Shown: positions 1 through 64,000 of the stretch, one piece after another
How the letters are laid out: every line of letters starts with the position of its first letter
Numbering within the stretch: position 1 is the stretch's first letter
Assembly: GCA_016432645.1 (NCBI GenBank)
Contig: CP066698.1
Location: 389,062 to 453,061, forward strand
Reading direction: 5' to 3'
Source: Candidatus Falkowbacteria bacterium
GTDB lineage: Bacteria > Patescibacteriota > Patescibacteriia > Patescibacteriales > UBA12465
Length of the DNA: 64,000 bases
Program-made: the position numbers and the translations under genes
The notes under the pieces: generated by a model
Told to the model about the DNA's origin: nothing
Databases searched by the model: none
The model's input: only the letters and a program-made list of their open reading frames with translations

Positions 1-778
1 CCTGATTAAATAATGGTTGACCAATACCAATAGCTATTGACCAAAGCCAGAAAAATGCAACCGTACACATTAAAATAAAAGCACGACCATTATTAGTTCT
101 TAAAAACCAATCTAAAGTCCATAAAGCGGGTCCACCAGTACGCGGGGAGCGCCGATGAATTTTCAGACGTGCGTGGTCTTCAATCCCGCTAACAATTGCT
201 TGGAGAGGAAATTCTTCTCCGGCGGCAATTACGCGAGGAACATCAAAAACAGCAATGCCTCGGTCATTAGTCTTTCTCGTATAACGATGACCATCAAAAA
301 TGATGTCAACGTTAACTGGCAAGCCATAACCTTGCGCCTTAATGACTCTAATAAAAATACGGAAATTTCCTGCTCCGTCATGAGTGCGAATTAAAACGAT
401 TTTTTGAGGATCGTTTTTGGAAGCAGTAGCCTTTTCTTTTTCTGGTATTTCTACTGTAAGTAAAGATTTTTCATTTGAGTCCTTCATGAAGACTTCAAGT
501 GTGAAAATCTGCTTTTTGTCTGTCTGGGTGTATGGAACTTTATATTCCAGGAACCCAATAACGTCAGTGTCGGTTTGCGCAACTTGTTTATAGTTGCTGT
601 GGATGATGACGTTCAGGGCGCATGGTGTGCCGTCCTTACTGGTTCTGATTCTTAAGTTGATGTTAGAAGCATCAACAAAAGAAGTCACGTCTAACCCAAA
701 TTTAGGGGTTGATGGTTTTGTTGCTTTAGGAGCTCCTGTCCCGGAACCGCTGCCAGCACCTGTACCTGTAGTTGCCAT
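1..778 (-). CDS. hypothetical membrane-anchored protein; 5' end complete, 3' end runs off the left edge
   Basis: Absent from the ORF track because it has no in-window stop. Reverse-strand ATG at 778-776, GGAG 9 nt upstream (788-791). Open frame to position 1 reads MATTGTGAGSGSGTGAPK...; hydrophobic stretch AFILMCTVAFFWLWSIAIGIG lies near the edge. Confidence 0.6.
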   Translation of the reverse strand, partial: MATTGTGAGSGSGTGAPKATKPSTPKFGLDVTSFVDASNINLRIRTSKDGTPCALNVIIHSNYKQVAQTDTDVIGFLEYKVPYTQTDKKQIFTLEVFMKDSNEKSLLTVEIPEKEKATASKNDPQKIVLIRTHDGAGNFRIFIRVIKAQGYGLPVNVDIIFDGHRYTRKTNDRGIAVFDVPRVIAAGEEFPLQAIVSGIEDHARLKIHRRSPRTGGPALWTLDWFLRTNNGRAFILMCTVAFFWLWSIAIGIGQPLFNQ

Positions 779-981
779 AATTAATTTCTCCTTTTTTTCT
801 TTAGTTTATACTGTTTTTATTTAATATTTACTTGTAAAAGTACAATGTTTGCCAGACACTCCCAGCTCTCATTGTTGAAAGAATTATAGCATAGTTTTAT
901 GATTTTGTCAATGAATGGGTTTACATGTATAAACAAAATTGCTAATATTAAACAATTTATTTACAAAAAGATTGTTATATA

Positions 982-1010
982 TTTACAAATATCGCCAATT
1001 ATGATTATAT
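982..1010 (+). promoter_or_regulatory. candidate sigma70-type promoter for the 1061 gene
   Basis: TTTACA (982-987), 17-nt spacer, TTATAT (1005-1010); about 50 nt upstream of the ATG in an AT-rich divergent intergenic region. Confidence 0.3.
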
Positions 1011-1060
1011 TATATGAGTTTAACCATAATAATGTAATTTAACAAAAAGGAGAATTAGCA

Positions 1061-1444
1061 ATGAAAGATTATGAAATTTTATTGATATGTATAGCTGCTG
1101 TCTGTGTTGTTCTCTTTCTAATTTCAATCATATTCTCTGAACCCATCAGACCAATCGGAATTTTACAAATAGATAACAAGGCGACATTATTGGCACGCGA
1201 ACAAATACAAAAAAAGATGGAGAAAGAACGCGAGGCGGAAGAAAAAAGACAACTAAAAGAAAAACAAGAAAGAGATAAAAAAATAGGACTTATGCTTGAA
1301 GAAACTAAAAGACGCAAATTGGCAGAAGCCGCTTTATTGGAAGACAGAGACGTTTGTATGAATTGCTACACAGTTGAGCCAAAGCGTTGTTACTGCGGGC
1401 ACTGTACTGCTTGTTATGGTTGTTGTTCCATCTGCGATGATTAA
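1061..1444 (+). CDS. small single-pass membrane protein with K/E-rich coiled-coil-like middle and Cys-rich C-terminus
   Basis: ATG with GGAG 8 nt upstream. N-terminal TM (ILLICIAAVCVVLFLISIIF). 10 Cys in the last ~30 aa (CMNCYTVEPKRCYCGHCTACYGCCSICDD). Followed by an intrinsic terminator. Confidence 0.65.
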   Translation: MKDYEILLICIAAVCVVLFLISIIFSEPIRPIGILQIDNKATLLAREQIQKKMEKEREAEEKRQLKEKQERDKKIGLMLEETKRRKLAEAALLEDRDVCMNCYTVEPKRCYCGHCTACYGCCSICDD

Positions 1445-1452
1445 ATCTTACC

Positions 1453-1482
1453 AAAGCCGGGAAAAATTTTTCCGGCTTTTTT
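1453..1482 (+). terminator. rho-independent terminator
   Basis: AAAGCCGG...CCGGCTTT stem followed by a T-run, 9 nt after the stop codon. Confidence 0.65.
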
Positions 1483-1490
1483 ATATACAA

Positions 1491-1517
1491 AAAAAGGGCG
1501 TCTCAATTGAGACGCCC
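1491..1517 (-). terminator. rho-independent terminator for the 1584-2216 gene
   Basis: GGGCGTCTC-AATT-GAGACGCCC stem; on the minus strand it is followed by TTTTT. Confidence 0.55.
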
Positions 1518-1583
1518 TCGGGCATTTTGTTTTGTTGTTTTGTTTTTTGTTTTTGTTCTTAGAACTTTTTAATCAAAGCCAAA

Positions 1584-2216
1584 CTAAAGTGCAGTAATAG
1601 TAACCAACATCTTACAGGTATATTCACCAGCATCGGCCGATTGAATATTGGTAAACGTCGGATCAATCAATGTTTTGCGGATTGGCACGGCTTCTGAGGC
1701 GATTGAAGAGTTAATGTACGCTTTCATGTCCATTTTGATTTGACCGTTGTGTGGAGCCTCTGAATAAGATTTAGTGTAGGGAAATTGATGTGCTCCCTGC
1801 AGCCAAGTTCCATAAAAAAGGTCCTGAACACCATTGGTTGTAAAATGGATCTGGTACAAAGTCGGTAAAATGTCATAATCACCACCGTGTGCACCAACTT
1901 CCTGGCGCGCGAATCTTGGTACTCCCTGGTTGGCATCATTATTTCCGGAGATAGTAATAGAAAATGGACAATTGGCATATCCAACGTTCCACTCTCCCAT
2001 AGCTCCATAAAGCGATTCCATCGGCCCGCCATAATTCACCTGATGACTGGTTGTTCCAAAATCCCAACTTACCGGCGACGGCATACATTCAATGTATTTA
2101 TCCACCGTCATTGAGAGGTTAAAAGTTACATCATCAGTTGTTTGCGCTTTCGACTGGTTGGTCACGAACATCATTGTTGCTACTAAGAGCACCGAAAAAA
2201 TCATTAACTTTTTCAT
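1584..2216 (-). CDS. secreted beta-rich protein, pilin/SCPU-DUF4402-like pattern (weak)
   Basis: Signal peptide MKKLMIFSVLLVATMMFVTNQSKA. WDFG motif after the first strand. C-terminal ADAGEYTCKMLVTITAL resembles the aGxY...vtv end of chaperone-usher type subunits and the C-terminus of the 165-aa protein at 4979-5476. Confidence 0.7.
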   Translation of the reverse strand: MKKLMIFSVLLVATMMFVTNQSKAQTTDDVTFNLSMTVDKYIECMPSPVSWDFGTTSHQVNYGGPMESLYGAMGEWNVGYANCPFSITISGNNDANQGVPRFARQEVGAHGGDYDILPTLYQIHFTTNGVQDLFYGTWLQGAHQFPYTKSYSEAPHNGQIKMDMKAYINSSIASEAVPIRKTLIDPTFTNIQSADAGEYTCKMLVTITAL

Positions 2217-2398
2217 TTTTATAAGTTTTTGTTGTTACATCCGCGCACTATTGCTTGGATTATTTTAGATTCCATCTAGCTAATGAAAGCCAAAATAATC
2301 CAAACAAGCTCGCTTAATAACTTATTTGAAGGTGCAAACACAAATGAGAATATAACAAATGAATCATTTCTTGTCAAGCTTTAGCAAAATAAAGATAA

Positions 2399-2435
2399 GG
2401 GGGGCTACGCAATGTGCATAGCCCCGCCTTTTTTT
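2399..2435. terminator. GC-rich hairpin between the secretin gene and the 210-aa gene
   Basis: GGGGCTA-N11-TAGCCCC. T7 run on the plus side, T-rich tract on the minus side. Confidence 0.4.
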
Positions 2436-2449
2436 CTGTTATATTACTA

Positions 2450-3769
2450 CTATCCGATTATCTTCGGACTTAAGAAAATAACTAACTCAGTTTCTTTTTT
2501 GCTTTCGTCTTTAGCCCCAAAAATAAAACCAATTAATGGAATCTTCCTAAAAAAAGGAATGCCGCTTCTTTTGGTTTTTTCGTTTTTCGTAATCAGACCA
2601 CCAATGGCCACTGTTTCGCCATTTTGAACCTTAAGGGTCGTTTCAGTGGAACGGCGAGCAATAATCGGTAATTTTTGTGTCGGCCCACCATTAGACTTAA
2701 ATTCTCTTTCCCCAACAATGTCAGCAACTTCTGGTTTAACAACCAGACGAATCTGACCGTCGCGAGAAACAAAAGGCTGAACCCTTAATTTTGTGCCCAC
2801 GGAAACATCTTTAGTCGTGAAATAATTATAGGCGGCGCCACCACCGGAGAGAATTAAAAACAAATGCTCTTCGGTAATATTAATTTCGGCTTTTTCACCA
2901 TCTTCCACTACAATTTTAGGCTCAGCAATAGTTTTTATTTTAGTGTCATAACCATTGGATGACAAGAAGGATGTCAGACTGGAAGTTAAATTTAAAGACA
3001 TGGCATTAGCCCCGCCTTTAATAAAATCTCCAATTCCCAGAGCAGATAAATTTAAATCGCTCCATTGAACGCCTAAATTAGTTCCCTTCTCCCATTCTAC
3101 CATTATGAACTGTGCGGAAATTTCCACCAATCGTTTGGATTTATCTATCAAGGAGATGTCTCTCTCTAAACGATTAATAATATCCGGCGTGGCGGTAATA
3201 GTTATCGTTTGCCCGTCCGCCCTAACAAATGTTTGATAGTAAGGAGACAGTTGGGAAAGAATTTTTTCCGCTCCGCGGTTGGTCTTAATAGTTTTAGTGG
3301 CTGTTAAAGTTCCAAAACTATCATTTTCCGGTAAAGCCTTGCCCACAATATAATAATTACCGTCAGCTACATAGCGATATTTATAACCGCCAGGGTATAA
3401 AATCATTTCCAAAGCTTTTTCGAGCGGTGCATCTTTCAGAGAAACGGTAATTGAACCCTCAACGGTGTTATCCGGAATAATGTTAATACCGGTGACCGAA
3501 AAGAAATCCAAGGTAAGCAACGCCCTAATATCAGCTTCTACATAATTGCCGGTAATCAGCGGCTGGCGAACATTATTATTTTCTTGTTCGCTCAGGAGAG
3601 ATTGATACTTGGCTTCGGCAATTGAATCTTCGGATTGCTCCAGGGATTTAATCTCGGCCGGAGTTAGCGTCGGCTTCTTATTAACGGCAATCGGTTGTCT
3701 AACTGTAGCACAGCTAATAACCAGCGTGCTGATAAAAATCGCGAAAAATAATTTTACTGATGTTTTCAT
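2450..3769 (-). CDS. secretin-family lipoprotein (GspD/PilQ/MshL-like channel)
   Basis: Lipobox LVISC after the signal sequence. The C-terminal ~160 aa matches the secretin domain pattern (LRVQPFVSRDGQIRLVVKPEV...TTLKVQNGETVAIGGLITKNEKTKRSGIPFFRKIPLIGFIFG...ELVIFLSPKII). An upstream secretin-N-like segment is present (SITVSLKDAPLEKALEMIL...YIVG). Confidence 0.88.
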   Translation of the reverse strand: MKTSVKLFFAIFISTLVISCATVRQPIAVNKKPTLTPAEIKSLEQSEDSIAEAKYQSLLSEQENNNVRQPLITGNYVEADIRALLTLDFFSVTGINIIPDNTVEGSITVSLKDAPLEKALEMILYPGGYKYRYVADGNYYIVGKALPENDSFGTLTATKTIKTNRGAEKILSQLSPYYQTFVRADGQTITITATPDIINRLERDISLIDKSKRLVEISAQFIMVEWEKGTNLGVQWSDLNLSALGIGDFIKGGANAMSLNLTSSLTSFLSSNGYDTKIKTIAEPKIVVEDGEKAEINITEEHLFLILSGGGAAYNYFTTKDVSVGTKLRVQPFVSRDGQIRLVVKPEVADIVGEREFKSNGGPTQKLPIIARRSTETTLKVQNGETVAIGGLITKNEKTKRSGIPFFRKIPLIGFIFGAKDESKKETELVIFLSPKIIG

Positions 3770-3787
3770 TTCTTAATTTTTTGGTAA

Positions 3788-4960
3788 TTACTTTTTTGTT
3801 GTTTTATTAATTAAATTATCTTTAGAACAAGTGGCAAACACTTTAAGTTCAGTACCTTTACCCCTCTCCGGGCTAAAAAAAACCAAACTTTCTTGTTTTT
3901 GCGAAGCGTCATACTTAGCAACTAAAATGGTTGCCATAATATTACGAACTTCGCCAGGCTTTAAAGTCAGGCTATCAGGAATAATTTTAACCCAATCACT
4001 CGAGCCAATTTTGACGCTCAAAGGCTGATAATCAATATTGGTCAAGGTGATAGTCTTAGTTAGGCGCCCGCCATCAGGAATAAATAAATCTAAATTATTG
4101 CTTTTCAAACGCAAATATTCAAATTTACTATCATTAAGCGGCCTCTTTCTAACAACCGAAAATTTCTGAGCGACTCGTTCTTTCTTGGAACTGCTGCCAT
4201 AATTAAACGAAGCTTCAACAATATAGTCTCCAGCCGGCAATTGCCTGTTAAGCGCTCCGGTAAAATCGCGTATGTTACCGGGGAAAATAAAAGCGGCTTT
4301 AGTCGGGCTGCTTAAAGCATTAAGACTAAAGGTGCCATAATTTATTTTACCATCGACACTTCTGACAACAGCGTCGCCAGCAACATCCAAATGAATAAAG
4401 CTGGTGTTCTTGAAAGCAGCTTTAATCCCTACCAAGCTGTCAGTTTTTAGAACTTGCAAATCCAGAGCTTCGCCTTTTTTTTCATAGGTTCGCCCTGGGA
4501 CTTCCAAAATTACCACTACTGCCGGCCTGACCATCATTAAAAATTTAAGCTTGCGGCTTTTATCGTCAACGACGGTGTATTTACTGGGCTCCACCAATAT
4601 CACGGCATAATATTCTCCGGGCTGGGCATTTAGGGGGACGGAAATCTTAAATTTAACTTCCTTAGCTTGATCTTCAAACAAAATCAAATTTTTTTGTCCC
4701 ATCTCTATAAACTGAACCGCAGAATTTTTTCCGGGCACAGAGTCAAAAGAAAAAGCGCCGCCTCTATTCATTGAAAGATCAGAGGGATAAAGCACTAGAT
4801 CTTGGCTTTTGGCACCTTTGGAACCAAAAACTTTTAACGTAAACTCTTGGCTCGAACCGCGCGCAACTGATACATCATAACGCACTGGCGAAACTTTAAC
4901 TGCGTAAGCGCAACTCAAAAACAGGCTTAGCGCTAAACAAAGCAAAATTTTTCTTTTCAT
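3788..4960 (-). CDS. exported protein of three beta-sandwich (Ig/PapD-like) segments
   Basis: Signal peptide MKRKILLCLALSLFLSCAYA. Three ~110-130-aa segments with alternating-strand patterns ending in PGEYYAVILV, PAGDYIVEASF and PGEVRNIMATILV. The 17 nt before its ATG are identical to those before the secretin ATG. Confidence 0.75.
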   Translation of the reverse strand: MKRKILLCLALSLFLSCAYAVKVSPVRYDVSVARGSSQEFTLKVFGSKGAKSQDLVLYPSDLSMNRGGAFSFDSVPGKNSAVQFIEMGQKNLILFEDQAKEVKFKISVPLNAQPGEYYAVILVEPSKYTVVDDKSRKLKFLMMVRPAVVVILEVPGRTYEKKGEALDLQVLKTDSLVGIKAAFKNTSFIHLDVAGDAVVRSVDGKINYGTFSLNALSSPTKAAFIFPGNIRDFTGALNRQLPAGDYIVEASFNYGSSSKKERVAQKFSVVRKRPLNDSKFEYLRLKSNNLDLFIPDGGRLTKTITLTNIDYQPLSVKIGSSDWVKIIPDSLTLKPGEVRNIMATILVAKYDASQKQESLVFFSPERGKGTELKVFATCSKDNLINKTTKK

Positions 4961-4978
4961 TTCTTAATTTTTTGAGAT

Positions 4979-5476
4979 TTAAATTTTGGTTAAACGAATG
5001 TTTATTTTGGCAGTGTAAATTCCAGCGTCATCGGACTGATTGTCCTGAACGAGTTTAGAGGATACTTGAACTGCTAAATCAATAAATAGAGTATACGGCT
5101 GCTCCAAAATTTTGGGAAAAACCGTAATTTCCATTAAAGACAGCTCTTCGGAAGTCTTGTTTTCAAAAACAAAGGGTTCGATAATCCCCGGTGAAAAAAT
5201 CTTTCCCGAATACAATGTAGTTAGCCTATCAATATTAGGCACGCTAACTCCAAACTCCAGAGATTTTTTACCGGACTCCTCTTTCTGCAGAACCGACTGG
5301 TTCCCCAAAAATAGTATTTTCCTGGGGCCAATCAAGTTCTCACTTAAGATTGCTCCACTAATAACGCCAGTGCTAATTCCTCCAGGAACGCTGATATTTG
5401 GCAATATCATGTTTTGGGAAAAGCTGATAATTGGCGCTAATAAAACTAAAAAAAGTAATAATCTGATTCTTTTCAT
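4979..5476 (-). CDS. small secreted protein, pilin-like pattern (weak)
   Basis: Signal peptide MKRIRLLLFLVLLAPIISFS. LEFG motif. C-terminal DDAGIYTAKINIRLTKI parallels the end of the 210-aa protein. First gene behind the promoter at 5555-5583. Confidence 0.7.
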   Translation of the reverse strand: MKRIRLLLFLVLLAPIISFSQNMILPNISVPGGISTGVISGAILSENLIGPRKILFLGNQSVLQKEESGKKSLEFGVSVPNIDRLTTLYSGKIFSPGIIEPFVFENKTSEELSLMEITVFPKILEQPYTLFIDLAVQVSSKLVQDNQSDDAGIYTAKINIRLTKI

Positions 5477-5554
5477 TTTTCTCGTTTTTTGTGTGTTTTT
5501 TTATTTTTTGTGTTAAATAACTATAGTTTTCTTATTTTAAAACTAACCTGGAAA

Positions 5555-5583
5555 AATATAACTCATTGTAAGAAATTTGTCAA
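5555..5583 (-). promoter_or_regulatory. candidate sigma70-type promoter of the secretin cluster
   Basis: Minus strand TTGACA (5583-5578), 17-nt spacer, TATATT (5560-5555); lies ~80 nt upstream of the 5476 start. Confidence 0.45.
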
Positions 5584-5605
5584 TAGCTATAAAACGAGCT
5601 AACAT

Positions 5606-5633
5606 ATACAAAAACAACCCCTTTCGGGGTTGT
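5606..5633 (-). terminator. terminator after tRNA-Thr (bidirectional hairpin)
   Basis: ACAACCCC-TTTC-GGGGTTGT stem with T-runs on both strands, 13 nt downstream of the tRNA 3' end. Confidence 0.7.
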
Positions 5634-5645
5634 CTTTTTTTTCTG

Positions 5646-5718
5646 AGCCGTTGACCGGGATTGAACCGGTGACCTTCTCCTTACCATGGAGATGCTCTAC
5701 CAGCTGAGCTACAACGGC
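5646..5718 (-). tRNA. tRNA-Thr (anticodon GGU)
   Basis: The reverse complement folds as a cloverleaf: GCCGTTG/CAACGGC acceptor, GCTC-AGCTGGTA-GAGC D arm, TCTCC-ATGGTAA-GGAGA anticodon arm, ACCGG-TTCAATC-CCGGT T arm. 73 nt, no encoded CCA. Confidence 0.92.
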
Positions 5719-5827
5719 AGACGGCAGGAATACATTTTTTCGCTTCGGTCGTTTCTGGCGCGAAAACTCATTACATTCGTTTTCACTGTACGAAACGACA
5801 GGCGCTCTCAAATATATTCCTACCTTT

Positions 5828-6634
5828 TTATAAATTTTCTATTTCCTCCTTCAACTCCGACAGCTTCTGATTTTCGGGATTAGCGGCCGCTAACTTTTCA
5901 AAATAGCGGAGTGCCGATTCTTTATCTTTCCTTATTATACTTAAATCCAAAATTAAATCAAGATAACGCGGACTGCTTGCCTCAAATTCCAAAGCTTCCA
6001 GAACATTATCAAAGGCGGCATCATAATGTCCGGCTAATTTCTCTAGCCAAGCAAGCGAAAAATATATTTCCGGCAAACTTAAGTCCCCGAGCATTTTCAA
6101 ATCATCTTTAAACTGCTTTGCTAATTTCAAAGCATACTCATAAGTCTGGCGCGCTTCCGGAAATTTCTTCAATTCTTCATAAATACCACCGAGCTTAAAA
6201 AAGGCTCCCAGATTCTTCTGATCAAGACTGATAACTTCAACTAATTTTTCTTCGGCCTCGTTAAATTCTTCTTTTTTAATTAAATCCTCAGCGGCCGATA
6301 ATAACTCCTTAATTTGCTTTTGTTTTTCCGGCCAAGGCATCTTAGAGCTAGCTTTATAGCTCAACTTCATCTTTTTTAAATTTGTGTGGGCGGCTTTCAA
6401 TAATTTAGACAAGCTGGAGTTGATAAATAAAAAAATGCGTCCAAAAAATCCGCCCCACTTGGCCAAATCTCTTTCCACACGCGCTTTAATAATAGTGTTT
6501 TTAAATTTAGCCTCTTTCTCTCCTGGTAAATTATTAACATCTAAAATCGCTAGTGCCGGAAACTTTTTAATAACAATAGCGAGAATAACCGCCAAGGAAA
6601 TAAGAACTAAAATTATAGAAATAATAGTAAGCAT
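5828..6634 (-). CDS. membrane-anchored TPR-repeat protein
   Basis: Start moved to Met20 of the tracked ORF (ATG 6634-6632), which begins directly with the TM MLTIISIILVLISLAVILAIVI and removes the overlap with tpiA. The C-terminal half has TPR-like helical repeats (AFFKLGGIYEELKKFPEARQTYEYALKL...). Confidence 0.75.
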   Translation of the reverse strand: MLTIISIILVLISLAVILAIVIKKFPALAILDVNNLPGEKEAKFKNTIIKARVERDLAKWGGFFGRIFLFINSSLSKLLKAAHTNLKKMKLSYKASSKMPWPEKQKQIKELLSAAEDLIKKEEFNEAEEKLVEVISLDQKNLGAFFKLGGIYEELKKFPEARQTYEYALKLAKQFKDDLKMLGDLSLPEIYFSLAWLEKLAGHYDAAFDNVLEALEFEASSPRYLDLILDLSIIRKDKESALRYFEKLAAANPENQKLSELKEEIENL

Positions 6635-6638
6635 GAAT

Positions 6639-7370
6639 TTAAAGTTTAACGATTGAAGTAAATTCCGGGACATTGAGACTGGCACTGCCAATCAATAAGC
6701 CGTCAATATTTTTTTCTTGTAAAAACTGTGCGGCATTATTGCCATTGACGCTGCCACCATAAACGACTCTAGTTTTCTTCCCTAGAATCTTAACAATTTC
6801 GGCTTTTAAGAAAACGTGGATAGCCTCAGCCTCTACCGGAATTATCGGCTCACCGGTCCCAATCGCCCAAAGCGGCTCATAAGCAACAATTAACCCAGAA
6901 GAATTTTTGATATTTATTTCTTTTAAAGCACTTTTAATCTGAGCTAACAAAACTTTTTTAGTTTGCCCTAATTCTCTTTCATTCAGAGTTTCGCCCACGC
7001 AGACAATAGGAATTAATTTAGCCGCAATCGCTGATTTTACCTTAGCATTTATCAAATCAGAATCTTCTTTCAAAATTAACCGCCTTTCACTATGACCGAT
7101 AATCACATATTTAACACCGAGCTCATTTAAAGTTGCCGGCGAAGTTTCACCAGTTAAAGCGCCACGGTTTTTAAGCGCGCAATTTTGAGCGCCTAATAAC
7201 AAGTCGCCACCTTGCAAAATATCAGCAACGGGGGCGATAGCTAAAAATCCCGGGCAAATAACGGTATCGTTTTTAGGTTCTTTAATTTTTTTCTTCAACT
7301 CTTTAGCTAAAATCAAACTATCCTTAAAACTTAACTGCATTTTCCAGTTGGCAATAATAATTTTTTTCAT
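6639..7370 (-). CDS. tpiA: triosephosphate isomerase
   Basis: ANWKM, GHSERR and AYEPLWAIGTG motifs are intact. Start taken at Met12 (MKKIIIANWKM), 1 nt after the upstream gene's stop. Confidence 0.92.
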   Translation of the reverse strand: MKKIIIANWKMQLSFKDSLILAKELKKKIKEPKNDTVICPGFLAIAPVADILQGGDLLLGAQNCALKNRGALTGETSPATLNELGVKYVIIGHSERRLILKEDSDLINAKVKSAIAAKLIPIVCVGETLNERELGQTKKVLLAQIKSALKEINIKNSSGLIVAYEPLWAIGTGEPIIPVEAEAIHVFLKAEIVKILGKKTRVVYGGSVNGNNAAQFLQEKNIDGLLIGSASLNVPEFTSIVKL

Positions 7371-7371
7371 A

Positions 7372-8301
7372 CTATTTATGCTTATTATTTTTAGCCCAGT
7401 CAATCGTTAATTTAATTCCCGTTGCTAAATCAATCTTCGGCTCCCAATTTAAAACATCCTTGGCTCTTTGACGGCTTAAACAGCTTCTTCTCTGCTCGCC
7501 CGCTTTCCCTGCCTCTTCCTTAACCTTAATCTTTTCCCCCAGGGCAACTTCAATTCCAGAAATGATATCCAGCAAACTGGATTCTTGGCCGGTACTGATA
7601 TTAATTTCACCGCGGCAATCAATTTCCTTGGCCGCATTTAAAGCCTCGACCACATCAGAAACACAAACAAAATCGCGCGTCTGCCGGCCATCGCCGAACA
7701 TCTTGCTTTCCAGCCCTTTAACGGCATTATCAATAAAAATAGCAATCACTCCGGCCTCCCCGCCCTTAAATTGGCGTGGGCCATAGACATTGGCAAAACG
7801 CAAAATCGTATAATTTAAACCGTGAACCTGATAGTAATAATTTAAATATTTTTCAAAAGTTAATTTATTGATGCCGTAAGGCGAGAGCGGATAAGTCGGT
7901 GCGTATTCGGTTGTCGGAATTTCTTCGGCTTCGCCATAAATAGCGCCGCCAGTGGAAGAAAAAATAATTTTCTTAACATTATTCACCCGGCAATTTTCTA
8001 AAATATTTAAAGCACCGACAACATTAACGTCGTTGTCTAGCTGTGGGTTGGCTACTGAAACCCGCACGTCAATTTGGGCCGCTAAATGATAGACAAAATC
8101 AAATTGCTCGCGCTTAAAAATTTTAGCAACCTTCGCAGATCGGATATCTACTTTATAAAGTTTTGCTTTATTATTAACATAATCTTTGCGTCCGGAGACT
8201 AAATTATCAATCACAACCAGCTCATGTCCTTCGGAAATAAGCTTATCAACTAAATTAGAACCGATAAAGCCGGCGCCGCCGGTAACAAGAATTTTAGCCA
8301 T
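7372..8301 (-). CDS. NAD-dependent epimerase/dehydratase (UDP-glucose 4-epimerase-like)
   Basis: N-terminal Rossmann motif VTGGAGFIGSNL, YxxxK (YGINK), extended-SDR length of 309 aa. Confidence 0.85.
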   Translation of the reverse strand: MAKILVTGGAGFIGSNLVDKLISEGHELVVIDNLVSGRKDYVNNKAKLYKVDIRSAKVAKIFKREQFDFVYHLAAQIDVRVSVANPQLDNDVNVVGALNILENCRVNNVKKIIFSSTGGAIYGEAEEIPTTEYAPTYPLSPYGINKLTFEKYLNYYYQVHGLNYTILRFANVYGPRQFKGGEAGVIAIFIDNAVKGLESKMFGDGRQTRDFVCVSDVVEALNAAKEIDCRGEINISTGQESSLLDIISGIEVALGEKIKVKEEAGKAGEQRRSCLSRQRAKDVLNWEPKIDLATGIKLTIDWAKNNKHK

Positions 8302-8436
8302 ATAAAAACATCATAACACGATTTTTTGATAAAAAAAAGTCCTCATATCCGCCCTCTTAAAACTTGCTTTTCTCCTTTCTTTTTGCTAAAATAATAGTAG
8401 ATAATTAATAAACTTAGCCAGAATTAATTAGGCTAA

Positions 8437-10530
<2,094 letters not shown>

Positions 10531-10553
10531 AACCTCAATGAGGATTAACATTT

Positions 10554-10985
10554 ATGTATATTTATATTCTGGCGCCGATTATCGCCTTCATAATCGCTCA
10601 GGGAACAAAAGTATTGCTGCGCTCATTTAAAAAGAAAGTTACTTGGCATGATGTCTTCGCTTATTCCGATATGCCTTCTGGACACACCTCGGTAGTAGTA
10701 GGCGTAGCCTCTATTATCGGCTTTAAATTAGGAATCTCTTCCCCGATTTTTGCCGTTGCTTTTGTTTTTGCGACCATCGTTATCGTTGACGCTATCGGCT
10801 TGCGCAATTATCTCGGCCAACACGGCAAAACACTCAATGTTCTGGTAAAAGATTTAAAAGAGGATGACTTCTTAGATAACAGCTATCCGAAGCAGCTGGA
10901 AAAAATTGGCCATACTCCCCTGCAAGTTTTGGTTGGAGGAACAATTGGCTTCTTAACTAGTTTAATTGCTTGGCTATTATTCTAA
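10554..10985 (+). CDS. divergent PAP2-family membrane protein (DUF212/YuiD-like)
   Basis: MPSGHTS and GHTPLQVLVGGTIG motifs, 4 hydrophobic segments, 143 aa. Confidence 0.8.
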   Translation: MYIYILAPIIAFIIAQGTKVLLRSFKKKVTWHDVFAYSDMPSGHTSVVVGVASIIGFKLGISSPIFAVAFVFATIVIVDAIGLRNYLGQHGKTLNVLVKDLKEDDFLDNSYPKQLEKIGHTPLQVLVGGTIGFLTSLIAWLLF

Positions 10986-11005
10986 AATGAAAAAATAATT
11001 ATAAA

Positions 11006-11036
11006 AAAACCGTTTCTAAAAAGGAAGCGGTTTTTT
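11006..11036. terminator. bidirectional rho-independent terminator
   Basis: AACCGTTTC-N7-GAAGCGGTT stem flanked by an A-run and a T-run; sits between convergent transcription units. Confidence 0.65.
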
Positions 11037-11061
11037 GATTTAATAATCTCGCAATTAGACT

Positions 11062-11325
11062 TTAAGTAAACCAGCCCTCGGTAAAACCAAGTCCCAGCTT
11101 CCTTTCAAAAACACAACCATTATCTTTCATTTTCGGTTGCGGAGACATAAAGTCTAACGGCTTAAAAAGATCAATTTGATGGCCGCCATTTCCCTTATTG
11201 CTAAGCGAATCGGAGCCAATCCTCATTCTCATAAAAATTTCAAAATCTACGATGGTCCTGCCACCGCCGACTAAGATTCCTCCTTGAGGAATACCAAAGC
11301 CGATTTGTATATTTCTATTTTCCAT
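11062..11325 (-). CDS. small hypothetical protein (last ORF of the pgk-eno operon)
   Basis: 87-aa ORF overlapping the upstream gene by 11 nt and ending 25 nt before the terminator. No recognisable motif. Confidence 0.4.
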   Translation of the reverse strand: MENRNIQIGFGIPQGGILVGGGRTIVDFEIFMRMRIGSDSLSNKGNGGHQIDLFKPLDFMSPQPKMKDNGCVFERKLGLGFTEGWFT

Positions 11326-12217
11326 CTACTAAACTAATGCCTGACATTCCGGCGTCTTTTTCTATACCCATTAAATTTAAAATAGTTGGGGCGATATCCG
11401 ATAAACTGCCAGCCGGCGCCAATAAGCTCAAATCGCCATCCGGAGCATCTTTAAGGCCGATTGTCTTGCCTTTAAAATCATCACCAACAATAATTAAAGG
11501 AACCGGATTATCGGTAATATTATTGTCAGGCAAATCGGTAGCCATATCTTTCAAGCGCTCAGCATTACCGGAGCTGGAAGAAATGACTAAGATGCCTTGA
11601 CGGTCTAAAACTTCAGATGCTAAAGACTTAAGTGCCCGATCCAAAATCTCGACTGTTTTAACTGTGTCCGCAAAATCTCCGCCGCTAGCTTTAACATCCA
11701 AAGCAGAACAAGCGGCCACGATAAAATTATATTTCCCGCTCTTAACCGCCTTCACTGATTCTCGGAAAATTCTTTTAACTGCCAGGGGGACATTAATCTC
11801 TTGTTTGTCATCCTCCAAGGAAATAGGCAGCCAGTCTTCACCAGGTAGACGTTCTTCGCGACGGCCGTTAAAAAAGCTACTTAAGGCCGCTAAACGTTCG
11901 CTATCAAAAATTTTTAATTGTTTTAAACCAACTCCAGAAATTATCGAACTTAAATCATTGCCAATAGCCTGAGTTTCATCACTAACTGCCAGACCGCTGC
12001 CTAAAATTAAATAACGCGCATTAATATTAAGCGCGTTCGCCTCTAAAATAGCGGTTGGATATTCTTTAGCCATTTTAGAGAAATTAAGGATACGAGCGTT
12101 ACTAATAGCATTAGCCTCATTCTTTTCAGCAACCCCCCAACCATCAAGCAATAATAAAAAAACCAATTGGGGTTTAGCACTTAAATCAGGGTTGTCCGAC
12201 GCTTCATTTTTTTCCAT
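11315..12217 (-). CDS. truncated, probably inactive homolog of cofactor-independent phosphoglycerate mutase (phosphatase-domain only)
   Basis: LLLLDGWGV N-terminus and GLKQLKIFDSERLAALSSFFNGRREERLPGED align with iPGM (LIILDG..., [32 protein letters not shown]). Only 300 aa: the ~230-aa transferase domain and the catalytic Ser loop are missing, and ADHGN is replaced by SSSGN. Confidence 0.8.
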   Translation of the reverse strand: MEKNEASDNPDLSAKPQLVFLLLLDGWGVAEKNEANAISNARILNFSKMAKEYPTAILEANALNINARYLILGSGLAVSDETQAIGNDLSSIISGVGLKQLKIFDSERLAALSSFFNGRREERLPGEDWLPISLEDDKQEINVPLAVKRIFRESVKAVKSGKYNFIVAACSALDVKASGGDFADTVKTVEILDRALKSLASEVLDRQGILVISSSSGNAERLKDMATDLPDNNITDNPVPLIIVGDDFKGKTIGLKDAPDGDLSLLAPAGSLSDIAPTILNLMGIEKDAGMSGISLVDGK

Positions 12218-13469
12218 AATTTTCTAAAATATCAGCGATTTCCATTAAGCGATTATACTTGACCACCCGTTCGCCTCGAGACAAAGAGCCGGCCTTAAGA
12301 TAATCTGCTCCCAAGGCGACTGCGAAATCAACCAAAAAATCATCCGTGGTTTCCCCGCTACGCTGAGAGATAATAATTTTAAAATTATGCTTACTGGCCA
12401 ATTTTACACAATCTACAGCTTCCGTCAAGGTGCCAACTTGATTCGGCTCAATAACAATAGAATTGGCTGCCTTTTCCTGAATACCAAGACGCAAACGATT
12501 AACGTTAGTTGTAAATAAGCTATCGCCGGCAATCATTAATTTATCTCCCATTTCGGAAGTTAAATTACGCCAACTCTCCCAATCATTTTCCGCGAGCGGA
12601 TCCTCCAAATAAATAATCGGGTATTTCCGCAACCAAGAATCATATAAACCGACAAGATTGGCGGCGCTAAAATAAGTTTTATCCAGCGGGAAAATGTAGC
12701 GCTTAGTCGTTTCCTCAAATAGAATATTAGAACCAATATCAATGCCGAGCCATAAATCTTTACCGGGATTATAACCAGCGCGAATCGCCGCCGCCAGCAT
12801 TAATTCAATCGCTTCAATACTGGAATCCAAATTAGGCGCATATCCCCCTTCGGAACCAGTGTCGGTATCATAACCGGCTGCCTGCAATTCATCTTTAAGG
12901 GCATAAAAAATCTCCGCGCCCTCGCGAATCATCTCCGCCGCGGTATTCTTTTTCGGAATCAGTAAAAATTCTTGAAAATCTAAATTGGTATCGGCATGGG
13001 TTGCGCCGTTAAAAATATTAAAGAAAGGCACCGGAATTTTAGGAGAGGTTAAGGAATAAACTGTTTGTAAATAAGAAAATAATTCCTGTTTCTGGCTTAA
13101 AGCGCCGGCGCGGGCGCAAACTAAAGAAACAGCCAAAGTAGAATTAGCTCCCAAATGACTTTTATCGCTAGTGCCGTCGAGTTCAATTAATTTTTTATCA
13201 ATTGCTTCTTGTTTTAAAACATCAAAACCGATAAGTGCCGGGGCAATAATTTCATTTATTTTAGCCAGCGCCTGTAAAACACCGCGGCCTTGATAACGCT
13301 TTTTATCACCATCGCGCAACTCAAAGGCTTCATAGGTGCCGAGTGCCAGACCTCCAGGAACACTAGCTTTGGCCTTCAGGCCATTATCCAGCAAGATACT
13401 GGCTTCAATAGTCGGCCAACCGCGAGAATCTAAAATTTCTCTAGCGACTAAACTTTTTATTTTTGGCAT
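12204..13469 (-). CDS. eno: enolase-family protein (two catalytic residues substituted)
   Basis: Full-length similarity to enolase (SRGWPTIE, QEFLL, SEGGYAPN, YLEDPL, GDSLFTTN, SGETTD, KYNRLMEI). However, ILIKFNQIG is IVIEPNQVG and SHRSGE is SQRSGE. Confidence 0.9.
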   Translation of the reverse strand: MPKIKSLVAREILDSRGWPTIEASILLDNGLKAKASVPGGLALGTYEAFELRDGDKKRYQGRGVLQALAKINEIIAPALIGFDVLKQEAIDKKLIELDGTSDKSHLGANSTLAVSLVCARAGALSQKQELFSYLQTVYSLTSPKIPVPFFNIFNGATHADTNLDFQEFLLIPKKNTAAEMIREGAEIFYALKDELQAAGYDTDTGSEGGYAPNLDSSIEAIELMLAAAIRAGYNPGKDLWLGIDIGSNILFEETTKRYIFPLDKTYFSAANLVGLYDSWLRKYPIIYLEDPLAENDWESWRNLTSEMGDKLMIAGDSLFTTNVNRLRLGIQEKAANSIVIEPNQVGTLTEAVDCVKLASKHNFKIIISQRSGETTDDFLVDFAVALGADYLKAGSLSRGERVVKYNRLMEIADILENYGKK

Positions 13470-13479
13470 AAAGAAAAAA

Positions 13480-14655
13480 TTAAACTACAATTTTTTTAAG
13501 CCCCGGCATTTTAGCGCCGCCCAAATATGAAAGCATGGCGCCGCCGGCCGTTGAGACCCAATCAACATACTCCATCATCCCGGTCATCTTCAAAGCGGAT
13601 ATTGTTTCGCCGCCGCCGGTAACGCCATAAGCACGGCCCCGGGAGCGGGCAGCAATTACCATGGCCAAAGAAATGGTGCCATTTTTAAAAGCCGCTTCCT
13701 CAAACTTTCCCATCGGGCCATTCCAAATAACGGTATTGGCTTTCTTGATATACTCGGCATACAAACTGACTGTTTCCGGGCCGATATCAAAAATGCAATC
13801 AGTTTTAGCGACCGCCTTAACTTTTTTAGATAATATTTTTCCATTTTTAGTTTTAACTACCACATCCAAAGGCAAAATAATTTTTTTATCGCGCGCCTTG
13901 CCGCTTAGCAATTTCTTCACCACCGGAACAGAACCGGCATCAAATAGCGACTTTCCAATTTCTAATTTTTTAAATTTTAAAAAATTATTAGCCAAACCGC
14001 CGCCTAAAAGAATGTGGCTGGCAGCCGGGTAAAGCTTAGAGATTAAAGCGGCCTTGGTTTCTATCTTGGCCCCGCCCATCATAACTACCAGGGGCTTCTT
14101 CGGCTTGACTATCTTATGCAAAGCTTTGAGTTCTTGTTCCAGTAAAATACCGGCATAAGCTGGCAAATAATTTTTAATAGCATCGACTGAAGTTTGGGCG
14201 CGATGCGAAACGGCAAAGGCGTCATTAACATAAGCATCCGCTAAAACAGCCAGCTGCTTAGCAAAATCTTTATCATTTTTAGTCTCACCCGGATTAAATC
14301 TAACATTTTCTAAAAATAATACTTCGCCAGACTTCATTTTATTAACTGCTTCAACAACTTTGGGACCAACAACCGCCGGTACAAATTTAACCTTTAAGGA
14401 TGCCATCTTGGCTAAGCGCGCCGCCAAAGGAGCAGTAGATAAAGATTTAAGAGCCTTGCCATTCGGCTCCCCTAAATGCGTTATAATTATCAGTTTGGCG
14501 CCTTGGGAAGATAAATATTTAATGGTTTCCAAGCCGGCGCTTATTTTATAATCGTCTTTAATCTTTCCCTTTTCCATGGGAACATTAAAATCAACCCGCA
14601 CTAAAAATTTTTGATTACTAATTTTTTTTAAACGGCTGATAGAATTGATTTTCAT
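13480..14655 (-). CDS. pgk: phosphoglycerate kinase
   Basis: VRVDFNVP N-terminus, hinge and C-domain motifs (GGAKIETK, WNGPMGKFE, GGGETI), 391 aa. Confidence 0.95.
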   Translation of the reverse strand: MKINSISRLKKISNQKFLVRVDFNVPMEKGKIKDDYKISAGLETIKYLSSQGAKLIIITHLGEPNGKALKSLSTAPLAARLAKMASLKVKFVPAVVGPKVVEAVNKMKSGEVLFLENVRFNPGETKNDKDFAKQLAVLADAYVNDAFAVSHRAQTSVDAIKNYLPAYAGILLEQELKALHKIVKPKKPLVVMMGGAKIETKAALISKLYPAASHILLGGGLANNFLKFKKLEIGKSLFDAGSVPVVKKLLSGKARDKKIILPLDVVVKTKNGKILSKKVKAVAKTDCIFDIGPETVSLYAEYIKKANTVIWNGPMGKFEEAAFKNGTISLAMVIAARSRGRAYGVTGGGETISALKMTGMMEYVDWVSTAGGAMLSYLGGAKMPGLKKIVV

Positions 14656-14667
14656 ATTAAATAAAAT

Positions 14668-15825
14668 TTATTTTTCTTCTCCTAATTTAAGAGTGACCTC
14701 TTTTTCGACACCGTTTCTGATGTAAGTGAGCGTGATATTATCTCCGGGATTAAAGGAAGCGATAATATCCGCCAAATCATTATTGGCGTCCAGAGCTTGA
14801 TTGTTAACCCAGCTGATAACGTCGCCTTCCTGCAGGCCGGCATTCGCGGCTGGACTGTTTTTAACAACGGCCGGCAGCGTCTCAGAGCTATGGAGCCAAG
14901 CGCCTTTTTCTAAATTTAAGCTTAAAGATTTAGTAGTGCTCAAATCTAAATAATTAACACCTAATAAAGGCTGGGAAGCGGTGCCGGTTTTAAAGAAGCT
15001 TTGCCAATAAGAATTATAGGAAAAAGCGGGGACAATTTCTTTGTCTTCACCGATAATCGCCACTAAATCTCCAGCCAAATTAAAGACGAAAGAATTTTTA
15101 AATTGGTCCTCCGGCGTTCCGGCTAAGGTAAATCTGGTATTCAAAGAATCACTGCTGAGTACAGTCGGTGTTTTTTTAAATGAGGAAAGTGAGGTTAATA
15201 AAACATTGCTAAAATCATTAATCGCCAAAACAGACTGCCCCAAGGAAATGTCGGTGCGGGCAACAATTTTTTTAACTGTCAAATTATTGGCGGCCTCCAA
15301 ATGGAAAAAAATTAAATCACCTGGTAAATTATCGAAATCGGAAATTTTATCTATCTTATAAACCTTGCGATCACTGGTAATGGCCACGAAATTTTTAACA
15401 TTAAAATTTTTCTTGAAATCAGCCGGCGCGGAAATGGCTATCCAGCCATCAGCGGTTACCGCTAAACCGACTAGCAGCGGTTCGTCTAATTTATAATATT
15501 GCGCGGAGGACGATTTTTCATTAACCGCTAAAGTCTTAAAGACACCGACTAAAGATGGTCTGATGGAACCGATAGTCTCGCCGACCTTAACATCCTGGTT
15601 GACCACTACTTTTTTGGCATCTTGAATTATTAAATTGGAACGATTACTGTTCAGACTGGCCAGATTAACTTCATTATTAAAATAAGGCACAGAAAAATCT
15701 TTCAAAAAATAAACTCGGGTCACAATCTCCCCGGCGGCGCCGGCAATCAGCCCCAGGAAAATCGCTAAAATAATTACCGGCAACAGGCGATGCTTGTTAT
15801 TTTTTGTAGTAACAGGAGTATTCAT
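14668..15825 (-). CDS. membrane-anchored PDZ-domain protein, HtrA-like with apparently degenerate protease domain
   Basis: N-terminal TM (LLPVIILAIFLGLIAGAAG). C-terminal PDZ (SPAANAGLQEGDVISWVNNQAL...ITLTYIRNGVEKEVTLKL). No GNSGGP or His/Asp triad context recognisable. Confidence 0.7.
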   Translation of the reverse strand: MNTPVTTKNNKHRLLPVIILAIFLGLIAGAAGEIVTRVYFLKDFSVPYFNNEVNLASLNSNRSNLIIQDAKKVVVNQDVKVGETIGSIRPSLVGVFKTLAVNEKSSSAQYYKLDEPLLVGLAVTADGWIAISAPADFKKNFNVKNFVAITSDRKVYKIDKISDFDNLPGDLIFFHLEAANNLTVKKIVARTDISLGQSVLAINDFSNVLLTSLSSFKKTPTVLSSDSLNTRFTLAGTPEDQFKNSFVFNLAGDLVAIIGEDKEIVPAFSYNSYWQSFFKTGTASQPLLGVNYLDLSTTKSLSLNLEKGAWLHSSETLPAVVKNSPAANAGLQEGDVISWVNNQALDANNDLADIIASFNPGDNITLTYIRNGVEKEVTLKLGEEK

Positions 15826-15850
15826 AATAAAAATGTTATTTATTCTAAAA

Positions 15851-16615
15851 TTAAAACCAACGCGAACTTAAAAGTAAAATTATAATTAAAATAATACCGA
15901 AGCTTAAAGGCCAGCGTAAATTATTACCGGAGAAATTACCTTTTAAAAAAAGCCGCAGCACCAACAAAATAAAATAATAAAAAATAGCCGTAAAAAATCC
16001 TAAAATATTGAAACTGAGCGGCAAAAAATAAATGACCGCTGTCATTTCAGCCAGAACCAAAGAGGCGCTTAAAAACAAGGGCCAATTATCTCTAATATTT
16101 ATTCTGCCTAAAACAAATGATTGGAAGAATAACGGCGATACCAAAATTACAAATAATGGCAACAAACCCCAAAAATTCCAGCTCAAAAAAGTCGGCAAAC
16201 CATAAAGCGAGGAAGCTAAAGCAAACACCGACAAAAATCCGCCGGAGAGCATCAAGCTATCCAATCTCTCCGCGCGCTCCGAAGCGCCATAATGGAAAAA
16301 ATAATAAATATTTCTTAAATAGGAAAAAGAAAAATAAGCTGATAACAATAAAATAATTTGAATCCAATAATAATTGGGGAGAAAAGTTATATATAAAGAA
16401 ACGGACAAGAAAAATAAAGCCGGAAAAAAGAAAAACAAGGGCCAATTTTGATTCTGTCTATCTTTTTCGCTTCCCCGGACAACTAAAGCTAAAAGCAAAA
16501 ATCCGGCAGTAATCGCCAAAAAGAAAAATTGCGGACGCGCTAAAAATAACTGGCTCAAGAGCCATAAAACTACGGGGGTCAAAAAAATAGTTTTTTTACT
16601 TTTAAAAAAATTCAT
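15851..16615 (-). CDS. polytopic membrane protein, unknown function
   Basis: Start moved to Met35 (MNFFKSKK..., ATG 16615-16613) to remove the overlap with the upstream gene. About 8 hydrophobic segments. Confidence 0.65.
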   Translation of the reverse strand: MNFFKSKKTIFLTPVVLWLLSQLFLARPQFFFLAITAGFLLLALVVRGSEKDRQNQNWPLFFFFPALFFLSVSLYITFLPNYYWIQIILLLSAYFSFSYLRNIYYFFHYGASERAERLDSLMLSGGFLSVFALASSLYGLPTFLSWNFWGLLPLFVILVSPLFFQSFVLGRINIRDNWPLFLSASLVLAEMTAVIYFLPLSFNILGFFTAIFYYFILLVLRLFLKGNFSGNNLRWPLSFGIILIIILLLSSRWF

Positions 16616-16631
16616 AGTTAGCAGTAAGTTG

Positions 16632-18890
16632 TTATTCTGGTACATTAATATTTGGGGTGGTTGTGGCCGTTGAAGTGGCAACGGTTGAAGCGGCGGTTGA
16701 AGTAGCGCTTGTTTCAAGGCTGAGGGGTGGCATTTCTTCGGTAGTTGTAGAGATTGAATCAGAACCCGGCTCCGCCAACTGTTCGGCGGATTCCGGAATC
16801 TTTGGTATTTCCGGTATATCAGTCGTGGTTATGATATAGCTCTCTTCGCCAGGAGTCAACAACAAAGAACCGACCTCGCTTAAACTGGCGATTTTATTAA
16901 TCTTTAAAAATTTATTGGAAAACGTCAATAAATCAGTGTCCGCCAGCGTACTATAACGAACGGTGTTGTCGTAATAGCTAAACCCTTGCCAAGAATCAGC
17001 CGCCGACATCAAACCACCTAAAGAATGGTCGACTCTTCCCTTAAGATTAAGCACGCCGCCATCGGTCGAAAAAACTAAAGCTCCGGAAAAAGATAAGCGA
17101 TTATTGTCGTAAAGCGAAACCGGCACCGAAATAATATTAGCCGAAATTGAATTATAAAGAGCTTGGTGATTATTGAGCGCCATAGAATCACTGTTAGCAT
17201 CGCCAATAACATAACCGCTAAGCTCTTTGGGGCTTTGCAAATCGGAAAAATCAAACAATGATAATTTTAAACCGGTTTTTACCAAAGACGATTCAGCGCC
17301 GACTTCCTGATTGCGGCCAAAACTTAATAAAACATTACCCTTGTCGTCAGCTTGATAAATTTGAGCGGAGGAATTTGGTAATTGTACCGCGCCTAAAATT
17401 CCCGGCTTAGTGCTATCGGAAAAATCAGCCACATAAAGAGCGTCATTAACTTTGGCGGTTTTTAAATAAGCGCGATTACCCATAAACTTCACCTCGTGCA
17501 ATTTGGCTCCAGTGGCGATATTTTCCAATTTACCTAGCACCCGCAGGCCGTCATCCAAAACATAAAGATTATTGTAGACTTTGCTAGTATCTTTAAAAAG
17601 TTTGGACCACATTTCATTTCGCGAAGCCACTAATCGCACTTGGCCGTCGCTCTCGCTCAAACCCGAACCTTTAATAATTTGCCCAAAAATATTTCCTTTA
17701 GCCTGATAAGCGATTTTGCCGGCATCAAAAATAATTTTATAAATTGTGGTATTTTCAATCTCATTCATGTTGGCTTTTATTTTCTCAACCAAAGAACTAT
17801 CAACCGCCGCCTGCAGCGCATCTTTTTCCGAGCTGGACAAAGAAGCAGTATAAGCGTTAACAATTGCTGCCACTTTAACTGCTTTTTCCGGAGAACTTAA
17901 AAGATTTTCCGGCAAAGCTTCAATTTCTTTAATTTGCTGCTGATCAGCCGCGCTTAAACGATTAAAAACTTGATCGCGCTTCAATTCATTTTGCAAATCA
18001 TACTCGCTCACTGAATTGGTATAGGTTAAATAAAGGCTGTTCGTAGGAGCATAGGCTTCTTGATTGGAGTCCAATAAATAGTCATTAACGACTAAAGCCT
18101 TGCTCGTGTCCGATAAGCTGATGGAGGCGACTGAGAGAAAATAATAATTATTATAAGAATAATCAAAATAAAATACTTCCGGTATTAAACAATTATTAGC
18201 GTCGCGGCAATCGCCGCTGACAACCTGGCCGGCTTCCAGAATTCTTGGAGTTAAGGGTTCATTTTCTAAGTAATTAATATTGGCGGTAGTCATTAAATAA
18301 GCGTGGCTGCCGATCAATTTAACGCCGGCATACTGGCCTTCAAAAGATAAATCTCTAACTTCTTTAGGACTGGTCGGATCGGCAACATCATATATTTTGA
18401 AAAATAAGTAGTCGCCTTCCCGTTTGAAAGAATTCCAGACAGGACTGGATTTTATTTCTGTGTCAACACCATAAACAGCCACGCGCTGTCCGGATACCAA
18501 AATTCCTAACGGCCTGGAAGGAAAAGAAATTTTACCGACCACCTTAGCTTGCGGCGCATACAGAGAATTAGTGATAAAAATATCGTTTTTAACTAGCGTG
18601 TAAATATAATTTCCCTCAACCGCCAAAACTTGGTTGGCGTCAGCGCCGGGGATGGCGCTGATCATGGAAGTGGCGGCGGAATGGGAAAACATAAAATCTT
18701 TTAAAAACGCCGCATCGGTATTTTTTTTAAGGTCGCCACTGGGGCCGGAGTTCTTCTGATTATTATTAGCATAACTAACCAGAGGCATATCTTGAAGCGT
18801 GCGGTCTTTTTCCCAAGGAAAAGTACAGCCACTCGCGGTAAGTGCTACCAAAATTAGCGAAAAAATTGCCTTGAAGCTTGCTTTTAACAT
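16632..18890 (-). CDS. lipoprotein with C-terminal beta-propeller domain (Beta_propel/COG4880-like)
   Basis: Start moved to Met38 (MLKASFKAIFSLILVALTASGC, lipobox), which removes the overlap with the Ldt gene. NRAYLKTAKVNDALYVADFSDSTKPGILGAVQLP resembles the conserved core of the secreted beta-propeller family. S/T-rich tail. Confidence 0.7.
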   Translation of the reverse strand: MLKASFKAIFSLILVALTASGCTFPWEKDRTLQDMPLVSYANNNQKNSGPSGDLKKNTDAAFLKDFMFSHSAATSMISAIPGADANQVLAVEGNYIYTLVKNDIFITNSLYAPQAKVVGKISFPSRPLGILVSGQRVAVYGVDTEIKSSPVWNSFKREGDYLFFKIYDVADPTSPKEVRDLSFEGQYAGVKLIGSHAYLMTTANINYLENEPLTPRILEAGQVVSGDCRDANNCLIPEVFYFDYSYNNYYFLSVASISLSDTSKALVVNDYLLDSNQEAYAPTNSLYLTYTNSVSEYDLQNELKRDQVFNRLSAADQQQIKEIEALPENLLSSPEKAVKVAAIVNAYTASLSSSEKDALQAAVDSSLVEKIKANMNEIENTTIYKIIFDAGKIAYQAKGNIFGQIIKGSGLSESDGQVRLVASRNEMWSKLFKDTSKVYNNLYVLDDGLRVLGKLENIATGAKLHEVKFMGNRAYLKTAKVNDALYVADFSDSTKPGILGAVQLPNSSAQIYQADDKGNVLLSFGRNQEVGAESSLVKTGLKLSLFDFSDLQSPKELSGYVIGDANSDSMALNNHQALYNSISANIISVPVSLYDNNRLSFSGALVFSTDGGVLNLKGRVDHSLGGLMSAADSWQGFSYYDNTVRYSTLADTDLLTFSNKFLKINKIASLSEVGSLLLTPGEESYIITTTDIPEIPKIPESAEQLAEPGSDSISTTTEEMPPLSLETSATSTAASTVATSTATTTPNINVPE

Positions 18891-18972
18891 ATGATTGTTA
18901 GAAAAATAATCATGCACCAAAATTATAACATATTTATCGTTTATTTTCACGAGCAGAAACTGATGATTGAGA

Positions 18973-19662
18973 TTATTTATTAATAAAAACTGGCAGACCA
19001 ATATCTACCCGATCAAATAAATATTGCGCCGGTCCAACCCCCAGGCGGATACAACCATGAGACACTGCTTTTCCTAAATGATTTTCCCCCTCGCGATAAC
19101 CGCTGGGCCAAACCGGAAGTTCATGGATGCCAATACTGCCGCGGTCCAAACCTAGCCAAAAAGGCATCCAAAGTTTATAGGTTTTAGACCAAGCTTTTTT
19201 AATCCGACTCACTACCGTAAAAGTCCCAGTGGGTGTCGGCATACTGGGCTTGCCGGTGGAAACGGTAAATTCTTTCCAAGCGATTCCCGAAACAAAATAA
19301 ACGAGTTTTTGTTTCTTTAAAGATATTTCTACTTTCTGAGCTAATTTTTTAGTGGAGGTGGAGAGCGGGTCAAAAGCGAAATCAATTTCCGCAAAATCAG
19401 AATAACCATCGGCATCGGTGTCAGCCAACAACGGATCGGTTTTAAACTTAAGTTCCAAATCATCACTTAAACCATCTTGATCGGCATCGCTCGCGGTAAT
19501 TTTCACCGGCTCAATATTAAAAGGCGACCAGCCATTTTTTATTTCTAAGTCATCAGCATAACCATCGCCATCAGAATCAATCATTTCTGCCGCTTTTGAT
19601 ACATTCGGAACCAAAATAAAGCCAGCTAGCAACAAATAAATTATAAATATCCGATATCTCAT
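18973..19662 (-). CDS. L,D-transpeptidase (YkuD) with thrombospondin-type-3-like Ca-binding repeats
   Basis: Signal peptide. Three DxDxDGxxDxxE repeats (DSDGDGYADDLE, DADQDGLSDDLE, DTDADGYSDFAE). Catalytic IHE...SHGCIRL motif. Confidence 0.85.
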   Translation of the reverse strand: MRYRIFIIYLLLAGFILVPNVSKAAEMIDSDGDGYADDLEIKNGWSPFNIEPVKITASDADQDGLSDDLELKFKTDPLLADTDADGYSDFAEIDFAFDPLSTSTKKLAQKVEISLKKQKLVYFVSGIAWKEFTVSTGKPSMPTPTGTFTVVSRIKKAWSKTYKLWMPFWLGLDRGSIGIHELPVWPSGYREGENHLGKAVSHGCIRLGVGPAQYLFDRVDIGLPVFINK

Positions 19663-21242
19663 TATTTTTGTTTTTTAATAATTGAATATTCGCAACCGCA
19701 AAATTTCTGACGGTAAATTCCTAATTCTTTAGCTAATTCCTGGGAACGACGGTAAGCATCAGCGGCTTGAAAATCTTCTTCTAAAAATTTTATTCCCTTC
19801 TTCGCAGCTAATTTCCGAGACATTTTTTCAATTGCCTCTTTATCTTTATATGGGCTGACCGTTAAAGAGGTGGCAAAAAAATCAAATTTTTTAGCAGCCG
19901 CCAAGTTAACGGTTGCTCGCAAGCGGTCCAAATAACAAAGTTGGCAACGGGCGCCGCGTTCCGCATCTCCTTCCCGCCCCTTAACTAATTTACACCAAGT
20001 TCCGTGCTCATACGGAACAATAATTAACGGAATAAAAAACTTAGCCGCCATCAATTTTACATACTGCAAACGCTTATCATATTCCTCCTGAGAAACCAGA
20101 TTAGGATTATAAAAAAACCAAGTTAAATTATAGCTAGGTTGCAACCTAACACTGCTGATATAAGTCGCACAGGGTGCGCAGCAGATATGTAAAAGCAGTG
20201 ACGGTTTAGCATTTTCTCGGCGCTTATCCAAAAATTGAAAAACGATAACAATTGCCAGCATGATGATTAGTAGTAGTAATAACACCAAGAGCTTCCCTCG
20301 ACTTTGTAAGAATAAACTGCTTAATCCAAATACCAGTGAAAAAAAATAAAAAACCAAAACAGTTTGCCTCTGATTTAAACCTAAATTTAAAAGTCGATGA
20401 TGCAGATGCTTGTTATCGGCAAAACGAAAAGGATTTTTACCCTGAAAAAGGCGCCTCATAATTGTCCAGGCAACATCTAAAATCGGGATGCCCATTATTA
20501 ATAAAGCAATCGCAATCTTGCCGCCGGAAATTATTGCTAAAACGCCCAGTACATAACCAAAAAACAAAGAACCGCCTTCACCCAAGAAAATTTTCGCCGG
20601 ATAAAAATTAAAAATTAAAAATCCCAGCGCCGAACCAAATAAAATCACAGCCGCGAGAGCAATATCCGGTTGAAAATATTTAGTAGTGAGCGTAAATAAA
20701 AAAATTACCAGCGCTCCAATCGCTCCGACGCCGCTAACTAGGCCATCAACCCCATCTAAAAGCTTAGTAGTATACATCATGCCTAGAAGCCATAAAGCAA
20801 TTAAAGCCGGCCCGACGATTACCAAATCTTTAAGATAAATAAAACCGCCAAAAGGATTGGTAATTTTTTCAATTTCCACGCCGCCGACAACAACGGCCAG
20901 AATCGCGAGCAGCGGAAAAATAATTTGCCATTTAGCCGGCAGATTATACTTATCATCCAAAATGCCGCCGATGATAATCAGCAGCGCGCCGCTAAAAAAT
21001 CCCAACAAATGGCGCCAATCCAAATTGCCCGCCAAAAAACGATCAGAATAAAAAAACAACACCCCAAAAAAAGTAACAAAAATTGCCGCCCCACCCAAAA
21101 GCGGCGTGGCGGATTTATGGATTTTGCGTTCTCCTGGCTGATCCACAATCTTAAAATAAAGAGCAATCTTTTTAATGCTCCAGGTCAAAATCAGCGATAG
21201 GATAAAACTGGCTAAAAATGGCAATATATAGGTCAGAAACAT
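19662..21242 (-). CDS. fusion protein: glycosyltransferase family 4 (WecA/MraY-like polyprenyl-phosphate sugar-1-P transferase) + QueH/DUF208 domain
   Basis: The N-terminal ~340 aa are polytopic with DDKYNL, LLDGVDGL and FLGEGGS motifs. The C-terminal ~180 aa carry HICCAPCA, CQLCYLDRL, TSLTVSPYK and YRQKFCGCEYS, typical of epoxyqueuosine reductase QueH. One continuous frame. Confidence 0.8.
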   Translation of the reverse strand: MFLTYILPFLASFILSLILTWSIKKIALYFKIVDQPGERKIHKSATPLLGGAAIFVTFFGVLFFYSDRFLAGNLDWRHLLGFFSGALLIIIGGILDDKYNLPAKWQIIFPLLAILAVVVGGVEIEKITNPFGGFIYLKDLVIVGPALIALWLLGMMYTTKLLDGVDGLVSGVGAIGALVIFLFTLTTKYFQPDIALAAVILFGSALGFLIFNFYPAKIFLGEGGSLFFGYVLGVLAIISGGKIAIALLIMGIPILDVAWTIMRRLFQGKNPFRFADNKHLHHRLLNLGLNQRQTVLVFYFFSLVFGLSSLFLQSRGKLLVLLLLLIIMLAIVIVFQFLDKRRENAKPSLLLHICCAPCATYISSVRLQPSYNLTWFFYNPNLVSQEEYDKRLQYVKLMAAKFFIPLIIVPYEHGTWCKLVKGREGDAERGARCQLCYLDRLRATVNLAAAKKFDFFATSLTVSPYKDKEAIEKMSRKLAAKKGIKFLEEDFQAADAYRRSQELAKELGIYRQKFCGCEYSIIKKQK

Positions 21243-21343
21243 GAATGGGCTTGGTTATTGACTACTTAAAAAATAAATGATAATTTAAATAATACTAATT
21301 TTCTTTTAAACTTAAATAATTAACAACAGGAGGACAAAGCATC

Positions 21344-21526
21344 ATGAATGATTTATCACACATTGAAGCAAAAGCGATGGCTCAATCGGAAAACATCGCC
21401 GGTATCAAAAAAAGTATTCAGCGCGAGCTAAACAAGGAAAATTCCAATCCGCAAAAATTGGAGAACCTCAAAAAAACGCTCCGTCTCACTGAAAATGCGT
21501 TCGCTAGGACGCAATTAATGGTCTAA
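21344..21526 (+). CDS. small hypothetical helical protein
   Basis: AGGAGG 8 nt upstream of the ATG, 60 aa, followed by a terminator. Confidence 0.5.
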   Translation: MNDLSHIEAKAMAQSENIAGIKKSIQRELNKENSNPQKLENLKKTLRLTENAFARTQLMV

Positions 21527-21546
21527 CTGTTAAAATAACCTAGACA

Positions 21547-21576
21547 AAAGCGCGCCCTAAACCAGCGCGTTTTTTA
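21547..21576. terminator. bidirectional terminator
   Basis: CGCGC-N9-GCGCG stem extended by A/T pairs; abuts the stop of the minus-strand Clp gene and follows the plus-strand small ORF. Confidence 0.6.
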
Positions 21577-24264
21577 TTACAACTCAGCCGCCTTCTCAAC
21601 AGTTATTTCCGCTTGATTGTTAATTACTACTTGGTCTCTTCTTTTTAATTCGCCGGCTAAAATTTTATTAGCAACTACATCCTCAACCCGCTCCTGCAAT
21701 AAACGGCGCAAAGGACGCGCACCAAACTTAGGGTCGTATCCGGCCTGAGCCAAAATGGTTACCCCGTCTTTGTCAGCCTTAAGGCCAATCCCCTTATCCG
21801 CCAATATCTTTTTAATTTTCTTGAGCATTAAAGTCGTAATCGTAAAGATGTTTTCTTCATCGAGCGGCTTAAAAACAATAATGCCATCAAAACGATTGAT
21901 AAGTTCCGGACGCATATGCTCGCGCAATTGATTATCAATTAATTCTTGTTTAATAATATTCAAACTAGTTTTAGCTTTAATTTGATCTTGAATAAAAATT
22001 GCACCGATATTGGAAGTGGCGATAATGATGGACTCCGAAAAACTAATCGTTCTTCCCTGGCCATCAGTCAAACGGCCGTCATCCAGCATTTGTAAAAATA
22101 AATTCAAAATATCAGGGTGGGCTTTCTCCACTTCATCCAGCAAAACCAAAGAAAAGGGTTTTTTCCTGACAGCTTCCGTTAGATATCCCAAAGTTCCATC
22201 AACATCGCCAATCATTTTACGGACGCTGTCCTGATTTTGATATTCACTCATATCCAAGCGTATCAAATAATCCTCGCTGCCAAAATAAATCGCCGAGACC
22301 GCTTTAGCGAGTTCGGTTTTACCGACGCCGGTCGGGCCTAAGAATAAAAAGCTGGCAATCGGCCGCTTACTGTCTTTCATGGCCGCGCGCGCCCGGCGCA
22401 AACTGGCGGAAACTGCTTTTACCGCCTCTTCCTGCCCGACTAAGCGTTCATGGATTTCGGCTTCTAAATTAAGTAATTTTTGGCCCTCATCGGCGCTCAC
22501 TTTATTAACCGGGATGCCAGTCATCTCGGCGATAGCGGAAGCAATATCTTCTTTGGAACAAAAAGTTTTTTCCGGGTTATTCTTGCTGGCCGTAGCGGCA
22601 ATCATCGCCGCTTTTTCCAATAAATCGATAGCCTTAAGCGGTAAAAATTTATCATGCAGATAGCGCGCCGACATTTTCACGGCTTGTTCAATAGCACTAT
22701 AAACAATATAGGTATCATATTTTGATTCTAAAAATCCGACACGGCTTTCTAAAATTTGGATGGCGGCGTTAGTATCCGGTTCGCTAATGCCGATAGTGGT
22801 CATTACTTCGCCCAAAGATTTTTTCTCAATATAACGCGTGTAGTTTTCAGCCGTGGCCGTCGCGATACAAAAAATATGATTTTTAGATAAAGCTTCAGCT
22901 AAAACTTCGGATAAATCCAAGCTCTCCTGGCTGCCAGCACTGATACCAATCAAATTTTCAATATTATCAATAAATAAAATTACATTGCCCGAGCGATTAG
23001 CTTCATTAATGCAATCTAATAATCTTTCTTCGGCCACTGACGGATCCGCCCCGCTCACCAATTTAGAAACCTCAAGTTCTACCAAACGCTTGTCTTTCAT
23101 AAAATCCGGCACATTCTCTTCAACCATCATCTGGGCGACACCGCCGACAATCGTGCTTTTACCGATACCGGTGGGGGCTACTAATAAAACACCATTGTGG
23201 CCGCCGGTAAAAATATCAAAAATTGCTTGAATTTCCTTATTGCGGCCGACGCATAAATCCAAATGGCCGAATTTAGCCTTTAAAGTTAAATCCACAGCAA
23301 AATGGTCTAAAACCGGAGTCGCGATAGCGGTGTAAGAGCGGTTCATTCCTGAACTTGGTTTAAATAGCGCCAGTTGGCGGTAGGCGTGATAGCGGGCGAC
23401 CAGTAATTTATTAACCCGAAACCACTCGACGGCATTAGTAATTTTGTCAGCGTCAATTTCTAGTTCATACATAATTTCCGCCAGCTCCGGGTCCCGATCG
23501 TAACAAAATAAAATTATATTTAAAACATCAATGCTTTTTTGTTTCAAATTAAAGGCATCTTGGAAAGCTAAAATAAAAACTTCTTGAAGTCGATCGGAAA
23601 TTTGGTCATCGCCAGCAACATCGTTAGCACTTTTAACCAACTGGCGATCAATCATCTCAATCATCTTTTTAGCATCAACATTCAAACGGATAAAGAGACT
23701 CTGAACTTCTTTAGTTCTAAGGGCGGCTCGGAAAAAATGAATAATGTCTACCTGCTGGCGACGCAATTTAGAAGCTAATAAAAAAGCTTCTTCCAAAATT
23801 CTATTGGTTTCATCGGAAAAAGCGCGGGCGGCATTATAGCGCTGCCTGGATTCGCGCTTGGCTTTTTTATCTTCCCGAAAAAATCGATAATTTATTTTTT
23901 TGGCGCTAGCCACCGCCAAGCTAAATTTGTAAAAAAGAAACAAGTCGAGCCATAAAGATAATAAGAAAAAGGCTACTAAAATATCTGGGCTGGACCAAAA
24001 AAAGAATATTTTTAAAGGATCAGCTTCTAAACTGGCCCGGTTTAAAAATATCCAAGCGGCAAAAGCGAGCCAGCCGGCAAAAATAATCAGCCAAGAAAAA
24101 AAGCCTAAAATTTTATTAATCTGCTTCTCCGCTCTTTCCAGAGCGATTACCGACTTCTTAATTTTTTTATTCCAATATAAAAACCGCCCCAGAAACCAAG
24201 CTCCCCGCCCTTTTGAAGCGGTATCTTTTATAAATTCAAGTTGTTCTCTATTTTTCAAATCCAT
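21577..24264 (-). CDS. membrane-anchored Clp/Hsp100-family AAA+ ATPase (two NBDs, no ClpB-type middle domain)
   Basis: Two N-terminal TM segments (GFFSWLIIFAGWLAFAAWIFL; ILVAFFLLSLWLDLFLFY), then a Clp-N-like repeat. NBD1 has APTGIGKST but Walker B ILFIDNIEN. NBD2 is canonical ([29 protein letters not shown]). Confidence 0.85.
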   Translation of the reverse strand: MDLKNREQLEFIKDTASKGRGAWFLGRFLYWNKKIKKSVIALERAEKQINKILGFFSWLIIFAGWLAFAAWIFLNRASLEADPLKIFFFWSSPDILVAFFLLSLWLDLFLFYKFSLAVASAKKINYRFFREDKKAKRESRQRYNAARAFSDETNRILEEAFLLASKLRRQQVDIIHFFRAALRTKEVQSLFIRLNVDAKKMIEMIDRQLVKSANDVAGDDQISDRLQEVFILAFQDAFNLKQKSIDVLNIILFCYDRDPELAEIMYELEIDADKITNAVEWFRVNKLLVARYHAYRQLALFKPSSGMNRSYTAIATPVLDHFAVDLTLKAKFGHLDLCVGRNKEIQAIFDIFTGGHNGVLLVAPTGIGKSTIVGGVAQMMVEENVPDFMKDKRLVELEVSKLVSGADPSVAEERLLDCINEANRSGNVILFIDNIENLIGISAGSQESLDLSEVLAEALSKNHIFCIATATAENYTRYIEKKSLGEVMTTIGISEPDTNAAIQILESRVGFLESKYDTYIVYSAIEQAVKMSARYLHDKFLPLKAIDLLEKAAMIAATASKNNPEKTFCSKEDIASAIAEMTGIPVNKVSADEGQKLLNLEAEIHERLVGQEEAVKAVSASLRRARAAMKDSKRPIASFLFLGPTGVGKTELAKAVSAIYFGSEDYLIRLDMSEYQNQDSVRKMIGDVDGTLGYLTEAVRKKPFSLVLLDEVEKAHPDILNLFLQMLDDGRLTDGQGRTISFSESIIIATSNIGAIFIQDQIKAKTSLNIIKQELIDNQLREHMRPELINRFDGIIVFKPLDEENIFTITTLMLKKIKKILADKGIGLKADKDGVTILAQAGYDPKFGARPLRRLLQERVEDVVANKILAGELKRRDQVVINNQAEITVEKAAEL

Positions 24265-24266
24265 AT

Positions 24267-24635
24267 TTAAGCTTTAGCCTGAAAAAATAAAGCCACGACT
24301 AACAGCAGCGGCAGCGCTAACCATAGAATTGCGCCGGCAATAACTAGTGCCAGCCAAAAAAGCAAAACCAGCCCACGAATAATAATCTGAATTAAACGGA
24401 TAAAAAAACTAATAATTCGACCGGCGGCGTCGCTCTGCCCGTACATCGGCACAAAAATATTAGTGAGCCAAATCCGAAAACCAAGGTTTTTTTCTTGATT
24501 ACTAAAAAAAATCCACTCTTTTTTTAGAGTTTCCGCAAAGCCGACGCTATACCACCAAAAAGGAAAATAAAAAATATTACCCAAAGTTTGAAAAATTATT
24601 TTTAGGCCGTAAGTAAAAAAATTATGTGATTGCAT
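24267..24635 (-). CDS. small polytopic membrane protein, translationally adjacent to the Clp ATPase
   Basis: 122 aa, 3 hydrophobic segments, stop 2 nt before the Clp start. Confidence 0.6.
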   Translation of the reverse strand: MQSHNFFTYGLKIIFQTLGNIFYFPFWWYSVGFAETLKKEWIFFSNQEKNLGFRIWLTNIFVPMYGQSDAAGRIISFFIRLIQIIIRGLVLLFWLALVIAGAILWLALPLLLVVALFFQAKA

Positions 24636-24747
24636 AAATCATTTTAATAATTTTATTTTATCATAAAATTAAAATAATCACAATTAAATTTTAGCTTAAT
24701 CTAGGCGCGGAAATCTCAAAAAATACCGAATTATAACCCGATAAACA

Positions 24748-24776
24748 ATTGACAAGTAAGGCGCCTTATATTAAGA
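24748..24776 (+). promoter_or_regulatory. sigma70-type promoter of clpB
   Basis: TTGACA (24748-24753), 17-nt spacer, TAAGAT (24771-24776). Confidence 0.5.
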
Positions 24777-24780
24777 TGTA

Positions 24781-24807
24781 ATTAGCACTCTAATATTAGG
24801 ACTGCTA
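24781..24807 (+). promoter_or_regulatory. CIRCE-like inverted repeat (HrcA operator)
   Basis: TTAGCACTC-N9-GACTGCTAA versus consensus TTAGCACTC-N9-GAGTGCTAA (one mismatch); lies immediately after the -10 and 29 nt before the clpB ATG. Confidence 0.6.
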
Positions 24808-24835
24808 AAACTAAAAAACTCAAAAAATACTATAT

Positions 24836-27475
24836 ATGTTTAATAAATTCACCGATAAATCCCAGGAGGTAATTATTAATTCCCAAGTAATTGCTTCTAA
24901 TTACGGCCAGCCAAATATTGAAGCGGTTCATATTTTATTGGCGCTTCTGGAACAAAATGAGGGCTTGGTAAAGCCGATTTTAGAAAAAATGAAAATCGAC
25001 CCGGAGTTAATGGAAGAAAAAATTATCAAAACGATTAAAACCCTGCCTCAAAGCCGAATAAATCAGAACCCGGGGCCGGTACAAGCCGTATCCGGGACCG
25101 CGGAAACGGCGGCCGTTTTAGAAAGAGCGCAAAAAGAAGCGGACGGCATGAGCGATGAATTCATCTCCACCGAACATATTTTACTAGCGTTAATCGGCGT
25201 CGCTTCCCCGGCTCAAAGAATTTTGCTGGATTTTAAAGTTGAATATCAGGAAGTCAAAAATATTTTAAAAGAGTTGCGCGGTTCGCAAACCATCACCGAC
25301 CCCTTCCCGGAAAATAAATTTCGTGTTTTAGAAAAATATACCACCAATCTGACTGAACTGGCTCGCCAAGAAAAACTGGACCCGGTTATCGGGCGCGATA
25401 TGGAAATCCGGCGCATTATGCAAGTCTTACTGCGCCGTACCAAAAATAACCCCGTGCTTATCGGCGAAGCCGGAACCGGCAAAACTGCGGTGGTGGAAGG
25501 CCTGGCACAAAGGATAGTTTCCGGCGATGTTCCGGAAAATTTAAAAAATAAAGAAATTATTGCTCTGGATTTAGGCTCAATCGTCGCCGGCGCAAAATTT
25601 CGCGGCGAATTTGAAGACCGCTTAAAGGCAATTCTTAAGGAAGTCAAATCACAAAACGGCCGTTTAATCTTATTTATCGATGAGCTGCACACCTTAATCG
25701 GCGCCGGCGCCTCCGAAGGATCAATGGATGCTTCTAACATGTTAAAACCGGCTCTTGCCCGCGGTGAATTGCGGACTATCGGCGCGACTACTACCAAGGA
25801 ATATCAAAAATATATTGAAAAAGATGCCGCTCTAGAAAGACGCTTCCAACCGATTTACGTTTCTGAGCCCAGTGTTGAGGATACTATCAGCATGCTCCGC
25901 GGACTCAAAGAAAAATATGAAGTCCATCACGGCGTCCGTATTACCGACAACGCCTTAATCGCCGCCGCCAAATTATCACATCGCTATATCAGCGACCGTT
26001 TTTTGCCGGACAAGGCCGTTGATTTAATTGACGAAGCGACCTCTTCCCTGCGCATGGAAATTGATTCTATGCCGGATGAGCTTGACCAATTAAAACGCAA
26101 AATAAACCAGTTGGAATTGAACAAGGCGGGCCTGATGACAACCGATAAGAAGTCGTCAAAAATCAGAGCAATTAACCAAGAACTAGCTAAAATTAAAGAA
26201 AAATCAACACAATTAGAACTTCATTGGAATAACGAAAAAAATATTATTTCTCAAATCAGAAGCTCCAAAAAAGAAATAGAGGACTTAAAAATCAAAGCGG
26301 AGATTGCGCAGAGACAAGGCGCCGATTTGACCGAAGTTGCTAAAATAAAATATGGTTTAATTCCGGAACTGGAACACGGCATAGATAATCTACAGGAAGA
26401 ATTATTAAAAATTCAAAAAAAAGGGCAACGGATTCTTAAAGAAGAGGTAGATGAAGAAGACATTGCTAAAGTGGTTGCCCGCTGGACTGGAATTCCAGTT
26501 AATAAAATGCTGCAGGACGAAATTAAAAAATTAAGCGATGCCGAAAAAGAATTAAACCAAGAAGTAGTCGGTCAAGAAGAAGCCATTAAAGCCGTAGCCA
26601 ATGCCCTTAGAAGATCACGTGCCGGCATCAACGAAGAAAAACGGCCGATCGGCTCCTTCCTGTTTGTCGGACCGACTGGCGTCGGCAAAACCGAACTCGC
26701 CAAAACTCTGGCCAAATTTATGTTTGACGATGAAAAATCGCTGGTCCGCTTAGATATGAGCGAATTCATGGAAAAACATTCGGTGGCCAAGCTGATTGGC
26801 TCTCCTCCAGGCTACGTCGGCCATGATGATGGCGGACAGTTAACCGACAAAGTCCGCCGCCATCCTTACAGCGTTGTTTTATTTGATGAAATCGAAAAAG
26901 CACATCCTGATATGTTTAATATTTTATTACAAATATTAGACGACGGCCGCCTGACTGATTCTAAAGGACGGATGGTCAATTTCAAAAATACCATTGTCAT
27001 TATGACCTCCAATCTGGGAAATGAAGTAATTAAACATTACTCCATCGGCTTTAATGATGAAAGCGATAAAAAAGAAGCCTCCAAGCTGCGCGAAGGAGAG
27101 ATGAAAGAAAAGATTGATAAGATTCTTAAAGAAAATTTCAAACTGGAATTTCTAAATAGAATTGACGAAGTAGTTCTCTTCCACAGCTTATCGCCGGAAG
27201 CGCTGGAAAAAATAGTTGATTTAGAATTAAATAAAGTTGAAAAACGGCTAGCCAATAAAAATATCAGCGTTAAAGTCGGGCCAAAAGTTAAAAAAATGCT
27301 GGCGCAAAAAGGTTATGATATTACTTACGGCGCCCGCCCCTTAAAACGCATCATTCAAAATTTAATTTTGGATGAGCTGGCGCTAGAGATAATTGAAGGT
27401 AAAATCAAAGAAGGCGCTAAAGTAAAAATAGATTTAGGGGAACCGGAAAAAATAATCATCAAGGCCTTAAAATAA
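24836..27475 (+). CDS. clpB: chaperone ClpB
   Basis: Clp-N repeats. NBD1 [16 protein letters not shown]. Long coiled-coil middle domain ([15 protein letters not shown]...). NBD2 [29 protein letters not shown]. 879 aa. Confidence 0.96.
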
Positions 27476-27481
27476 AAAACC

Positions 27482-27508
27482 AAAAACCCGTACTAACACG
27501 GGTTTTTT
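27482..27508 (+). terminator. rho-independent terminator after clpB
   Basis: ACCCGT-N6-ACGGGT stem with an A-run before and T6 after. Confidence 0.7.
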
Positions 27509-27583
27509 GGTTGCCGAAGACCTAAAAATATATTATAATAAAAATCAACTAGTATCTAAAAAATATTTAAAAATACAGCCACC

Positions 27584-29074
27584 ATGAAAAATCAAAAAAT
27601 AAGCAACATATCTTTAATATTAGCGCTTTTTTCTCTTTCTTTAATTATTTCCGCGCCTTTTGTAAAGGCACAAACCGAAGTAGACCCCAATTTTAATCCT
27701 AACAACATAATTTCAGATAATGACTTGCTTAATGCTCGTTCTATGACGCTCGCAGAAATCCAAAATTTCCTGCAAAGCAAAAATAGCTATTTAGCTAATT
27801 ACAGCGCCCCTAACAACAGCGGCGTGACCAAAACAGCCGCCGAAATAATTTATGACGCCACTAATCGCAATTTTGATTGCGAAGGCGTCTCTTTAAGCGA
27901 ATCGCCAACTGAAGAAGAAAAACGTTTAAAATGCAAAACCATAACCACGGTTAACCCTAAATTTATCTTGGTGCTTTTGCAAAAAGAAGCGAGCTTAATT
28001 GAGGACCCCAGCCCGGCACCCGCGCGTTTAGATTGGGCAACTGGCTATGGCTGTCCCGATAACTGGACTTGCAACCCTTATTACAAAGGCTTTGGCAAGC
28101 AAGTGAACAGCGCTTCCCTGCAATTTTTAGCTTACATGCAAGAACAAGAAAAATATAAATACCAAGCCGGAAAAGCCTATACCTTTACTAATCCCTATGG
28201 CACAATTTCTAACGCGCCAATGACAGTTATTCCGGAAAATAAAGCGACCGCCGCTTTATATAACTATACTCCACATGTTTTTAACGGCAATTATAATGTC
28301 TACAAACTTTTTAACCGCTATTTTCCAGATTCCGCTTTTGTAGCCGCCTATCCCGACGGTTCAGTCTTAAAAGTAGAGGGTGACCCGGGAGTTTGGCTGA
28401 TTGAAAAGGGCCAAAAAAGATTGTTCTTAAATTATTCCTCTTTTATTTCCCGCTTCAGCCCCCAGCAAATAATCAGCGTTTCTCCTAGCTTGCTGGACGG
28501 TTATCCGGTCGGCGAAGGCATTAAATTTTCCAACTACTCTTTAGTCCAGACTCCTGATAAAAAAATCTATATGCTGGTCGGCTCCGAGAAAAGACAATTT
28601 GACAGCTTAACATCCTTTAAGACTATCGGCTTTAATGTTGCCGAAATTGAAAACGCCAGTAGCGCCGAATTAGCGGGTTATAATGATGGCAAAATGATTA
28701 CCGCCACTTCCACCTACGTCACCGGCGCCCTGCTCCAAGACATTAAAACCGGCGGTGTATTTTACGTAGAAAATAATACTAAAGCGCCGCTACTGGATAA
28801 AATTTTGTTAACCACTAGATTTAAGGATAAAAAAATAGTGAGGGTCTCAAGCACTATTTTAAATAAATATACTACTGTTGCTCCCGCCTTATTTAACGAC
28901 GGAACTTTACTGAAGACCGATTCCTTCCCGACTGTTTATCTAATATCCAATGGCCAGAAACGACCATTCGCCAACGAAACCGTCTTTAAAACTTTGGGCT
29001 ATGATTTAGCTAACGTAATAACCATTTCCTCCAAATTGATGTCTAATTATTCTCAAGGAGATCCGATACAATAA
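27584..29074 (+). CDS. secreted protein with four C-terminal ~65-aa repeats (possible cell-wall associated)
   Basis: Signal peptide ...SLIISAPFVKA. Repeats are centred on VWLIEKGQKRLF, IYMLVGSEKRQF, VFYVENNTKAPL and VYLISNGQKRPF...GY. The same module occurs in the 59014 protein. Confidence 0.7.
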   Translation: MKNQKISNISLILALFSLSLIISAPFVKAQTEVDPNFNPNNIISDNDLLNARSMTLAEIQNFLQSKNSYLANYSAPNNSGVTKTAAEIIYDATNRNFDCEGVSLSESPTEEEKRLKCKTITTVNPKFILVLLQKEASLIEDPSPAPARLDWATGYGCPDNWTCNPYYKGFGKQVNSASLQFLAYMQEQEKYKYQAGKAYTFTNPYGTISNAPMTVIPENKATAALYNYTPHVFNGNYNVYKLFNRYFPDSAFVAAYPDGSVLKVEGDPGVWLIEKGQKRLFLNYSSFISRFSPQQIISVSPSLLDGYPVGEGIKFSNYSLVQTPDKKIYMLVGSEKRQFDSLTSFKTIGFNVAEIENASSAELAGYNDGKMITATSTYVTGALLQDIKTGGVFYVENNTKAPLLDKILLTTRFKDKKIVRVSSTILNKYTTVAPALFNDGTLLKTDSFPTVYLISNGQKRPFANETVFKTLGYDLANVITISSKLMSNYSQGDPIQ

Positions 29075-29078
29075 AAAT

Positions 29079-29900
29079 ATGCCTCTTATAAAAGCCTTTT
29101 TACTGCCCCATTCGCCACTTTTAGTTCCGGAAATCGGCCGCGCTAATCATGAATTTCTCGCCAAAACTGCTGCCGCCTATCAAAAGGCCAAAGCCGAATT
29201 TATAGAAGCCGGCATTGAAACATTAATTATAATTTCGCCTCACAATAAAATCCGAGAAAATTTTTTCATTATTAACTCCGCTCCGGAGATGGAAATTAGT
29301 TTTCCTGATTTTGGCTTTATCCCTCCAAAAAACTTTCTGAAGGGCGATATTATTTTTTCCGATAAAATAAAAAACAACCTTAAAAACGAAGTACCCTTAC
29401 GGATTTTATCGGATAGCACTCTTGATTATGGTAGCGCTATCCCATTATACTTGTTAAAAACAACCGACACTAACTTTAAAATTATAGTAATTTCACCGTC
29501 TGATGATTTTGATTTGAAGGCCAATTTTAATTTCGGTCTGAAACTGGCAGAGACTATTGAAGCCGAGGCTAAAAAAATTGCCATTATTGCTTCCGGAGAT
29601 TTGTCGCATCGCTTAAAACGGAAATCTCCGGGCGGCTATTCTCCAAAAGGAGCTAAGTTCGACAATAAACTGATTGAATATCTTAGCGAACCAGAAACTG
29701 CCAAAAAAAATATTTTGGACATGGATAAGCGCTTAATCCTGGAAGCCAGCGAATGTGGCTTAAAACCACTCTTAATCCTATTAGGCATCTTAGATAAGAT
29801 AAAATGGGAACCGGACATCTTAGCCTATCAAACTGATTTCGGCATTGGCTATTTAAGCTTAGAATTTTTACTTCCCCCAAATAAGACTGAGGCTATTTAA
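29079..29900 (+). CDS. LigB-superfamily (class III extradiol dioxygenase subunit B-like) protein
   Basis: LLPHSPLLVPEIG N-terminus, IISPH, ASGDLSHRL; 273 aa. Family assignment is by motif pattern only. Confidence 0.5.
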   Translation: MPLIKAFLLPHSPLLVPEIGRANHEFLAKTAAAYQKAKAEFIEAGIETLIIISPHNKIRENFFIINSAPEMEISFPDFGFIPPKNFLKGDIIFSDKIKNNLKNEVPLRILSDSTLDYGSAIPLYLLKTTDTNFKIIVISPSDDFDLKANFNFGLKLAETIEAEAKKIAIIASGDLSHRLKRKSPGGYSPKGAKFDNKLIEYLSEPETAKKNILDMDKRLILEASECGLKPLLILLGILDKIKWEPDILAYQTDFGIGYLSLEFLLPPNKTEAI

Positions 29901-29906
29901 AATTAT

Positions 29907-30173
29907 ATGAAAGACAGTTTTCAATCTTTCTCGGATATCTTTAAAAACCGCCAACCGGTTAAAGCGCCGGCCTACCCCTGGCAAGATTTGGCTTTGCGCG
30001 TTATTAAAGATTTAGGAGTGCCGGATTTCAAGCGCTCTTCAGTTTTTAAAGCTTGCAAAGATTTGCCTGTTAATATTATCGAGATGGCTCTCAATGATAC
30101 CAAAGAATTATGCAAAACCGGAGCCAAATGGAAATATTTTTTCAAAATAATCGATGACCGAAAAATAAAATAA
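29907..30173 (+). CDS. small hypothetical protein
   Basis: 88-aa ORF, 6 nt after the upstream stop, co-directional. No motif recognised. Confidence 0.5.
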   Translation: MKDSFQSFSDIFKNRQPVKAPAYPWQDLALRVIKDLGVPDFKRSSVFKACKDLPVNIIEMALNDTKELCKTGAKWKYFFKIIDDRKIK

Positions 30174-30197
30174 AAAATAAAAATTAGCTAATAATAT

Positions 30198-30692
30198 ATG
30201 GCCAAACAATTAAATATTCTAATCAACCCCCACCCAACCTTGAGAAAAAAATCTCTGGAAATAAGCCCTGAGGAGCTTTTTAGCAAGAAGATGAAAACAT
30301 TGCTGCTGGATATGGAGGAAACTATGAAAAAAAAGGATGGCGCCGGCTTAGCGGCGCCGCAAATCGGAGAAAACATCCGCATAATTGTAGTGAGCGATGA
30401 GAACAAAACAATTTTTTTAATCAATCCCAAAATAACCAAAAAATCTTGGGCCAGAAAAGTAGAGGACGAAGGCTGCTTGTCGGTGTTAAATGAGAAGGGC
30501 GAAATAATTTACGCCCCGATTTCCCGCCACAAAAAAATAAATTGTATTTATCTTGACGAAAAAGGTAATAAAAAAACTCTCGCCGCGGAAAATTTGCTAG
30601 CGAGGGTCATTCAGCATGAGATCGATCATTTAGACGGAATTCTTTTTATTGACTATCTTAAAGATTTTCCAAATAATCCAAAGGCCTCCTAA
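30198..30692 (+). CDS. def: peptide deformylase
   Basis: GAGLAAPQIG, EGCLS and HEIDHLDG motifs. Confidence 0.93.
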   Translation: MAKQLNILINPHPTLRKKSLEISPEELFSKKMKTLLLDMEETMKKKDGAGLAAPQIGENIRIIVVSDENKTIFLINPKITKKSWARKVEDEGCLSVLNEKGEIIYAPISRHKKINCIYLDEKGNKKTLAAENLLARVIQHEIDHLDGILFIDYLKDFPNNPKAS

Positions 30693-31253
30693 AATAAGCA
30701 GCGCCCAGGAAATTTCATTATAGTATTTAGATAGTAATTCTTTATTGGCGCCGATAAAATAACCTAAAGCCGTCAGAACGGCCACCCAAAGCAATGAGCC
30801 TAGGGTTGTATAAGCCACAAAGGGCCAGAAAGGCATTTTGGAAAATCCAGCCGGCAGCGAAACCAGCTGTCTGACAACTGGAATTAAACGCCCGATAAAA
30901 GTGGCTGCCACCGAGTTATCCAAAAAATATTTTTCCGAGCGTGCTAAATTTTCAGGACTAATTAATAAAAATTTAGCCAAGCGATGGCGGGCTAATTTAT
31001 AAATAAGCGGCCGTCCTAAAAAATAAGCAAAATAATAATTAAATATCGCCCCCACTACGCTTCCGATTACTCCCGCCAATACTATTAACCAGATATTAAG
31101 ATAGCCTTGGCTCGCTAAATAAGCGGCCGGCGGTACAATAATCTCCGAAGGCATTGGAATAAAAGAACTTTCAATTGCCATTAAAGCGCCAATGCCAAAA
31201 TAACCCATTCCCTGAGCAACACTTAATAAAAAATTGAAAAATCCAGTAAGCAT
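30630..31253 (-). CDS. DedA-family membrane protein
   Basis: ESSFIPMPSEIIVPPAAYLAS N-terminal region, GRLIPVVRQLVSLPAG (VTT/SNARE-associated domain), 207 aa. Confidence 0.8.
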   Translation of the reverse strand: MLTGFFNFLLSVAQGMGYFGIGALMAIESSFIPMPSEIIVPPAAYLASQGYLNIWLIVLAGVIGSVVGAIFNYYFAYFLGRPLIYKLARHRLAKFLLISPENLARSEKYFLDNSVAATFIGRLIPVVRQLVSLPAGFSKMPFWPFVAYTTLGSLLWVAVLTALGYFIGANKELLSKYYNEISWALLILGGLWIIWKIFKIVNKKNSV

Positions 31254-31280
31254 AATCTAAATATAGCATACCCGCCAACT

Positions 31281-32240
31281 ATGTCCAGCCAAGAAAAGAA
31301 AAAAATTATCTTCATGGGAACGCCGGAATTTTCCCTGCCCGGCCTAAGCGCTTTAATCCAAAGCGCTAATTTTGAAATTAGTGCGGTCTTCACGCAACCG
31401 GATAAGCCAGTTGGGCGCAAACAAATTTTAACGCCGCCGCCGGTCAAAACCACTGCCCTAAAATACGGCATTAAAATTTTCCAGCCGGAAAAAATAAAAT
31501 CGGAAATGGAAAATATAAAAAACTTGCAGCCGGATTTAATTGTAGTAATCGCCTACGGGAAAATCATCCCTCAAGAAATATTAGACATTCCTAAATATGG
31601 CTGCATTAATGTTCACGCTTCCCTGTTGCCCAAATATCGTGGCGCGGCCTGTCTTAACGCGCCAATTTTAAATGGCGACCAAGAAACCGGAGTGACAATT
31701 ATGAAAATGGAAGCCGGCTTAGATACTGGTCCGATTTTAAAACAAGCAATAATGAAATTAAGCGGACAGGAAACTTTAGCTGATGTTCATGACCGTCTGG
31801 CTGCTCTTGGAGCCGAACTTTTACCGGAGGTGCTTATGGAGTGGACAGCCGGAAAGATAAAGCCGCAAATTCAAGATGACTCTCAGGCTAGTTATATTAA
31901 AACTTTAGCGAAGGAAGATGGAAAAATTGACTGGGCTAAACCCGCTTTAGAAATTGAACGGCAAATTCGCGCTTATAACCCTTGGCCCGGGACTTTTTGT
32001 TATGATAAAAATAACAAAATAATAAAAATATTAGCGGCCGCTCGGCCTTTAAATGAGCAAAAAAACATTGATGAAAAAATAGCAACCGGCCAAGTTTCCT
32101 TGATAAACGGCCAATTGACAGTCGCTTGCGGACAAGGTAGTATAATTATATTAAAATTACAGGCTGAAGGCGGCAAGGCCTTACTGGCTAAAGATTTTTT
32201 AAGCGGCCACCAAGATTTTATCGGCCAAATATTAAAATAA
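31281..32240 (+). CDS. fmt: methionyl-tRNA formyltransferase
   Basis: IIFMGTPEFS, HASLLPKYRGAA, C-terminal Fmt domain; adjacent to def, as is common. Confidence 0.93.
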   Translation: MSSQEKKKIIFMGTPEFSLPGLSALIQSANFEISAVFTQPDKPVGRKQILTPPPVKTTALKYGIKIFQPEKIKSEMENIKNLQPDLIVVIAYGKIIPQEILDIPKYGCINVHASLLPKYRGAACLNAPILNGDQETGVTIMKMEAGLDTGPILKQAIMKLSGQETLADVHDRLAALGAELLPEVLMEWTAGKIKPQIQDDSQASYIKTLAKEDGKIDWAKPALEIERQIRAYNPWPGTFCYDKNNKIIKILAAARPLNEQKNIDEKIATGQVSLINGQLTVACGQGSIIILKLQAEGGKALLAKDFLSGHQDFIGQILK

Positions 32241-32257
32241 AAAATTTTAACATAGAC

Positions 32258-32329
32258 GGTCCCTTCGTCTAACGGTTAGGACGCCAGGTTCTCATCCTGG
32301 TAACAGGGGTTCGATTCCCCTAGGGACTA
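32258..32329 (+). tRNA. tRNA-Glu (anticodon CUC)
   Basis: GGTCCCT/AGGGACT acceptor (G1-U72), GTCT-AACGGTTA-GGAC D arm, CCAGG-TTCTCAT-CCTGG anticodon arm, AGGGG-TTCGATT-CCCCT T arm. 72 nt. Confidence 0.9.
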
Positions 32330-32340
32330 CGTAAATAAAA

Positions 32341-32367
32341 GAACGAGTATTAACTCGTTCTTTTATT
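32341..32367. terminator. bidirectional terminator after tRNA-Glu
   Basis: GAACGAGT-ATTA-ACTCGTTC stem with A-run/T-run flanks. Confidence 0.7.
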
Positions 32368-32370
32368 TAT

Positions 32371-32547
32371 GAAGCCGAAGGCTGGGGAATCGAACAAGTT
32401 GGAAGTGAGCAAGGACTGAGGTCGGAAGACCGAAGGACGAAGCGAACATCTGGCGATATGCCGGGGGCATATCGGACGCCAACTCAGGACAAGTGAACGA
32501 GCCGCATTATGACGGCGAGTGAGCGCGATAATTCCCCTAGGGAATAC
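32371..32547 (+). ncRNA. unclassified GC-rich structured element, copy A (homolog of 63290-63462 on the opposite strand)
   Basis: Flanked by terminator hairpins. Closing helix GGGGAAT(32384-32390)/ATTCCCC(32531-32537). Inner helices GTTGG/CCAAC, GGTC-GGAA-GACC, CGATATGCC-GGG-GGCATATCG and GCCG/CGGC. Conserved junctions are shared with copy B. Transcription direction was not determined. Confidence 0.5.
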
Positions 32548-32552
32548 ATATA

Positions 32553-32586
32553 AAAAAGAATATCTCGTAGAGGTGTTCTTTTTTAT
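32553..32586 (+). terminator. rho-independent terminator after element A
   Basis: AGAATATCTC-GTAG-GAGGTGTTCT stem (two G-U pairs) followed by T6. Confidence 0.55.
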
Positions 32587-32678
32587 TAGTATGGGCAAAC
32601 TGAGGAAGCTAACAATTTTTAGGCATTGTCCAATCACTGAATTTATGGTATTTTAACTGTAGAAAGATAATAAAATTT

Positions 32679-33920
32679 ATGCCAACAATTCAACACTTTG
32701 TCAGTCAAATTAAACAATACGGCAACAAGCACAAAGCCTTGTATCTATTGTCCTTAATGATATTATTTTGGGCAACCTATGACGGAATAATCACTTTTAT
32801 TTCACCATTAATTATGACGGCGAGCGGGCTCTCGGGAACGCAAATGGGCATTATTATCGGCACCTCCTCAATCAGCGGCGCTTTTTTTGATTTTATCGCC
32901 TGCCGCATTTTTAAAAATTTATTTTTCAGAAGAATGTTCATAATAATGTTCATTCTCTGCTTCTTTTATCCGCTGATTCTCTTTAAGGCTAACAGTTTTT
33001 TAATTTATCTGATAGCCATGGCTATGTGGGGAATTTATTATGACCTTAAAAACTTTGCCGAATTTGATTTTGTCGCTCGCCATATAGAACCCAAAGAACA
33101 TACCTCCAGTTTTGGAATAATCCAAGTTTTTACATCCTTAGGATATTTAATCGCACCAATAATCGCCGGACTAGCTATCGGAGAAGCGGTCGATTGGAAA
33201 CCATTTTTAATTAGCTGGATATTCTTAGGGATCTCCATAATCTTTTTCATCTATTTAGTAATCCTAACCAAAAAATACAAAAATAAAACGAATAGCTCTA
33301 AAGATATACCAAAACAGGTCAGCTTTTTAAAGGAAATAAACCTGTGGGAAAAAATCGGCCGGACAATTTTACCGGTGCTAATTTTAACTCTGGTTCTTAA
33401 TTTTATTGATGCCTTTTTCTGGACTATCGGGCCATTATTAGCTGAGAGCTTTAGAGGCGCCCCGCAATTTTCCGGCTTCTTTATGACTGCCTATTCTCTG
33501 CCCATCCTCTTAGCTGGCTGGTTTGTCGGCTCCATAACCGCCAAGTATGGAAAAAAGAAAACTGCCTTTATCAGCTTACTCCTGGGATCTATATTATTAA
33601 GCACTCTATTTTTATTTAAAAATTTTTTACCAATAATCGGAGTGATTTTCTTATCTTCAGTTTTAATGTCTTTGGCCTGGCCGGCAATCAACGGGGCTTA
33701 CGCCGACTATATTCATGAGACCAAGCGTGCTGCCAAAGAAATTTCCGGGCTGCAAGACTTGTTCACTAATATCGGTTATATTATCGGACCGATATTTGCC
33801 GGGATTCTATTTGACGCGATTGGCGGGGCAGCCGCCTTCTCAATGCTGGGATTGTTTGGAGTAATAATTGCCATCGTCTTAATAACTATTACCCCCAAAC
33901 ATATTGATATTAAATTATAG
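32679..33920 (+). CDS. MFS-type transporter
   Basis: About 12 hydrophobic segments in a 6+6 arrangement with a basic central loop (TKKYKNKTNSSKD). 413 aa. Confidence 0.75.
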   Translation: MPTIQHFVSQIKQYGNKHKALYLLSLMILFWATYDGIITFISPLIMTASGLSGTQMGIIIGTSSISGAFFDFIACRIFKNLFFRRMFIIMFILCFFYPLILFKANSFLIYLIAMAMWGIYYDLKNFAEFDFVARHIEPKEHTSSFGIIQVFTSLGYLIAPIIAGLAIGEAVDWKPFLISWIFLGISIIFFIYLVILTKKYKNKTNSSKDIPKQVSFLKEINLWEKIGRTILPVLILTLVLNFIDAFFWTIGPLLAESFRGAPQFSGFFMTAYSLPILLAGWFVGSITAKYGKKKTAFISLLLGSILLSTLFLFKNFLPIIGVIFLSSVLMSLAWPAINGAYADYIHETKRAAKEISGLQDLFTNIGYIIGPIFAGILFDAIGGAAAFSMLGLFGVIIAIVLITITPKHIDIKL

Positions 33921-33970
33921 CTTTTGGTAATTTTCTCATTTCGTCCTAATATTTTTTAAAACTACAAAGC

Positions 33971-34005
33971 AAAAAGGGCCGGAAAAAATCCAGCCCTTTT
34001 TTTAT
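33971..34005. terminator. bidirectional terminator between MFS gene and cohesin-like gene
   Basis: GGGCCGG-N7-CCAGCCC stem with A5/T7 flanks. Confidence 0.6.
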
Positions 34006-34019
34006 TTTTTATCTTAATT

Positions 34020-35828
34020 TTATTTAAACCATTTATCAACTTGGTCCAAACCATCTTCAATCGCCTTTTTAATTCTCTTCTCCTCCCTGGTCAACATACG
34101 GCGATGGCGAATATTGTGGATTAAGCTTAAATTATTTTCCAAAATATTTTTTACAAAAGATAATATTTTAGCGTTATTTCGTTTAATCGTCGTCAGACCG
34201 GTTTTTCGCTTAACCGGAAGCTTGGAAAAATTCTTACCGAGATAAAAAGCAGCTGAAATTAATATCAAAACAATTAATGCCAATAGACCGAATAGATTTA
34301 GGGTTTTGAAAGTTGAAGAGCCAACGGCAGTTATTAATTTTGGAGTGGCCTCGAGCTGTAAATGCTGGGAAGCGGCTGCGCTATCTCCAGAACCGATTTC
34401 CGACCAAATTTCATAATTGCCAGCCTTTAGATTTGGTATCAGAGCAAAGAAATTTTTCTCATAGTTTGACCGGGTTTTAAATACCATTAATTCTCCATTT
34501 TCTTTTTTAACATTAATGGTCACCTCAATATCCGGTTCTTGAGTGCTTCCTTGAATAATTAATTTGTCATCAGCAGAAATTAACTCTGGCAATGGACTAA
34601 TCTGAGGAGCAATTAATTCCGGTACAGACGGCGAAATCACCGGCTCCAGCGGCGGAACAGAAACGCCGCTAGAATAAAAACTGCCTAGAGCTTCAACGCT
34701 GTTACCAGCTTTATCAAAAGCAATCAATTTAATATTATTCTCGCCTAGCGCATACAAATCAAGGCTATGCTGGCCGCCAATAAAATCTGGGGCGGGAATA
34801 TTTTTAATCAGACTATCATTAACATATAACTCGTAGTGATCAAGCCCGGAACCAGTGTCTGAAATATCGGCAACGATACTTAAGCGTTTGTTATTATCAT
34901 CGTAATTAAATTCAACATTTCTTTTCTCGGGTGCCAGCGAGTCTATTTGGACGACATAAGTAGCAATCGGCCCCCAAGTCTTATCTTCACGCGCCCTCAC
35001 CTTAAAATACCAAATACCATCATCTAAATTTTGAACTGCTTTTCGGCTGATTGCCGGCGCATAAATAACGCTGGGACTAAAAGCATTATTATTGTTAATC
35101 CCCGTTTGAACAGCATTAATATTTTTTGGTAAATTCCATTGGAAAACCGGATTTGAATCTTTGTACCATTGATCGCGATTGGGGTGAGTTAGAGAGCTAA
35201 TTTGCAAGCTAGTACTTTGAGCGGTGGCTGTCGGTTCTGCAGGAGCATCATTTATCGGCTCAGGGGTGGTCGGCTTAGCCGGAGTTTCTTTAACTGGTTC
35301 TTCTTTAGCGGCCACGACTATAATATTGCCATAACTGCCTCGTAAAACATCTGTCCCTAAACCATCATTGGCGCGAACCGCGGCACCGGAAAAAGAAAAT
35401 TCGGCTTGGCCGCTTTTTTTAGCTTTCGCCACGATAGAAATAATGGAACCGCGCGCGCCAGTAAATCCCGGAGTTGGAGAACCGCCGTTAAAACTAATGG
35501 CGCCAGCTGAATTAGAAAAAGAGGGCTCTTCAACCCAAAGAGAAAATATGGAACCGCCCTTGCTGATAGAAATTATATCAAATAAATCCGAGGGAAATTT
35601 TATAGTAGCTTCCGCATTATTTACCGCCACGCCATCAGAATTCAAGATTACATATAAAGTCACCGTTTCTCCAACAGAAACATTGGTTGAATTGGCGCTT
35701 AAAGACATCGTGGCCGCACTAACCCCTGAGCAACCAATAAAAAATAGGCTAACCACCAGCGCCGCAAAATAATAAGTTAATTTATTTTTTAATATTTTTT
35801 TTATAAACATACCAGAAACTAAAACCAA
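34020..35828 (-). CDS. cohesin-like domain protein with Ig-like domains and a C-terminal TM anchor
   Basis: Signal peptide. The N-terminal ~140 aa (MSLSANSTNVSVGETVTLYVILNSDGVAVNNAEATIKFPSDLFDIISISKGGSIFSLWVEEPSFSNSAGAISFNGGSPTPGFTG...VRANDGLGTDVL) fits the cohesin beta-sandwich pattern. P/T/E linker, an Ig-like segment (DISDTGSGLDHYELY), TM LNLFGLLALIVLILISAAFYLG, and a basic cytoplasmic tail. The start may be Met7 (35810). Confidence 0.65.
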   Translation of the reverse strand: MVLVSGMFIKKILKNKLTYYFAALVVSLFFIGCSGVSAATMSLSANSTNVSVGETVTLYVILNSDGVAVNNAEATIKFPSDLFDIISISKGGSIFSLWVEEPSFSNSAGAISFNGGSPTPGFTGARGSIISIVAKAKKSGQAEFSFSGAAVRANDGLGTDVLRGSYGNIIVVAAKEEPVKETPAKPTTPEPINDAPAEPTATAQSTSLQISSLTHPNRDQWYKDSNPVFQWNLPKNINAVQTGINNNNAFSPSVIYAPAISRKAVQNLDDGIWYFKVRAREDKTWGPIATYVVQIDSLAPEKRNVEFNYDDNNKRLSIVADISDTGSGLDHYELYVNDSLIKNIPAPDFIGGQHSLDLYALGENNIKLIAFDKAGNSVEALGSFYSSGVSVPPLEPVISPSVPELIAPQISPLPELISADDKLIIQGSTQEPDIEVTINVKKENGELMVFKTRSNYEKNFFALIPNLKAGNYEIWSEIGSGDSAAASQHLQLEATPKLITAVGSSTFKTLNLFGLLALIVLILISAAFYLGKNFSKLPVKRKTGLTTIKRNNAKILSFVKNILENNLSLIHNIRHRRMLTREEKRIKKAIEDGLDQVDKWFK

Positions 35829-36651
35829 AAAGAATAATGATGACTAATATAATTGTAACATTTTTTGCTTGATTAAATCTAGCCGGAATTTCAATTGTTT
35901 GGCTATTTCCAGCCTGGTCGTAGGCAGTGACGGTAACCGGCGTCTTTCGATTTTGATCTTTAAAGACATAAACCCCATCAGTTACTTCGGTTATTACTTC
36001 GCCTTCTTTAACCTCATAACGATTGACTCCGGAAATATCATCAGTGGCATTTAAACTAATAAACTGCTGGCCGGCATAAGTATTGGGGTCTTGCCCAGTT
36101 TCCACGCTGACAAAAGTTGGCGGCGTAGTATCCGCTGACGGAACAATGGCTGTTTCGGAAGCTTGTTTATCCAAATTAACAGTAATTGAACGGGCGAAAA
36201 TGTTTTCCTGAGTTCCCTGCCCATCATTTAAATAAGCCATGCCGCCGCTCCACAAAACTGAAATACTGCTTGAAGCCGTTGAGGCGAGGCGCAGGCGAAA
36301 TAATAATCCGGTCTGATCAAAGCCTTGCGGCACGCCGCCGGCAAAACGGACCGTCTGGCTGCCAGCGGAATAAGTAGGCGGGGTTGGCCATAATTTTAAA
36401 ACTGAGCCCCCGGTCTCCGTCCCAACTGACAACCCGCTAATATCCGTCCCTTGAAAACTAATTATTCCTTCCACTACATTTACTTTCTTAGACTGCGGGT
36501 CCAAATAAACCTCCACCAGGGTTGCGCCGCCATCAATTGTATTTGGCGCTAATTTAAAGATTAATTGGGCGGCTAAAATAACTTGGGGCTGCAATAAAAC
36601 AAACAAACCGAATATTCCAGCGCTAAAATATAAAAATAATTTTTTATTCAT
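35782..36651 (-). CDS. cohesin-like domain protein with C-terminal TM anchor
   Basis: Signal peptide. Paralogous N-terminal module (LIFKLAPNTIDGGATLVEVYLDPQSKKVNVVEGIISFQGTDISGLSV...LNDGQGTQ). Ig-like segment (DDISGVNRYEV). C-terminal TM VTIILVIIILFGFSFWYVY + KKNIKK. The start is 2 nt after the giant gene's stop. Confidence 0.65.
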   Translation of the reverse strand: MNKKLFLYFSAGIFGLFVLLQPQVILAAQLIFKLAPNTIDGGATLVEVYLDPQSKKVNVVEGIISFQGTDISGLSVGTETGGSVLKLWPTPPTYSAGSQTVRFAGGVPQGFDQTGLLFRLRLASTASSSISVLWSGGMAYLNDGQGTQENIFARSITVNLDKQASETAIVPSADTTPPTFVSVETGQDPNTYAGQQFISLNATDDISGVNRYEVKEGEVITEVTDGVYVFKDQNRKTPVTVTAYDQAGNSQTIEIPARFNQAKNVTIILVIIILFGFSFWYVYKKNIKK

Positions 36652-36653
36652 AA

Positions 36654-39600
36654 TTATTGCTTAAGTTTAATTGGCGCCTTCCCCCATTGATAAAGGAGAA
36701 TAGAAAAATCTACTGAGTTAACCTGCTTGTCGTTATTAATATCAACGCAGACATTTTTAAACGGAGCGGTAGTTTTCCAGAAGGCCAGCATAATTGAGAA
36801 ATCAACTGAATTCACTTTTCCGTCATGATTAAAATCGGCACCGATACAAGTCGTTTCCGGAGTTTCAACAACTGGAGGCAAAACTGGGACTGCCCCGCCG
36901 CCACCGCCGCCACCGCCGCCGCTAGGAGGTACCACTACTGTTTCTGAGACAACGGTAAATGACTGCATAGCTCTTGAGGAGTCGGAGCCAAATTGAACAT
37001 TCAAATGGAACCAATAATTGCCGGCGGCTGAAATAATAGAATTTAAAGTAGTATCAAAATTAGCATGAGGATTAATTAAAATCGCGGCTGTTGAGCTAAA
37101 AATATCATCGCCGCCACCACACAGATTAGTGTCAGAATTAGTAACGCACCAATTGTATTGATATTCGTAAGCGGTTGAGCTGTCATTAGTTATTCTGATG
37201 GCCGTCGCAATGCTCGGCGAGGTTAAATCACTAAAGCTCTGAATCAATACTTGAGCCGGAGAGCCTGGCGTTCCGCTCACTGCAGTGGAAGCCGCTCCGC
37301 GGCCAACAATATTTTTAGCGGAAACACGGAAATCGTAAGAATTATCATTCGCTAAGCTGGTTACTGTGGTCGCGGGAGTTGTGCTAATTCCATCGTTAAA
37401 TATTGACCAAACGCCGCCGCTAGTTAATTTATATTCAACCACATAGTCAGTGATGGAAGAGCCGCCATCAAATACCGGCGCTGACCAGGAAAGATCAACG
37501 CTACTATTTTGAATTATGACCGCCAAGTTAGTCGGAGCATTAGGAATACTGGCCGGAGTAATTGAATTACTAGTTCCTGATGGCGAACCAGTACCAACCG
37601 CATTGGTCGCGGTAACGGTAAAGGTATAAGTTGTACCATTTGTTAACCCGTTTATAGTTAAAAATGGAGAGCTGCTAGTAGCCACGAACCCGCCGACATT
37701 AGAGGAGACCGTATAATTAGTAATGACTGAACCGCCATTATCCGCTGGCGCTGACCAGGAAAGGCTAGCGCTGCCATCGCCGATAGTAGCTGCTAAATTA
37801 GTCGGGGCGCCAGGTACAGTCGCTGGAGTTGCGCTATTAGCACCCCCAATTGAACTTGGGCCGACTCCGATAGCATTAGTCGCCGTGACTGTAAAAGTAT
37901 AAGTTACGCCGTTTGTTAAACCAGTGATAGTAATCGGAGATGAGCCGCCAGTAGCGGTGTGTCCGGCGCTTGAGGTAACCGTATAACTAGTGATGGCAGA
38001 ACCGCCATTGTTAACTGGGGCGTCAAAAGTTATTGTAGCTTCCCCGTTGCCTCTTATGGCCGTTACATTTGTTGGAGCATCCGGGACGTTGGCCGGAGTA
38101 ATTGAATTACTAGTTCCTGATAAAGAACTGGTTCCAATTTCATTAGTTGCAGTCACGGTAAAAGTATAAGTTGTACCGTTGGTTAGGCCGGTGATAGTGA
38201 TCGGAGAAGAACCGCCGGTAGCCGTAAAGCCACCAACATTGGAAGTGACAGTATAACTAGTGATGACGGAACCACCGTTATTAACTGGGGGCGTAAAAGT
38301 AATTGTGGCCTCCCCGTTGCCTCTTACGGCTGTTACATTTGTTGGAGCATCTGGGACGTTGGCCGGAGTAGCCGAATTACTAGTGCCTGACGGCGTGCTA
38401 GTACCGATAGCATTGGTCGCGGTCACGGTAAAAGTATAAGTTGTGCCGTTAGTTAAGCCGGTGATAGTGATCGGAGAAGAACCGCCGGTAGCACTAAAGC
38501 CGCCGATATTAGAAGTAACGGTATAACTAGTAATGGCAGAACCGCCGTTATTAATTGGGGCATCAAAAGTTATAGTCGCTTCTCCGTTACCTCTGGTCAC
38601 AACCACGTTAGTAGGAGCATCCGGAACATTAGCCGCCACAATTGGACTGCTAACAGTTGACGGCGTGCTAGTACCGATAGCATTGGTCGCGGTCACGGTA
38701 AAAGTATAAGTTGTGCCGTTAGTTAAGCCAGTGATAGTAATCGGAGAGGAACCGCCGGTAGCACTAAAGACGCCGATATTAGAAGTAACGGTATAACTAG
38801 TGATGGGAGAACCTCCATTATTAACTGGTGGGCTGAAAGTAATTGTGGCCTCGCCATTACCCCGAGTCACAATAACATTGGTTGGGGCATCTGGGGCTGT
38901 AGCTGGAGTAACTGAATTGCTTGTAGCCGATGAAGCGCTGGTTCCAATCGCGTTAGTTGCCGTGACCGTGAAAGTATAAGTTGTACCATTTATTAGACCA
39001 GTAATAGTAATTGGAGACGAACCGCCGGTAGCCGTAAAGCCGCCGACATTGGAAGCGACAGTATAACTAGTGATGGAGGAACCACCGTTATTAACTGGGG
39101 ATGTAAAAGTAATTGTGGCTTCCCCGTTGCCCTGAACGGCAACCACATTAGTCGGTGCATCTGGAACATTTGCTGGAACAATAGAGTTGCTAGTGCCTGA
39201 TGGCGTACTAGTGCCGATGGCATTGGTCGCGGTCACGGTAAAAGTATAAGTTGTGCCGTTAGTTAGGCCGGTGATAGTGATCGGAGAAGAGCCGCCGGTA
39301 GCACTAAAGCCGCCGACATTGGAAGTGACAGTATAACTAGTGATGGGAGAACCACCATTATTAACTGGGGGCGTAAAAGTTATGGTAGCCTCACCATTAC
39401 CTCTGGTAGCTACAACATTGGTTGGCGCATCTGGAGTGGTAGCAGGAGTTATTTCAGCTGAAGTTCCTGACGACAAGCTATTACCAATCGCGTTAGTTGC
39501 TATAACTGTGAAAGTATATCTGGTGCCGTTTGTTAAACCGGTGATGGTAATTGGGGAGTCGGCACTAGTTGCACTGAAACCGCCAACATTAGAAGTCACG

Positions 39601-42600
39601 GTGTAACTAATAATACTTGAACCGCCATTGGAAGCTGAAGCTGTAAAACTAATTGTGGCCTCGCCATTGCCACGAGTCACAACGACATTAGTCGGCGCAT
39701 CTGGGACTGTGGCCGGAGTAACCGAGTTGCTGGTTCCTGACGGGACGCTAGATCCAACTGCATTGTTGGCTGTGACTGTAAAAGTATACGTTGTGCCATT
39801 TGCTAGACCGGTGATAGTAATCGGAGAGGAACCGCCGCTCGCAGTTTGGCCGCCGCTAGAAGTGACAGTGTAATTAATAATTGCTGAACCGCCGTTGTTA
39901 ACTGGGGGCGTAAAGGTTATAGTTGCTTCACCATTTCCACGAGTGGCAACGACATTAGTCGGCGCATCTGGGGTGGTGGCAGGAGTAACAGAGTTGCTAG
40001 TAGCTGATGAAGCGCTAGTTCCAATCGCATTAGTCGCAGTCACGGTAAAAGTATAACTAGTTCCGTTTGTTAAGCCGGTGATGGTAATCGGAGAGGAACC
40101 GCCGCTCGCAGTTTGGCCGCCGCTAGAAGTGACAGTGTAATTAATAATTGCTGAACCGCCGTTGTTAACTGGGGGCGTAAAGGTTATAGTTGCTTCACCA
40201 TTTCCACGAGTGGCAACAACATTAGTCGGTGCATCTGGGGTGGTGGCAGGAGTAACGGAATTACTAACGCTTGATTGTACGCTAGTCCCAATCGCATTTG
40301 TCGCTGTAACCGTAAAAGTATAAGTCGTACCATTTGTTAAACCGGTAATGGTGATTGGGGAGCCAGCGCTAGTAGCGCTAAAACCACCGACATTAGAAGT
40401 GGCGGTGTAAATAGTAATTACTGAACCGCCATTATTAATTGGGGCGTCAAAAGTTATGGTAGCTTCCCCATCATTTCTAACAGCTATTACATTTGTCGGC
40501 GCGTCTGGAACTGTCGCCGGAATGACTGTACTACTAACACTTGATTGTACACTAGTTCCAATAGAATTTGTTGCTGTAACGGTGAAAGTATAAATTGTGC
40601 CATTTGTTAAACCAGTAACAGTGATTGGTGAACTCGCCCCACTGACGCTAAAGCCGCCAACATTGGAGGTAACAGTATAGCTAGTGATGGCGGAACCGCC
40701 GTTGTTAACTGGTGGACTGAAAGTAATTGTGGCCTCACCATTACCCCGAGTCACGACTACGTTAGTAGGAGCATCTGGAACTGTAGCTGGAGTAACTGAA
40801 TTACTTGTGGCCGATGAAGCACTAGTTCCAATCGCGTTAGTTGCCGTGACCGTGAAAGTATAAGTTGTGCCGTTAGTTAAGCCGGTGATAGTAATTGGGG
40901 ACGAACCGCCGGTGGCGGTGTGTCCGTCGTTTGAGGTAACCGTATAACTAGTAATTATAGAACCGCCGCTGGAGACCGGAGCCGTAAAACTAATTGTCGC
41001 TTCACCATTACCCCTCGTCGCAGTTATATTTGTTGGAGCATCTGGAACTGTAGCTGGAGTAATTGAATTACTTGTGGCCGATGAAGCACTAGCCCCAATC
41101 GCATTAGTCGCGGTCACGGTAAAAGTATAACTAGTTCCGTTTGTTAGGCCAGTGATGGTAATTGGAGACGAACCGCCGCTCGCAGTTTGTCCACCGCTAG
41201 AAGTAACTGTGTAACTAATAACTGCTGAACCACCGTTATTAACTGGGACGTCAAAAGTTATAGTGGCTTCACTATTACCTCTGGTAGCTAAAACATTAGT
41301 CGGTGCATCCGGGGCGGTGGCAGGAGTAACAGAGTTGCTAGTAGCTGATGAAGCGCTAGTTCCAATCACATTAGTCGCAGTCACGGTAAAAGTATAACTA
41401 GTTCCGTTTGTTAAGCCGGTGATGGTAATCGGAGAGGAACCGCCGCTCGCAGTTTGGCCGCCGCTAGAAGTGACGGTGTAATTAATAATTGCTGAACCGC
41501 CGTTGTTAACTGGGGCTGTAAAAGTAATTGTCGCTTCGCCATTGCCTCTGGTTGCTAAGATACTTGTTGGCGCATCTGGAACACTGGAAGGAGTGATTGA
41601 ATTACTGGTTCCTGACGGCGTGCTAGTTCCAATGGCATTTGTAGCAGTGACTACAAAAGTATAATTTATACCGTTAGTTAAACCGGTGATAGTAATCGGA
41701 GAACCAGCACTAGTAGCACTGAAACCGCCGACATTAGAAGTGGCAGTGTAACTAGTAATTGCTGAACCACCGTTATTAACTGGAGCGTCAAAAGTTATTG
41801 TAGCTTCGCCATCATTTCTAACAGCTACTACATTTGTCGGCGCGTCCGGAACCGTGGCCGGAGTAATAGAATTACTAGTAGCTGACGGCGTGCTAGTACC
41901 AATAGCATTAGTCGCCGTGACTGTAAAAGTATAAGTTACGCCATTTGTTAAACCGCTAATACTAATTGGCGAAGAACCGCCAGTAGCTGTATGCCCGCCA
42001 TTTGAAGTAACTGTATAACTAATAATATTTGAACCGCCGTTGTTAACTGGTGGCGTAAAAGTAATTGTCGCTTCGCCATTTCCTCTGGTGGCAACTACAT
42101 TGGTAGGAACATCAGGAACTGTGGCCGGGGTAACCGAGTTACTAGTTCCTGATAGCGTACTAGTGCCGATAGCATTAGTTGCGGTCACGGTAAAAGTATA
42201 ACTAGTTCCATTTGTTAGACCAGTTATGGTAATTGGTGAGCTTGCGCCACTCGCAGTTTGGCCGCCACTAGAAGTTACTGTGTAACTAGTGATAGCGGAG
42301 CCGCCGTTGTTAACCGGGGGTGTAAAGGTTATAGTTGCTTCGCCATTTCCTCTCGTGGCAATTACATTGGTAGGAGCATCAGGAACTGTGGCCGGGGTAA
42401 CCGAGTTACTAGTTCCTGACGGGGCGCTAGACCCAACTGCATTGTTGGCGGTGACTGTAAAAGTATAACTTAAACCGTTAGTTAAACCAATGAAAGTAAC
42501 TGGTGAGGAGCCGCTAACAACTGTCTGGCCGCCGACACTAGAAGTAACTGTATAACTAATAATATTTGAACCGCCATTATTAACCGGCGGAGTAAAAGTA

Positions 42601-45600
42601 ATAACAGCTTCCCCATTTCCTCTGGTGGCAACTATATTAGTGGGGGCATCAGGAACACTGGCTGGAATAATGGAATTACTAATAGTAGAAATCGTACTGG
42701 TTCCAATCGCATTTGTAGCAGTAACCGTAAAAGTATAAGTTGTGCCATTTGTTAAACCAGTGATAGTAATTGGAGAGGAGCCGCCACTCGCAGTCTGGCC
42801 GCCACTAGAAGTGACTGTGTAACTAGTGATGGAGGAACCACCGTTATTAACTGGGGGCGTAAAGGTTATAGTTGCTTCGCCATTTCTTGGAGCGGCAGTA
42901 ATACTTGTGGGTGCATCTGGAGTGGTAGCAGGAATAACAGAATTACTAGTTCCTGATGATAAACTTGTCCCGATAGCGTTAGCCGCCGTGACTGTAAAAG
43001 TATAAGTTGTGCCATTTGTTAAACCAGTGATAGTAATTGGTGAAGAACCGCCGCTTGCAGTCTGGCCGCCGCTGGAAGTAACAGTGTAATTAGTAATTGT
43101 TGAGCCGCCGTTGTTAACCGGGGGCGTAAAAGTAATTGTCGCTTCCCCATTTCCTCTTGTGGCAACTATATTAGTGGGGGCATCAGGAACACTGGCCGGA
43201 GTTATTTCATTAGAAGTAATTGAAGAAGTGCTTGTGCCAATCGCATTTGTCGCCGTAACTGTAAAAGTATAGGTTGTTCCATTTGTTAGACCAGTAATGG
43301 TAATTGGTGAGCTTGCGCCACTCGCAGTTTGGCCGCCGCTGGAAGTAACAGTATAACTAATAACTGCTGAACCGCCGTTGTTAACTGGGGGTGTAAAGGT
43401 TATAGTTGCCTCTCCATCATTTCTAACAGCAACTATATTTGTCGGAGCGTCCGGAACTGTGGCCGGAGTAATTGAATTGCTAGTGGCCGATGGTGTGCTC
43501 GTGCCGATGGCATTGGTCGCCGTGACCGTGAAAGTGTAAGTTACGCCGTTGGTTAAACCGGTGATAGTAATCGGAGAAGAGCCGCCGCTCGCAGTTTGAC
43601 CACCGCTAGAAGTAACTGTGTAACTAATAACTGCTGAACCGCCGTTATTAACTGGGGGCGTAAAAGTAATTGTCGCTTCGCCATTGCCTCTTAAGGCTGT
43701 AACATCGGTTGGTGAATCTGGAACTGTCGCCGGAGTAATTGAATTGCTAGTAGCTGATGGCGTGCTCGTGCCGATGGCATTGGTCGCCGTGACTGTGAAA
43801 GTGTAAGTTACGCCATTTGTTAAACCAGTGATAGTAATCGGAGAGGAGCCGCCACTCGCAGTTTGGCCGCCGCTGGAAGTGACTGTGTAACTGATAACTG
43901 CGGAGCCACCATTATTAACTGGCGGAGTAAAAGTTATGGTAGCTTCACCATTGCCTCTGGCCGCCACTACATTGGTTGGCGCATCTGGAGTAGTAGCGGG
44001 AGTAATAGAATTACTAGCTGCTGACGGAGCGCTATTTCCAACTGCATTATTAGCGGTAACCGTAAAAGTATAAGCTGTTCCGTTATTTAGACCAGTAATT
44101 ATAATTGGTGAAGAACCGCTAGTAGCAGTATGCCCGCCGCTAGAAGTGACTGTGTAACTGATAACTGCGGAGCCGCCATTATTAACTGGAGCGGTAAAAG
44201 TAATTGTCGCTTCACCATTTCCTCGTACCGCCGTAACATCGGTTGGCGAATTAGGAACACTCGCCGGGGTAACTGAATTACTGGTTCCCGATGCCGTACT
44301 TGTTCCCGTGCTGTTAGTGGCGGTAACCGTAAAAGTGTAAGTTGTACCATTTATTAAGCCGGTAATGGTAATCGGTGAGGCACCACCAGTCGCAGTCTGA
44401 CCGCCACTTGAGGTCACGGTATAAATAGTAATTTCTGAACCGCCATTATTAACTGGCGGAGTAAAAGTAATAGTTGCTTCCCCGTTACCACGAACAGCCA
44501 CAACATTAGTTGGTGCATCGGGAGCAACTTGATAATTAAAAATTGGATAAGTCTCATCCTCGGTAATTTTCCAAACTAGAGAAGAAAAGTCCCAACCAGT
44601 GAAGGTGGCTTGTTGTTCCATTTGACTAGTTGTTTTACCGGTCATTCCCGCCGGATCAGTTCCATTGCCAACACCGTCTCCAGCCGCAATCCCGGAAGTA
44701 TTAGTATCCCAATATGTAGAGACATAAGTTCCGCCGGTTGTATTAACAACACCGCCTACGTATTGTACGGCTGCGCTACCAGTTGCCCCGGTGCCACCAT
44801 TTGTACCACCAGTACCGCCTACTCCAGCAACACCACCAGCGCCACCAGTAGCACCAGCGGTTTTAGTCCCGGACGGAACTCCGGTTGAATAAGCATTAGT
44901 AATGGTGGCGCTATTACTAGATAAAAGACCGCCGATATAAACACTTCCGCCAGCGCCGCCAGCGCCGCCGTTAACACCATTGCCATTAACGCCCGGGTTC
45001 CCTCCTCCGGCCGCACCGCCATTACCACCATTTCCGCCTTGCCCACCATTACCAGGATTTCCGGCCACAGCCGTAATATTTCCTTTTGAATAAGCATTAA
45101 TAATTGCTCCTGTATTTTGTCCAACTAAACCGCCACCATATGTATGTCCGCCCACTCCGCCATTTCCGCCTAATGCACCATTGGTACCATTACCACCATT
45201 AACTGCCCCCGAGCCGCCGACGCCGCCATTTCCGCCTTTACCGCCAATTGCTCCACTCGCACCATTTCCGCCAGTCATAGTTACATTACCCGAAGAATAA
45301 CTAGTATTAAAACTGCCTGATGTTAAATTAGAGCCAATAAATCCACCAGCATAACTTACTCCGCCTGCGCCACCAGCGCCACCGGCTACAGCCGCACCAC
45401 CAAGACCACCGGCTAAAGTTCCACCATTACCGCCAGTTCCCGCTGAACCAGCTAAACCAGCCGCACCACCATTACCACCAGTGGTAGTAACATTGCCCGA
45501 TGACCAAGAATACTGAATTAAACCAGCCGTATTATTTTGTCCAGCAAAACCACCGGCATATAAAACGCCACCAGCACCACCGGCTGCTGTTGCTCCTTCG

Positions 45601-48600
45601 GCACCACCAACTCCACCAGCACCACTGGCGCCACCATTTCCGCCAGCACCACCAATGCCACCGGCACCGCCAACTCCGCCAGTGCCACCAAATATTGCGA
45701 CATCGCCTAAAGAATAATTTGTATAAATAGTGCCTAAATTATAGCCAGCAAATCCGCCGCCATAAATAGTACTACCTGTTGCTCCCACCGTTCTAGCGCC
45801 AGCAGCCCCTCCAGTTCCACCAATTCCAGTTGTCGTTCCGTCACCTCCAACACCACCATTTCCGCCCATTCCGCCAGTGCCGCCAGTACCACCATTTAAA
45901 GTAACGTTACCACTAGCCGATGAATCTTTAATATTCCTAGTTGTATTATTATAACCAGTAAAACCACCTCCATAAACAGCTCCCCCTGCTCCAGCCGCGC
46001 CAGCGCCTCCGCCTACTCCACCATTAGCGCCATTAGTAATACCCACAAAACCGTTAGCTCCATTACCGCCGGTACCGCCGGTACCGCCGGTACCAGCAGT
46101 TCCAATTACGTTACTAGTTGAATATGAAAAAAATAAAACTGTCCCATCATTATAACCAATAAGTCCACCAATATATAAAGCTCCAGAAGCCCCGGCTGCG
46201 CCACCAAGCGCACCAGCGCCGCCGGCACCGACACTGCCCGGCAAACCGCCATTCCCGCCAACACCGCCGTTACCGCCATTGCCGCTAGTACCAGTAACTG
46301 AAGTTCCATTAGAATAACTAGTCATGACTGTGTTTAGGGCATTAAGATTATTACCAATTAATCCGCCAATATAAACAGCTCCCCCTGCCCCTCCAGCACC
46401 ACCAGCACCACCGGTTCCACCAATATGATTACCGACGCCAAGAGAACCGTCACCACCGGCTCCGCCAGTATTACCATTGGCTCCATTCCCAGATAAAGCG
46501 TTAACATTACCAGAAGAATAGGCGTTTAAAACAACACCAATTGTAGAATTATTAGCGGCTAAGCCACCAGCATAACTGGCTCCACCAGCCGCCCCGGCTC
46601 CCCCAGCGCCGCCAGTCGCCGCCGTAGAACCAGAGATATTACTACTAGCACCGCCATTACCGCCTACTCCTGGAGTACCGGTTGAGCCGCCAGTCGAACT
46701 AACATTTCCAGTCGCATAAGATACACCGCCAATAATGCCAGTATTTGATCCGATTAATCCGCCAGCATAGCTAGCGCCGCCAATGCCGGTTGCACCACCA
46801 GCACCACCGGCACCACCAACAGCGCCAGCGCCACCATCTGCGCCGTTAACTCCCGTTGCTCCATTGCCACTAACTCCACCAATAGCATTTACTGCTTCAT
46901 TAGAATAACTGGTGGTAATAAAAATACTGCCTGATGATTGTCCAACCAAACCGCCGGCATAAGCAGCGCCGCCAGCGCCGCCATTTCCACCAGCACCAAC
47001 CGCTGCTCCGGCCGCACCTGATCCGCTAGTTCCCTGGTTACCTGCACTTCTACCAATACCGCCGACTCCTCCAGTAGCAGTTACTGTCCCGCCAGTAGAA
47101 TACGAAGTTAGATATCGGCTTCCTCCAGTAGTTACACTACCAAAGCCTAATAGACCACCGGCGTCAGCTTCGCCACCAGCACCACCAATTCCGCCAGCAC
47201 CACCAGCGCCGCCGATAGTATTTGTGGCGCCATTAGCGCCATTTCCACCAATATTTCCAGTACTGCCAACTCCGCCGACACTGCTAGTATCTCCGGTGGC
47301 ATATGAATTAATAATATCGCTAAGACCAGTAGTAATTGCATTATAGCCAATTAATCCCCCGGCATAAGCAGCACCGCCGGCAACAGCCGCCACTGCGCCC
47401 CCGCCGGCGCCGCCGGCAACAGTCGTTCTTGAAGCTCCGCCATTACCAGATGTTCCAGCAATCCCAGAATTTCCTCCAGTTGCTAAAACATCACCAGTCG
47501 CAGAAGTATTTAAAAAATTATTTGTTCCCGTTGTAAAACTACTATAACCAACTAAACCACCGACATAAGCGGCGCCACCAGCACCAGCGGCACCACCTAG
47601 AGCTCCAGCTGATCCGGCATGAGTTGCTAGCCCGGTTGAACCATCGCCGCCGTTACCGCCAAGTCCGCCGTTACCGCCCAGTCCGCCAGTACCGCTTACA
47701 TTTCCCGAAGCGCTTGATTCACCAATTCTAGCCTGATTAGTTCCAGTCATACGACCAACTAGGCCGCCAGCATAAATAGCACCACCAGCACCGCCAGCCG
47801 CTCCGGCACCGCCAGCCGCCGCCGTTAAAGTTGCCATTGTCGCTCCGGATGTCCCGCCGGTTCCACCGACACCGCCGTTACCGCCAGTTCCCGCGGTAAC
47901 TAAAATATTAACTGAAGAATAAGATGAGCCTTTAATAACACCGACATTATCACCAACTAAACCGCCGAAGGCTCTAATGCTTCCGGCTCCACCTACCCCA
48001 CCAATAGTTCCTGCACCGCCAATAAAAGTTCCTACACCTGTTCCCCCATTACCGCCAGCGCCTCCATTACCACCAGCAATTTCGGAACCAGAAATAGTAA
48101 TAGAATCTGAATAAGAAGAAGTAACAACGCCAGTTGCTGAAACGGCTCCCAATAAACCGCCAACGTAAGATCCACCACCAGCACCACCAACTCCACCAGC
48201 ACCACCGGCGCCACCGACTCCACCACCAACTAAACCGGAACCTCCATGACCAGCGTTAGCGCCATTGCCAGGAGTTCCTCCATTAACAACAATATTCCCT
48301 TTCCCAGAAACCGCATCATAACTAGCATAGGAAGAAACAACATCAGAAGTAGTATAACCAGCTAAACCACCGGCATAAATAATACCGGAAGCGCCACCGG
48401 CACCACCGTTAGAACCCGCGGCCCCACGATTAACTGCTCCATCTTGACCGGCCGAACCATCTTGACCAGCGCCGCCAGTAATATTTAAAGATGTTTTAGA
48501 ATATGAATTTGTAGTAATAATCCCCGTAGTATAACCAACTAAACCGCCAACATATACACCTCCACCGGCACCGCCAGCACCGCCAGCGCCAGCAATCCCA

Positions 48601-51600
48601 GATAAGGCCGTACCAGTTCCAACTCCACCCAAACCACCCAAAGCCGAAGTCCCGCCAGCACCGCCAGTTGCCGTCACAATCCCAGTTTCAGCATAAGAAG
48701 TAGTAATTGTTCCTAAAGCATTTTGGCCAACCAAACCGCCGACTTGAACAGCTGCCGCGGCTGCACCACCACCAGCGCCGCCATTGCCGCCAGCGCCGCC
48801 AATTGCCCCAAGATGATTTGTTCCCGCGGAACCGTCGCCACTATTACCACCTATTCCGCCATTACCGCCATTACCGCCAACTGCCGTGACGTCTGATTTC
48901 GCATAAGAATTATTAACAATTGCTAAAGCAGTATTATTTAAACCAATTAAACCACCGACGTTTGTCGCTCCACTTACACCGCCGTTTGCCCCTAAGCCGC
49001 CAGCAGCAGAAGTAGAGCCAGTAATATTGCCGGATGCTCCAGCATTTCCACCATTGCCACCATTGCCAGCCTTACCGCCATTAGCAAAAACCAAACCGGT
49101 TATATGATAACTAGTTTGTACTGTACCGCTATTTTGTCCGATAAGTCCGCCGGTATTGCTAGCACCACCGGCAGCTCCGACAATTCCAGCACCGCCAATA
49201 CCACCAATAGCCCCAGAACCGCCAGCGCCACCATTGCCACCGTTACCACTATTTCCGCCAGCCCCCGCCGTACCGCTAACAGCCCCAGTTGAATAAGAAA
49301 TAATAATTTCTCCAGAAGTTACTAGACCAATCAAGCCGCCAGCATAAACAGTCCCACCCACGCCTCCAGCGCCACCATTTCCGCCGGCACCGCCAACCGC
49401 CGCATTACCGGTTCCCCCGTTTCCACCATTTCCAGCAACGCCGCCATAACCAGCAGTTAAAGTTACATTTCCGGTTGCATAATTACTATCAACATAAACC
49501 GTAGTATTAGTAAAACCAATTAAACCGCCGCCATATACTAAGCCGCCAGCACCGCCAGCACCACCAACACCGCCAGCACCGCCGGTCATAGATGTGGTAC
49601 CATTGCCACCAATTCCGCCATTACCGCCATTACCTCCTAATTGTCCAACAGCAAATACTGTTCCAGTCGCATATGAATCAATAACTGAAACTCCAGTACC
49701 AACAATATCACCGATCAATCCGCCAACATTTATCGAGTTAGCCTGAGCTGAGCTTCCGGCGCCGCCGGCGCCGCCATTACCAGCCGCAGCACCGACTCCG
49801 CCATCAGCCGCATTACCGCCAGATCCAGCCGTCCCACCAGTAACATTAACATTATTAGTAGAATATATTCTGTCAAATAAAACATCATTCAAAGAATTAT
49901 GGCCAATTGCTCCACCGGCAAAAATTGCCCCCGTCGTTCCACCAGTACCGCCAGTACCGCCAACACCATTTCTACCTCCAGTTCCCTTAGTTCCGCCTTC
50001 GCCAGCATTACCGCCGACGCCGCCGCCGCTTCCAGGAGTAACAGTAATTGTTCCCCCGATACTGCTGGAAAGAGAAATATTGCCATTACCTTGTCCGGCT
50101 AAACCGCCAATAAAAACGCTACCGCTAGAACCGCCAGCCCCACCGGTACCGCCAACGCCACCATTATGACCACCTGTTCCTAAAATTCCATTTCCACCAT
50201 TACCGCCAATACCGCCGCTTCCACCAGCTTTATTGCTAGCCGATAAGCTTCCAATTACCACTGAATTAACAATAACTCCCGCATTGTCACCGACTAAACC
50301 ACCAATATAAATTGCTCCGCCGGCACCGCCAATACCGCCATTTCCCGCTGTCGCTCCTGTACTTCCAGAAATATTGCCAGAAGCTCCGGCGTTACCACCA
50401 ACTCCACCATTACCAGCCGCACCACCATTTACCGTAATATCGGTGATGGTATATGTAATATCTTGAATAATGCCTAAATTATAAGCAGCAATTCCACCGC
50501 CAACCGCCAAACCGCCAGCTGCACCAGAACCACCAGTACCACCAGTACCACCAATCGCGCCAGCAGAACTGCCGCCATTTCCGCCATTTCCGCCAACGCC
50601 ACCAATTCCACCGACACCTCCAGTAGCAGTAATCGTGCCAGTATTATTTGGGGTACTAAGGGTTGTGCCTAATACGCCATTCCAGCCAACAACGCCACCA
50701 GAATAAGCAGCCCCTCCAACTCCACCATTTCCACCAGCTACGCCAGCTACGCCAGCAATACCAGGACCGCTAGCACCACCATTTCCGGCATTAGCACCAA
50801 CGCCGCCGATACCTCCAGTTGAAGAGGCATTACCAGTTGCATATGAGTGGGCGCCAATAATCGCAATATTATAACCAACTAAACTTCCGGCTACGGCCAT
50901 ACCCCCCACGCCGCCGTAACCGCCGGGGATGCCTGCCCCACCAGCAACCGCCCCAGTTGAACTACCGCCATTAGCACCAGCCGTACCATTAGCACCGGCG
51001 CCACCAATAGCGGTAGCATTTCCGGTCGCATATGAAGTATTTCTAATAACGCCATTAGTATTATTATAACCAACTAAGCCGCCGGCATAGGCCGCTCCTC
51101 CGATACGTAATAAAACACTGGCTGTAGCATTAGAACCGCTAGCGCCTCCGGTTGCACCAGTCGAACCGCTGCCGCCATCAGCACCCATGCCAACCATTCC
51201 GCCCGCTCCTCCGGTTGCTAAAACATTTCCCGTCGCATGCGAAGCATCAATAATACCATTATTAAGTCCCGCTAAACCGCCGCCATAGGCAATAGCACCG
51301 GCGCCGCCACCAGCACCGCCGGCACCGCCAACTGCTCTTGTTCCAGCTGCACCACCAGCACCGCCGGCACCAGAATTTCCCCCAATAACGACAACATCAA
51401 TATTGGCATTAGAATTGTCTTGAATTATACCAGCTAAATTATTCCCCACTAAGCCTCCAGCATGGCCGATGGCTCCCGCGCCACCAGAGCCACCGGAACC
51501 GCCAGTACCGCCAGTAGCTCCTGTTCCGCCGGCGCCGCCGGCGCCGCCGATAATTCCGTCGCCACCATTGCTGCCGGTAACAGTTACGGAGCCAAATTGA

Positions 51601-54600
51601 ATATCAGAATTAGTAATTGTTGAAGTATTAAGACCAGCAATTCCTCCTCCGTAAGCAACGGCTCCGGCTCCACCAGTACCGCCAGTCGCACCGGCGGCTC
51701 CAAGATGATTAACTCCACCGGCTGCTCCGTTGCCAGCTAACCCAGCCACACCGCCATTTTTCCCCGCTGAAGCGGTAGCGATAACGGTACTAGAAGCATA
51801 GGAATTAAAAATTGTATTAGTATTATTCCCTACCAAACCACCAGCATAAGCAATCGCGCCGGCGCCTCCAGTTCCACCATTGCCACCAGCGGCTGCTGTT
51901 CCTGTATTTACTGTTGCTGTAGTTGCCCCGCCATTACCACCAGCGCCAGCATTACCAGGGGTTCCTCCTAAAGCAGTAACATTTCCGCTAGCATACAAAG
52001 CTGTCGGCGAAGTAATAACGCCGGAACTATATCCAGTTAAACCGCCGGCGGTTGCTACGCCACCAGCGCCTCCATTACCACCGTTTGCTCCCGCGCCACC
52101 GATGGCATTTGTTCCGCCATTACCACCATTACCGCCCAAACCACCATCACCGCCAGTGCCGCCAGTCACAACAACATTTCCAGTAGCATAACTAGTAACG
52201 ATTGGACCAAGCGCATAATAACCGATTAAACCGCCACCAAAAGAAGCGCCTCCAGCACCGCCAGTAGAACCGGCTGCGCCAGCACCGCCAACCGTACTGG
52301 CCGCTCCATTACCGCCATTTGCGCCCGCGCCACCGGCACCGCCAGCGCCAGCATTAGCAACAACGTTTCCGTTAGCGTATGAAGTCACTATTTGTCCATT
52401 TAAATTATAACCTATTAAACCACCAACATAAGAAATTCCACCAGCTGCGCCAGCACTACCAATTACCCCAGCTAAACTAGTCCCACCATCACCGCCATTT
52501 GCACCGGCGCCACCCGCTCCTGAAGTTCCAGAAACATTACCAGATGAATAGTCGCTAGTAATTGTAGTTCCGGCATTATAACCAATTCCGCCACCGGCAT
52601 AAATAATCGCGCCAACAGCAGCTGTTCCGGCCGCGCCAGCTAAACCGCCGGTCCAATTCCCGCCGGTACCACCAGCTCCAGCGGCGCCACCAGCTCCAGC
52701 AGTTCCAGAAACGGTGCCGGTTGTATAATAACTACTATTAATTTGATAAGTATTATTTCCAGCAATCCCTCCAATATACAAAACTCCACCCGCACCGCCG
52801 CTTCCGCCAGCAGAACCAGCCAAACCAGTTAGACCCGCTACGCCAGTTGCACCGGCGCCACCGGCGCCACCGGTACCAGAAACTGAATTCTCTGAATACG
52901 ACAATTGAATTCCTCCAATATTACTACCGACTAAACCGCCTCCATAAGCTGAAACTGAATTAGCTGAACCGCCGGTTCCCGATAAACCGCCAGCTCCGCT
53001 TGCTCCAGAAGATCCCTTAACTCCACCTGAGCCGCCACTAGCTCCCGCTCCTCCAGTTCCGCCAATAACCGTTACCAATCCAGTAGTAGAATAGGAAGAA
53101 ACTATAAAACCAGAATTAAGCCCGGCCAAGCCACCAGCATAAGCACCGCCGCCAGCACCGCCAGCACCGCCAGCACCGCCAGCACCGCCCGTATGAGCCG
53201 TACCAGAAGCAGCACTACCGCCAGTGCCGCCAGCTTTTCCGGCTTGTCCAACTGAACCGGTAGCGGTTACTGCCCCAGTTGCATAGTTGGCGCCTGTTTC
53301 TCCAGTAATGACACCATCTGTATTATTTTGTCCAACTAAACCACCGGCATAAGCAACTGCCCCTGCGCCGCCAGCACCACCAGCACCACCGGTCGCTGCG
53401 GTTCCAGTTGTTGCCACGGCGCTAGCACCAGCAGCTGCGCCGACAGAACCGTTACCAGAAGTACCGCCAAAAGACTGTACAACACCAGTTGCATATGAAA
53501 CATTTTTTATAACCCCTAAATTATTTCCAATTAAACCGCCGGCATAACTTACACCACCAGCCGCGCCAGCACCGCCAGCACCGCCAGCACCGCCAATAGC
53601 CGCCCCACCGCCAGCACCGCCGGTCCCGGCATCTCCAGCCGAACCGCCGGTCCCGCCAGTTGCTGTTACATTACCAGTTGCGGATGAAGCAGAAATAATG
53701 CCGGAGTTAACCCAACCGACCAAACCGCCAACGTAAGCAACGCCGCCGGCGCCAGGAGCACCAACACCGCCGCCGGCGCCGCCAATTCCTGTTCCTAAAT
53801 TTGTTCCACCATTACCACCGCTTCCACTATTACCACCTGTGCCGCCAATACCAACGACGGTCGCCGAACTACCAACAGTATTAATTCCTCCTTGTTGAGA
53901 ATAACCGACTAAACCGCCAACATAGACAGTGCCTCCAATAGCAGCCGCATTAGAAACCGTGGTTCCGCCCGCGCCAGCAACTGTTGCCCCGCTAGTTGTA
54001 TTTCCGCCTAAACCGCCATTACCGGCATTACCGCCATTACCTCCGGTTCCCGTAACATTTCCCGAAATTGTAGTGTTAATAATCGCCCCAATGTTATATC
54101 CAACCAAACCGCCAATATACAAAGTGCTGCCAACTGTCCCCGCAGTACCAGTCCCACCATTTGTTGGTGTGGTCCCGGAAACGCCATCGGTTCCATTAGT
54201 ACCGGCAGTGCCCGGAGTACTAATGGCCGTAATAGAAACGTTGGCCAGGTTAACATTTTGAATTTGGCTGATAGAGTAACCAAAAAGACCAACATAATTT
54301 ATCGAAGTTGAATTAATATACAAGTTACTGATTGTATGATTATCACCATTAAAATCTCCACTGAAACTAGTAGTATTAGTTCCGACCGGGATAAAGCCTG
54401 TGCCAGCATTCCAATTAACTGTCGTCGCAGCATCAATATCACCATTTAGTTTATAGGAATTAGTTAACCCTGTTTTCATGCCTTGCAAGCCATAAACATC
54501 AAAAATCAAATAAGGGTCATCACTAATTCCCATTCCGGTATAACGCTTAAACAACCCGGCTGTCACCGAAAAACTTCCAGTAACCGAAAAAACATTTACC

Positions 54601-55967
54601 GCCGGATTAAGCGCGTTAAAAGTTGCGGCCGAGGTTTGTGAGTAATCGCCAGATTGCCCGCCAGAATTAGTTATCGCTAAACTAGCATTTTGAGTTATTG
54701 TCCCCAGATAGCCATTAATCGTTAGCGAACCAACGCTAACGGCAGTATCAATATTTACAATTGAAGAAGCAATCCCTGATGAAGCGTCAAAAAATACATT
54801 AGTAGTAGCGTCCGGCAAGTTACCAATATCCGGCGTACCGTTAGAAACGGTCGCCCAATGATTGGCCGCGTCAGACCAATCACCGGAACCACCGACCCAA
54901 TAAGCATTGGCGGGTGGATCGATAATTTGGTCGATATCAAGATTATTAATAATTTTTAAATCGAAAACCTCGCTTGGAGTTTGTAAGCCAGTTAATAAAA
55001 CACGATATTTACCATCATGATTAATATCAGAAAATGTGGCCACCAGCTCGCCGGCTAAAGTATAGACTTCGATTGCGCCCGTCTCCCACTCAGTCTGAGG
55101 CTTAGCATATATCGTAATATCGCGCGTATTATCCAATATTTTTTCAAAAGTAATGCGAACATATTGTCCATCAGTTAAACTGACATAATTTTGGTCGCGT
55201 AATTTGACGCCATCATAAATATCGGCAATTACATTTTTTTGAGCATCTAATTGCCAGGCTTGAGAAATATAAATAATCTCAAAAACTTGAGTTGATAGAT
55301 GCGGGACTATCCATTCAACATGATCAATATAGCCATCCCCGTCTTCATCGTCGGTAGTAAAAAGCATCTCCTGCCCATCGTTATTCTTCCATTTTATTTT
55401 AATCCTATCCTCTTGCCCGACTTTAAATATTTCAGGGATAACAGAACGAACCGGGATATCTATCATTGGAGAAATCAACTCTTGCTCCGCCGTTGAGGAA
55501 ACGGTAACCGTTTTTCCGCTACTAGTTTGCTCTTCCACAATGCTAGGCGCCATGTCCAGTTCTGATACTGGGGCGGAGGTAGCGGCCGGCGCTTCAACTT
55601 CCTCAACGACAGGTTCTTCAGCGACAGGTTCTTCAGTTGTTGGTTCTTCGACTATCGGCTCTTCAACGACAGGTTCTTCGACTATCGGCTCTTCAGTTGC
55701 TGGTTCAGTAATAACTTCTTCCGCAACTTCTTCTTCAACGACAGGTTCTTCAGCTATTGGTTCCTCAGTAATCGGTTCAGCAATAACTTCTTCAGCGACT
55801 GGGTTAACGACCTCTTCTGATACAGAAACAGTCTCTTCAACCACCGGTGCAACCTCACTTTCTGGAACTAAAAAAAAGCTCTCATCAGCTGAAGCTTTGG
55901 TACTAAAAATAATAAATAAAAAAGTAGAAAGTAAAATTAAAACTACTTTATTAAATCGTAACGACAT
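36654..55967 (-). CDS. giant secreted surface protein (6437 aa): signal peptide, acidic PE-rich spacer, beta-helix-like N-region, ~50 Gly-rich GLUG-like units, 27 FN3 domains, C-terminal dockerin-like module
   Basis: Single uninterrupted 19314-nt ORF. Signal peptide MSLRFNKVVLILLSTFLFIIFSTKASA. Consistent repeat periodicity in one frame; all other-frame ORFs across it are short Pro/Ala/Leu-rich mirror artefacts. Confidence 0.9.
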   Translation of the reverse strand: MSLRFNKVVLILLSTFLFIIFSTKASADESFFLVPESEVAPVVEETVSVSEEVVNPVAEEVIAEPITEEPIAEEPVVEEEVAEEVITEPATEEPIVEEPVVEEPIVEEPTTEEPVAEEPVVEEVEAPAATSAPVSELDMAPSIVEEQTSSGKTVTVSSTAEQELISPMIDIPVRSVIPEIFKVGQEDRIKIKWKNNDGQEMLFTTDDEDGDGYIDHVEWIVPHLSTQVFEIIYISQAWQLDAQKNVIADIYDGVKLRDQNYVSLTDGQYVRITFEKILDNTRDITIYAKPQTEWETGAIEVYTLAGELVATFSDINHDGKYRVLLTGLQTPSEVFDLKIINNLDIDQIIDPPANAYWVGGSGDWSDAANHWATVSNGTPDIGNLPDATTNVFFDASSGIASSIVNIDTAVSVGSLTINGYLGTITQNASLAITNSGGQSGDYSQTSAATFNALNPAVNVFSVTGSFSVTAGLFKRYTGMGISDDPYLIFDVYGLQGMKTGLTNSYKLNGDIDAATTVNWNAGTGFIPVGTNTTSFSGDFNGDNHTISNLYINSTSINYVGLFGYSISQIQNVNLANVSITAISTPGTAGTNGTDGVSGTTPTNGGTGTAGTVGSTLYIGGLVGYNIGAIINTTISGNVTGTGGNGGNAGNGGLGGNTTSGATVAGAGGTTVSNAAAIGGTVYVGGLVGYSQQGGINTVGSSATVVGIGGTGGNSGSGGNGGTNLGTGIGGAGGGVGAPGAGGVAYVGGLVGWVNSGIISASSATGNVTATGGTGGSAGDAGTGGAGGGAAIGGAGGAGGAGAAGGVSYAGGLIGNNLGVIKNVSYATGVVQSFGGTSGNGSVGAAAGASAVATTGTAATGGAGGAGGAGAVAYAGGLVGQNNTDGVITGETGANYATGAVTATGSVGQAGKAGGTGGSAASGTAHTGGAGGAGGAGGAGGGAYAGGLAGLNSGFIVSSYSTTGLVTVIGGTGGAGASGGSGGVKGSSGASGAGGLSGTGGSANSVSAYGGGLVGSNIGGIQLSYSENSVSGTGGAGGAGATGVAGLTGLAGSAGGSGGAGGVLYIGGIAGNNTYQINSSYYTTGTVSGTAGAGGAAGAGGTGGNWTGGLAGAAGTAAVGAIIYAGGGIGYNAGTTITSDYSSGNVSGTSGAGGAGANGGDGGTSLAGVIGSAGAAGGISYVGGLIGYNLNGQIVTSYANGNVVANAGAGGAGGAGANGGNGAASTVGGAGAAGSTGGAGGASFGGGLIGYYALGPIVTSYATGNVVVTGGTGGDGGLGGNGGNGGTNAIGGAGANGGNGGAGGVATAGGLTGYSSGVITSPTALYASGNVTALGGTPGNAGAGGNGGATTATVNTGTAAAGGNGGTGGAGAIAYAGGLVGNNTNTIFNSYASSTVIATASAGKNGGVAGLAGNGAAGGVNHLGAAGATGGTGGAGAVAYGGGIAGLNTSTITNSDIQFGSVTVTGSNGGDGIIGGAGGAGGTGATGGTGGSGGSGGAGAIGHAGGLVGNNLAGIIQDNSNANIDVVVIGGNSGAGGAGGAAGTRAVGGAGGAGGGAGAIAYGGGLAGLNNGIIDASHATGNVLATGGAGGMVGMGADGGSGSTGATGGASGSNATASVLLRIGGAAYAGGLVGYNNTNGVIRNTSYATGNATAIGGAGANGTAGANGGSSTGAVAGGAGIPGGYGGVGGMAVAGSLVGYNIAIIGAHSYATGNASSTGGIGGVGANAGNGGASGPGIAGVAGVAGGNGGVGGAAYSGGVVGWNGVLGTTLSTPNNTGTITATGGVGGIGGVGGNGGNGGSSAGAIGGTGGTGGSGAAGGLAVGGGIAAYNLGIIQDITYTITDITVNGGAAGNGGVGGNAGASGNISGSTGATAGNGGIGGAGGAIYIGGLVGDNAGVIVNSVVIGSLSASNKAGGSGGIGGNGGNGILGTGGHNGGVGGTGGAGGSSGSVFIGGLAGQGNGNISLSSSIGGTITVTPGSGGGVGGNAGEGGTKGTGGRNGVGGTGGTGGTTGAIFAGGAIGHNSLNDVLFDRIYSTNNVNVTGGTAGSGGNAADGGVGAAAGNGGAGGAGSSAQANSINVGGLIGDIVGTGVSVIDSYATGTVFAVGQLGGNGGNGGIGGNGTTSMTGGAGGVGGAGGAGGLVYGGGLIGFTNTTVYVDSNYATGNVTLTAGYGGVAGNGGNGGTGNAAVGGAGGNGGAGGVGGTVYAGGLIGLVTSGEIIISYSTGAVSGTAGAGGNSGNGGNGGAGGSGAIGGIGGAGIVGAAGGASNTGGLIGQNSGTVQTSYHITGLVFANGGKAGNGGNGGNAGASGNITGSTSAAGGLGANGGVSGATNVGGLIGLNNTALAIVNNSYAKSDVTAVGGNGGNGGIGGNSGDGSAGTNHLGAIGGAGGNGGAGGGAAAAAVQVGGLVGQNALGTITTSYAETGIVTATGGAGGTSALGGLGGVGTGTALSGIAGAGGAGGAGGGVYVGGLVGYTTGIITTNSYSKTSLNITGGAGQDGSAGQDGAVNRGAAGSNGGAGGASGIIYAGGLAGYTTSDVVSSYASYDAVSGKGNIVVNGGTPGNGANAGHGGSGLVGGGVGGAGGAGGVGGAGGGSYVGGLLGAVSATGVVTSSYSDSITISGSEIAGGNGGAGGNGGTGVGTFIGGAGTIGGVGGAGSIRAFGGLVGDNVGVIKGSSYSSVNILVTAGTGGNGGVGGTGGTSGATMATLTAAAGGAGAAGGAGGAIYAGGLVGRMTGTNQARIGESSASGNVSGTGGLGGNGGLGGNGGDGSTGLATHAGSAGALGGAAGAGGAAYVGGLVGYSSFTTGTNNFLNTSATGDVLATGGNSGIAGTSGNGGASRTTVAGGAGGGAVAAVAGGAAYAGGLIGYNAITTGLSDIINSYATGDTSSVGGVGSTGNIGGNGANGATNTIGGAGGAGGIGGAGGEADAGGLLGFGSVTTGGSRYLTSYSTGGTVTATGGVGGIGRSAGNQGTSGSGAAGAAVGAGGNGGAGGAAYAGGLVGQSSGSIFITTSYSNEAVNAIGGVSGNGATGVNGADGGAGAVGGAGGAGGATGIGGASYAGGLIGSNTGIIGGVSYATGNVSSTGGSTGTPGVGGNGGASSNISGSTAATGGAGGAGAAGGASYAGGLAANNSTIGVVLNAYSSGNVNALSGNGANGNTGGAGGDGSLGVGNHIGGTGGAGGAGGAGGAVYIGGLIGNNLNALNTVMTSYSNGTSVTGTSGNGGNGGVGGNGGLPGSVGAGGAGALGGAAGASGALYIGGLIGYNDGTVLFFSYSTSNVIGTAGTGGTGGTGGNGANGFVGITNGANGGVGGGAGAAGAGGAVYGGGFTGYNNTTRNIKDSSASGNVTLNGGTGGTGGMGGNGGVGGDGTTTGIGGTGGAAGARTVGATGSTIYGGGFAGYNLGTIYTNYSLGDVAIFGGTGGVGGAGGIGGAGGNGGASGAGGVGGAEGATAAGGAGGVLYAGGFAGQNNTAGLIQYSWSSGNVTTTGGNGGAAGLAGSAGTGGNGGTLAGGLGGAAVAGGAGGAGGVSYAGGFIGSNLTSGSFNTSYSSGNVTMTGGNGASGAIGGKGGNGGVGGSGAVNGGNGTNGALGGNGGVGGHTYGGGLVGQNTGAIINAYSKGNITAVAGNPGNGGQGGNGGNGGAAGGGNPGVNGNGVNGGAGGAGGSVYIGGLLSSNSATITNAYSTGVPSGTKTAGATGGAGGVAGVGGTGGTNGGTGATGSAAVQYVGGVVNTTGGTYVSTYWDTNTSGIAAGDGVGNGTDPAGMTGKTTSQMEQQATFTGWDFSSLVWKITEDETYPIFNYQVAPDAPTNVVAVRGNGEATITFTPPVNNGGSEITIYTVTSSGGQTATGGASPITITGLINGTTYTFTVTATNSTGTSTASGTSNSVTPASVPNSPTDVTAVRGNGEATITFTAPVNNGGSAVISYTVTSSGGHTATSGSSPIIITGLNNGTAYTFTVTANNAVGNSAPSAASNSITPATTPDAPTNVVAARGNGEATITFTPPVNNGGSAVISYTVTSSGGQTASGGSSPITITGLTNGVTYTFTVTATNAIGTSTPSATSNSITPATVPDSPTDVTALRGNGEATITFTPPVNNGGSAVISYTVTSSGGQTASGGSSPITITGLTNGVTYTFTVTATNAIGTSTPSATSNSITPATVPDAPTNIVAVRNDGEATITFTPPVNNGGSAVISYTVTSSGGQTASGASSPITITGLTNGTTYTFTVTATNAIGTSTSSITSNEITPASVPDAPTNIVATRGNGEATITFTPPVNNGGSTITNYTVTSSGGQTASGGSSPITITGLTNGTTYTFTVTAANAIGTSLSSGTSNSVIPATTPDAPTSITAAPRNGEATITFTPPVNNGGSSITSYTVTSSGGQTASGGSSPITITGLTNGTTYTFTVTATNAIGTSTISTISNSIIPASVPDAPTNIVATRGNGEAVITFTPPVNNGGSNIISYTVTSSVGGQTVVSGSSPVTFIGLTNGLSYTFTVTANNAVGSSAPSGTSNSVTPATVPDAPTNVIATRGNGEATITFTPPVNNGGSAITSYTVTSSGGQTASGASSPITITGLTNGTSYTFTVTATNAIGTSTLSGTSNSVTPATVPDVPTNVVATRGNGEATITFTPPVNNGGSNIISYTVTSNGGHTATGGSSPISISGLTNGVTYTFTVTATNAIGTSTPSATSNSITPATVPDAPTNVVAVRNDGEATITFDAPVNNGGSAITSYTATSNVGGFSATSAGSPITITGLTNGINYTFVVTATNAIGTSTPSGTSNSITPSSVPDAPTSILATRGNGEATITFTAPVNNGGSAIINYTVTSSGGQTASGGSSPITITGLTNGTSYTFTVTATNVIGTSASSATSNSVTPATAPDAPTNVLATRGNSEATITFDVPVNNGGSAVISYTVTSSGGQTASGGSSPITITGLTNGTSYTFTVTATNAIGASASSATSNSITPATVPDAPTNITATRGNGEATISFTAPVSSGGSIITSYTVTSNDGHTATGGSSPITITGLTNGTTYTFTVTATNAIGTSASSATSNSVTPATVPDAPTNVVVTRGNGEATITFSPPVNNGGSAITSYTVTSNVGGFSVSGASSPITVTGLTNGTIYTFTVTATNSIGTSVQSSVSSTVIPATVPDAPTNVIAVRNDGEATITFDAPINNGGSVITIYTATSNVGGFSATSAGSPITITGLTNGTTYTFTVTATNAIGTSVQSSVSNSVTPATTPDAPTNVVATRGNGEATITFTPPVNNGGSAIINYTVTSSGGQTASGGSSPITITGLTNGTSYTFTVTATNAIGTSASSATSNSVTPATTPDAPTNVVATRGNGEATITFTPPVNNGGSAIINYTVTSSGGQTASGGSSPITITGLANGTTYTFTVTANNAVGSSVPSGTSNSVTPATVPDAPTNVVVTRGNGEATISFTASASNGGSSIISYTVTSNVGGFSATSADSPITITGLTNGTRYTFTVIATNAIGNSLSSGTSAEITPATTPDAPTNVVATRGNGEATITFTPPVNNGGSPITSYTVTSNVGGFSATGGSSPITITGLTNGTTYTFTVTATNAIGTSTPSGTSNSIVPANVPDAPTNVVAVQGNGEATITFTSPVNNGGSSITSYTVASNVGGFTATGGSSPITITGLINGTTYTFTVTATNAIGTSASSATSNSVTPATAPDAPTNVIVTRGNGEATITFSPPVNNGGSPITSYTVTSNIGVFSATGGSSPITITGLTNGTTYTFTVTATNAIGTSTPSTVSSPIVAANVPDAPTNVVVTRGNGEATITFDAPINNGGSAITSYTVTSNIGGFSATGGSSPITITGLTNGTTYTFTVTATNAIGTSTPSGTSNSATPANVPDAPTNVTAVRGNGEATITFTPPVNNGGSVITSYTVTSNVGGFTATGGSSPITITGLTNGTTYTFTVTATNEIGTSSLSGTSNSITPANVPDAPTNVTAIRGNGEATITFDAPVNNGGSAITSYTVTSSAGHTATGGSSPITITGLTNGVTYTFTVTATNAIGVGPSSIGGANSATPATVPGAPTNLAATIGDGSASLSWSAPADNGGSVITNYTVSSNVGGFVATSSSPFLTINGLTNGTTYTFTVTATNAVGTGSPSGTSNSITPASIPNAPTNLAVIIQNSSVDLSWSAPVFDGGSSITDYVVEYKLTSGGVWSIFNDGISTTPATTVTSLANDNSYDFRVSAKNIVGRGAASTAVSGTPGSPAQVLIQSFSDLTSPSIATAIRITNDSSTAYEYQYNWCVTNSDTNLCGGGDDIFSSTAAILINPHANFDTTLNSIISAAGNYWFHLNVQFGSDSSRAMQSFTVVSETVVVPPSGGGGGGGGGAVPVLPPVVETPETTCIGADFNHDGKVNSVDFSIMLAFWKTTAPFKNVCVDINNDKQVNSVDFSILLYQWGKAPIKLKQ
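36657..36848 (-). other. dockerin-like module (two Ca-binding loop/helix repeats) at the C-terminus of the giant protein
   Basis: DFNHDGKVNSVDFSIMLAFW and DINNDKQVNSVDFSILLYQW form a duplicated DxNxDgxVNsxDfsxLl pattern. It is preceded by a G9 run (36896-36922) and a PPVVETPE linker. Confidence 0.7.
37262..44530 (-). repeat. in-frame tandem array of 27 FN3-domain repeats (267-276 bp units)
   Basis: Each unit reads ~ (V/T)PDAPTNVVATRGNGEATITFTPPVNNGGSxITSYTVTS..GxxAxG.SSPITITGLTNGTTYTFTVTATNAIGTSxxS.TSNSxTPA. Count taken from the translation. Neighbouring units share long identical DNA runs (e.g. 39821-39950 = 40088-40217). Confidence 0.9.
44760..54300 (-). repeat. in-frame array of ~50 GLUG-like units with long Gly-rich spacers (~64 aa period)
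   Basis: Recurring core (Y/F)xGG(L/I/F)xG(Y/N)N..xI..SY(A/S)(T/S)GxVx followed by 25-40 aa of GGxGGxGG-type sequence. The array ends with YWDTNTSG...TFTGWDF...W...YPIF. Confidence 0.8.
55560..55853 (-). repeat. acidic Pro/Glu/Val-rich low-complexity spacer (EEPVVEEPIVEEP-type)
   Basis: About 100 aa of imperfect 5-6-aa repeats immediately after the signal peptide. Confidence 0.8.
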
Positions 55968-56056
55968 ATAGTTATTTTACCAAAATTTACTCCTACTGTA
56001 AACAAAAAAACTATCTTCGAATAATCTCTTAAACTGCCTAATAATACTTGTTTTGA

Positions 56057-56073
56057 TTATCATGTTATGATAA
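56057..56073. promoter_or_regulatory. perfect palindrome in the divergent giant-gene/NUDIX intergenic region
   Basis: TTATCAT-GTT-ATGATAA. Function unknown. Confidence 0.2.
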
Positions 56074-56106
56074 CATTTGAACCTAAGCTCTGAAACTATT
56101 TTTAAC

Positions 56107-56514
56107 ATGAAAAAAGAGATAACTAAAACCGCTTTTGTTTATTTAGAACAAAACAATAAAATATTATTACTTCAAGAAAATGGGCGTTTTATCCGCGGAC
56201 TCTGGTCTCTCCCGGGCGGACATTTAGAGCCCGGGGAATCGTTTGTCGAGGGCGCAACTAGAGAAGCCTTGGAAGAAAGCGGGTATCAAATTAAAACCAT
56301 AAAAGAAATCTATCATAATATTATTCCTCGGATTGAATATAGCGGCAACCCGGCCGGCGGTCTAATTGAAGTGGTAATTTTTAAAGGCGAAATAATCGGC
56401 GGCCAGATGCAAATAGATAACGAGGCTTTGGATTTAAAATGGTTTGATAAAGAGAGTGCGCTCTCTCTTCCCCACCGCTTCAAATTTTTAAAGGAATTAA
56501 TAAAAAACAATTAA
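56107..56514 (+). CDS. NUDIX hydrolase
   Basis: Nudix box GGHLEPGESFVEGATREALEESGY. ATG at 56107 preferred over the TTG at 56077 used by the ORF track. Confidence 0.85.
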   Translation: MKKEITKTAFVYLEQNNKILLLQENGRFIRGLWSLPGGHLEPGESFVEGATREALEESGYQIKTIKEIYHNIIPRIEYSGNPAGGLIEVVIFKGEIIGGQMQIDNEALDLKWFDKESALSLPHRFKFLKELIKNN

Positions 56515-56525
56515 ATTGCAAACAA

Positions 56526-56560
56526 AAACCCGGCTAACACCGGGTTTTCTATTTTTTTTC
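56526..56560. terminator. bidirectional terminator
   Basis: AAACCCGG-CTAACA-CCGGGTTT followed by a T-rich run; lies between convergent genes. Confidence 0.65.
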
Positions 56561-56605
56561 TCCGTAAATATTTTCTAATATTTCAGGAGCGGGATTATCT
56601 AATTG

Positions 56606-58303
56606 TTATCTCAAAACTGGTTTTGAAGCTGGCGTCGGCTCAACTAAATCAATTACCGGCTCACTGGCAGGAGCAATTTCAATTGCCCCCGAACTGGCGC
56701 CGCTAGAACCGGAAGTGCCGCCTCCCTCTTTAATCATGTATGGCATTGGAACCGGTTGATTACCTAAATCGTTTAGCATTTCTTTAACAAGCGGCACTGT
56801 TACATATTTTTGTCCGTAATAATAAGCGCCTGACGGCACGTTAATAACCGGGAAAATTAACGCTGGAACCAACAACTCTTCGTTACGATTAGCAGCATAG
56901 CGGTAAATTTGGACATAAGCTTTTTCTGGAGTACCCAGCTCAATCGTCTGGACATTTTCTGCTTGAAAATAATAGTTGCCATTCCAACCGCCGTTTTCGG
57001 CAATTTTTACAATCGTATCGGTGGCGGTCTCTAAATCATACTGTGAAGACTCATAGCGATATGGTACCAAACCGTTTAAACCCGAAGCGGCTTTTTTATG
57101 TAAATTAATAGTCACGCGCAAACCCGCATAATTTCCACTCTGATCTCTAACTGCTTGGCCGTCAATCAATAAAGGATAAACGACGGTGGCATATTCTGGA
57201 ATGTAAAAATTAGTTTTATCAGCTGTTTGTTCATAGCTATCGCGCCAGTAATTATCCACTAACGGTGAGCCGTAATGGTCAAGCTGAACATTATGGGTGC
57301 TTAAAAATCCATCCGCCATGGAGATTAAATCAGCATCGGCAGGAACATCACTAATCTTGATGCGATATCTATCCCAGCAAGACTGGTCATTGGCGCAAGC
57401 ATCTCTTTCCGGATAGGTCCATTTTTCCCAATTTTCATAAATATTGATATTGCCTTCGTTGAAATCAAAATAAACGACTAGACCTAAATCCTTATCTTCC
57501 ATTAAAGTTATATTTGCGGCTTTTAAATTACTGAAAGTAGAAAAGTCTAAACCGGAAAAAGAAGCGGCGCTGATTAGGTTAGCCATGTTTTTAGCGGCCG
57601 CATCATCTCCCTTAATTCGGCGATAAACCGCCGCGCTAGTACCTTCTAAATTAAGAGGTTCGCCCTTATAAACATACTTAAATCCATAATAAGGCGGCAT
57701 AATTTTCATATCAGTAGTAACTCCAGCCATCGGGGAAACAGCTGCAATGCTTGAAGCGTCAGCCGGAGTTGCCGTAAAGGTCGCCATCTCGGCACTAGCC
57801 GCCACGCCGCCACCGCCGCCCATACCAAAAGCCACTGCTTTACCGGCGCTGGCATTATTGGCATTAATCGCCGTTGTGCCTAAACTAGCCAAACTGCCGA
57901 AGGCGCCCGCAGGCAAAACATCAACAGCGGCTGTATCCGACTGGCTGTTACCGACCTTATTGTCAGCAATTAAAATCTGGGTTTGCTGGCTAACGCCAGT
58001 TGTCTTCAAAAAGAAGAGAAAAGCCAAGCTCGCTACTGCTAGCGAACCGAAGGCAAAATAAAGTTTTTTATCCATAAAATTAAAATTACTATTTATATTT
58101 ATTTTTGTTTCTGTTTGAGATGTTAGCGGCGACTTCATAATTTCCGCTTTCAATCGAGAGACAAAAGCCGCATCAAATTTTAAATTTGGCTTGGAAGCTG
58201 TCATCCTCTGGACTAAAATAATCAAATCTGCCTCCTTAACTTTTAAGCTTGGCTCTAAAATATATAATTCTGACAAAATTTGTTTTAATTCTTCGTTTGA
58301 CAT
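56606..58303 (-). CDS. single-pass membrane protein, putative anti-sigma factor with large extracytoplasmic domain
   Basis: Overlaps the ECF sigma stop by 19 nt. ~75-aa cytoplasmic N-domain, TM LYFAFGSLAVASLAFLFFL, ~470-aa external domain, G/S-rich tail. The role is assigned by position only. Confidence 0.5.
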   Translation of the reverse strand: MSNEELKQILSELYILEPSLKVKEADLIILVQRMTASKPNLKFDAAFVSRLKAEIMKSPLTSQTETKININSNFNFMDKKLYFAFGSLAVASLAFLFFLKTTGVSQQTQILIADNKVGNSQSDTAAVDVLPAGAFGSLASLGTTAINANNASAGKAVAFGMGGGGGVAASAEMATFTATPADASSIAAVSPMAGVTTDMKIMPPYYGFKYVYKGEPLNLEGTSAAVYRRIKGDDAAAKNMANLISAASFSGLDFSTFSNLKAANITLMEDKDLGLVVYFDFNEGNINIYENWEKWTYPERDACANDQSCWDRYRIKISDVPADADLISMADGFLSTHNVQLDHYGSPLVDNYWRDSYEQTADKTNFYIPEYATVVYPLLIDGQAVRDQSGNYAGLRVTINLHKKAASGLNGLVPYRYESSQYDLETATDTIVKIAENGGWNGNYYFQAENVQTIELGTPEKAYVQIYRYAANRNEELLVPALIFPVINVPSGAYYYGQKYVTVPLVKEMLNDLGNQPVPMPYMIKEGGGTSGSSGASSGAIEIAPASEPVIDLVEPTPASKPVLR

Positions 58304-58875
58304 ATATTAATGATATTAGGCCCTAAAATTATTAGAGCTAGCGGCAGTTGGTTTTTTACATTTTTCAAAGCTCTGCTAAGCGACATCTTCACCGCTCCCT
58401 CTTGCTTATTCAAACTGGCTGCAATTTCTTTAAACGGCATGTCCAGCCAAAAACGCATAATAATTATTTCCCGTTCCCGGACACTGAGCCGACTCAAAGC
58501 CTTTTTAATTTCTAGGGTCGCTAAATTTAAATCCACTTTTTCTAAAAAATTATCGCTGGCGGCCAAATCCCAAAAATCTTCAATGTCCAAATTATTTTTT
58601 TCGCTTCGATAATAATCGGCAACCGCATTACGGGCAATGGCATAGAGCCAAGCGGCCACGCTCTCGCCCTGGAACTGTCCAATTTTCTGCCAAGCTTTAG
58701 TAAAGACAATACTAGTAATATCTTCGGCTGTTTCTTTTACCAAAGTCTTATAAAAGACGAAATTATAAATCGGTTTAATATAAATATCATAAAGCTCGCC
58801 AAAAGCCGCGCCGTCTCCGGCTTGCGCTTTTAAAACTAAATCCAAATCGATTTTAGGAGAAGAAATTGTGGCCAT
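58285..58875 (-). CDS. ECF-type sigma-70 family factor
   Basis: Region 2 (FGELYDIYIKPIYNFVFYKT...AEDITSIVFTKAW) and region 4 (LSVREREIIIMRFWLDMPFKEIAASLNKQEGAVKMSLSRAL). Start moved to Met20 (MATISSPK). Confidence 0.85.
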   Translation of the reverse strand: MATISSPKIDLDLVLKAQAGDGAAFGELYDIYIKPIYNFVFYKTLVKETAEDITSIVFTKAWQKIGQFQGESVAAWLYAIARNAVADYYRSEKNNLDIEDFWDLAASDNFLEKVDLNLATLEIKKALSRLSVREREIIIMRFWLDMPFKEIAASLNKQEGAVKMSLSRALKNVKNQLPLALIILGPNIINICQTKN

Positions 58876-59013
58876 AATGATATCTCTATTATACCAGACG
58901 CGGAACAAATAGAAAAAGTAACATTTTAACATTTAATTAGCCTTTACCGTAAACCACAATATATTGACAATAACTTAAAAACGTGATATAATAAGCTTGT
59001 TAATTATTAAATT

Positions 59014-60546
59014 ATGAAAAATAGACTTTATTTATTATTTTTGGCTGTTATTAGCTGTTTTATCCTAACAGCCAATAATGCTGGCGCCAGCCCGATTATC
59101 AGCGATATCCATGCGGAATCCCTCCAAGGCAACGCCGCCCGGATTTTTTGGTCGACTAGCGAAAATAGCACTGGCTATCTCTATTTTGGCGAAAGCGCAG
59201 ATAATATGCCCTTCTACGTCGGCGACCTAAATGTCGGACGTTCCCACAGTGCTGATTTAACCGGGCTTAAAGCTAAAACCGGATACTATTATAAAATCGT
59301 GGCCGTTGGCGAAAATGGCGGCCGCAGCGAGTCTTTTGTTAATTATTTGGATACCAAAAATATAAAAAATACCCAGGCCGCCACTCTTTACGATATTAAA
59401 AAATTACAAACAACCGACACCGCTTTCGCTTTATCTTTTTTTGCCAATGAGCCAGTGAGCGTTAAAATAAAATATGGCACCACGGCCGGCAATTTAGATA
59501 AGACATGGAGCTACGGCAATCGTAAACAAGAATTTTTGACAATCATCACCGGACTTAAACCAGCCACCCATTATTATTATGAAATAATTACCACCGACGA
59601 AGATAAAAATACTTCTTCATACTCCGGCGACCTGACGACATCTAGCTACGCTATCAATGATATTAAAATTAACAATTTAATTCCCGAGAGCACCGGACAG
59701 GCGCCGCTCTTAGCTGAAAACGCGGTGATTACTTGGGACACTAATATTTTAGCGACTGCTGATATTTCTTATGGAGTTAAACCTGATAAATTAAATACCA
59801 ACCTTAAAGTAACGGCTACCTCCAGCCTGAGCCATAAAGCAACCTTGAATAAGCTGAACCCTAATACCATTTATTATTATAAAATAAAACTAAAAAGTGA
59901 ACTGAATAAAAAAAGTTTTGAAAGTAAAATTTATTCTTTCCAAACTGCTCCCCTAACCAGCGAGTATTTAAATACCTATTTCAAAAATGGTGATTTAGTA
60001 AAATATAAATCAACCACTTATTTTATTTACAATAATACTAAAATTGCTCTTAACAATAATGATAAAATAAAAAGCATCTCCAAGGCGACCCCAAAAACAA
60101 TTACGGAGACCTACTTTAACCAATATCAAAACGGCATCCCTTATTGGGGTATTTACAGCGACGGCCAAGTGGTTAAAGAAGCCAACAAAAACGCTGTTTA
60201 TTTAATAGACGGAAATTATAAGCGTCCGATTGCCAACTGGGATGTCTTTACTTATCTCAATTATAAATCTCAAGATATTGTTGTCTCTAAAAAAGGCGAG
60301 CTAAACGCCTATAAATTAGGAACGGTAATTAAAAATTCTAAAGAAGTAACGGGAACGGCGGCCTATTTAAATAATAGACTGGTAAAATCAAATTTCGGAA
60401 CAACGGTTTATCTAATTGCTAACGGTAAAAAAATGCCTTTTTACAGCGAGAGCGCTTTTAAAAATAGGGGCTACAATTTCAAATCGGTCAGAACTATTTC
60501 TGAAAGCGAATTGTCCGGCATCCCAGACGGCCAGGTTATTATGTAA
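59014..60546 (+). CDS. secreted protein with three FN3/purple-acid-phosphatase-N-like domains and C-terminal ~65-aa repeats
   Basis: Signal peptide. Three segments end in YYYKIVAV, HYYYEIITTD and IYYYKIKL. The C-terminal VYLIDGNYKRPI and VYLIANGKKMPF...GY repeats are as in the 27584 protein. Confidence 0.7.
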   Translation: MKNRLYLLFLAVISCFILTANNAGASPIISDIHAESLQGNAARIFWSTSENSTGYLYFGESADNMPFYVGDLNVGRSHSADLTGLKAKTGYYYKIVAVGENGGRSESFVNYLDTKNIKNTQAATLYDIKKLQTTDTAFALSFFANEPVSVKIKYGTTAGNLDKTWSYGNRKQEFLTIITGLKPATHYYYEIITTDEDKNTSSYSGDLTTSSYAINDIKINNLIPESTGQAPLLAENAVITWDTNILATADISYGVKPDKLNTNLKVTATSSLSHKATLNKLNPNTIYYYKIKLKSELNKKSFESKIYSFQTAPLTSEYLNTYFKNGDLVKYKSTTYFIYNNTKIALNNNDKIKSISKATPKTITETYFNQYQNGIPYWGIYSDGQVVKEANKNAVYLIDGNYKRPIANWDVFTYLNYKSQDIVVSKKGELNAYKLGTVIKNSKEVTGTAAYLNNRLVKSNFGTTVYLIANGKKMPFYSESAFKNRGYNFKSVRTISESELSGIPDGQVIM

Positions 60547-60566
60547 AACCGAAGATAGCCAAGCTC

Positions 60567-60595
60567 TTGTCAAACCAAAAAACTTTTGTTATTAT
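60567..60595 (+). promoter_or_regulatory. candidate promoter of tRNA-Lys
   Basis: TTGTCA, 17-nt spacer, TATTAT; 43 nt upstream of the tRNA. Confidence 0.45.
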
Positions 60596-60637
60596 CAAAT
60601 ACATAAATTAATAAGGCTAAATTAGCCAATATTTATT

Positions 60638-60710
60638 GCGCCTATAGCTCAGTTGGTAGAGCAGCTCCCTTTTAAGGAGACGGTCGTAGGTTCGAATCCT
60701 ACTGGGCGCA
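60638..60710 (+). tRNA. tRNA-Lys (anticodon UUU)
   Basis: GCGCCTA/TGGGCGC acceptor, GCTC-AGTTGGTA-GAGC D arm, CTTTTAA anticodon loop, GTAGG-TTCGAAT-CCTAC T arm. 73 nt. Confidence 0.92.
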
Positions 60711-60718
60711 CAAAAAAA

Positions 60719-60752
60719 GAAAAACCGTTCTAATAGGACGGTTTTTCTTTTT
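60719..60752. terminator. bidirectional terminator
   Basis: 10-bp stem GAAAAACCGT/ACGGTTTTTC with a 9-nt loop and A/T runs on both sides. Confidence 0.7.
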
Positions 60753-60778
60753 AAGAATTAAATTATATTTTTATATCT

Positions 60779-61534
60779 TTAACGCAAAGTCCAGCCGCCG
60801 TCAACGACAATCGTCTGGCCAGTAATATAACTCGCGCCTTCAGAAGCCAAAAAGGCTACCGCGTTAGCAATATCTTCCGGCTGACCGTAGCGAGAGAGTG
60901 GAATCATCGCTACCGTCTGTTTTCGAAGCTCTTCAGTGGCCGTCCGCGGTTGATCAGGCTGGCTGGCTCCCGGAGTATCGATTGCACCTGGGGCAACATT
61001 ATTAACCGTAATTTTCCTGGGCGCAACCTCTAAGGCTAGAGCTCTAGCAAAAGCGTTAAGCGCTCCTTTGGAAGCGCAATAATGGGTTAAGCCGGCGAAA
61101 CCGACAACGGAGGCAATGGAAGAAATATTAATTATCCGTCCGCCCTCAGGCATAACTTTCAACGCTTCCTGACAAGTGAAAAAAATACTTTTTAAATTAA
61201 CATCAATTACCTTGTCCCAATCACTTTCAGTCATCTTATCAAAAGCAATAAACGGAAAGATACCGGCATTGTTCACCAAAATATCCAAAGAACCGAACTC
61301 TGATTTAACGGCGGCAATCATCGCTTCAACCTCCGCTTTATTACTAACATCACACTTAAGAGCCAGGGCTTGGCTTCCCAGCTGTTTAATCTCATCCGCA
61401 ACCTGTTGGCAAGCTGATTGGTCAAGATCGGCTACAACTATTTTAGCTCCGGCCTTAGCCAGCACTAAGGCAATCCCGCGACCGATTCCCTGCTTAGCAC
61501 CGGTAACAACTGCGACTTTATTTTGTAAATCCAT
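60779..61534 (-). CDS. short-chain dehydrogenase/reductase (FabG-like)
   Basis: VTGAKQGIGRGIA, NNAG, S...YCASK catalytic pattern. 251 aa. Confidence 0.88.
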   Translation of the reverse strand: MDLQNKVAVVTGAKQGIGRGIALVLAKAGAKIVVADLDQSACQQVADEIKQLGSQALALKCDVSNKAEVEAMIAAVKSEFGSLDILVNNAGIFPFIAFDKMTESDWDKVIDVNLKSIFFTCQEALKVMPEGGRIINISSIASVVGFAGLTHYCASKGALNAFARALALEVAPRKITVNNVAPGAIDTPGASQPDQPRTATEELRKQTVAMIPLSRYGQPEDIANAVAFLASEGASYITGQTIVVDGGWTLR

Positions 61535-61618
61535 ATGATTTTAAAGTTAAATTATGTTTATAATAACTACTTTTTTATATTAGTATTTTAGCAAAATAAT
61601 GGGAAAAAGTATAAAAAA

Positions 61619-61642
61619 GAAGCTGGCTTGCCAGCCGGCTTC
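61619..61642 (-). terminator. rho-independent terminator following short element a
   Basis: Minus strand GAAGCCGGCT-GGCA-AGCCAGCTTC followed by T6. Confidence 0.65.
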
Positions 61643-61652
61643 ATTCTCATTG

Positions 61653-61679
61653 GCGGAGAGATGGGCGTAGTTAGAATGG
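61653..61679 (-). repeat. short element a of the GCGGAGAG/CTCTCCGC family
   Basis: Minus strand reads CCATTCTAACTACGCCCATCTCTCCGC(CA); sits between the gene's stop-proximal hairpin and a terminator. Confidence 0.5.
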
Positions 61680-61708
61680 TTTTAGATAAATAAAAAAATC
61701 TAAATCTA

Positions 61709-62296
61709 CTACTCATTTCCTACAAATTTTTTGAAGTTTTCCATATCCTGTTCAGATCCTAATACGTTGATTTGTTCCGGCTCATAAACACTATACTCAT
61801 CATCATTTGTCCCTTCAAAAGCATATACTCCATCATATCCATATTTATTTGCATAAACATAAATATTGGCTGGTAGATAAAAATTTTTACTTTTTCCTTC
61901 GGTGTACTCAGGGTGTTCTTTATTTACATAGTTAATAAATTCGTCATTATATGGTTCGGCTAAATTATTTATATTTAAAACAGCTTGCATTACATATTGA
62001 CCGTACCTTCCCGTATTAATGGGGCTAAAATAAAATCTATATCCATTTATTTCCTTTGTTTTAGATTTATCAAAAACATCAAATTTTTCAACAGTTCTAT
62101 GATAGACGATATCCTTTATCTTGCTTTCAGGAAAAACCGTATCTAAATATTTTGAATATTGCTCCTTTGTTCCAATATCAGCTAACTCTGGGATTTGCTC
62201 AAAAGCAAAATCAACTCCTTCTTTAATTTGAGGCTTTTCAATTTTATTTTCTTTTAAATCAGTATTCTGCGGAAAACTAAAGGGGAATTTTTCCAT
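61709..62296 (-). CDS. hypothetical protein; weak resemblance to polyvalent-protein-type ADP-ribosyltransferase-like domains
   Basis: 195-aa ORF. VYHRT...FDVFD, YFSP and the C-terminal EYSVYEPEQI pattern recall the H-Y-E style ART-PolyVal family. By eye only. Confidence 0.55.
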   Translation of the reverse strand: MEKFPFSFPQNTDLKENKIEKPQIKEGVDFAFEQIPELADIGTKEQYSKYLDTVFPESKIKDIVYHRTVEKFDVFDKSKTKEINGYRFYFSPINTGRYGQYVMQAVLNINNLAEPYNDEFINYVNKEHPEYTEGKSKNFYLPANIYVYANKYGYDGVYAFEGTNDDEYSVYEPEQINVLGSEQDMENFKKFVGNE

Positions 62297-62323
62297 ATTT
62301 TAACTAAAATCCAGCCATCATCA

Positions 62324-62668
62324 TTATAACATTATAATTGCAACGGAAGCGGCAACAAAAAAATAAATTTGATAAATCAAATATGGAACCAAATAATATA
62401 AGATTATGGCTTCAACCAATGATATTATTATTTTATTTATTGCCCGATTAAGGATCGTTTTTGTCTTGTTTTCTTTAAATAATCTAAATGTAAAATAACA
62501 AGACAATATAAATACTACAAAATGCAAATACACGTAACCATTAAAGTGGAGTCCCTTGAATAATGTGTAGTTCAGTCTTAATAATACAATAAATACCGCC
62601 GTACTAATAAATAGGTTGAGGATATCAAATTTGTGGTTCTTAACGGCGCGAATAATTTTATTTTCCAT
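62324..62668 (-). CDS. small membrane protein, unknown function
   Basis: 114 aa, 3-4 hydrophobic segments, 27 nt upstream of the next gene. Confidence 0.55.
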   Translation of the reverse strand: MENKIIRAVKNHKFDILNLFISTAVFIVLLRLNYTLFKGLHFNGYVYLHFVVFILSCYFTFRLFKENKTKTILNRAINKIIISLVEAIILYYLVPYLIYQIYFFVAASVAIIML

Positions 62669-62769
62669 AAATCAATTTGCTTAATGCTATCAATGGCTAT
62701 TTATATTATATCATGTTAGCTAAAAGATGATAGGTTTACTTGTTAGGGAGCTCTACAAACAAAGAAAAA

Positions 62770-62790
62770 AGAAGGAATTTTATTCCTTCT
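62770..62790 (-). terminator. terminator following short element b
   Basis: AGAAGGAAT-NNN-ATTCCTTCT with A/T runs on both sides. Confidence 0.6.
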
Positions 62791-62800
62791 TTTTTTCTTG

Positions 62801-62829
62801 GCGGAGAGGGTGGGACGATGTTGGAACTG
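62801..62829 (-). repeat. short element b of the family
   Basis: Minus strand reads CAGTTCCAACATCGTCCCACCCTCTCCGC(CA); bracketed by hairpins at 62847-62870 and 62770-62790. Confidence 0.5.
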
Positions 62830-62846
62830 TTTTGACAAATAAAAAA

Positions 62847-62870
62847 GGAAGTCTTATATTTTAGACTTCC
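62847..62870 (-). terminator. terminator directly after the 82-aa gene
   Basis: Minus strand GGAAGTCT-N8-AGACTTCC followed by T6. Confidence 0.6.
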
Positions 62871-62889
62871 CTGATAAGGACGATAAATG

Positions 62890-63138
62890 CTATCGAAAAT
62901 TTCGTACGGCCACGATACGCTGAAACCATTTTGTTACTAATACAGCAACAATATGTCCAATTAATGAAAATATAATGGCCAAATACCAATAAGCTGGGAG
63001 TATAACCCACGTTAGAGCAAGGGATCCACCAATAGCGCCACCAGGCAAACGATTTGCTTTCTTTTTCCCAAGAATTGCGGCGGTTCCAGCATAAACTGCC
63101 ATACCAATCAAAAACGAAAAAATAGATATTTTTAACAT
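62890..63138 (-). CDS. small membrane protein, unknown function
   Basis: 82 aa, 3 hydrophobic segments, followed by a terminator. Confidence 0.55.
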   Translation of the reverse strand: MLKISIFSFLIGMAVYAGTAAILGKKKANRLPGGAIGGSLALTWVILPAYWYLAIIFSLIGHIVAVLVTKWFQRIVAVRNFR

Positions 63139-63255
63139 GATTGCGATTTTATAAAGTTACTACTAATTTGATTAATTACTAAACTTACCTAATCTTTAGA
63201 TAATCTCAGTAATTAACCAAATCTAACCCAATTTTTTAAAGTTCTACATAACAAA

Positions 63256-63280
63256 AAAGTATATCATATTAATATACTTT
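63256..63280 (-). terminator. hairpin following element B
   Basis: AAAGTATAT-N7-ATATACTTT, 9-bp AT stem with T-rich flanks. Confidence 0.45.
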
Positions 63281-63289
63281 TGTCAATCT

Positions 63290-63462
63290 GCGGAGAGAGA
63301 GGGATTTATCGCGCTCGCTTTTCTTCCGAAAAGCTCACTTGTCCAGAGGCAGCGCTAAAGCATCCCCCGGATGCTTTAGCGACGCTCGTCTACACACTCG
63401 CCGCTCAGAAAAGTGGCTCGTGTTTGCCTCGCTTCTGCCTAGTTCGAATCCCTCCCATTTTC
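63290..63462 (-). ncRNA. unclassified GC-rich structured element, copy B (strand assigned by homology to copy A)
   Basis: Closing helix GAGGGATT/AATCCCTC (63447-63454 with 63299-63306). Inner helices GGCAG/CTGCC, a 13-bp hairpin CGCTAAAGCATCC-GGG-GGATGCTTTAGCG and CTTTTC-GGAA-GAAAAG. Junction sequences (ATTCGAAC, AAGYGAG.CAA, GGACAAGTGA, GAGCGCGATAA) are shared with copy A. Confidence 0.5.
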
Positions 63463-63473
63463 CAAATACAAAA

Positions 63474-63500
63474 ATAAAACAACCAATTTGGTTGTTTTAT
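63474..63500 (-). terminator. terminator hairpin between short element c and element B
   Basis: AAAACAACCA/TGGTTGTTTT stem with a 3-nt loop and T-runs on both strands. Confidence 0.6.
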
Positions 63501-63507
63501 TTTGTGT

Positions 63508-63536
63508 GCGGGGAGAGTGGGATGCAGTTGGAACAG
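63508..63536 (-). repeat. short element c of the family
   Basis: Minus strand reads CTGTTCCAACTGCATCCCACTCTCCCCGC; 20 nt downstream of the eutH stop. Confidence 0.45.
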
Positions 63537-63555
63537 TAATTTCTAATATTCTTAA

Positions 63556-64000
63556 TTATTCTAACAATTTATTATCTTTCTTTAAATAAATTCTATTATA
63601 TACAAACATTGCTACCATTATGGCCGTCAGTCCGCCAATTAATTTACCTCCAATTACTGGTAATATCATATTGGTATTAACGCTAGCTGTAAAACCTAAG
63701 TGATCACCTAGAACAAAAGCTGCTGAAACCGCAAAAGCTACATTAATCACTTTGCCGCGATTATCCATTTCTTTAAACATGCTAAACATCGGAATATTAT
63801 TAGCTAAAGATGTAATGAGCCCAGCAGCAGATTTATCATTTATATTTAATTTTTTTCCACCAGCTACTAAATATTTTTTAAATATGGTTGTAATGGCGTA
63901 AACCATTGGATAAGCCCCAACTAAAATAATAGTAATTGAGCCAATAATTTTTAGACTTTCTGATATTGGCGCCATACCAGGAATAATTACAAAACTAGTC
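63556..64000 (-). CDS. eutH: ethanolamine permease EutH, C-terminal part (gene continues beyond the right edge)
   Basis: GSITIILVGAYPMV...LANNIPMFSMFKEMDNRGKVINVAFAVSAAFVLGDHLGFTA...GKLIGGLTAI closely parallels the C-terminus of E. coli EutH as I recall it. The frame stays open upstream of the tracked Met to position 64000. Confidence 0.85.
   Translation of the reverse strand, partial: TSFVIIPGMAPISESLKIIGSITIILVGAYPMVYAITTIFKKYLVAGGKKLNINDKSAAGLITSLANNIPMFSMFKEMDNRGKVINVAFAVSAAFVLGDHLGFTASVNTNMILPVIGGKLIGGLTAIMVAMFVYNRIYLKKDNKLLE

Follow-up and report, generated by a model that had tools for sequence, protein, structure and literature searches.

What is a GC-rich, non-coding block doing directly behind a tRNA gene of which it copies one segment in both orientations? 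The question is raised by the window, a stretch of 64,000 nucleotides of a Candidatus Falkowbacteria genome (assembly GCA_016432645.1, contig CP066698.1), in which such a block follows an intact tRNA-Glu(CTC) gene without an encoded CCA. Patescibacteria have tiny genomes with few recognisable mobile elements, and the ways in which they exchange accessory genes are poorly understood.

The copied segment comprises the T-arm and the 3′ end of the tRNA (32309-32330). A sequence-only reading of the locus had described the 5′ end of the block as the reverse complement of the T-arm and its 3′ end as a direct copy of the tRNA 3′ end, and both descriptions are confirmed to the nucleotide and lie well above chance. 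The first 12 nt of the block, GGGGAATCGAAC, are the exact reverse complement of GTTCGATTCCCC (32309-32320); these are the sole two occurrences within the window, and none of 100 shuffles yielded a match. At the other end, ATTCCCCTAGGGAATAC is identical to ATTCCCCTAGGGACTAC at 16 of 17 positions, with no further match in the window at up to two mismatches and, here too, none in 100 shuffles. The first 7 nt of this right-hand repeat form the 3′ strand of a closing helix, P1, in which 32531-32537 pair with GGGGAAT of the 12-mer, and the other 10 nt form an unpaired tail. The TCGAAC of the 12-mer is invariant in the whole family described below. Coordinates are collected in the table.

Table. Features of the tRNA-Glu locus and of the second family member in the window (positions counted from the first letter of the window)
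Feature	Position	Strand	Description
tRNA-Glu(CTC)	32258..32330	+	target gene; ARAGORN; Rfam RF00005, 62.5 bits
Left direct repeat X, ATTCCCCTAGGGACTAC	32314..32330	+	tRNA positions about 58-73
T1, AAATAAAAGAACGAG / CTCGTTCTTTTATTT	32333..32368	+	AT-rich perfect palindrome; terminator-type hairpin, part of inserted unit
P0, AGCC-GAA-GGCT	32373..32383	+	small hairpin of 11 nt, abuts closing helix
Copy A, structured core	32384..32539	+	covariance-model match 156.6 bits, E = 4.7e-38
P1 5′ strand and junction, GGGGAATCGAAC	32384..32395	+	antisense copy of T-arm positions 53-64
Right direct repeat X′, ATTCCCCTAGGGAATAC	32531..32547	+	16/17 identical to X
T2	32552..32585	+	terminator-type hairpin after repeat; nearly identical to hairpin directly 3′ of tRNA-Glu in L035
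Copy B tail, ATCCCTCTCTCTCCGCAG	63288..63305	-	tRNA-Ser 3′-end type; compare tRNA-Ser-linked L024, L025, L030
Copy B, second family member	63298..63453	-	covariance-model match 138.6 bits, E = 1.9e-33; fold z = -4.25
Copy B T1, AAAATAAAACAACCAAATTGGTTGTTTTATTTT	63468..63505	-	nearly identical to T1 of Ser-type L009, L025, L028 in other genomes
Relic, GTTCCAACTGCATCCCACTCTCCCCGCAC	63506..63534	-	decayed T-loop and 3′ end, upstream of copy B's own hairpin

As for the extent of the block, initially put at some 175-177 nt, its raised GC content is real (about 0.49-0.50, the mean of the window being 0.42), but its limits are refined to a structured core of ~155 nt (32384-32539) within an inserted unit that measures ~215 nt in all because the upstream hairpin T1 is included. 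This unit encodes no protein and consists of T1, a small hairpin or spacer, the core and the tRNA-3′ repeat. The core of copy A carries the invariant blocks TCGAAC, GGACAAGTGA and GAGCGCGATAA and ends in GATAA ahead of the repeat. The small hairpin P0 is present in the Glu-type members with varying stems (CGGC/GCCG, TCGAC/GTCGA, CCGCC/GGCGG and CAGCC/GGCTG). No convincing promoter was found between T1 and the core. A peptide-like block of 25 amino acids also lies upstream of the Glu-type copies; that it might be a decayed tRNA-Glu was considered and dropped, the match standing only 2-3 standard deviations above shuffles.

The block is flanked on both sides by AT-rich palindromes, T1 and T2, neither of which was called by a simple terminator scan requiring at least three G-C pairs. 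The first interpretation gave the upstream hairpin to the tRNA and the downstream one to the insert, an assignment that has to be reversed. At two other loci (L006 and L112), exact tandem units each include T1 along with the core. The terminator that follows the tRNA at a site without the element (L038) matches the one that follows the repeat at an occupied site (L037). Together with the likeness between T2 and the L035 hairpin, this comparison makes the upstream hairpin the insert's and the downstream one the tRNA's own, so that T2 would be the original terminator of tRNA-Glu, displaced by the insertion.

The proposal that the ends pair as a closing helix around a multi-hairpin core is borne out by both folding and covariation. 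On the plus strand, copy A folds with its ends paired at -59.3 kcal/mol (z = -3.7), the fold of the opposite strand being weaker (z = -2.25). P1 encloses a nested three-way junction, in which P2 surrounds P2a and P3, and a hairpin, P4, with tandem G.A pairs; GNRA-type loops and many invariant unpaired junction purines mark the core. Of the invariant UCGAAC block, the consensus pairs UCG and leaves AAC unpaired. The stems covary already between copies A and B, and compensatory changes affect 24 of the 33 pairs in a set of 30 copies. With 88 copies, both sides change in 29 of the 33 pairs, 93.4% of cells are paired against 71.2% in shuffles, and the covariation score reaches 0.53; shuffles give 0.18, and slid partners no more than 0.10. 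The structured fold is thus strongly supported by covariation. Mutual information over 82 sequences returned nested helices only, with no pseudoknot or tertiary covariation. A U.G pair is conserved in 63 of 82 sequences and G.U pairs are frequent; the folded strand is therefore the tRNA-sense strand. An RNA from the antisense strand was rejected on the same pairs and on its weaker fold, and a primer-binding site for the tRNA 3′ end was rejected as well, no CCA complement following the tail.

The element is not confined to this window. At least 141 copies were found in 133 Patescibacteria/Falkowbacteria loci, drawn from 33 genome loci and 93 metagenome stretches, with several copies per genome. 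No known Rfam family explains the fold: in Rfam 15 only the tRNAs reached threshold in the window and eight related loci, and at E <= 10 nothing plausible overlapped copy A or copy B. ARAGORN reported no tmRNA, permuted tmRNA or hidden tRNA at the element on either strand. SRP, 6S, RNase P and Y-RNA, suggested by the GGAA loops and T-loop-like motifs, were dropped, none of their models matching. A search of IMG/VR for a viral origin gave 0 matches, and no description of the tRNA-linked element was found in the literature. It is an uncatalogued, multi-copy family of structured elements in Patescibacteria. These bacteria are under-represented in RNA databases, and a family of more than 140 members adds a well-supported new structured-RNA family to the group.

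How tightly is the family tied to tRNA genes? A tRNA gene on the same strand lies 48-66 nt upstream of 66 copies, and these tRNAs have eight identities: Glu, Ser, Gln, Trp, Gly, Cys, Ala and Asp. The 3′ tail copies the element's own upstream tRNA, beginning at T-loop position 58/59 and running through to the discriminator; in 46 non-redundant loci the tail corresponds to that part of the tRNA, and 38 of these match at 14 nt or more. The 5′ 12-mer complements T-arm positions 53-64 with 10-12 of 12 Watson-Crick pairs, perfectly so in 13 loci. In L041 and L119, where tail and tRNA disagree, it is the tRNA that the 5′ strand continues to match, in L119 in preference to the element's own hybrid tail. 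The association is not specific to tRNA-Glu, and both ends are re-tailored to at least eight tRNA identities. A tRNA-derived structured RNA had been suggested at first; the two ends copy the tRNA, but outside them no tRNA ancestry can be detected in the core. Only some tRNAs of a genome carry an element, as exemplified by the tRNA-Thr and tRNA-Lys genes of the window, which have none.

Near-identical cores behind different tRNAs might be taken as proof of fresh retargeting, an argument that we rejected. In the alignment, the ends are specific to each locus while the interiors have been exchanged, a pattern that indicates gene conversion. The high similarity of cores across tRNAs stems at least in part from such conversion among resident copies, not from new transposition.

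Comparison of the same tRNA-Glu locus in relatives, linked to fmt, shows the site both filled and empty. The element is present in the window, L035/L036 and L037, four loci that each come from a different assembly or sample, and absent from three related genomes (L034, L038 and L039), of which L034 is the closest relative of the window genome. Presence or absence at the site could in principle reflect loss only, and neither an excised circle nor an excision junction at the population level was observed. Elsewhere, elements have accumulated in tandem at a single tRNA (L004, L006, L024, L027, L060 and L112). At L027, two copies with 100% identity lie 2.1 kb apart and flank cargo genes, after which comes a third copy. 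Copies far from tRNAs separate unrelated cassettes of accessory or defence-type genes encoding restriction-modification systems, Fic, NYN and HD domain proteins and glycosyltransferases. The cargo genes and 138 neighbouring proteins belong to accessory and housekeeping families only, without any integrase, transposase, recombinase or reverse transcriptase among them, and searches of genomes, metagenomes and viral contigs turned up no full-length, integrase-bearing parent. Being widespread and non-coding, and marking points of insertion behind many different tRNAs, the module gives a concrete, testable way into the question of how the flexible islands of these bacteria are built.

Taken together, the further copies, the filled and empty sites, the covariation and the absence of an Rfam match support the suggestion that the block is a miniature tRNA-targeting mobile element, a tRNA-derived structured RNA, or both. 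Our preferred reading, to which we assign a probability of about 0.6, is that it belongs to a family of non-coding, non-autonomous, site-specific insertion modules that settle directly behind tRNA genes of Patescibacteria and are mobilised in trans. Classical tRNA-targeting integrative elements recombine within the tRNA segment that they share with their target. By analogy, a circular or excised unit would recombine with the tRNA gene inside the shared segment from the T-loop to the 3′ end. One repeat would then complete the tRNA and the other would sit after the core, followed by the old tRNA terminator. The enzyme would act in trans and come either from the host or from a helper element. The closing helix joins antisense (53-64) and sense (58 onward) copies of the T-arm, which gives the element an image of its target in base-paired form. 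This image may be the specificity determinant, in the form of a folded, guide-like RNA or of a folded single-stranded DNA att site. If the fold is indeed a specificity element, it would represent a compact new case of nucleic-acid-programmed site choice, and its two short reprogrammable segments would be interesting for genome engineering.

The closest parallels are the islands that tyrosine integrases insert at tRNA genes, such as the Prochlorococcus tycheposons, P4-like elements and CIMEs. As in those islands, insertion occurs at the 3′ part of a tRNA that stays intact, a partial-tRNA direct repeat lies at the far end, an orthologous site occurs both occupied and precisely empty, insertions carrying accessory cargo are stacked in tandem, and decayed partial tRNAs are scattered in the array (10.1101/2020.12.28.424599). 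Unlike them, the present element has no integrase in or near any copy (cargo and 138 neighbouring proteins), its minimal unit is only ~215 nt, its 155-nt fold covaries and includes an antisense copy of the T-arm, and a single family, whose ends are re-tailored, accommodates eight or more tRNA identities. Integron cassettes offer a second parallel, with enzyme-free cassettes stacked at one anchor, each bounded by an element that folds as a single strand, and with the newest insertion apparently nearest the anchor. However, the anchor is here a tRNA gene instead of an attI site next to intI, no integrase was found, and the repeat consists of 16-17 nt of tRNA. An attC site is a bulged hairpin with R and L boxes, extrahelical bases and little sequence conservation, in contrast with a branched fold that has long invariant blocks, GNRA-type loops and tandem G.A pairs. 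Small repeats such as MITEs, REP, RUP and Correia elements are likewise small, non-coding, multi-copy and intergenic, with inverted-repeat ends. They differ from the present element in that it is strictly specific to tRNA 3′ ends, changes its ends with the target and has a target-identical repeat of 16-17 nt in place of a short duplication; moreover, no parent IS was found.

It is tempting to speculate that the core is transcribed and works as a guide or bridge RNA, which would steer to the T-arm a recombinase or transposase encoded in trans. In the tRNA gene, the 12-mer would pair with the sense strand on both sides of position 57/58 and the tail with the antisense strand, so that a new tRNA target would need changes in two short segments only. 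That both segments covary with the adjacent tRNA across eight identities is consistent with this idea, as is the L119 element, whose 5′ strand follows the tRNA and not its own hybrid tail. Also in line with it, CGAAC complements GTTCG beyond the junction, outside the repeat, and its AAC is free in the consensus. Nevertheless, the constancy of UCGAAC is what T-loop invariance would produce if the segment were merely copied, the first 7 nt of the presumed guide are sequestered in P1, and neither a convincing promoter nor, among the cargo and 138 neighbouring proteins, a candidate effector gene beside any of the 141 copies was found. We therefore regard guidance by an RNA as possible but doubtful.

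The likeness to known guide RNAs bears on the same point. GNRA-type loops, tandem G.A motifs and the conserved U.G pair recall an RNA scaffold, and the predicted RNA has the format of the IS110/IS1111 bridge or seek RNAs and the TnpB/IscB omega-RNAs, namely ~150-180 nt of structured non-coding RNA with short target-matching segments. The order of parts, first a scaffold and then a target-identical 3′ tail, is reminiscent of TnpB omega-RNAs in particular. An omega-RNA joins its scaffold to a guide identical to a target that lies next to a short motif; here the counterpart of the tail in the tRNA follows the invariant T-loop, and part of the tail is base-paired within the scaffold. Unlike those systems, the element is not linked to a DEDD recombinase, TnpB or IscB gene (cargo and 138 neighbouring proteins) and has no Rfam match to the HEARO or IS605-orfB RNA families. 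A bridge or seek RNA has two internal guide loops, whereas the target-matching segments are here the strands of the closing helix and the 3′ tail. In its most far-reaching form, the idea would make the family a sort of RNA-programmed 'integron' at tRNA genes, devoid of any enzyme gene. A 155-nt RNA would read the T-arm via the 12-mer and the tail and direct or catalyse the insertion of itself and of cassettes, thereby building the flexible islands of the ultra-small Patescibacteria genomes, with retargeting by a few base changes. We put this forward tentatively.

Alternatively, the element might be a resident non-coding RNA gene serving the neighbouring tRNA. It might, for example, act on the T-arm as an antisense chaperone or decoy, or help to repair a tRNA cut in the T-loop by serving as donor or splint. 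Copies would then have been duplicated or lost, which would account for the differences in their number, and the ends would stay matched to the tRNA through gene conversion. The strong purifying selection on structure, the specific match of the ends to the adjoining tRNA, the gene conversion demonstrated among copies and the fact that a tRNA cut in the T-loop would have precisely its two halves bridged by the 12-mer all agree with such a function, and an element acting on the tRNA itself would be a new kind of tRNA-dedicated RNA. However, a resident gene would fit poorly with a closest relative (L034) that lacks the element at the same tRNA, with a unit that brings its own terminator and forms exact tandem units, with tRNA-remote copies that separate unrelated accessory cassettes, and with tRNA-Thr and tRNA-Lys genes of the window that go without. 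Taking these together, we consider it unlikely.

Mobility of an intron-like or ribozyme type appears quite improbable. In this case the 12-mer would be an internal guide sequence and the RNA itself would catalyse joining or insertion at the T-loop. GGGGAAU would pair with the '3′ exon' AUUCCCC and CGAAC with the '5′ exon' GUUCG, in the P10-then-P1 order of group I introns. With a spare tRNA 3′ end in the element, tRNA function would not depend on splicing. This view agrees with how the complementarity is ordered and how far it reaches on either side of the T-loop junction; the internal P1 would be a pre-formed P10-like helix, and many junction purines are invariant and unpaired. Group I introns are moreover common in Patescibacteria tRNAs, where they sit at anticodon-loop position 35/36 (PMC13011429); host phylum and type of target are thus shared, and the 12-mer is guide-like in complementing T-arm positions 53-64 across the repeat boundary. 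Yet no group I or group II model matched even at E <= 10 (RF00028 included), and there is no pseudoknot, no P3/P7-type long-range covariation and no terminal G, the junction being preceded by A. The putative 5′ splice site lacks a G.U pair, and UCG of the presumed internal guide is also used in an internal helix. Unlike those introns, the element lies at the T-loop/3′ end and not in the anticodon loop, and it leaves the upstream tRNA uninterrupted, with a strong terminator hairpin between tRNA and core. Finally, a core of 155 nt is below the size of any known self-splicing core.

Partial-tRNA repeats and tandem accretion beside tRNAs, typical of tycheposon-like islands (10.1101/2020.12.28.424599), and the decayed relics present in arrays might also suggest inert scars, the functionless attR ends of larger integrase-bearing islands or prophages, but this is very improbable because scars would not maintain a 33-pair structure by compensatory changes in 141 copies, nor long invariant blocks across distant genomes, and no integrase-bearing full-length parent was found in genomes, metagenomes or viral contigs.

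The preferred reading, a module mobilised in trans, also has to accommodate the second family member of the window, the existence of which the sequence-only reading had already implied by speaking of copies A and B. Copy B lies on the minus strand and has no adjoining tRNA, although its tail is of the tRNA-Ser 3′-end type and its T1 is shared with Ser-type members of other genomes. Upstream of its own hairpin comes a decayed T-loop and 3′ end, and similar decayed relics stand ahead of most copies without a tRNA.

The evidence best supports reading the element as a non-autonomous module that integrates specifically at the T-arm and 3' end of tRNA genes. In copy A, which follows tRNA-Glu(CTC), the 5'-terminal GGGGAATCGAAC reverse-complements the T-loop/T-stem GTTCGATTCCCC without a mismatch, and the 3'-terminal ATTCCCCTAGGGAATAC repeats the tRNA 3' end in direct orientation at 16/17 positions, both as the sequence-only reading had stated. 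The former pair does not occur elsewhere in the window and was yielded by 0 shuffles, and no other match to the ATTCCCCTAGGGAATAC repeat with two or fewer mismatches was found anywhere in the window. The block also bears out its description as GC-rich, being above the window mean of 42% GC, and as joined by its ends: the fold of the + strand pairs both termini (-59.3 kcal/mol, z = -3.7), with z = -2.25 for the opposite strand.

The same relationship holds across the family. A same-strand tRNA lies 48-66 nt upstream in 66 copies, namely tRNA Glu (TTC, CTC; 23 copies), Ser (four anticodons; 20), Gln (TTG, CTG; 9), Trp (6), Gly (4), Cys (2), Ala (1) and Asp (1). In 46 non-redundant cases the tail, the 3' segment after an invariant GATAA, is a copy of the adjoining tRNA that begins 15-16 nt from the tRNA end (T-loop position 58/59) and mostly ends exactly at the discriminator; the match is at least 14 nt long in 38 loci. 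Against T-arm positions 53-64 of that tRNA, the 5' 12-mer shows complementarity at 10-12 of its 12 bases, complete in 13 loci, and it tracks tRNA-specific variants (GAGGATTCGAAC with GTTCGAATCCTC, GGGAGTCGAAC with GTTCGACTCCC). As the 12-mer is antisense and the tail sense to the T-arm, the closing helix is composed of antisense and sense T-arm copies, and the free tail comprises ten nucleotides, the acceptor 3' strand and the discriminator. The CGAAC of the element is complementary to GTTCG, a sequence outside the repeat. In three loci, L005, L074 and L127, a GC-rich palindrome (GCCTGCC(TGCC)GGCAGGCAGGC) sits inside a tRNA-Ser-type tail, between the T-stem and acceptor-strand copies. In another, L001, the tRNA-Glu upstream of the copy seems to lack a D-arm and has no ARAGORN call, and three positions of the tail (TTCCCCCGGGGACCAC) disagree with it, as though the tail came from a different tRNA-Glu variant.

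Coordinates of the element copies and associated features (window or related locus)
Feature	Locus	Position (strand)
tRNA-Glu(CTC)	window	32258-32330
T-loop/T-stem GTTCGATTCCCC	window	32309-32320
tRNA 3' end	window	32314-32330
P0, copy A	window	32373-32383
Copy A core	window	32384-32539 (+)
5' 12-mer GGGGAATCGAAC	window	32384-32395
14-mer ATTATGACGGCGAG, P4 hairpin of copy A	window	32506-32519 (+)
3' repeat ATTCCCCTAGGGAATAC	window	32531-32547
14-mer ATTATGACGGCGAG, MFS gene	window	32811-32824 (+)
6437-aa ORF	window	36654-55967 (-)
Copy B core	window	63298-63453 (-)
Copy B with flanks	window	63288-63534 (-)
EutH-matching ORF	window	63556-63975 (-)
tRNA-Glu seemingly without D-arm	L001	~6900-6960
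Partial tRNA duplicate	L038	4925-4975
Divergent sub-family	L024	7091-7244
Divergent sub-family	L029	5520-5623
Divergent sub-family	L060	4878-5042, 6320-6417
Divergent sub-family	L063	1057-1172
Divergent sub-family	L089	1982-2130
~73-nt block	L029	2681-2749, 5390-5464
~73-nt block	L080	140-214, 1747-1818
~73-nt block	L089	1851-1925, 4592-4654, 7718-7786
~73-nt block	L002, L011, L021, L037, L042, L071, L094, L110	
Fic/DOC-domain gene	L081	12488-13423
Fic/DOC-domain gene	L126	7090-8184

Copy B was reached through a weak self-match of the window. It shares three blocks with copy A, GGGAWTCGAAC at the 5' end, GGACAAGTGA and GAGCGCGATAA, and the stems of the two copies differ in sequence with pairing kept. 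An exact pattern built from the two 3' blocks retrieved 33 loci in public genomes, almost all of them Patescibacteria/Falkowbacteria MAGs and often several per genome; a pattern of the same type retrieved 93 stretches from metagenomes, and no viral contig matched. The further copies that the sequence-only reading had looked to are plentiful: a covariance model from 30 copies followed by a sequence profile counted 141 in 133 loci, exactly two of them in the window. No Rfam family matches copy A or copy B, even at E <= 10, nor the element in eight further loci, and we found no matching description in the searchable literature or Rfam. We rate the element as of a tRNA-targeting integrative kind, new in being protein-free with a structured core. 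A divergent sub-family, often the second unit of a tandem pair, has the 3' junction GAGGCG(G)AAA and not GAGCGCGATAA; in many members GGGATGAGAAC replaces GGGATTCGAAC at the 5' end, and the altered 5' motif weakens the T-loop complementarity.

The fold of the core is real. Its consensus comprises the closing helix P1, a helix P2 around two elements, the variable arm P2a, for which a cGGAAg loop is a frequent cap, and the long hairpin P3, and a hairpin P4 with tandem G.A pairs at its base, linked by invariant, purine-rich junction strands (UCGAAC-AR, GGACAAG, GAGCGCGAUAA). In 88 sequences, 93.4% of the cells are paired (71.2% when shuffled), the covariation score is 0.53 (0.18 shuffled, <=0.10 with slid partners), and 29 of the 33 pairs show two-sided changes. 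The strand that folds is the tRNA-sense one, as shown by a U.G pair kept in 63 of 82 sequences and by frequent G.U pairs. Mutual information revealed no pseudoknot, only nested helices. Glu-type members have an additional small covarying hairpin, P0, immediately 5' of P1.

The gene order ClpB...PDF-VTT-fmt-tRNA-Glu(CTC) is kept in six related loci, and among these the empty sites anticipated for a mobile element do exist: the element follows tRNA-Glu in the window, L035/L036 and L037, and is missing from L034 (the closest relative, with 81% identity in Fmt), L038 and L039. The repeat of the element in L037 is followed by the terminator that, at the empty L038 site, comes after the tRNA; the insert therefore amounts to about 215 nt and runs from a terminator hairpin of its own through P0 and the core to the repeat. 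The downstream terminator of the window is the one directly after the tRNA in L035, where the core comes after rather than before it, an arrangement that fits turnover within small arrays. Exact tandem repeats of the unit occur in L006 and L112. The element could instead be a resident non-coding RNA dedicated to tRNAs, but that explanation sits badly with empty sites, tandem units and arrays of cassettes. Cores 97.4% identical lie behind different tRNAs (Gln versus Ser, Ser versus Gly); their alignments have a common interior and locus-specific ends, a pattern that points to gene conversion among resident copies and not to fresh transposition. In L119 the tail is a hybrid with its join in the C-run of the T-stem, and the 5' strand remains a perfect match to tRNA-Gly. 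At the empty L038 site, the real tRNA is immediately preceded by a partial duplicate of its 5' part (GGTCCCTTCGTCTAACGATTGGACA).

Cargo was found in several arrays. The order in L027 is tRNA-Trp, a copy, three ORFs (an LRR lipoprotein and two without family match, one of which was not scanned), a 100%-identical copy, a nucleotidyltransferase-like ORF, a third copy and a type ISP restriction-modification gene. Other arrays carry kinase, glycosyltransferase and NUDIX genes; NYN- and HD-domain genes; PEP-utiliser, inositol monophosphatase, radical-SAM and polyprenyl-synthase genes; and Fic genes. Recurrent families among the 138 non-redundant neighbouring proteins are housekeeping or accessory, with no integrase, transposase or reverse transcriptase among them; Fic/DOC-domain genes account for six of the 138.

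Tycheposons (10.1101/2020.12.28.424599) are marked by an intact tRNA, a partial-tRNA repeat, empty sites, tandem accretion and accessory cargo, all of which the element shares. Its behaviour resembles that of a tRNA-targeting island in minimal, att-bearing form, but it differs from such islands in that an integrase is absent and the conserved folded core bears an image of the target. As an integrative module, the excised unit would recombine with a tRNA gene inside the shared segment from T-loop to 3' end, presumably through an enzyme supplied in trans. The fold may function at the RNA level, either as a guide-like transcript or as a ribozyme in which the 12-mer serves as an internal-guide-like sequence, or at the DNA level as a folded single strand; the stretch from the hairpin of the unit to the core yielded no promoter. 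The element may represent a new RNA-programmed integration system, a reading to which we give about one chance in four. The element does not qualify as a group I intron, since it shows neither the group I core nor the terminal G and leaves its host gene uninterrupted; bridge RNA and omega-RNA both fail on linked gene and architecture.

Upstream of copies without a tRNA, copy B included, lie a decayed T-loop/3'-end relic and the hairpin belonging to the unit. Copy B has a tail of tRNA-Ser type and the relic GTTCCAACTGCATCCCACTCTCCCCGCAC upstream of its hairpin; there is no tRNA-Ser in the window. Glu-type copies without a tRNA are preceded by a repeated block of ~73 nt ending in (A/G)GACTAC, like the tRNA-Glu 3' end, as if it stood in for a tRNA-Glu target. 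The block is only marginally similar to tRNA-Glu, is G-poor on the strand of the element, and is found with and without the structured element downstream. On its opposite strand the substitution pattern resembles that of coding sequence (VVLKSDISQNFDGIIGEIEKWAEIL, then a stop), and a start codon is absent.

Other features of the window were also recorded. The 14-mer ATTATGACGGCGAG, part of the P4 hairpin in copy A, has an exact second occurrence inside the MFS gene downstream (within-window blast, E = 0.05), which may be due to chance or to a minor exchange of sequence. Immediately upstream of copy B, an ORF matches the EutH ethanolamine-permease model only at 228-350 of 351, the C-terminal third, and may be a truncated gene fragment abutting copy B. 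Finally, part of the giant ORF has a GC content of 0.47-0.61, markedly above the rest of the window, and a strong negative GC skew.

Follow-up and report, generated by a model that had tools for sequence, protein, structure and literature searches.

Integrase-mediated insertion gives rise to tandem genomic islands at the 3′ ends of tRNA and tmRNA genes, such as the Dehalococcoides ssrA islands (PMC3146451). The structured element analyzed here stands at tRNA genes in units that share with these islands a direct repeat of the tRNA 3′ end that keeps the tRNA intact, an identity block starting from the T-loop, and a tandem arrangement of repeat-bounded units. Unlike the islands, the element units examined carried no integrase and were tiny (0.23–1.5 kb), the commonest held only the 165-nt structured RNA, and at least six tRNA species were used. 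A T-loop sublocation of tRNA integration sites was reportedly described by Williams in 2002.

The ω/reRNAs of TnpB and IscB (HEARO and IS605-orfB in Rfam) are similar to the element in layout only: a scaffold at the end of the insert runs into ca. 16 nt of target flank, so that the site of insertion determines the 3′ segment of the RNA. However, the element had no adjacent tnpB or iscB and no match to HEARO or IS605-orfB, its flank-derived segment is partly paired to the 5′ arm of the scaffold, and it is accompanied by a long direct repeat, which IS200/IS605 elements do not make. The bridge (seek) RNAs of IS110/IS1111 elements are likewise ncRNAs of ca. 170 nt at the element end with target-complementary segments. 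In contrast, the window (the whole 64-kb stretch of DNA analyzed in this study) yielded no DEDD recombinase, and none recurred among the neighbors of the element, which has no paired internal guide loops and a repeat of 16 nt rather than a 2-nt core.

Integron cassettes are also short, mostly single-gene units without a recombinase whose ends are marked by a bulged structured element, attC. On the other hand, neither RYYYAAC/GTTRRRY cores (no GTTRRRY at the 3′ end of the element) nor IntI/attI were found here, the arrays begin at a tRNA gene, many of their cassettes end in a 12-nt motif, GTTCCAA-N5, and the fold is multi-branched with RNA-type motifs. tRNA-like RNAs (tmRNA, YrlA, mascRNA, viral tRNA-like structures, and synthetic RNase P external guide sequences) share with the element a T-stem-like helix, an acceptor 3′ strand, and a discriminator, all of which the element carries at its 3′ end. 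Unlike them, it lacks an acceptor 5′ strand, a T-loop, and a D-arm analogue, a 150-nt domain taking the place of the T-loop. No sequence complementary to the acceptor part of its tRNA-derived 3′ tail was found upstream of the closing helix (P1) as an acceptor-stem partner, and the element was called by neither ARAGORN nor RF00005.

The window contains two copies of the element with one multi-helix fold common to both, copy A at 32384–32531 (+) and copy B at 63306–63456 (−). A covariance model built from 27 homologues scored them at 169.9 and 146.5 bits, respectively, and gave no further matches in the window, so that only two copies occur in 64 kb. The reverse complement of ca. 63288–63455 aligned with 32382–32549 at 75% column identity, wider flanks included, whereas the bodies of the two copies were 49% identical. 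The span initially annotated for copy B, 63256–63536, also takes in a hairpin on either side and the end of the gene cassette that lies upstream. The features of copy B were as follows.

63306–63456 (−), body of copy B, from the covariance-model match, fold, alignment, and covariation
63442–63456 (−), 5′ arm, GGGAGGGAT followed by TCGAAC
63426–63441 with 63345–63352 (−), helix P2
63394–63424 (−), helix P2a
63353–63381 (−), helix P2b
63333–63344 (−), junction GGACAAGTGAGC
63319–63332 (−), P3 hairpin with a GGAA loop
63306–63318 (−), end of the body, GCGAGCGCGATAA
63284–63305 (−), tail ATCCCTCTCTCTCCGCAGATTG, direct repeat of tRNA-Ser, 22 nt identical to L127 1–34
63468–63505 (−), perfect long hairpin with A/T tracts directly upstream of copy B, terminator-like in a terminator scan
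63251–63283 (−), hairpin after the tail

The corresponding features of copy A were as follows.

32258–32330 (+), tRNA-Glu(CTC), from ARAGORN and Rfam tRNA
32315–32330 (+), left repeat, tRNA-Glu nucleotides 59–73+1, TTCCCCTAGGGACTAC
32332–32369 (+), terminator-like hairpin between tRNA-Glu and copy A
32374–32382 (+), small hairpin GCCGAAGGC
32384–32531 (+), body of copy A, from GGGGAATCGAAC to GAGCGCGATAA, from the covariance-model match and fold
32532–32547 (+), tail TTCCCCTAGGGAATAC, one mismatch to the tRNA-Glu end
32550–32586 (+), hairpin after the tail

The initial annotation had described conserved junctions and four helix pairs that differ between the copies, and all of these were present as noted. 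The junction strings ATTCGAAC/AATCGAAC, GGACAAGTGA[G/A]C, and GAGCGCGATAA are kept in both copies. The closing helix is complementary in each copy with different letters (GAGGGATT/AATCCCTC versus GGGGAAT/ATTCCCC), as are the second helix (GGCAG/CTGCC versus GTTGG/CCAAC), the GGG-loop hairpin, and the hairpin with a GGAA or N8 loop. The two copies had folding energies of −55.9 kcal/mol (z = −3.5) and −72.1 kcal/mol (z = −3.8), in each case beating their shuffles.

To extend the comparison beyond two copies, as had been proposed in the initial annotation, more homologues were collected. Pattern scans gave 29 loci in genomes and 97 in metagenomes, and the covariance model matched more than 130 elements; the named genome MAGs carrying the element belong to Patescibacteria. 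Among 88 distinct homologues, 30 of the 37 base pairs showed two-sided changes, and 93.8% of the cells in paired columns could pair, compared with 70.5% in shuffles and 32–47% when the partners were slid. G-U combinations outnumbered A-C combinations (170 versus 36), indicating that the folded strand is the tRNA-sense strand, and 104 G·A cells lay within paired columns. The core is a three-way junction of P1, P2 (which bears P2a and P2b), and P3, with the conserved junctions GAAC, GGACAA, and GAGCGCGAUAA. One U·G pair is almost invariant, tandem sheared G·A pairs are present in the family, and C-GGAA-G is its commonest hairpin loop. Several divergent subfamilies stand side by side within single genomes, where the bodies are 49–66% identical and the fold is retained. 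Mutual-information analysis returned the known pairs and subfamily couplings only, with no additional pseudoknot or internal binding site for the tail.

The homologues, the covariation, the G-U asymmetry, and the tetraloops bear out the earlier proposal that conserved junctions with covarying stems point to a fold under selection and not to a repeat in decay. That proposal had also listed a riboswitch among the possible functional RNAs. This option is not sustained: terminator-like hairpins lie on both sides, the downstream genes are unrelated, and the element showed neither the 5′-UTR position before a recurrent gene class nor the expression platform of a riboswitch. Open reading frames on the opposite strand (63280–63477, 63339–63539, and 32350–32637) were discounted as coding, given the covariation of the helices and the presence of indels whose length is not divisible by three.

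In a gathering-score scan of the window with Rfam 15, three tRNAs passed and no family was assigned to the element; E-value scans of both loci returned only weak miRNA/sRNA matches, on the flanking hairpins. Viral contigs gave no matches to the strict pattern. The loose pattern matched at least 120 stretches of viral contigs, and none of the 80 loci listed was accepted by the covariance model. Literature searches, including searches with the motif strings, found no description of the family. The element family is Patescibacteria-wide and uncatalogued. As judged from comparative sequence analysis, copies A and B are best read as genes, or transcribed modules, encoding a structured RNA of ca. 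165 nt specific to Patescibacteria. No −10 box was conserved at a fixed distance between the upstream hairpin and the element, and its expression would therefore require read-through from the tRNA or a promoter of unrecognized type.

Across the loci, the order was constant: tRNA, hairpin, element, exact repeat of tRNA nucleotides 59–73(+1), and hairpin. Each element closes off, on the right, a small unit lodged at the 3′ end of a tRNA gene; it always has the orientation of the tRNA and directly adjoins the repeat. The start of the repeat is fixed, directly after GGTTCGA in the tRNA and directly after GCGATAA in the element, and its end is N73+1 in most loci. The type of the tail was that of the adjacent tRNA in all 34 of 34 loci (at least 80% identical in 28), with Glu, Ser, Gln, Gly, Trp, and Cys tRNAs as partners. 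Tail variants follow the tRNA variants across genomes (L002, L006, L027, and L031), and the tail is identical to the neighboring tRNA through N73+1, whereas the adjacent hairpins have diverged. After the tail, the context again copies the tRNA gene (N73, C, hairpin). In a few high-scoring copies (L007, L052, and L105), the acceptor part of the tail has decayed, suggesting that a full tail is not always needed.

Within the repeat, the T-stem 3′ strand is the partner of the 5′ arm, GGGA[A/T]; P1 uses positions 59–64/65, and one of its two strands thus comes from the tRNA. In hybrid arrays, the 5′ arm fits the right-hand repeat and not the left one (copy B and the second and third elements of L050); on this sequence evidence P1 is considered a real intramolecular helix. 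It also covaries with unusual T-stems (GAGAAT/ATTCTC in L006, GTAGGAA/TTCCTAC in L017, and GAGAGGA/TCCTCTC in L114). The 5′ arm is nevertheless mostly a generic anti-T-arm, forming 5.6 bp with its own tail versus 3.8 bp with foreign tails, and would alone be unable to choose among tRNAs. In most copies, the first 12 nt of the element can pair with tRNA positions 53–64, as a group I internal guide would; however, the T-loop part is invariant in both partners and the pairing is broken in the TGAGAAC and GCGAAC subfamilies. A tracked guide in the T-loop complement was considered and rejected: GGTTCGA is common to all partner tRNAs, which offer no match to the GCGAAC, TGAGAAC, and TTTGAAC variants of the element. 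The TCGAAC stretch, altered in the TGAGAAC and GCGAAC subfamilies, tracks nothing.

The initial annotation had compared the tail of copy B with a Ser-type tRNA end, as that of copy A with tRNA-Glu, and had predicted a tRNA with the T-arm GAGGG-TTCGAAT-CCCTC. This tRNA was found just beyond the end of the window. Locus L127, which is identical to the window, runs 795 bases past the window end and reaches TCGAGGGTTCGAATCCCTCTCTCTCCGCAGATTG; the tRNA-Ser sequence lies 766–795 nt past the end. The tail of copy B matches it without a mismatch over 22 nt, namely tRNA-Ser nucleotides 59–73 plus 6 downstream bases. Within it, AAATCCCTCTCTCTCCGC corresponds to the T-stem 3′ strand, the acceptor 3′ strand, and the discriminator of tRNA-Ser, and the first 7–10 bases of the tail form the 3′ strand of P1. 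Copy B and TCGAGGGTTCGAATCCCTCTCTCTCCGCAGATTG are separated by a 1.4-kb cassette whose cargo is EutH; in L127 the EutH gene is complete (367 aa), with the tRNA-Ser 3′ end ahead of it. The neighboring units of this array were as follows.

63556–64000 (−), 3′ part of the EutH permease gene (Pfam EutH, E = 4.8e-53)
63507–63537 (−), right end of the EutH cassette, ACTGTTCCAACTGCA, abutting a diverged tRNA-Ser-type repeat, TCCCACTCTCCCCGCA
62762–63138 (−), next array unit
62890–63138 (−), gene for an 82-aa membrane protein in the next unit, followed by a terminator
62800–62830 (−), junction ACAGTTCCAACATCG/TCCCACCCTCTCCGCC in the next unit
62762–62799 (−), hairpin of the next unit

The type of junction at 63507–63537 recurs in L035, L028, and L050, and the hairpin family upstream of copy B also occurs after tRNA-Ser genes in L007, L022, and L034. 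The hairpin at 63251–63283 overlaps a strong promoter-like site, TTGACA-17-TATACT, which is aimed into the next cassette.

Beyond what had been annotated, the tRNA-derived tail is the direct repeat that bounds units accreting together with gene cassettes. RNA units alternate with integrase-less single-gene cassettes, and every unit closes at the tRNA-end repeat. The units measure 0.23–1.5 kb, the smallest and commonest being the hairpin and the element alone. The order in L050 is tRNA-Gln, element, cassette, element, cassette, element, element; in L023 and L025, two element copies surround 2–2.5 kb of cargo. L034 and L035 are an empty/filled pair: tRNA-Ser is intact in L034, and L035 has the end of a cassette there. 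As in genomic islands, the inserted DNA is flanked by a direct repeat of the tRNA 3′ end and accretes in tandem. Gene cassettes without the element also stand in the arrays, many of them ending in GTTCCAA-N5, indicating that the element is not needed in cis by every unit. GTTCCAA was not supported as a genome-wide uptake-type motif, most of its 21 occurrences lying in the repeats of a giant gene.

Element bodies are shuffled among tRNA types, and the tail always fits the local tRNA. The nearest relatives of copies A (Glu) and B (Ser) are Trp-linked copies (82% and 81% identity, respectively), and one Gln-linked and one Ser-linked copy are 89% identical.

To search for a partner protein, 580 ORFs within 3.5 kb of 106 pattern matches were clustered, and 148 representatives of the neighbor clusters and 39 ORFs of the window were scanned against Pfam. 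The 39 window ORFs included no recombinase, integrase, IntI-like, or DEDD protein. No recombinase, reverse transcriptase, TnpB, or IS110 protein recurred among the neighbor clusters; the 25 commonest Pfam families of the 148 clusters were housekeeping proteins or variable cargo and included no recombinase, and no protein of these clusters consistently adjoined the element. The units of the window, L023, L025, and L050 carried no integrase gene.

We tentatively favor, at less than an even chance, a role for the element as an RNA scaffold whose target-derived 3′ segment serves a trans-encoded insertion system at tRNA ends. The transcript would consist of the scaffold and a 3′ segment templated by the insertion site, following the logic of transposon-end guide RNAs, and would be the partner of a trans-encoded recombinase or nuclease. 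This enzyme would insert or retain units at the T-loop/T-stem boundary of tRNA genes, the tRNA-gene end being recognized through the tRNA-derived tail and the 5′ arm, a generic anti-T-arm. Each insertion would rebuild the tRNA 3′ end, so that the tRNA stays functional and further units can accrete. The covariation, strand asymmetry, C-GGAA-G tetraloops, raised GC content, fixed architecture, P1 helix, accretion, movement between tRNAs, and lack of a recombinase in the examined units count for this reading. No partner protein and no conserved −10 box were found in the surveys above, and these results count against it, as do the generic 5′ arm, the untracked TCGAAC, the element-free cassettes, and the decayed tails. 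That the repeat stops sharply at the tRNA 3′ end is accounted for just as well by selection for restoring the tRNA, which would act on every tRNA-targeting island.

It is possible, with a somewhat lower probability, that the element is instead a payload: a stable trans-acting RNA with a cellular role, carried as cargo by tRNA-targeting units, with the tail and P1 as by-products. Such a role would agree with the deep conservation, the lack of a nearby partner protein, and the decay of the acceptor part of the tail in some copies, and the divergent subfamilies within one genome (49–66% body identity) are as expected of paralogous functional RNAs. The depth of conservation is seen in the setting: an ART-PolyVal-like gene and tRNA-Ser flank the element both in the window and in one Falkowbacteria genome whose protein is only 48% identical. 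However, cargo is not expected to lie always at the extreme right end of its unit in one orientation, nor to have an invariant junction with the repeat and to use the repeat as a strand of its closing helix, and the smallest and commonest unit holds nothing else than the hairpin and the element.

An unlikely reading is mimicry of a tRNA 3′ end, P1 imitating the T-stem and the tail the acceptor 3′ strand and discriminator. RNase Z, exonucleases, and the CCA-adding enzyme would then define or stabilize the RNA 3′ end, comparable to the punctuation of long transcripts by tRNAs; in a variant, the RNA could be a decoy or partner for tRNA-3′-end factors, resembling an RNase P external guide sequence. 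The tail kept identical to the tRNA through N73+1 beside diverged hairpins, the tail variants that follow tRNA variants, and the post-tail context copied from the tRNA gene are consistent with this. RNase Z, RNase P, and CCA-adding enzymes, however, need an acceptor/T minihelix, and the element has no 5′ acceptor strand in cis and hence no acceptor stem, is scored by neither ARAGORN nor the Rfam tRNA model, and has decayed tails on some intact bodies.

Equally doubtful is a more active role, in which the element is itself the guide- or bridge-like scaffold, or the catalyst, of an insertion system of unknown type acting at the T-loop/T-stem boundary without a recombinase in cis. The anti-T-arm 5′ arm and the tRNA-identical tail could then invade both strands of the tRNA-gene end, and the RNA-only units would be autonomous, with the GTTCCAA-ended gene cassettes as passengers.

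Slightly less probable again is a folded single-stranded DNA site, like integron attC or CTX phage attP, at which a host recombinase splices cassettes in; P1 with a TCG/CGA helix and a TAA bulge would rebuild the duplex of the tRNA-gene T-loop/T-stem. P1 plus TCG:CGA does equal the tRNA-gene duplex 56 to 64 with a 3-nt extrahelical bulge, the arrays consist of small integrase-less cassettes each ending in a structured element or short motif plus the repeat, no convincing promoter lies upstream of the element, and a single-strand DNA site would likewise give strand asymmetry. Nevertheless, the near-invariant U·G, frequent G-U, tandem sheared G·A, and C-GGAA-G tetraloops are typical of RNA, and the fold is a multi-branch junction with conserved purine-rich joiners, not an imperfect hairpin. 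Moreover, the element lacks R″/R′ core sites, no IntI-like gene was found in the window or among the 25 commonest neighbor families, and gene cassettes in the arrays do without the element.

A mobile intron-like ribozyme, self- or reverse-splicing into the tRNA T-loop, appears very improbable. Its 5′ arm GGGGAA/TCGAAC would be an internal guide over the insertion point GTTCGA/TTCCCC; the 12-nt 5′ segment complementary to tRNA 53–64 across the junction does recall the group I P10/P1 arrangement, and a catalytic core could be built from the conserved nucleotides of the junctions. Yet the upstream tRNA is complete, leaving nothing to splice, the left junction is not one of tRNA and element, the element ends in GATAA and so lacks a terminal G, no U·G stands at the would-be splice site, Rfam gave no intron match, and several subfamilies have lost the T-loop complement.

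Finally, a non-functional repeat (decaying MITE) or a cis-regulatory leader or riboswitch of the downstream gene, although the element is multi-copy and intergenic with imperfect terminal inverted repeats, is hardly credible and effectively refuted by the strong compensatory covariation across phylum-level divergence, the unrelated downstream genes with a terminator between them and the element, and same-genome bodies only 49–66% identical with the fold intact (53–66% for same-MAG copies, with a repeat of at least 16 nt that is tRNA-derived, unlike a MITE).

Patescibacteria (CPR) account for much of bacterial diversity, and to our knowledge their ncRNAs and the acquisition of genes by their tiny genomes are almost unstudied. 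Even as a mimic of tRNA ends or as payload, the element would be a new RNA class, and its tie to copies of tRNA 3′ ends bounding integrase-less cassette arrays has, as far as we know, not been described previously. Should the RNA participate in insertion, this would represent a new RNA-dependent targeting of DNA to tRNA genes and possibly a programmable tool; if it is the insertion guide or catalyst, ultra-small bacteria would have an integron-like means of gene acquisition. As a mimic or payload, it would still be a practical marker for hot spots of CPR accessory genes.

The small hairpin GCCGAAGGC before copy A keeps its pairing with varying letters in other Glu-linked copies, as seen by eye and uncounted. 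The GC content of the element is 0.55–0.56, compared with 0.42 for the window.

The initial annotation described two copies of a structured element in the window, with conserved junctions and covarying stems. Copy B, on the minus strand, could be aligned with 32384-32547 of the plus strand (copy A), and each junction string and helix pair quoted there was present in the alignment. Copy B consists of the following parts.

63456-63306, minus strand: body, reading GGGAGGGATTCGAAC...GCGAGCGCGATAA
63305-63284, minus strand: tail ATCCCTCTCTCTCCGCAGATTG, directly after the body

Both copies adopted a common multi-branch shape, and the fold was better than that of shuffled sequences (z = -3.5 and -3.8). 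However, the opposite strands also folded well, so the strand could not be decided by folding energy alone. Rfam contained no family for copy A or copy B; the only passing matches in the window were three tRNAs, and matches from permissive scans were confined to flanking hairpins, with none on either copy. A covariance model built from a 27-sequence alignment of homologues detected exactly two copies in the window (169.9 and 146.5 bits).

Species-representative genomes contained 29 loci with the pattern GGACAAGTGARC-N(6-36)-GAGCGCGATAA, and metagenomes contained 97 loci with a slightly looser pattern; the model matched 36 times in the former loci and 95 times in the latter. All specifically labelled MAGs among the genome loci were Patescibacteria (Falkowbacteria, Paceibacterota, and Saccharimonadales). 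The remaining MAGs were labelled 'uncultured Gammaproteobacteria' and, in one case, 'Bacillota', and their element and tRNA context were identical in kind. Viral contigs had no locus with the strict pattern; a looser pattern gave at least 120 chance-level matches there, and the model accepted none among the 80 loci listed.

RNAalifold predicted 37 pairs from the 27-sequence alignment, 28 of them with compensatory changes. In 88 distinct sequences, standard pairs occupied 93.8% of cells; this share fell to 70.5% after column shuffling and to 32-47% after sliding the partners by 1-3 columns. Two-sided changes occurred at 30 of the 37 pairs. The fold comprises the following parts.

P1: closing helix
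TCG:CGA extension: 3 bp, across a TAA bulge
P2a, inside P2: GA-rich hairpin, in most cases with a GGAA cap, containing tandem sheared G.A pairs
P2b, inside P2: hairpin with a GGG(G) loop
P3: helix flanked by GUGA/GAGC

The conserved joiners were GAAC, GGACAA, and GAGCGCGAUAA. In paired columns, G-U/U-G occurred 170 times versus 36 times for A-C/C-A, and G.A/A.G occurred 104 times; one U.G pair was near-invariant, and C-GGAA-G was the commonest hairpin loop (67/360). The excess of G-U over A-C, the U.G pair, and the GGAA loops indicate that the folded strand is the tRNA-sense strand and that the motifs are RNA-typical. The fold is selected and strand-specific, and is most likely that of an RNA. 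Divergent relatives had GGACAACGA...GAGGCGGAAA followed by the repeat, with TGAGAAC in place of the 5' TCGAAC, and minimal relatives of 100-116 nt were reduced to P1, a single hairpin, P3, and GCGATAA. The minimal forms could define the essential core. Both kinds occur on contigs with homologous loci.

L021, 7082-7246: divergent subfamily
L003, 3717-3876: divergent subfamily
L050, 6316-6476: divergent subfamily
L021, 2958-3057: short form
L025, 5518-5633: short form

At all loci, a co-oriented tRNA gene or tRNA 3' fragment was located upstream of the element, which was preceded by a long A/T-tract hairpin. Directly 3' of GCGATAA was a tRNA copy that starts at position 59, in the T-loop, and ends one or two bases past the discriminator, typically 16 nt long and occasionally 26-38 nt, reaching into the hairpin. 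The partner tRNAs were Glu-CTC/TTC, Ser-GCT/TGA/GGA, Gln-CTG/TTG, Gly-GCC/TCC, Trp-CCA, and Cys-GCA. Among 72 distinct elements whose upstream sequence was long enough, 34 had a tRNA within 140 nt. In 28 of the 34, the tail was at least 80% identical to the 3' 16 nt of this tRNA; in six, a tail of the same tRNA type had decayed or been interrupted; in none was the tail of a foreign type. The element is invariably coupled to the tRNA-derived repeat.

Within the tail, the T-stem 3' strand is the pairing partner of the P1 5' arm, which followed even unusual T-stems (GAGAAT/ATTCTC in L006, GTAGGAA/TTCCTAC in L017, GGGAG/CTCCC in L027, and GAGAGGA/TCCTCTC in L114). Mean pairing was 5.6 bp with the own tail versus 3.8 bp with foreign tails; since (A/T)TCCC is common to most partner tRNAs, the arm is largely a generic anti-T-arm. 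In arrays with unequal left and right repeats (copy B and the copies el2 and el3 of L050), the arm fits the right-hand repeat, indicating that P1 is a helix of the element and its own tail, not a mere part of the preceding junction. TCGAAC beside the arm is the complement of the T-loop; it was rejected as a tracked T-loop guide because it covaried with nothing and was altered in some subfamilies.

Glu-linked copies had a further small hairpin directly upstream of P1 (window 32374-32382; also L001, L008, L016, L020, L027, and others), whose stems, judged by eye, vary with pairing kept (GCC-GAA-GGC, GGC-GTTA-GCC, GCGCC-ATA-GGCGC, CCGCC-GTA-GGCGG); Ser-, Gln-, and Trp-linked copies lacked it. In L004 (ca. 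1093-1135), L065, and L123, a GC-rich palindrome (TCCCTGCCTGCCGGCAGGCAGG...) interrupts the tail between the T-stem and acceptor parts of the tRNA-Ser repeat. Downstream of tRNA-Trp in L017 (5538-6100), one full element is followed by partial, rearranged P2a and P3 repeats, with a tRNA-type repeat at the far end only.

Units accrete at tRNA 3' ends. L050 carries, in order, tRNA-Gln, an element, a cassette for a PEP-utilising enzyme, an element, a cassette for inositol monophosphatase, and two further elements; each of the two cassettes has GTTCCAA-N5 at its end, directly next to a tRNA-Gln-type repeat. Two copies each were present in L023, L049, L078, and L025, flanking 2-2.5 kb of accessory genes. 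Rightwards from the repeat, L034 and L035 do not differ; to its left lies tRNA-Ser in L034 and the cassette end ...CCGTTCCAAGTGCG / TCCCACCC in L035. The two form an empty/filled pair that places the insertion at the T-loop/T-stem boundary. Element bodies did not cluster by tRNA type: the nearest relatives of copies A and B were both Trp-linked (82% and 81%), and one Gln-linked and one Ser-linked copy shared 89% identity. Copies within one genome were divergent, with identities of 49% between copies A and B and 53-66% among copies in one MAG. Because bodies are not grouped by tRNA type, it is the site that dictates the tail, which is not passed on together with the body.

Copy B had been predicted to relate to a Ser-type tRNA end. 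An exact-protein look-up retrieved contig L127, which matches window 60683-64000 at 100% identity and continues for 795 nt beyond it. L127 starts with TCGAGGGTTCGAATCCCTCTCTCTCCGCAGATTG, a tRNA-Ser 3' end whose T-arm is exactly the expected one, and 22 nt of the copy B tail are identical to it. Between this tRNA-Ser and copy B lies a 1.4-kb unit (hairpin, promoter-like site, complete EutH permease gene, and junction), and beyond the tail and its hairpin lies another (82-aa membrane-protein gene, terminator, junction, and hairpin).

63537-63507, minus strand: EutH cassette junction, ACTGTTCCAACTGCA / TCCCACTCTCCCCGCA
62830-62800, minus strand: next-unit junction, ACAGTTCCAACATCG / TCCCACCCTCTCCGCC

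The minus-strand array is therefore tRNA-Ser, gene cassette, RNA unit, gene cassette. Inside the hairpin after the copy B tail (63258-63286, minus strand) is a promoter-like site close to consensus (TTGACA-17-TATACT, with TG), and Gln- and Ser-linked homologues have related ...GATTGACAAAA... sequences after the tail; the next cassette may be driven from this region. The integrase-less single-gene cassettes with the GTTCCAA-N5 end directly abut a tRNA 3' end copy, often diverged (window 62800-62830 and 63507-63537, minus strand; L050 4800-4830 and 6010-6040; L035 ca. 800-830). Several start, past the preceding hairpin, with GAACTTTGGAAC or GTTCCAAAGTT, and they look like a second unit class at the same tRNA insertion point. 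A protein downstream of the array (61709-62296, minus strand) weakly matches ART-PolyVal (ADP-ribosyltransferase); its counterpart at 48% identity in L021 (6198-6773), from a Falkowbacteria genome, shows that the locus is old.

No unit examined carried an integrase. No recombinase was found in the 64-kb window, recurrently among neighbours, or among the 25 commonest families of the 148 neighbour-protein clusters; the neighbouring genes were variable cargo or had housekeeping roles (TsaD, Fmt, YchF, UvrA). Since position, orientation, and junction are invariant and the repeat forms half of the closing helix, the element and repeat presumably work together. We tentatively favour the reading that the element would be an RNA that partners an activity encoded in trans, one that inserts or retains units at the ends of tRNA genes, because a scaffold running into site-derived sequence is the layout of transposon-end guide RNAs and because of the element-repeat coupling. 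Against this partner role stand the lack of a partner protein among recurrent neighbours and the 25 commonest families of the 148 clusters, the lack of a recognisable upstream promoter, the weak specificity of the 5' arm, gene cassettes without the element, and tail decay in a few intact copies. The sharp repeat end would be equally compatible with selection for tRNA restoration, acting on any unit that targets a tRNA.

A payload RNA, carried as cargo, is possible but less probable. A tRNA-end mimic, for processing or as a decoy, is unlikely. Somewhat more doubtful is a folded-DNA recombination site, given the RNA-typical motifs. An intron-like ribozyme is very improbable, and an inert repeat or riboswitch is scarcely credible. 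Among known systems, tandem islands driven by integrases at tRNA and tmRNA genes (e.g., PMC3146451) are alike in the accretion of units, integrons in cassette logic, omega RNAs in the scaffold-plus-flank layout, IS110 bridge RNAs in size and end location, and tRNA-like RNAs as well as synthetic external guide sequences in the T-stem plus acceptor 3' strand; for each family compared, the element lacked a defining feature when tested. No description of this family was found in the literature searched. The finding is real and its interpretation as a functional RNA fold is supported: the element represents a new, widespread RNA family whose tie to tRNA 3' ends and integrase-less cassette arrays is unprecedented.

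Elsewhere in the window, 19662-21242 (minus strand) is one ORF with glycosyltransferase family 4 (residues 80-239) and epoxyqueuosine reductase QueH (349-521) domains; it is an uncommon gene fusion or else a misreading of two genes as one. Positions 36654-55967 (minus strand) form a single, internally repetitive ORF of 6437 aa, with GTTCCAAT-containing segments every ca. 270-540 nt at 38131-42700; its product looks like a giant surface-type protein.
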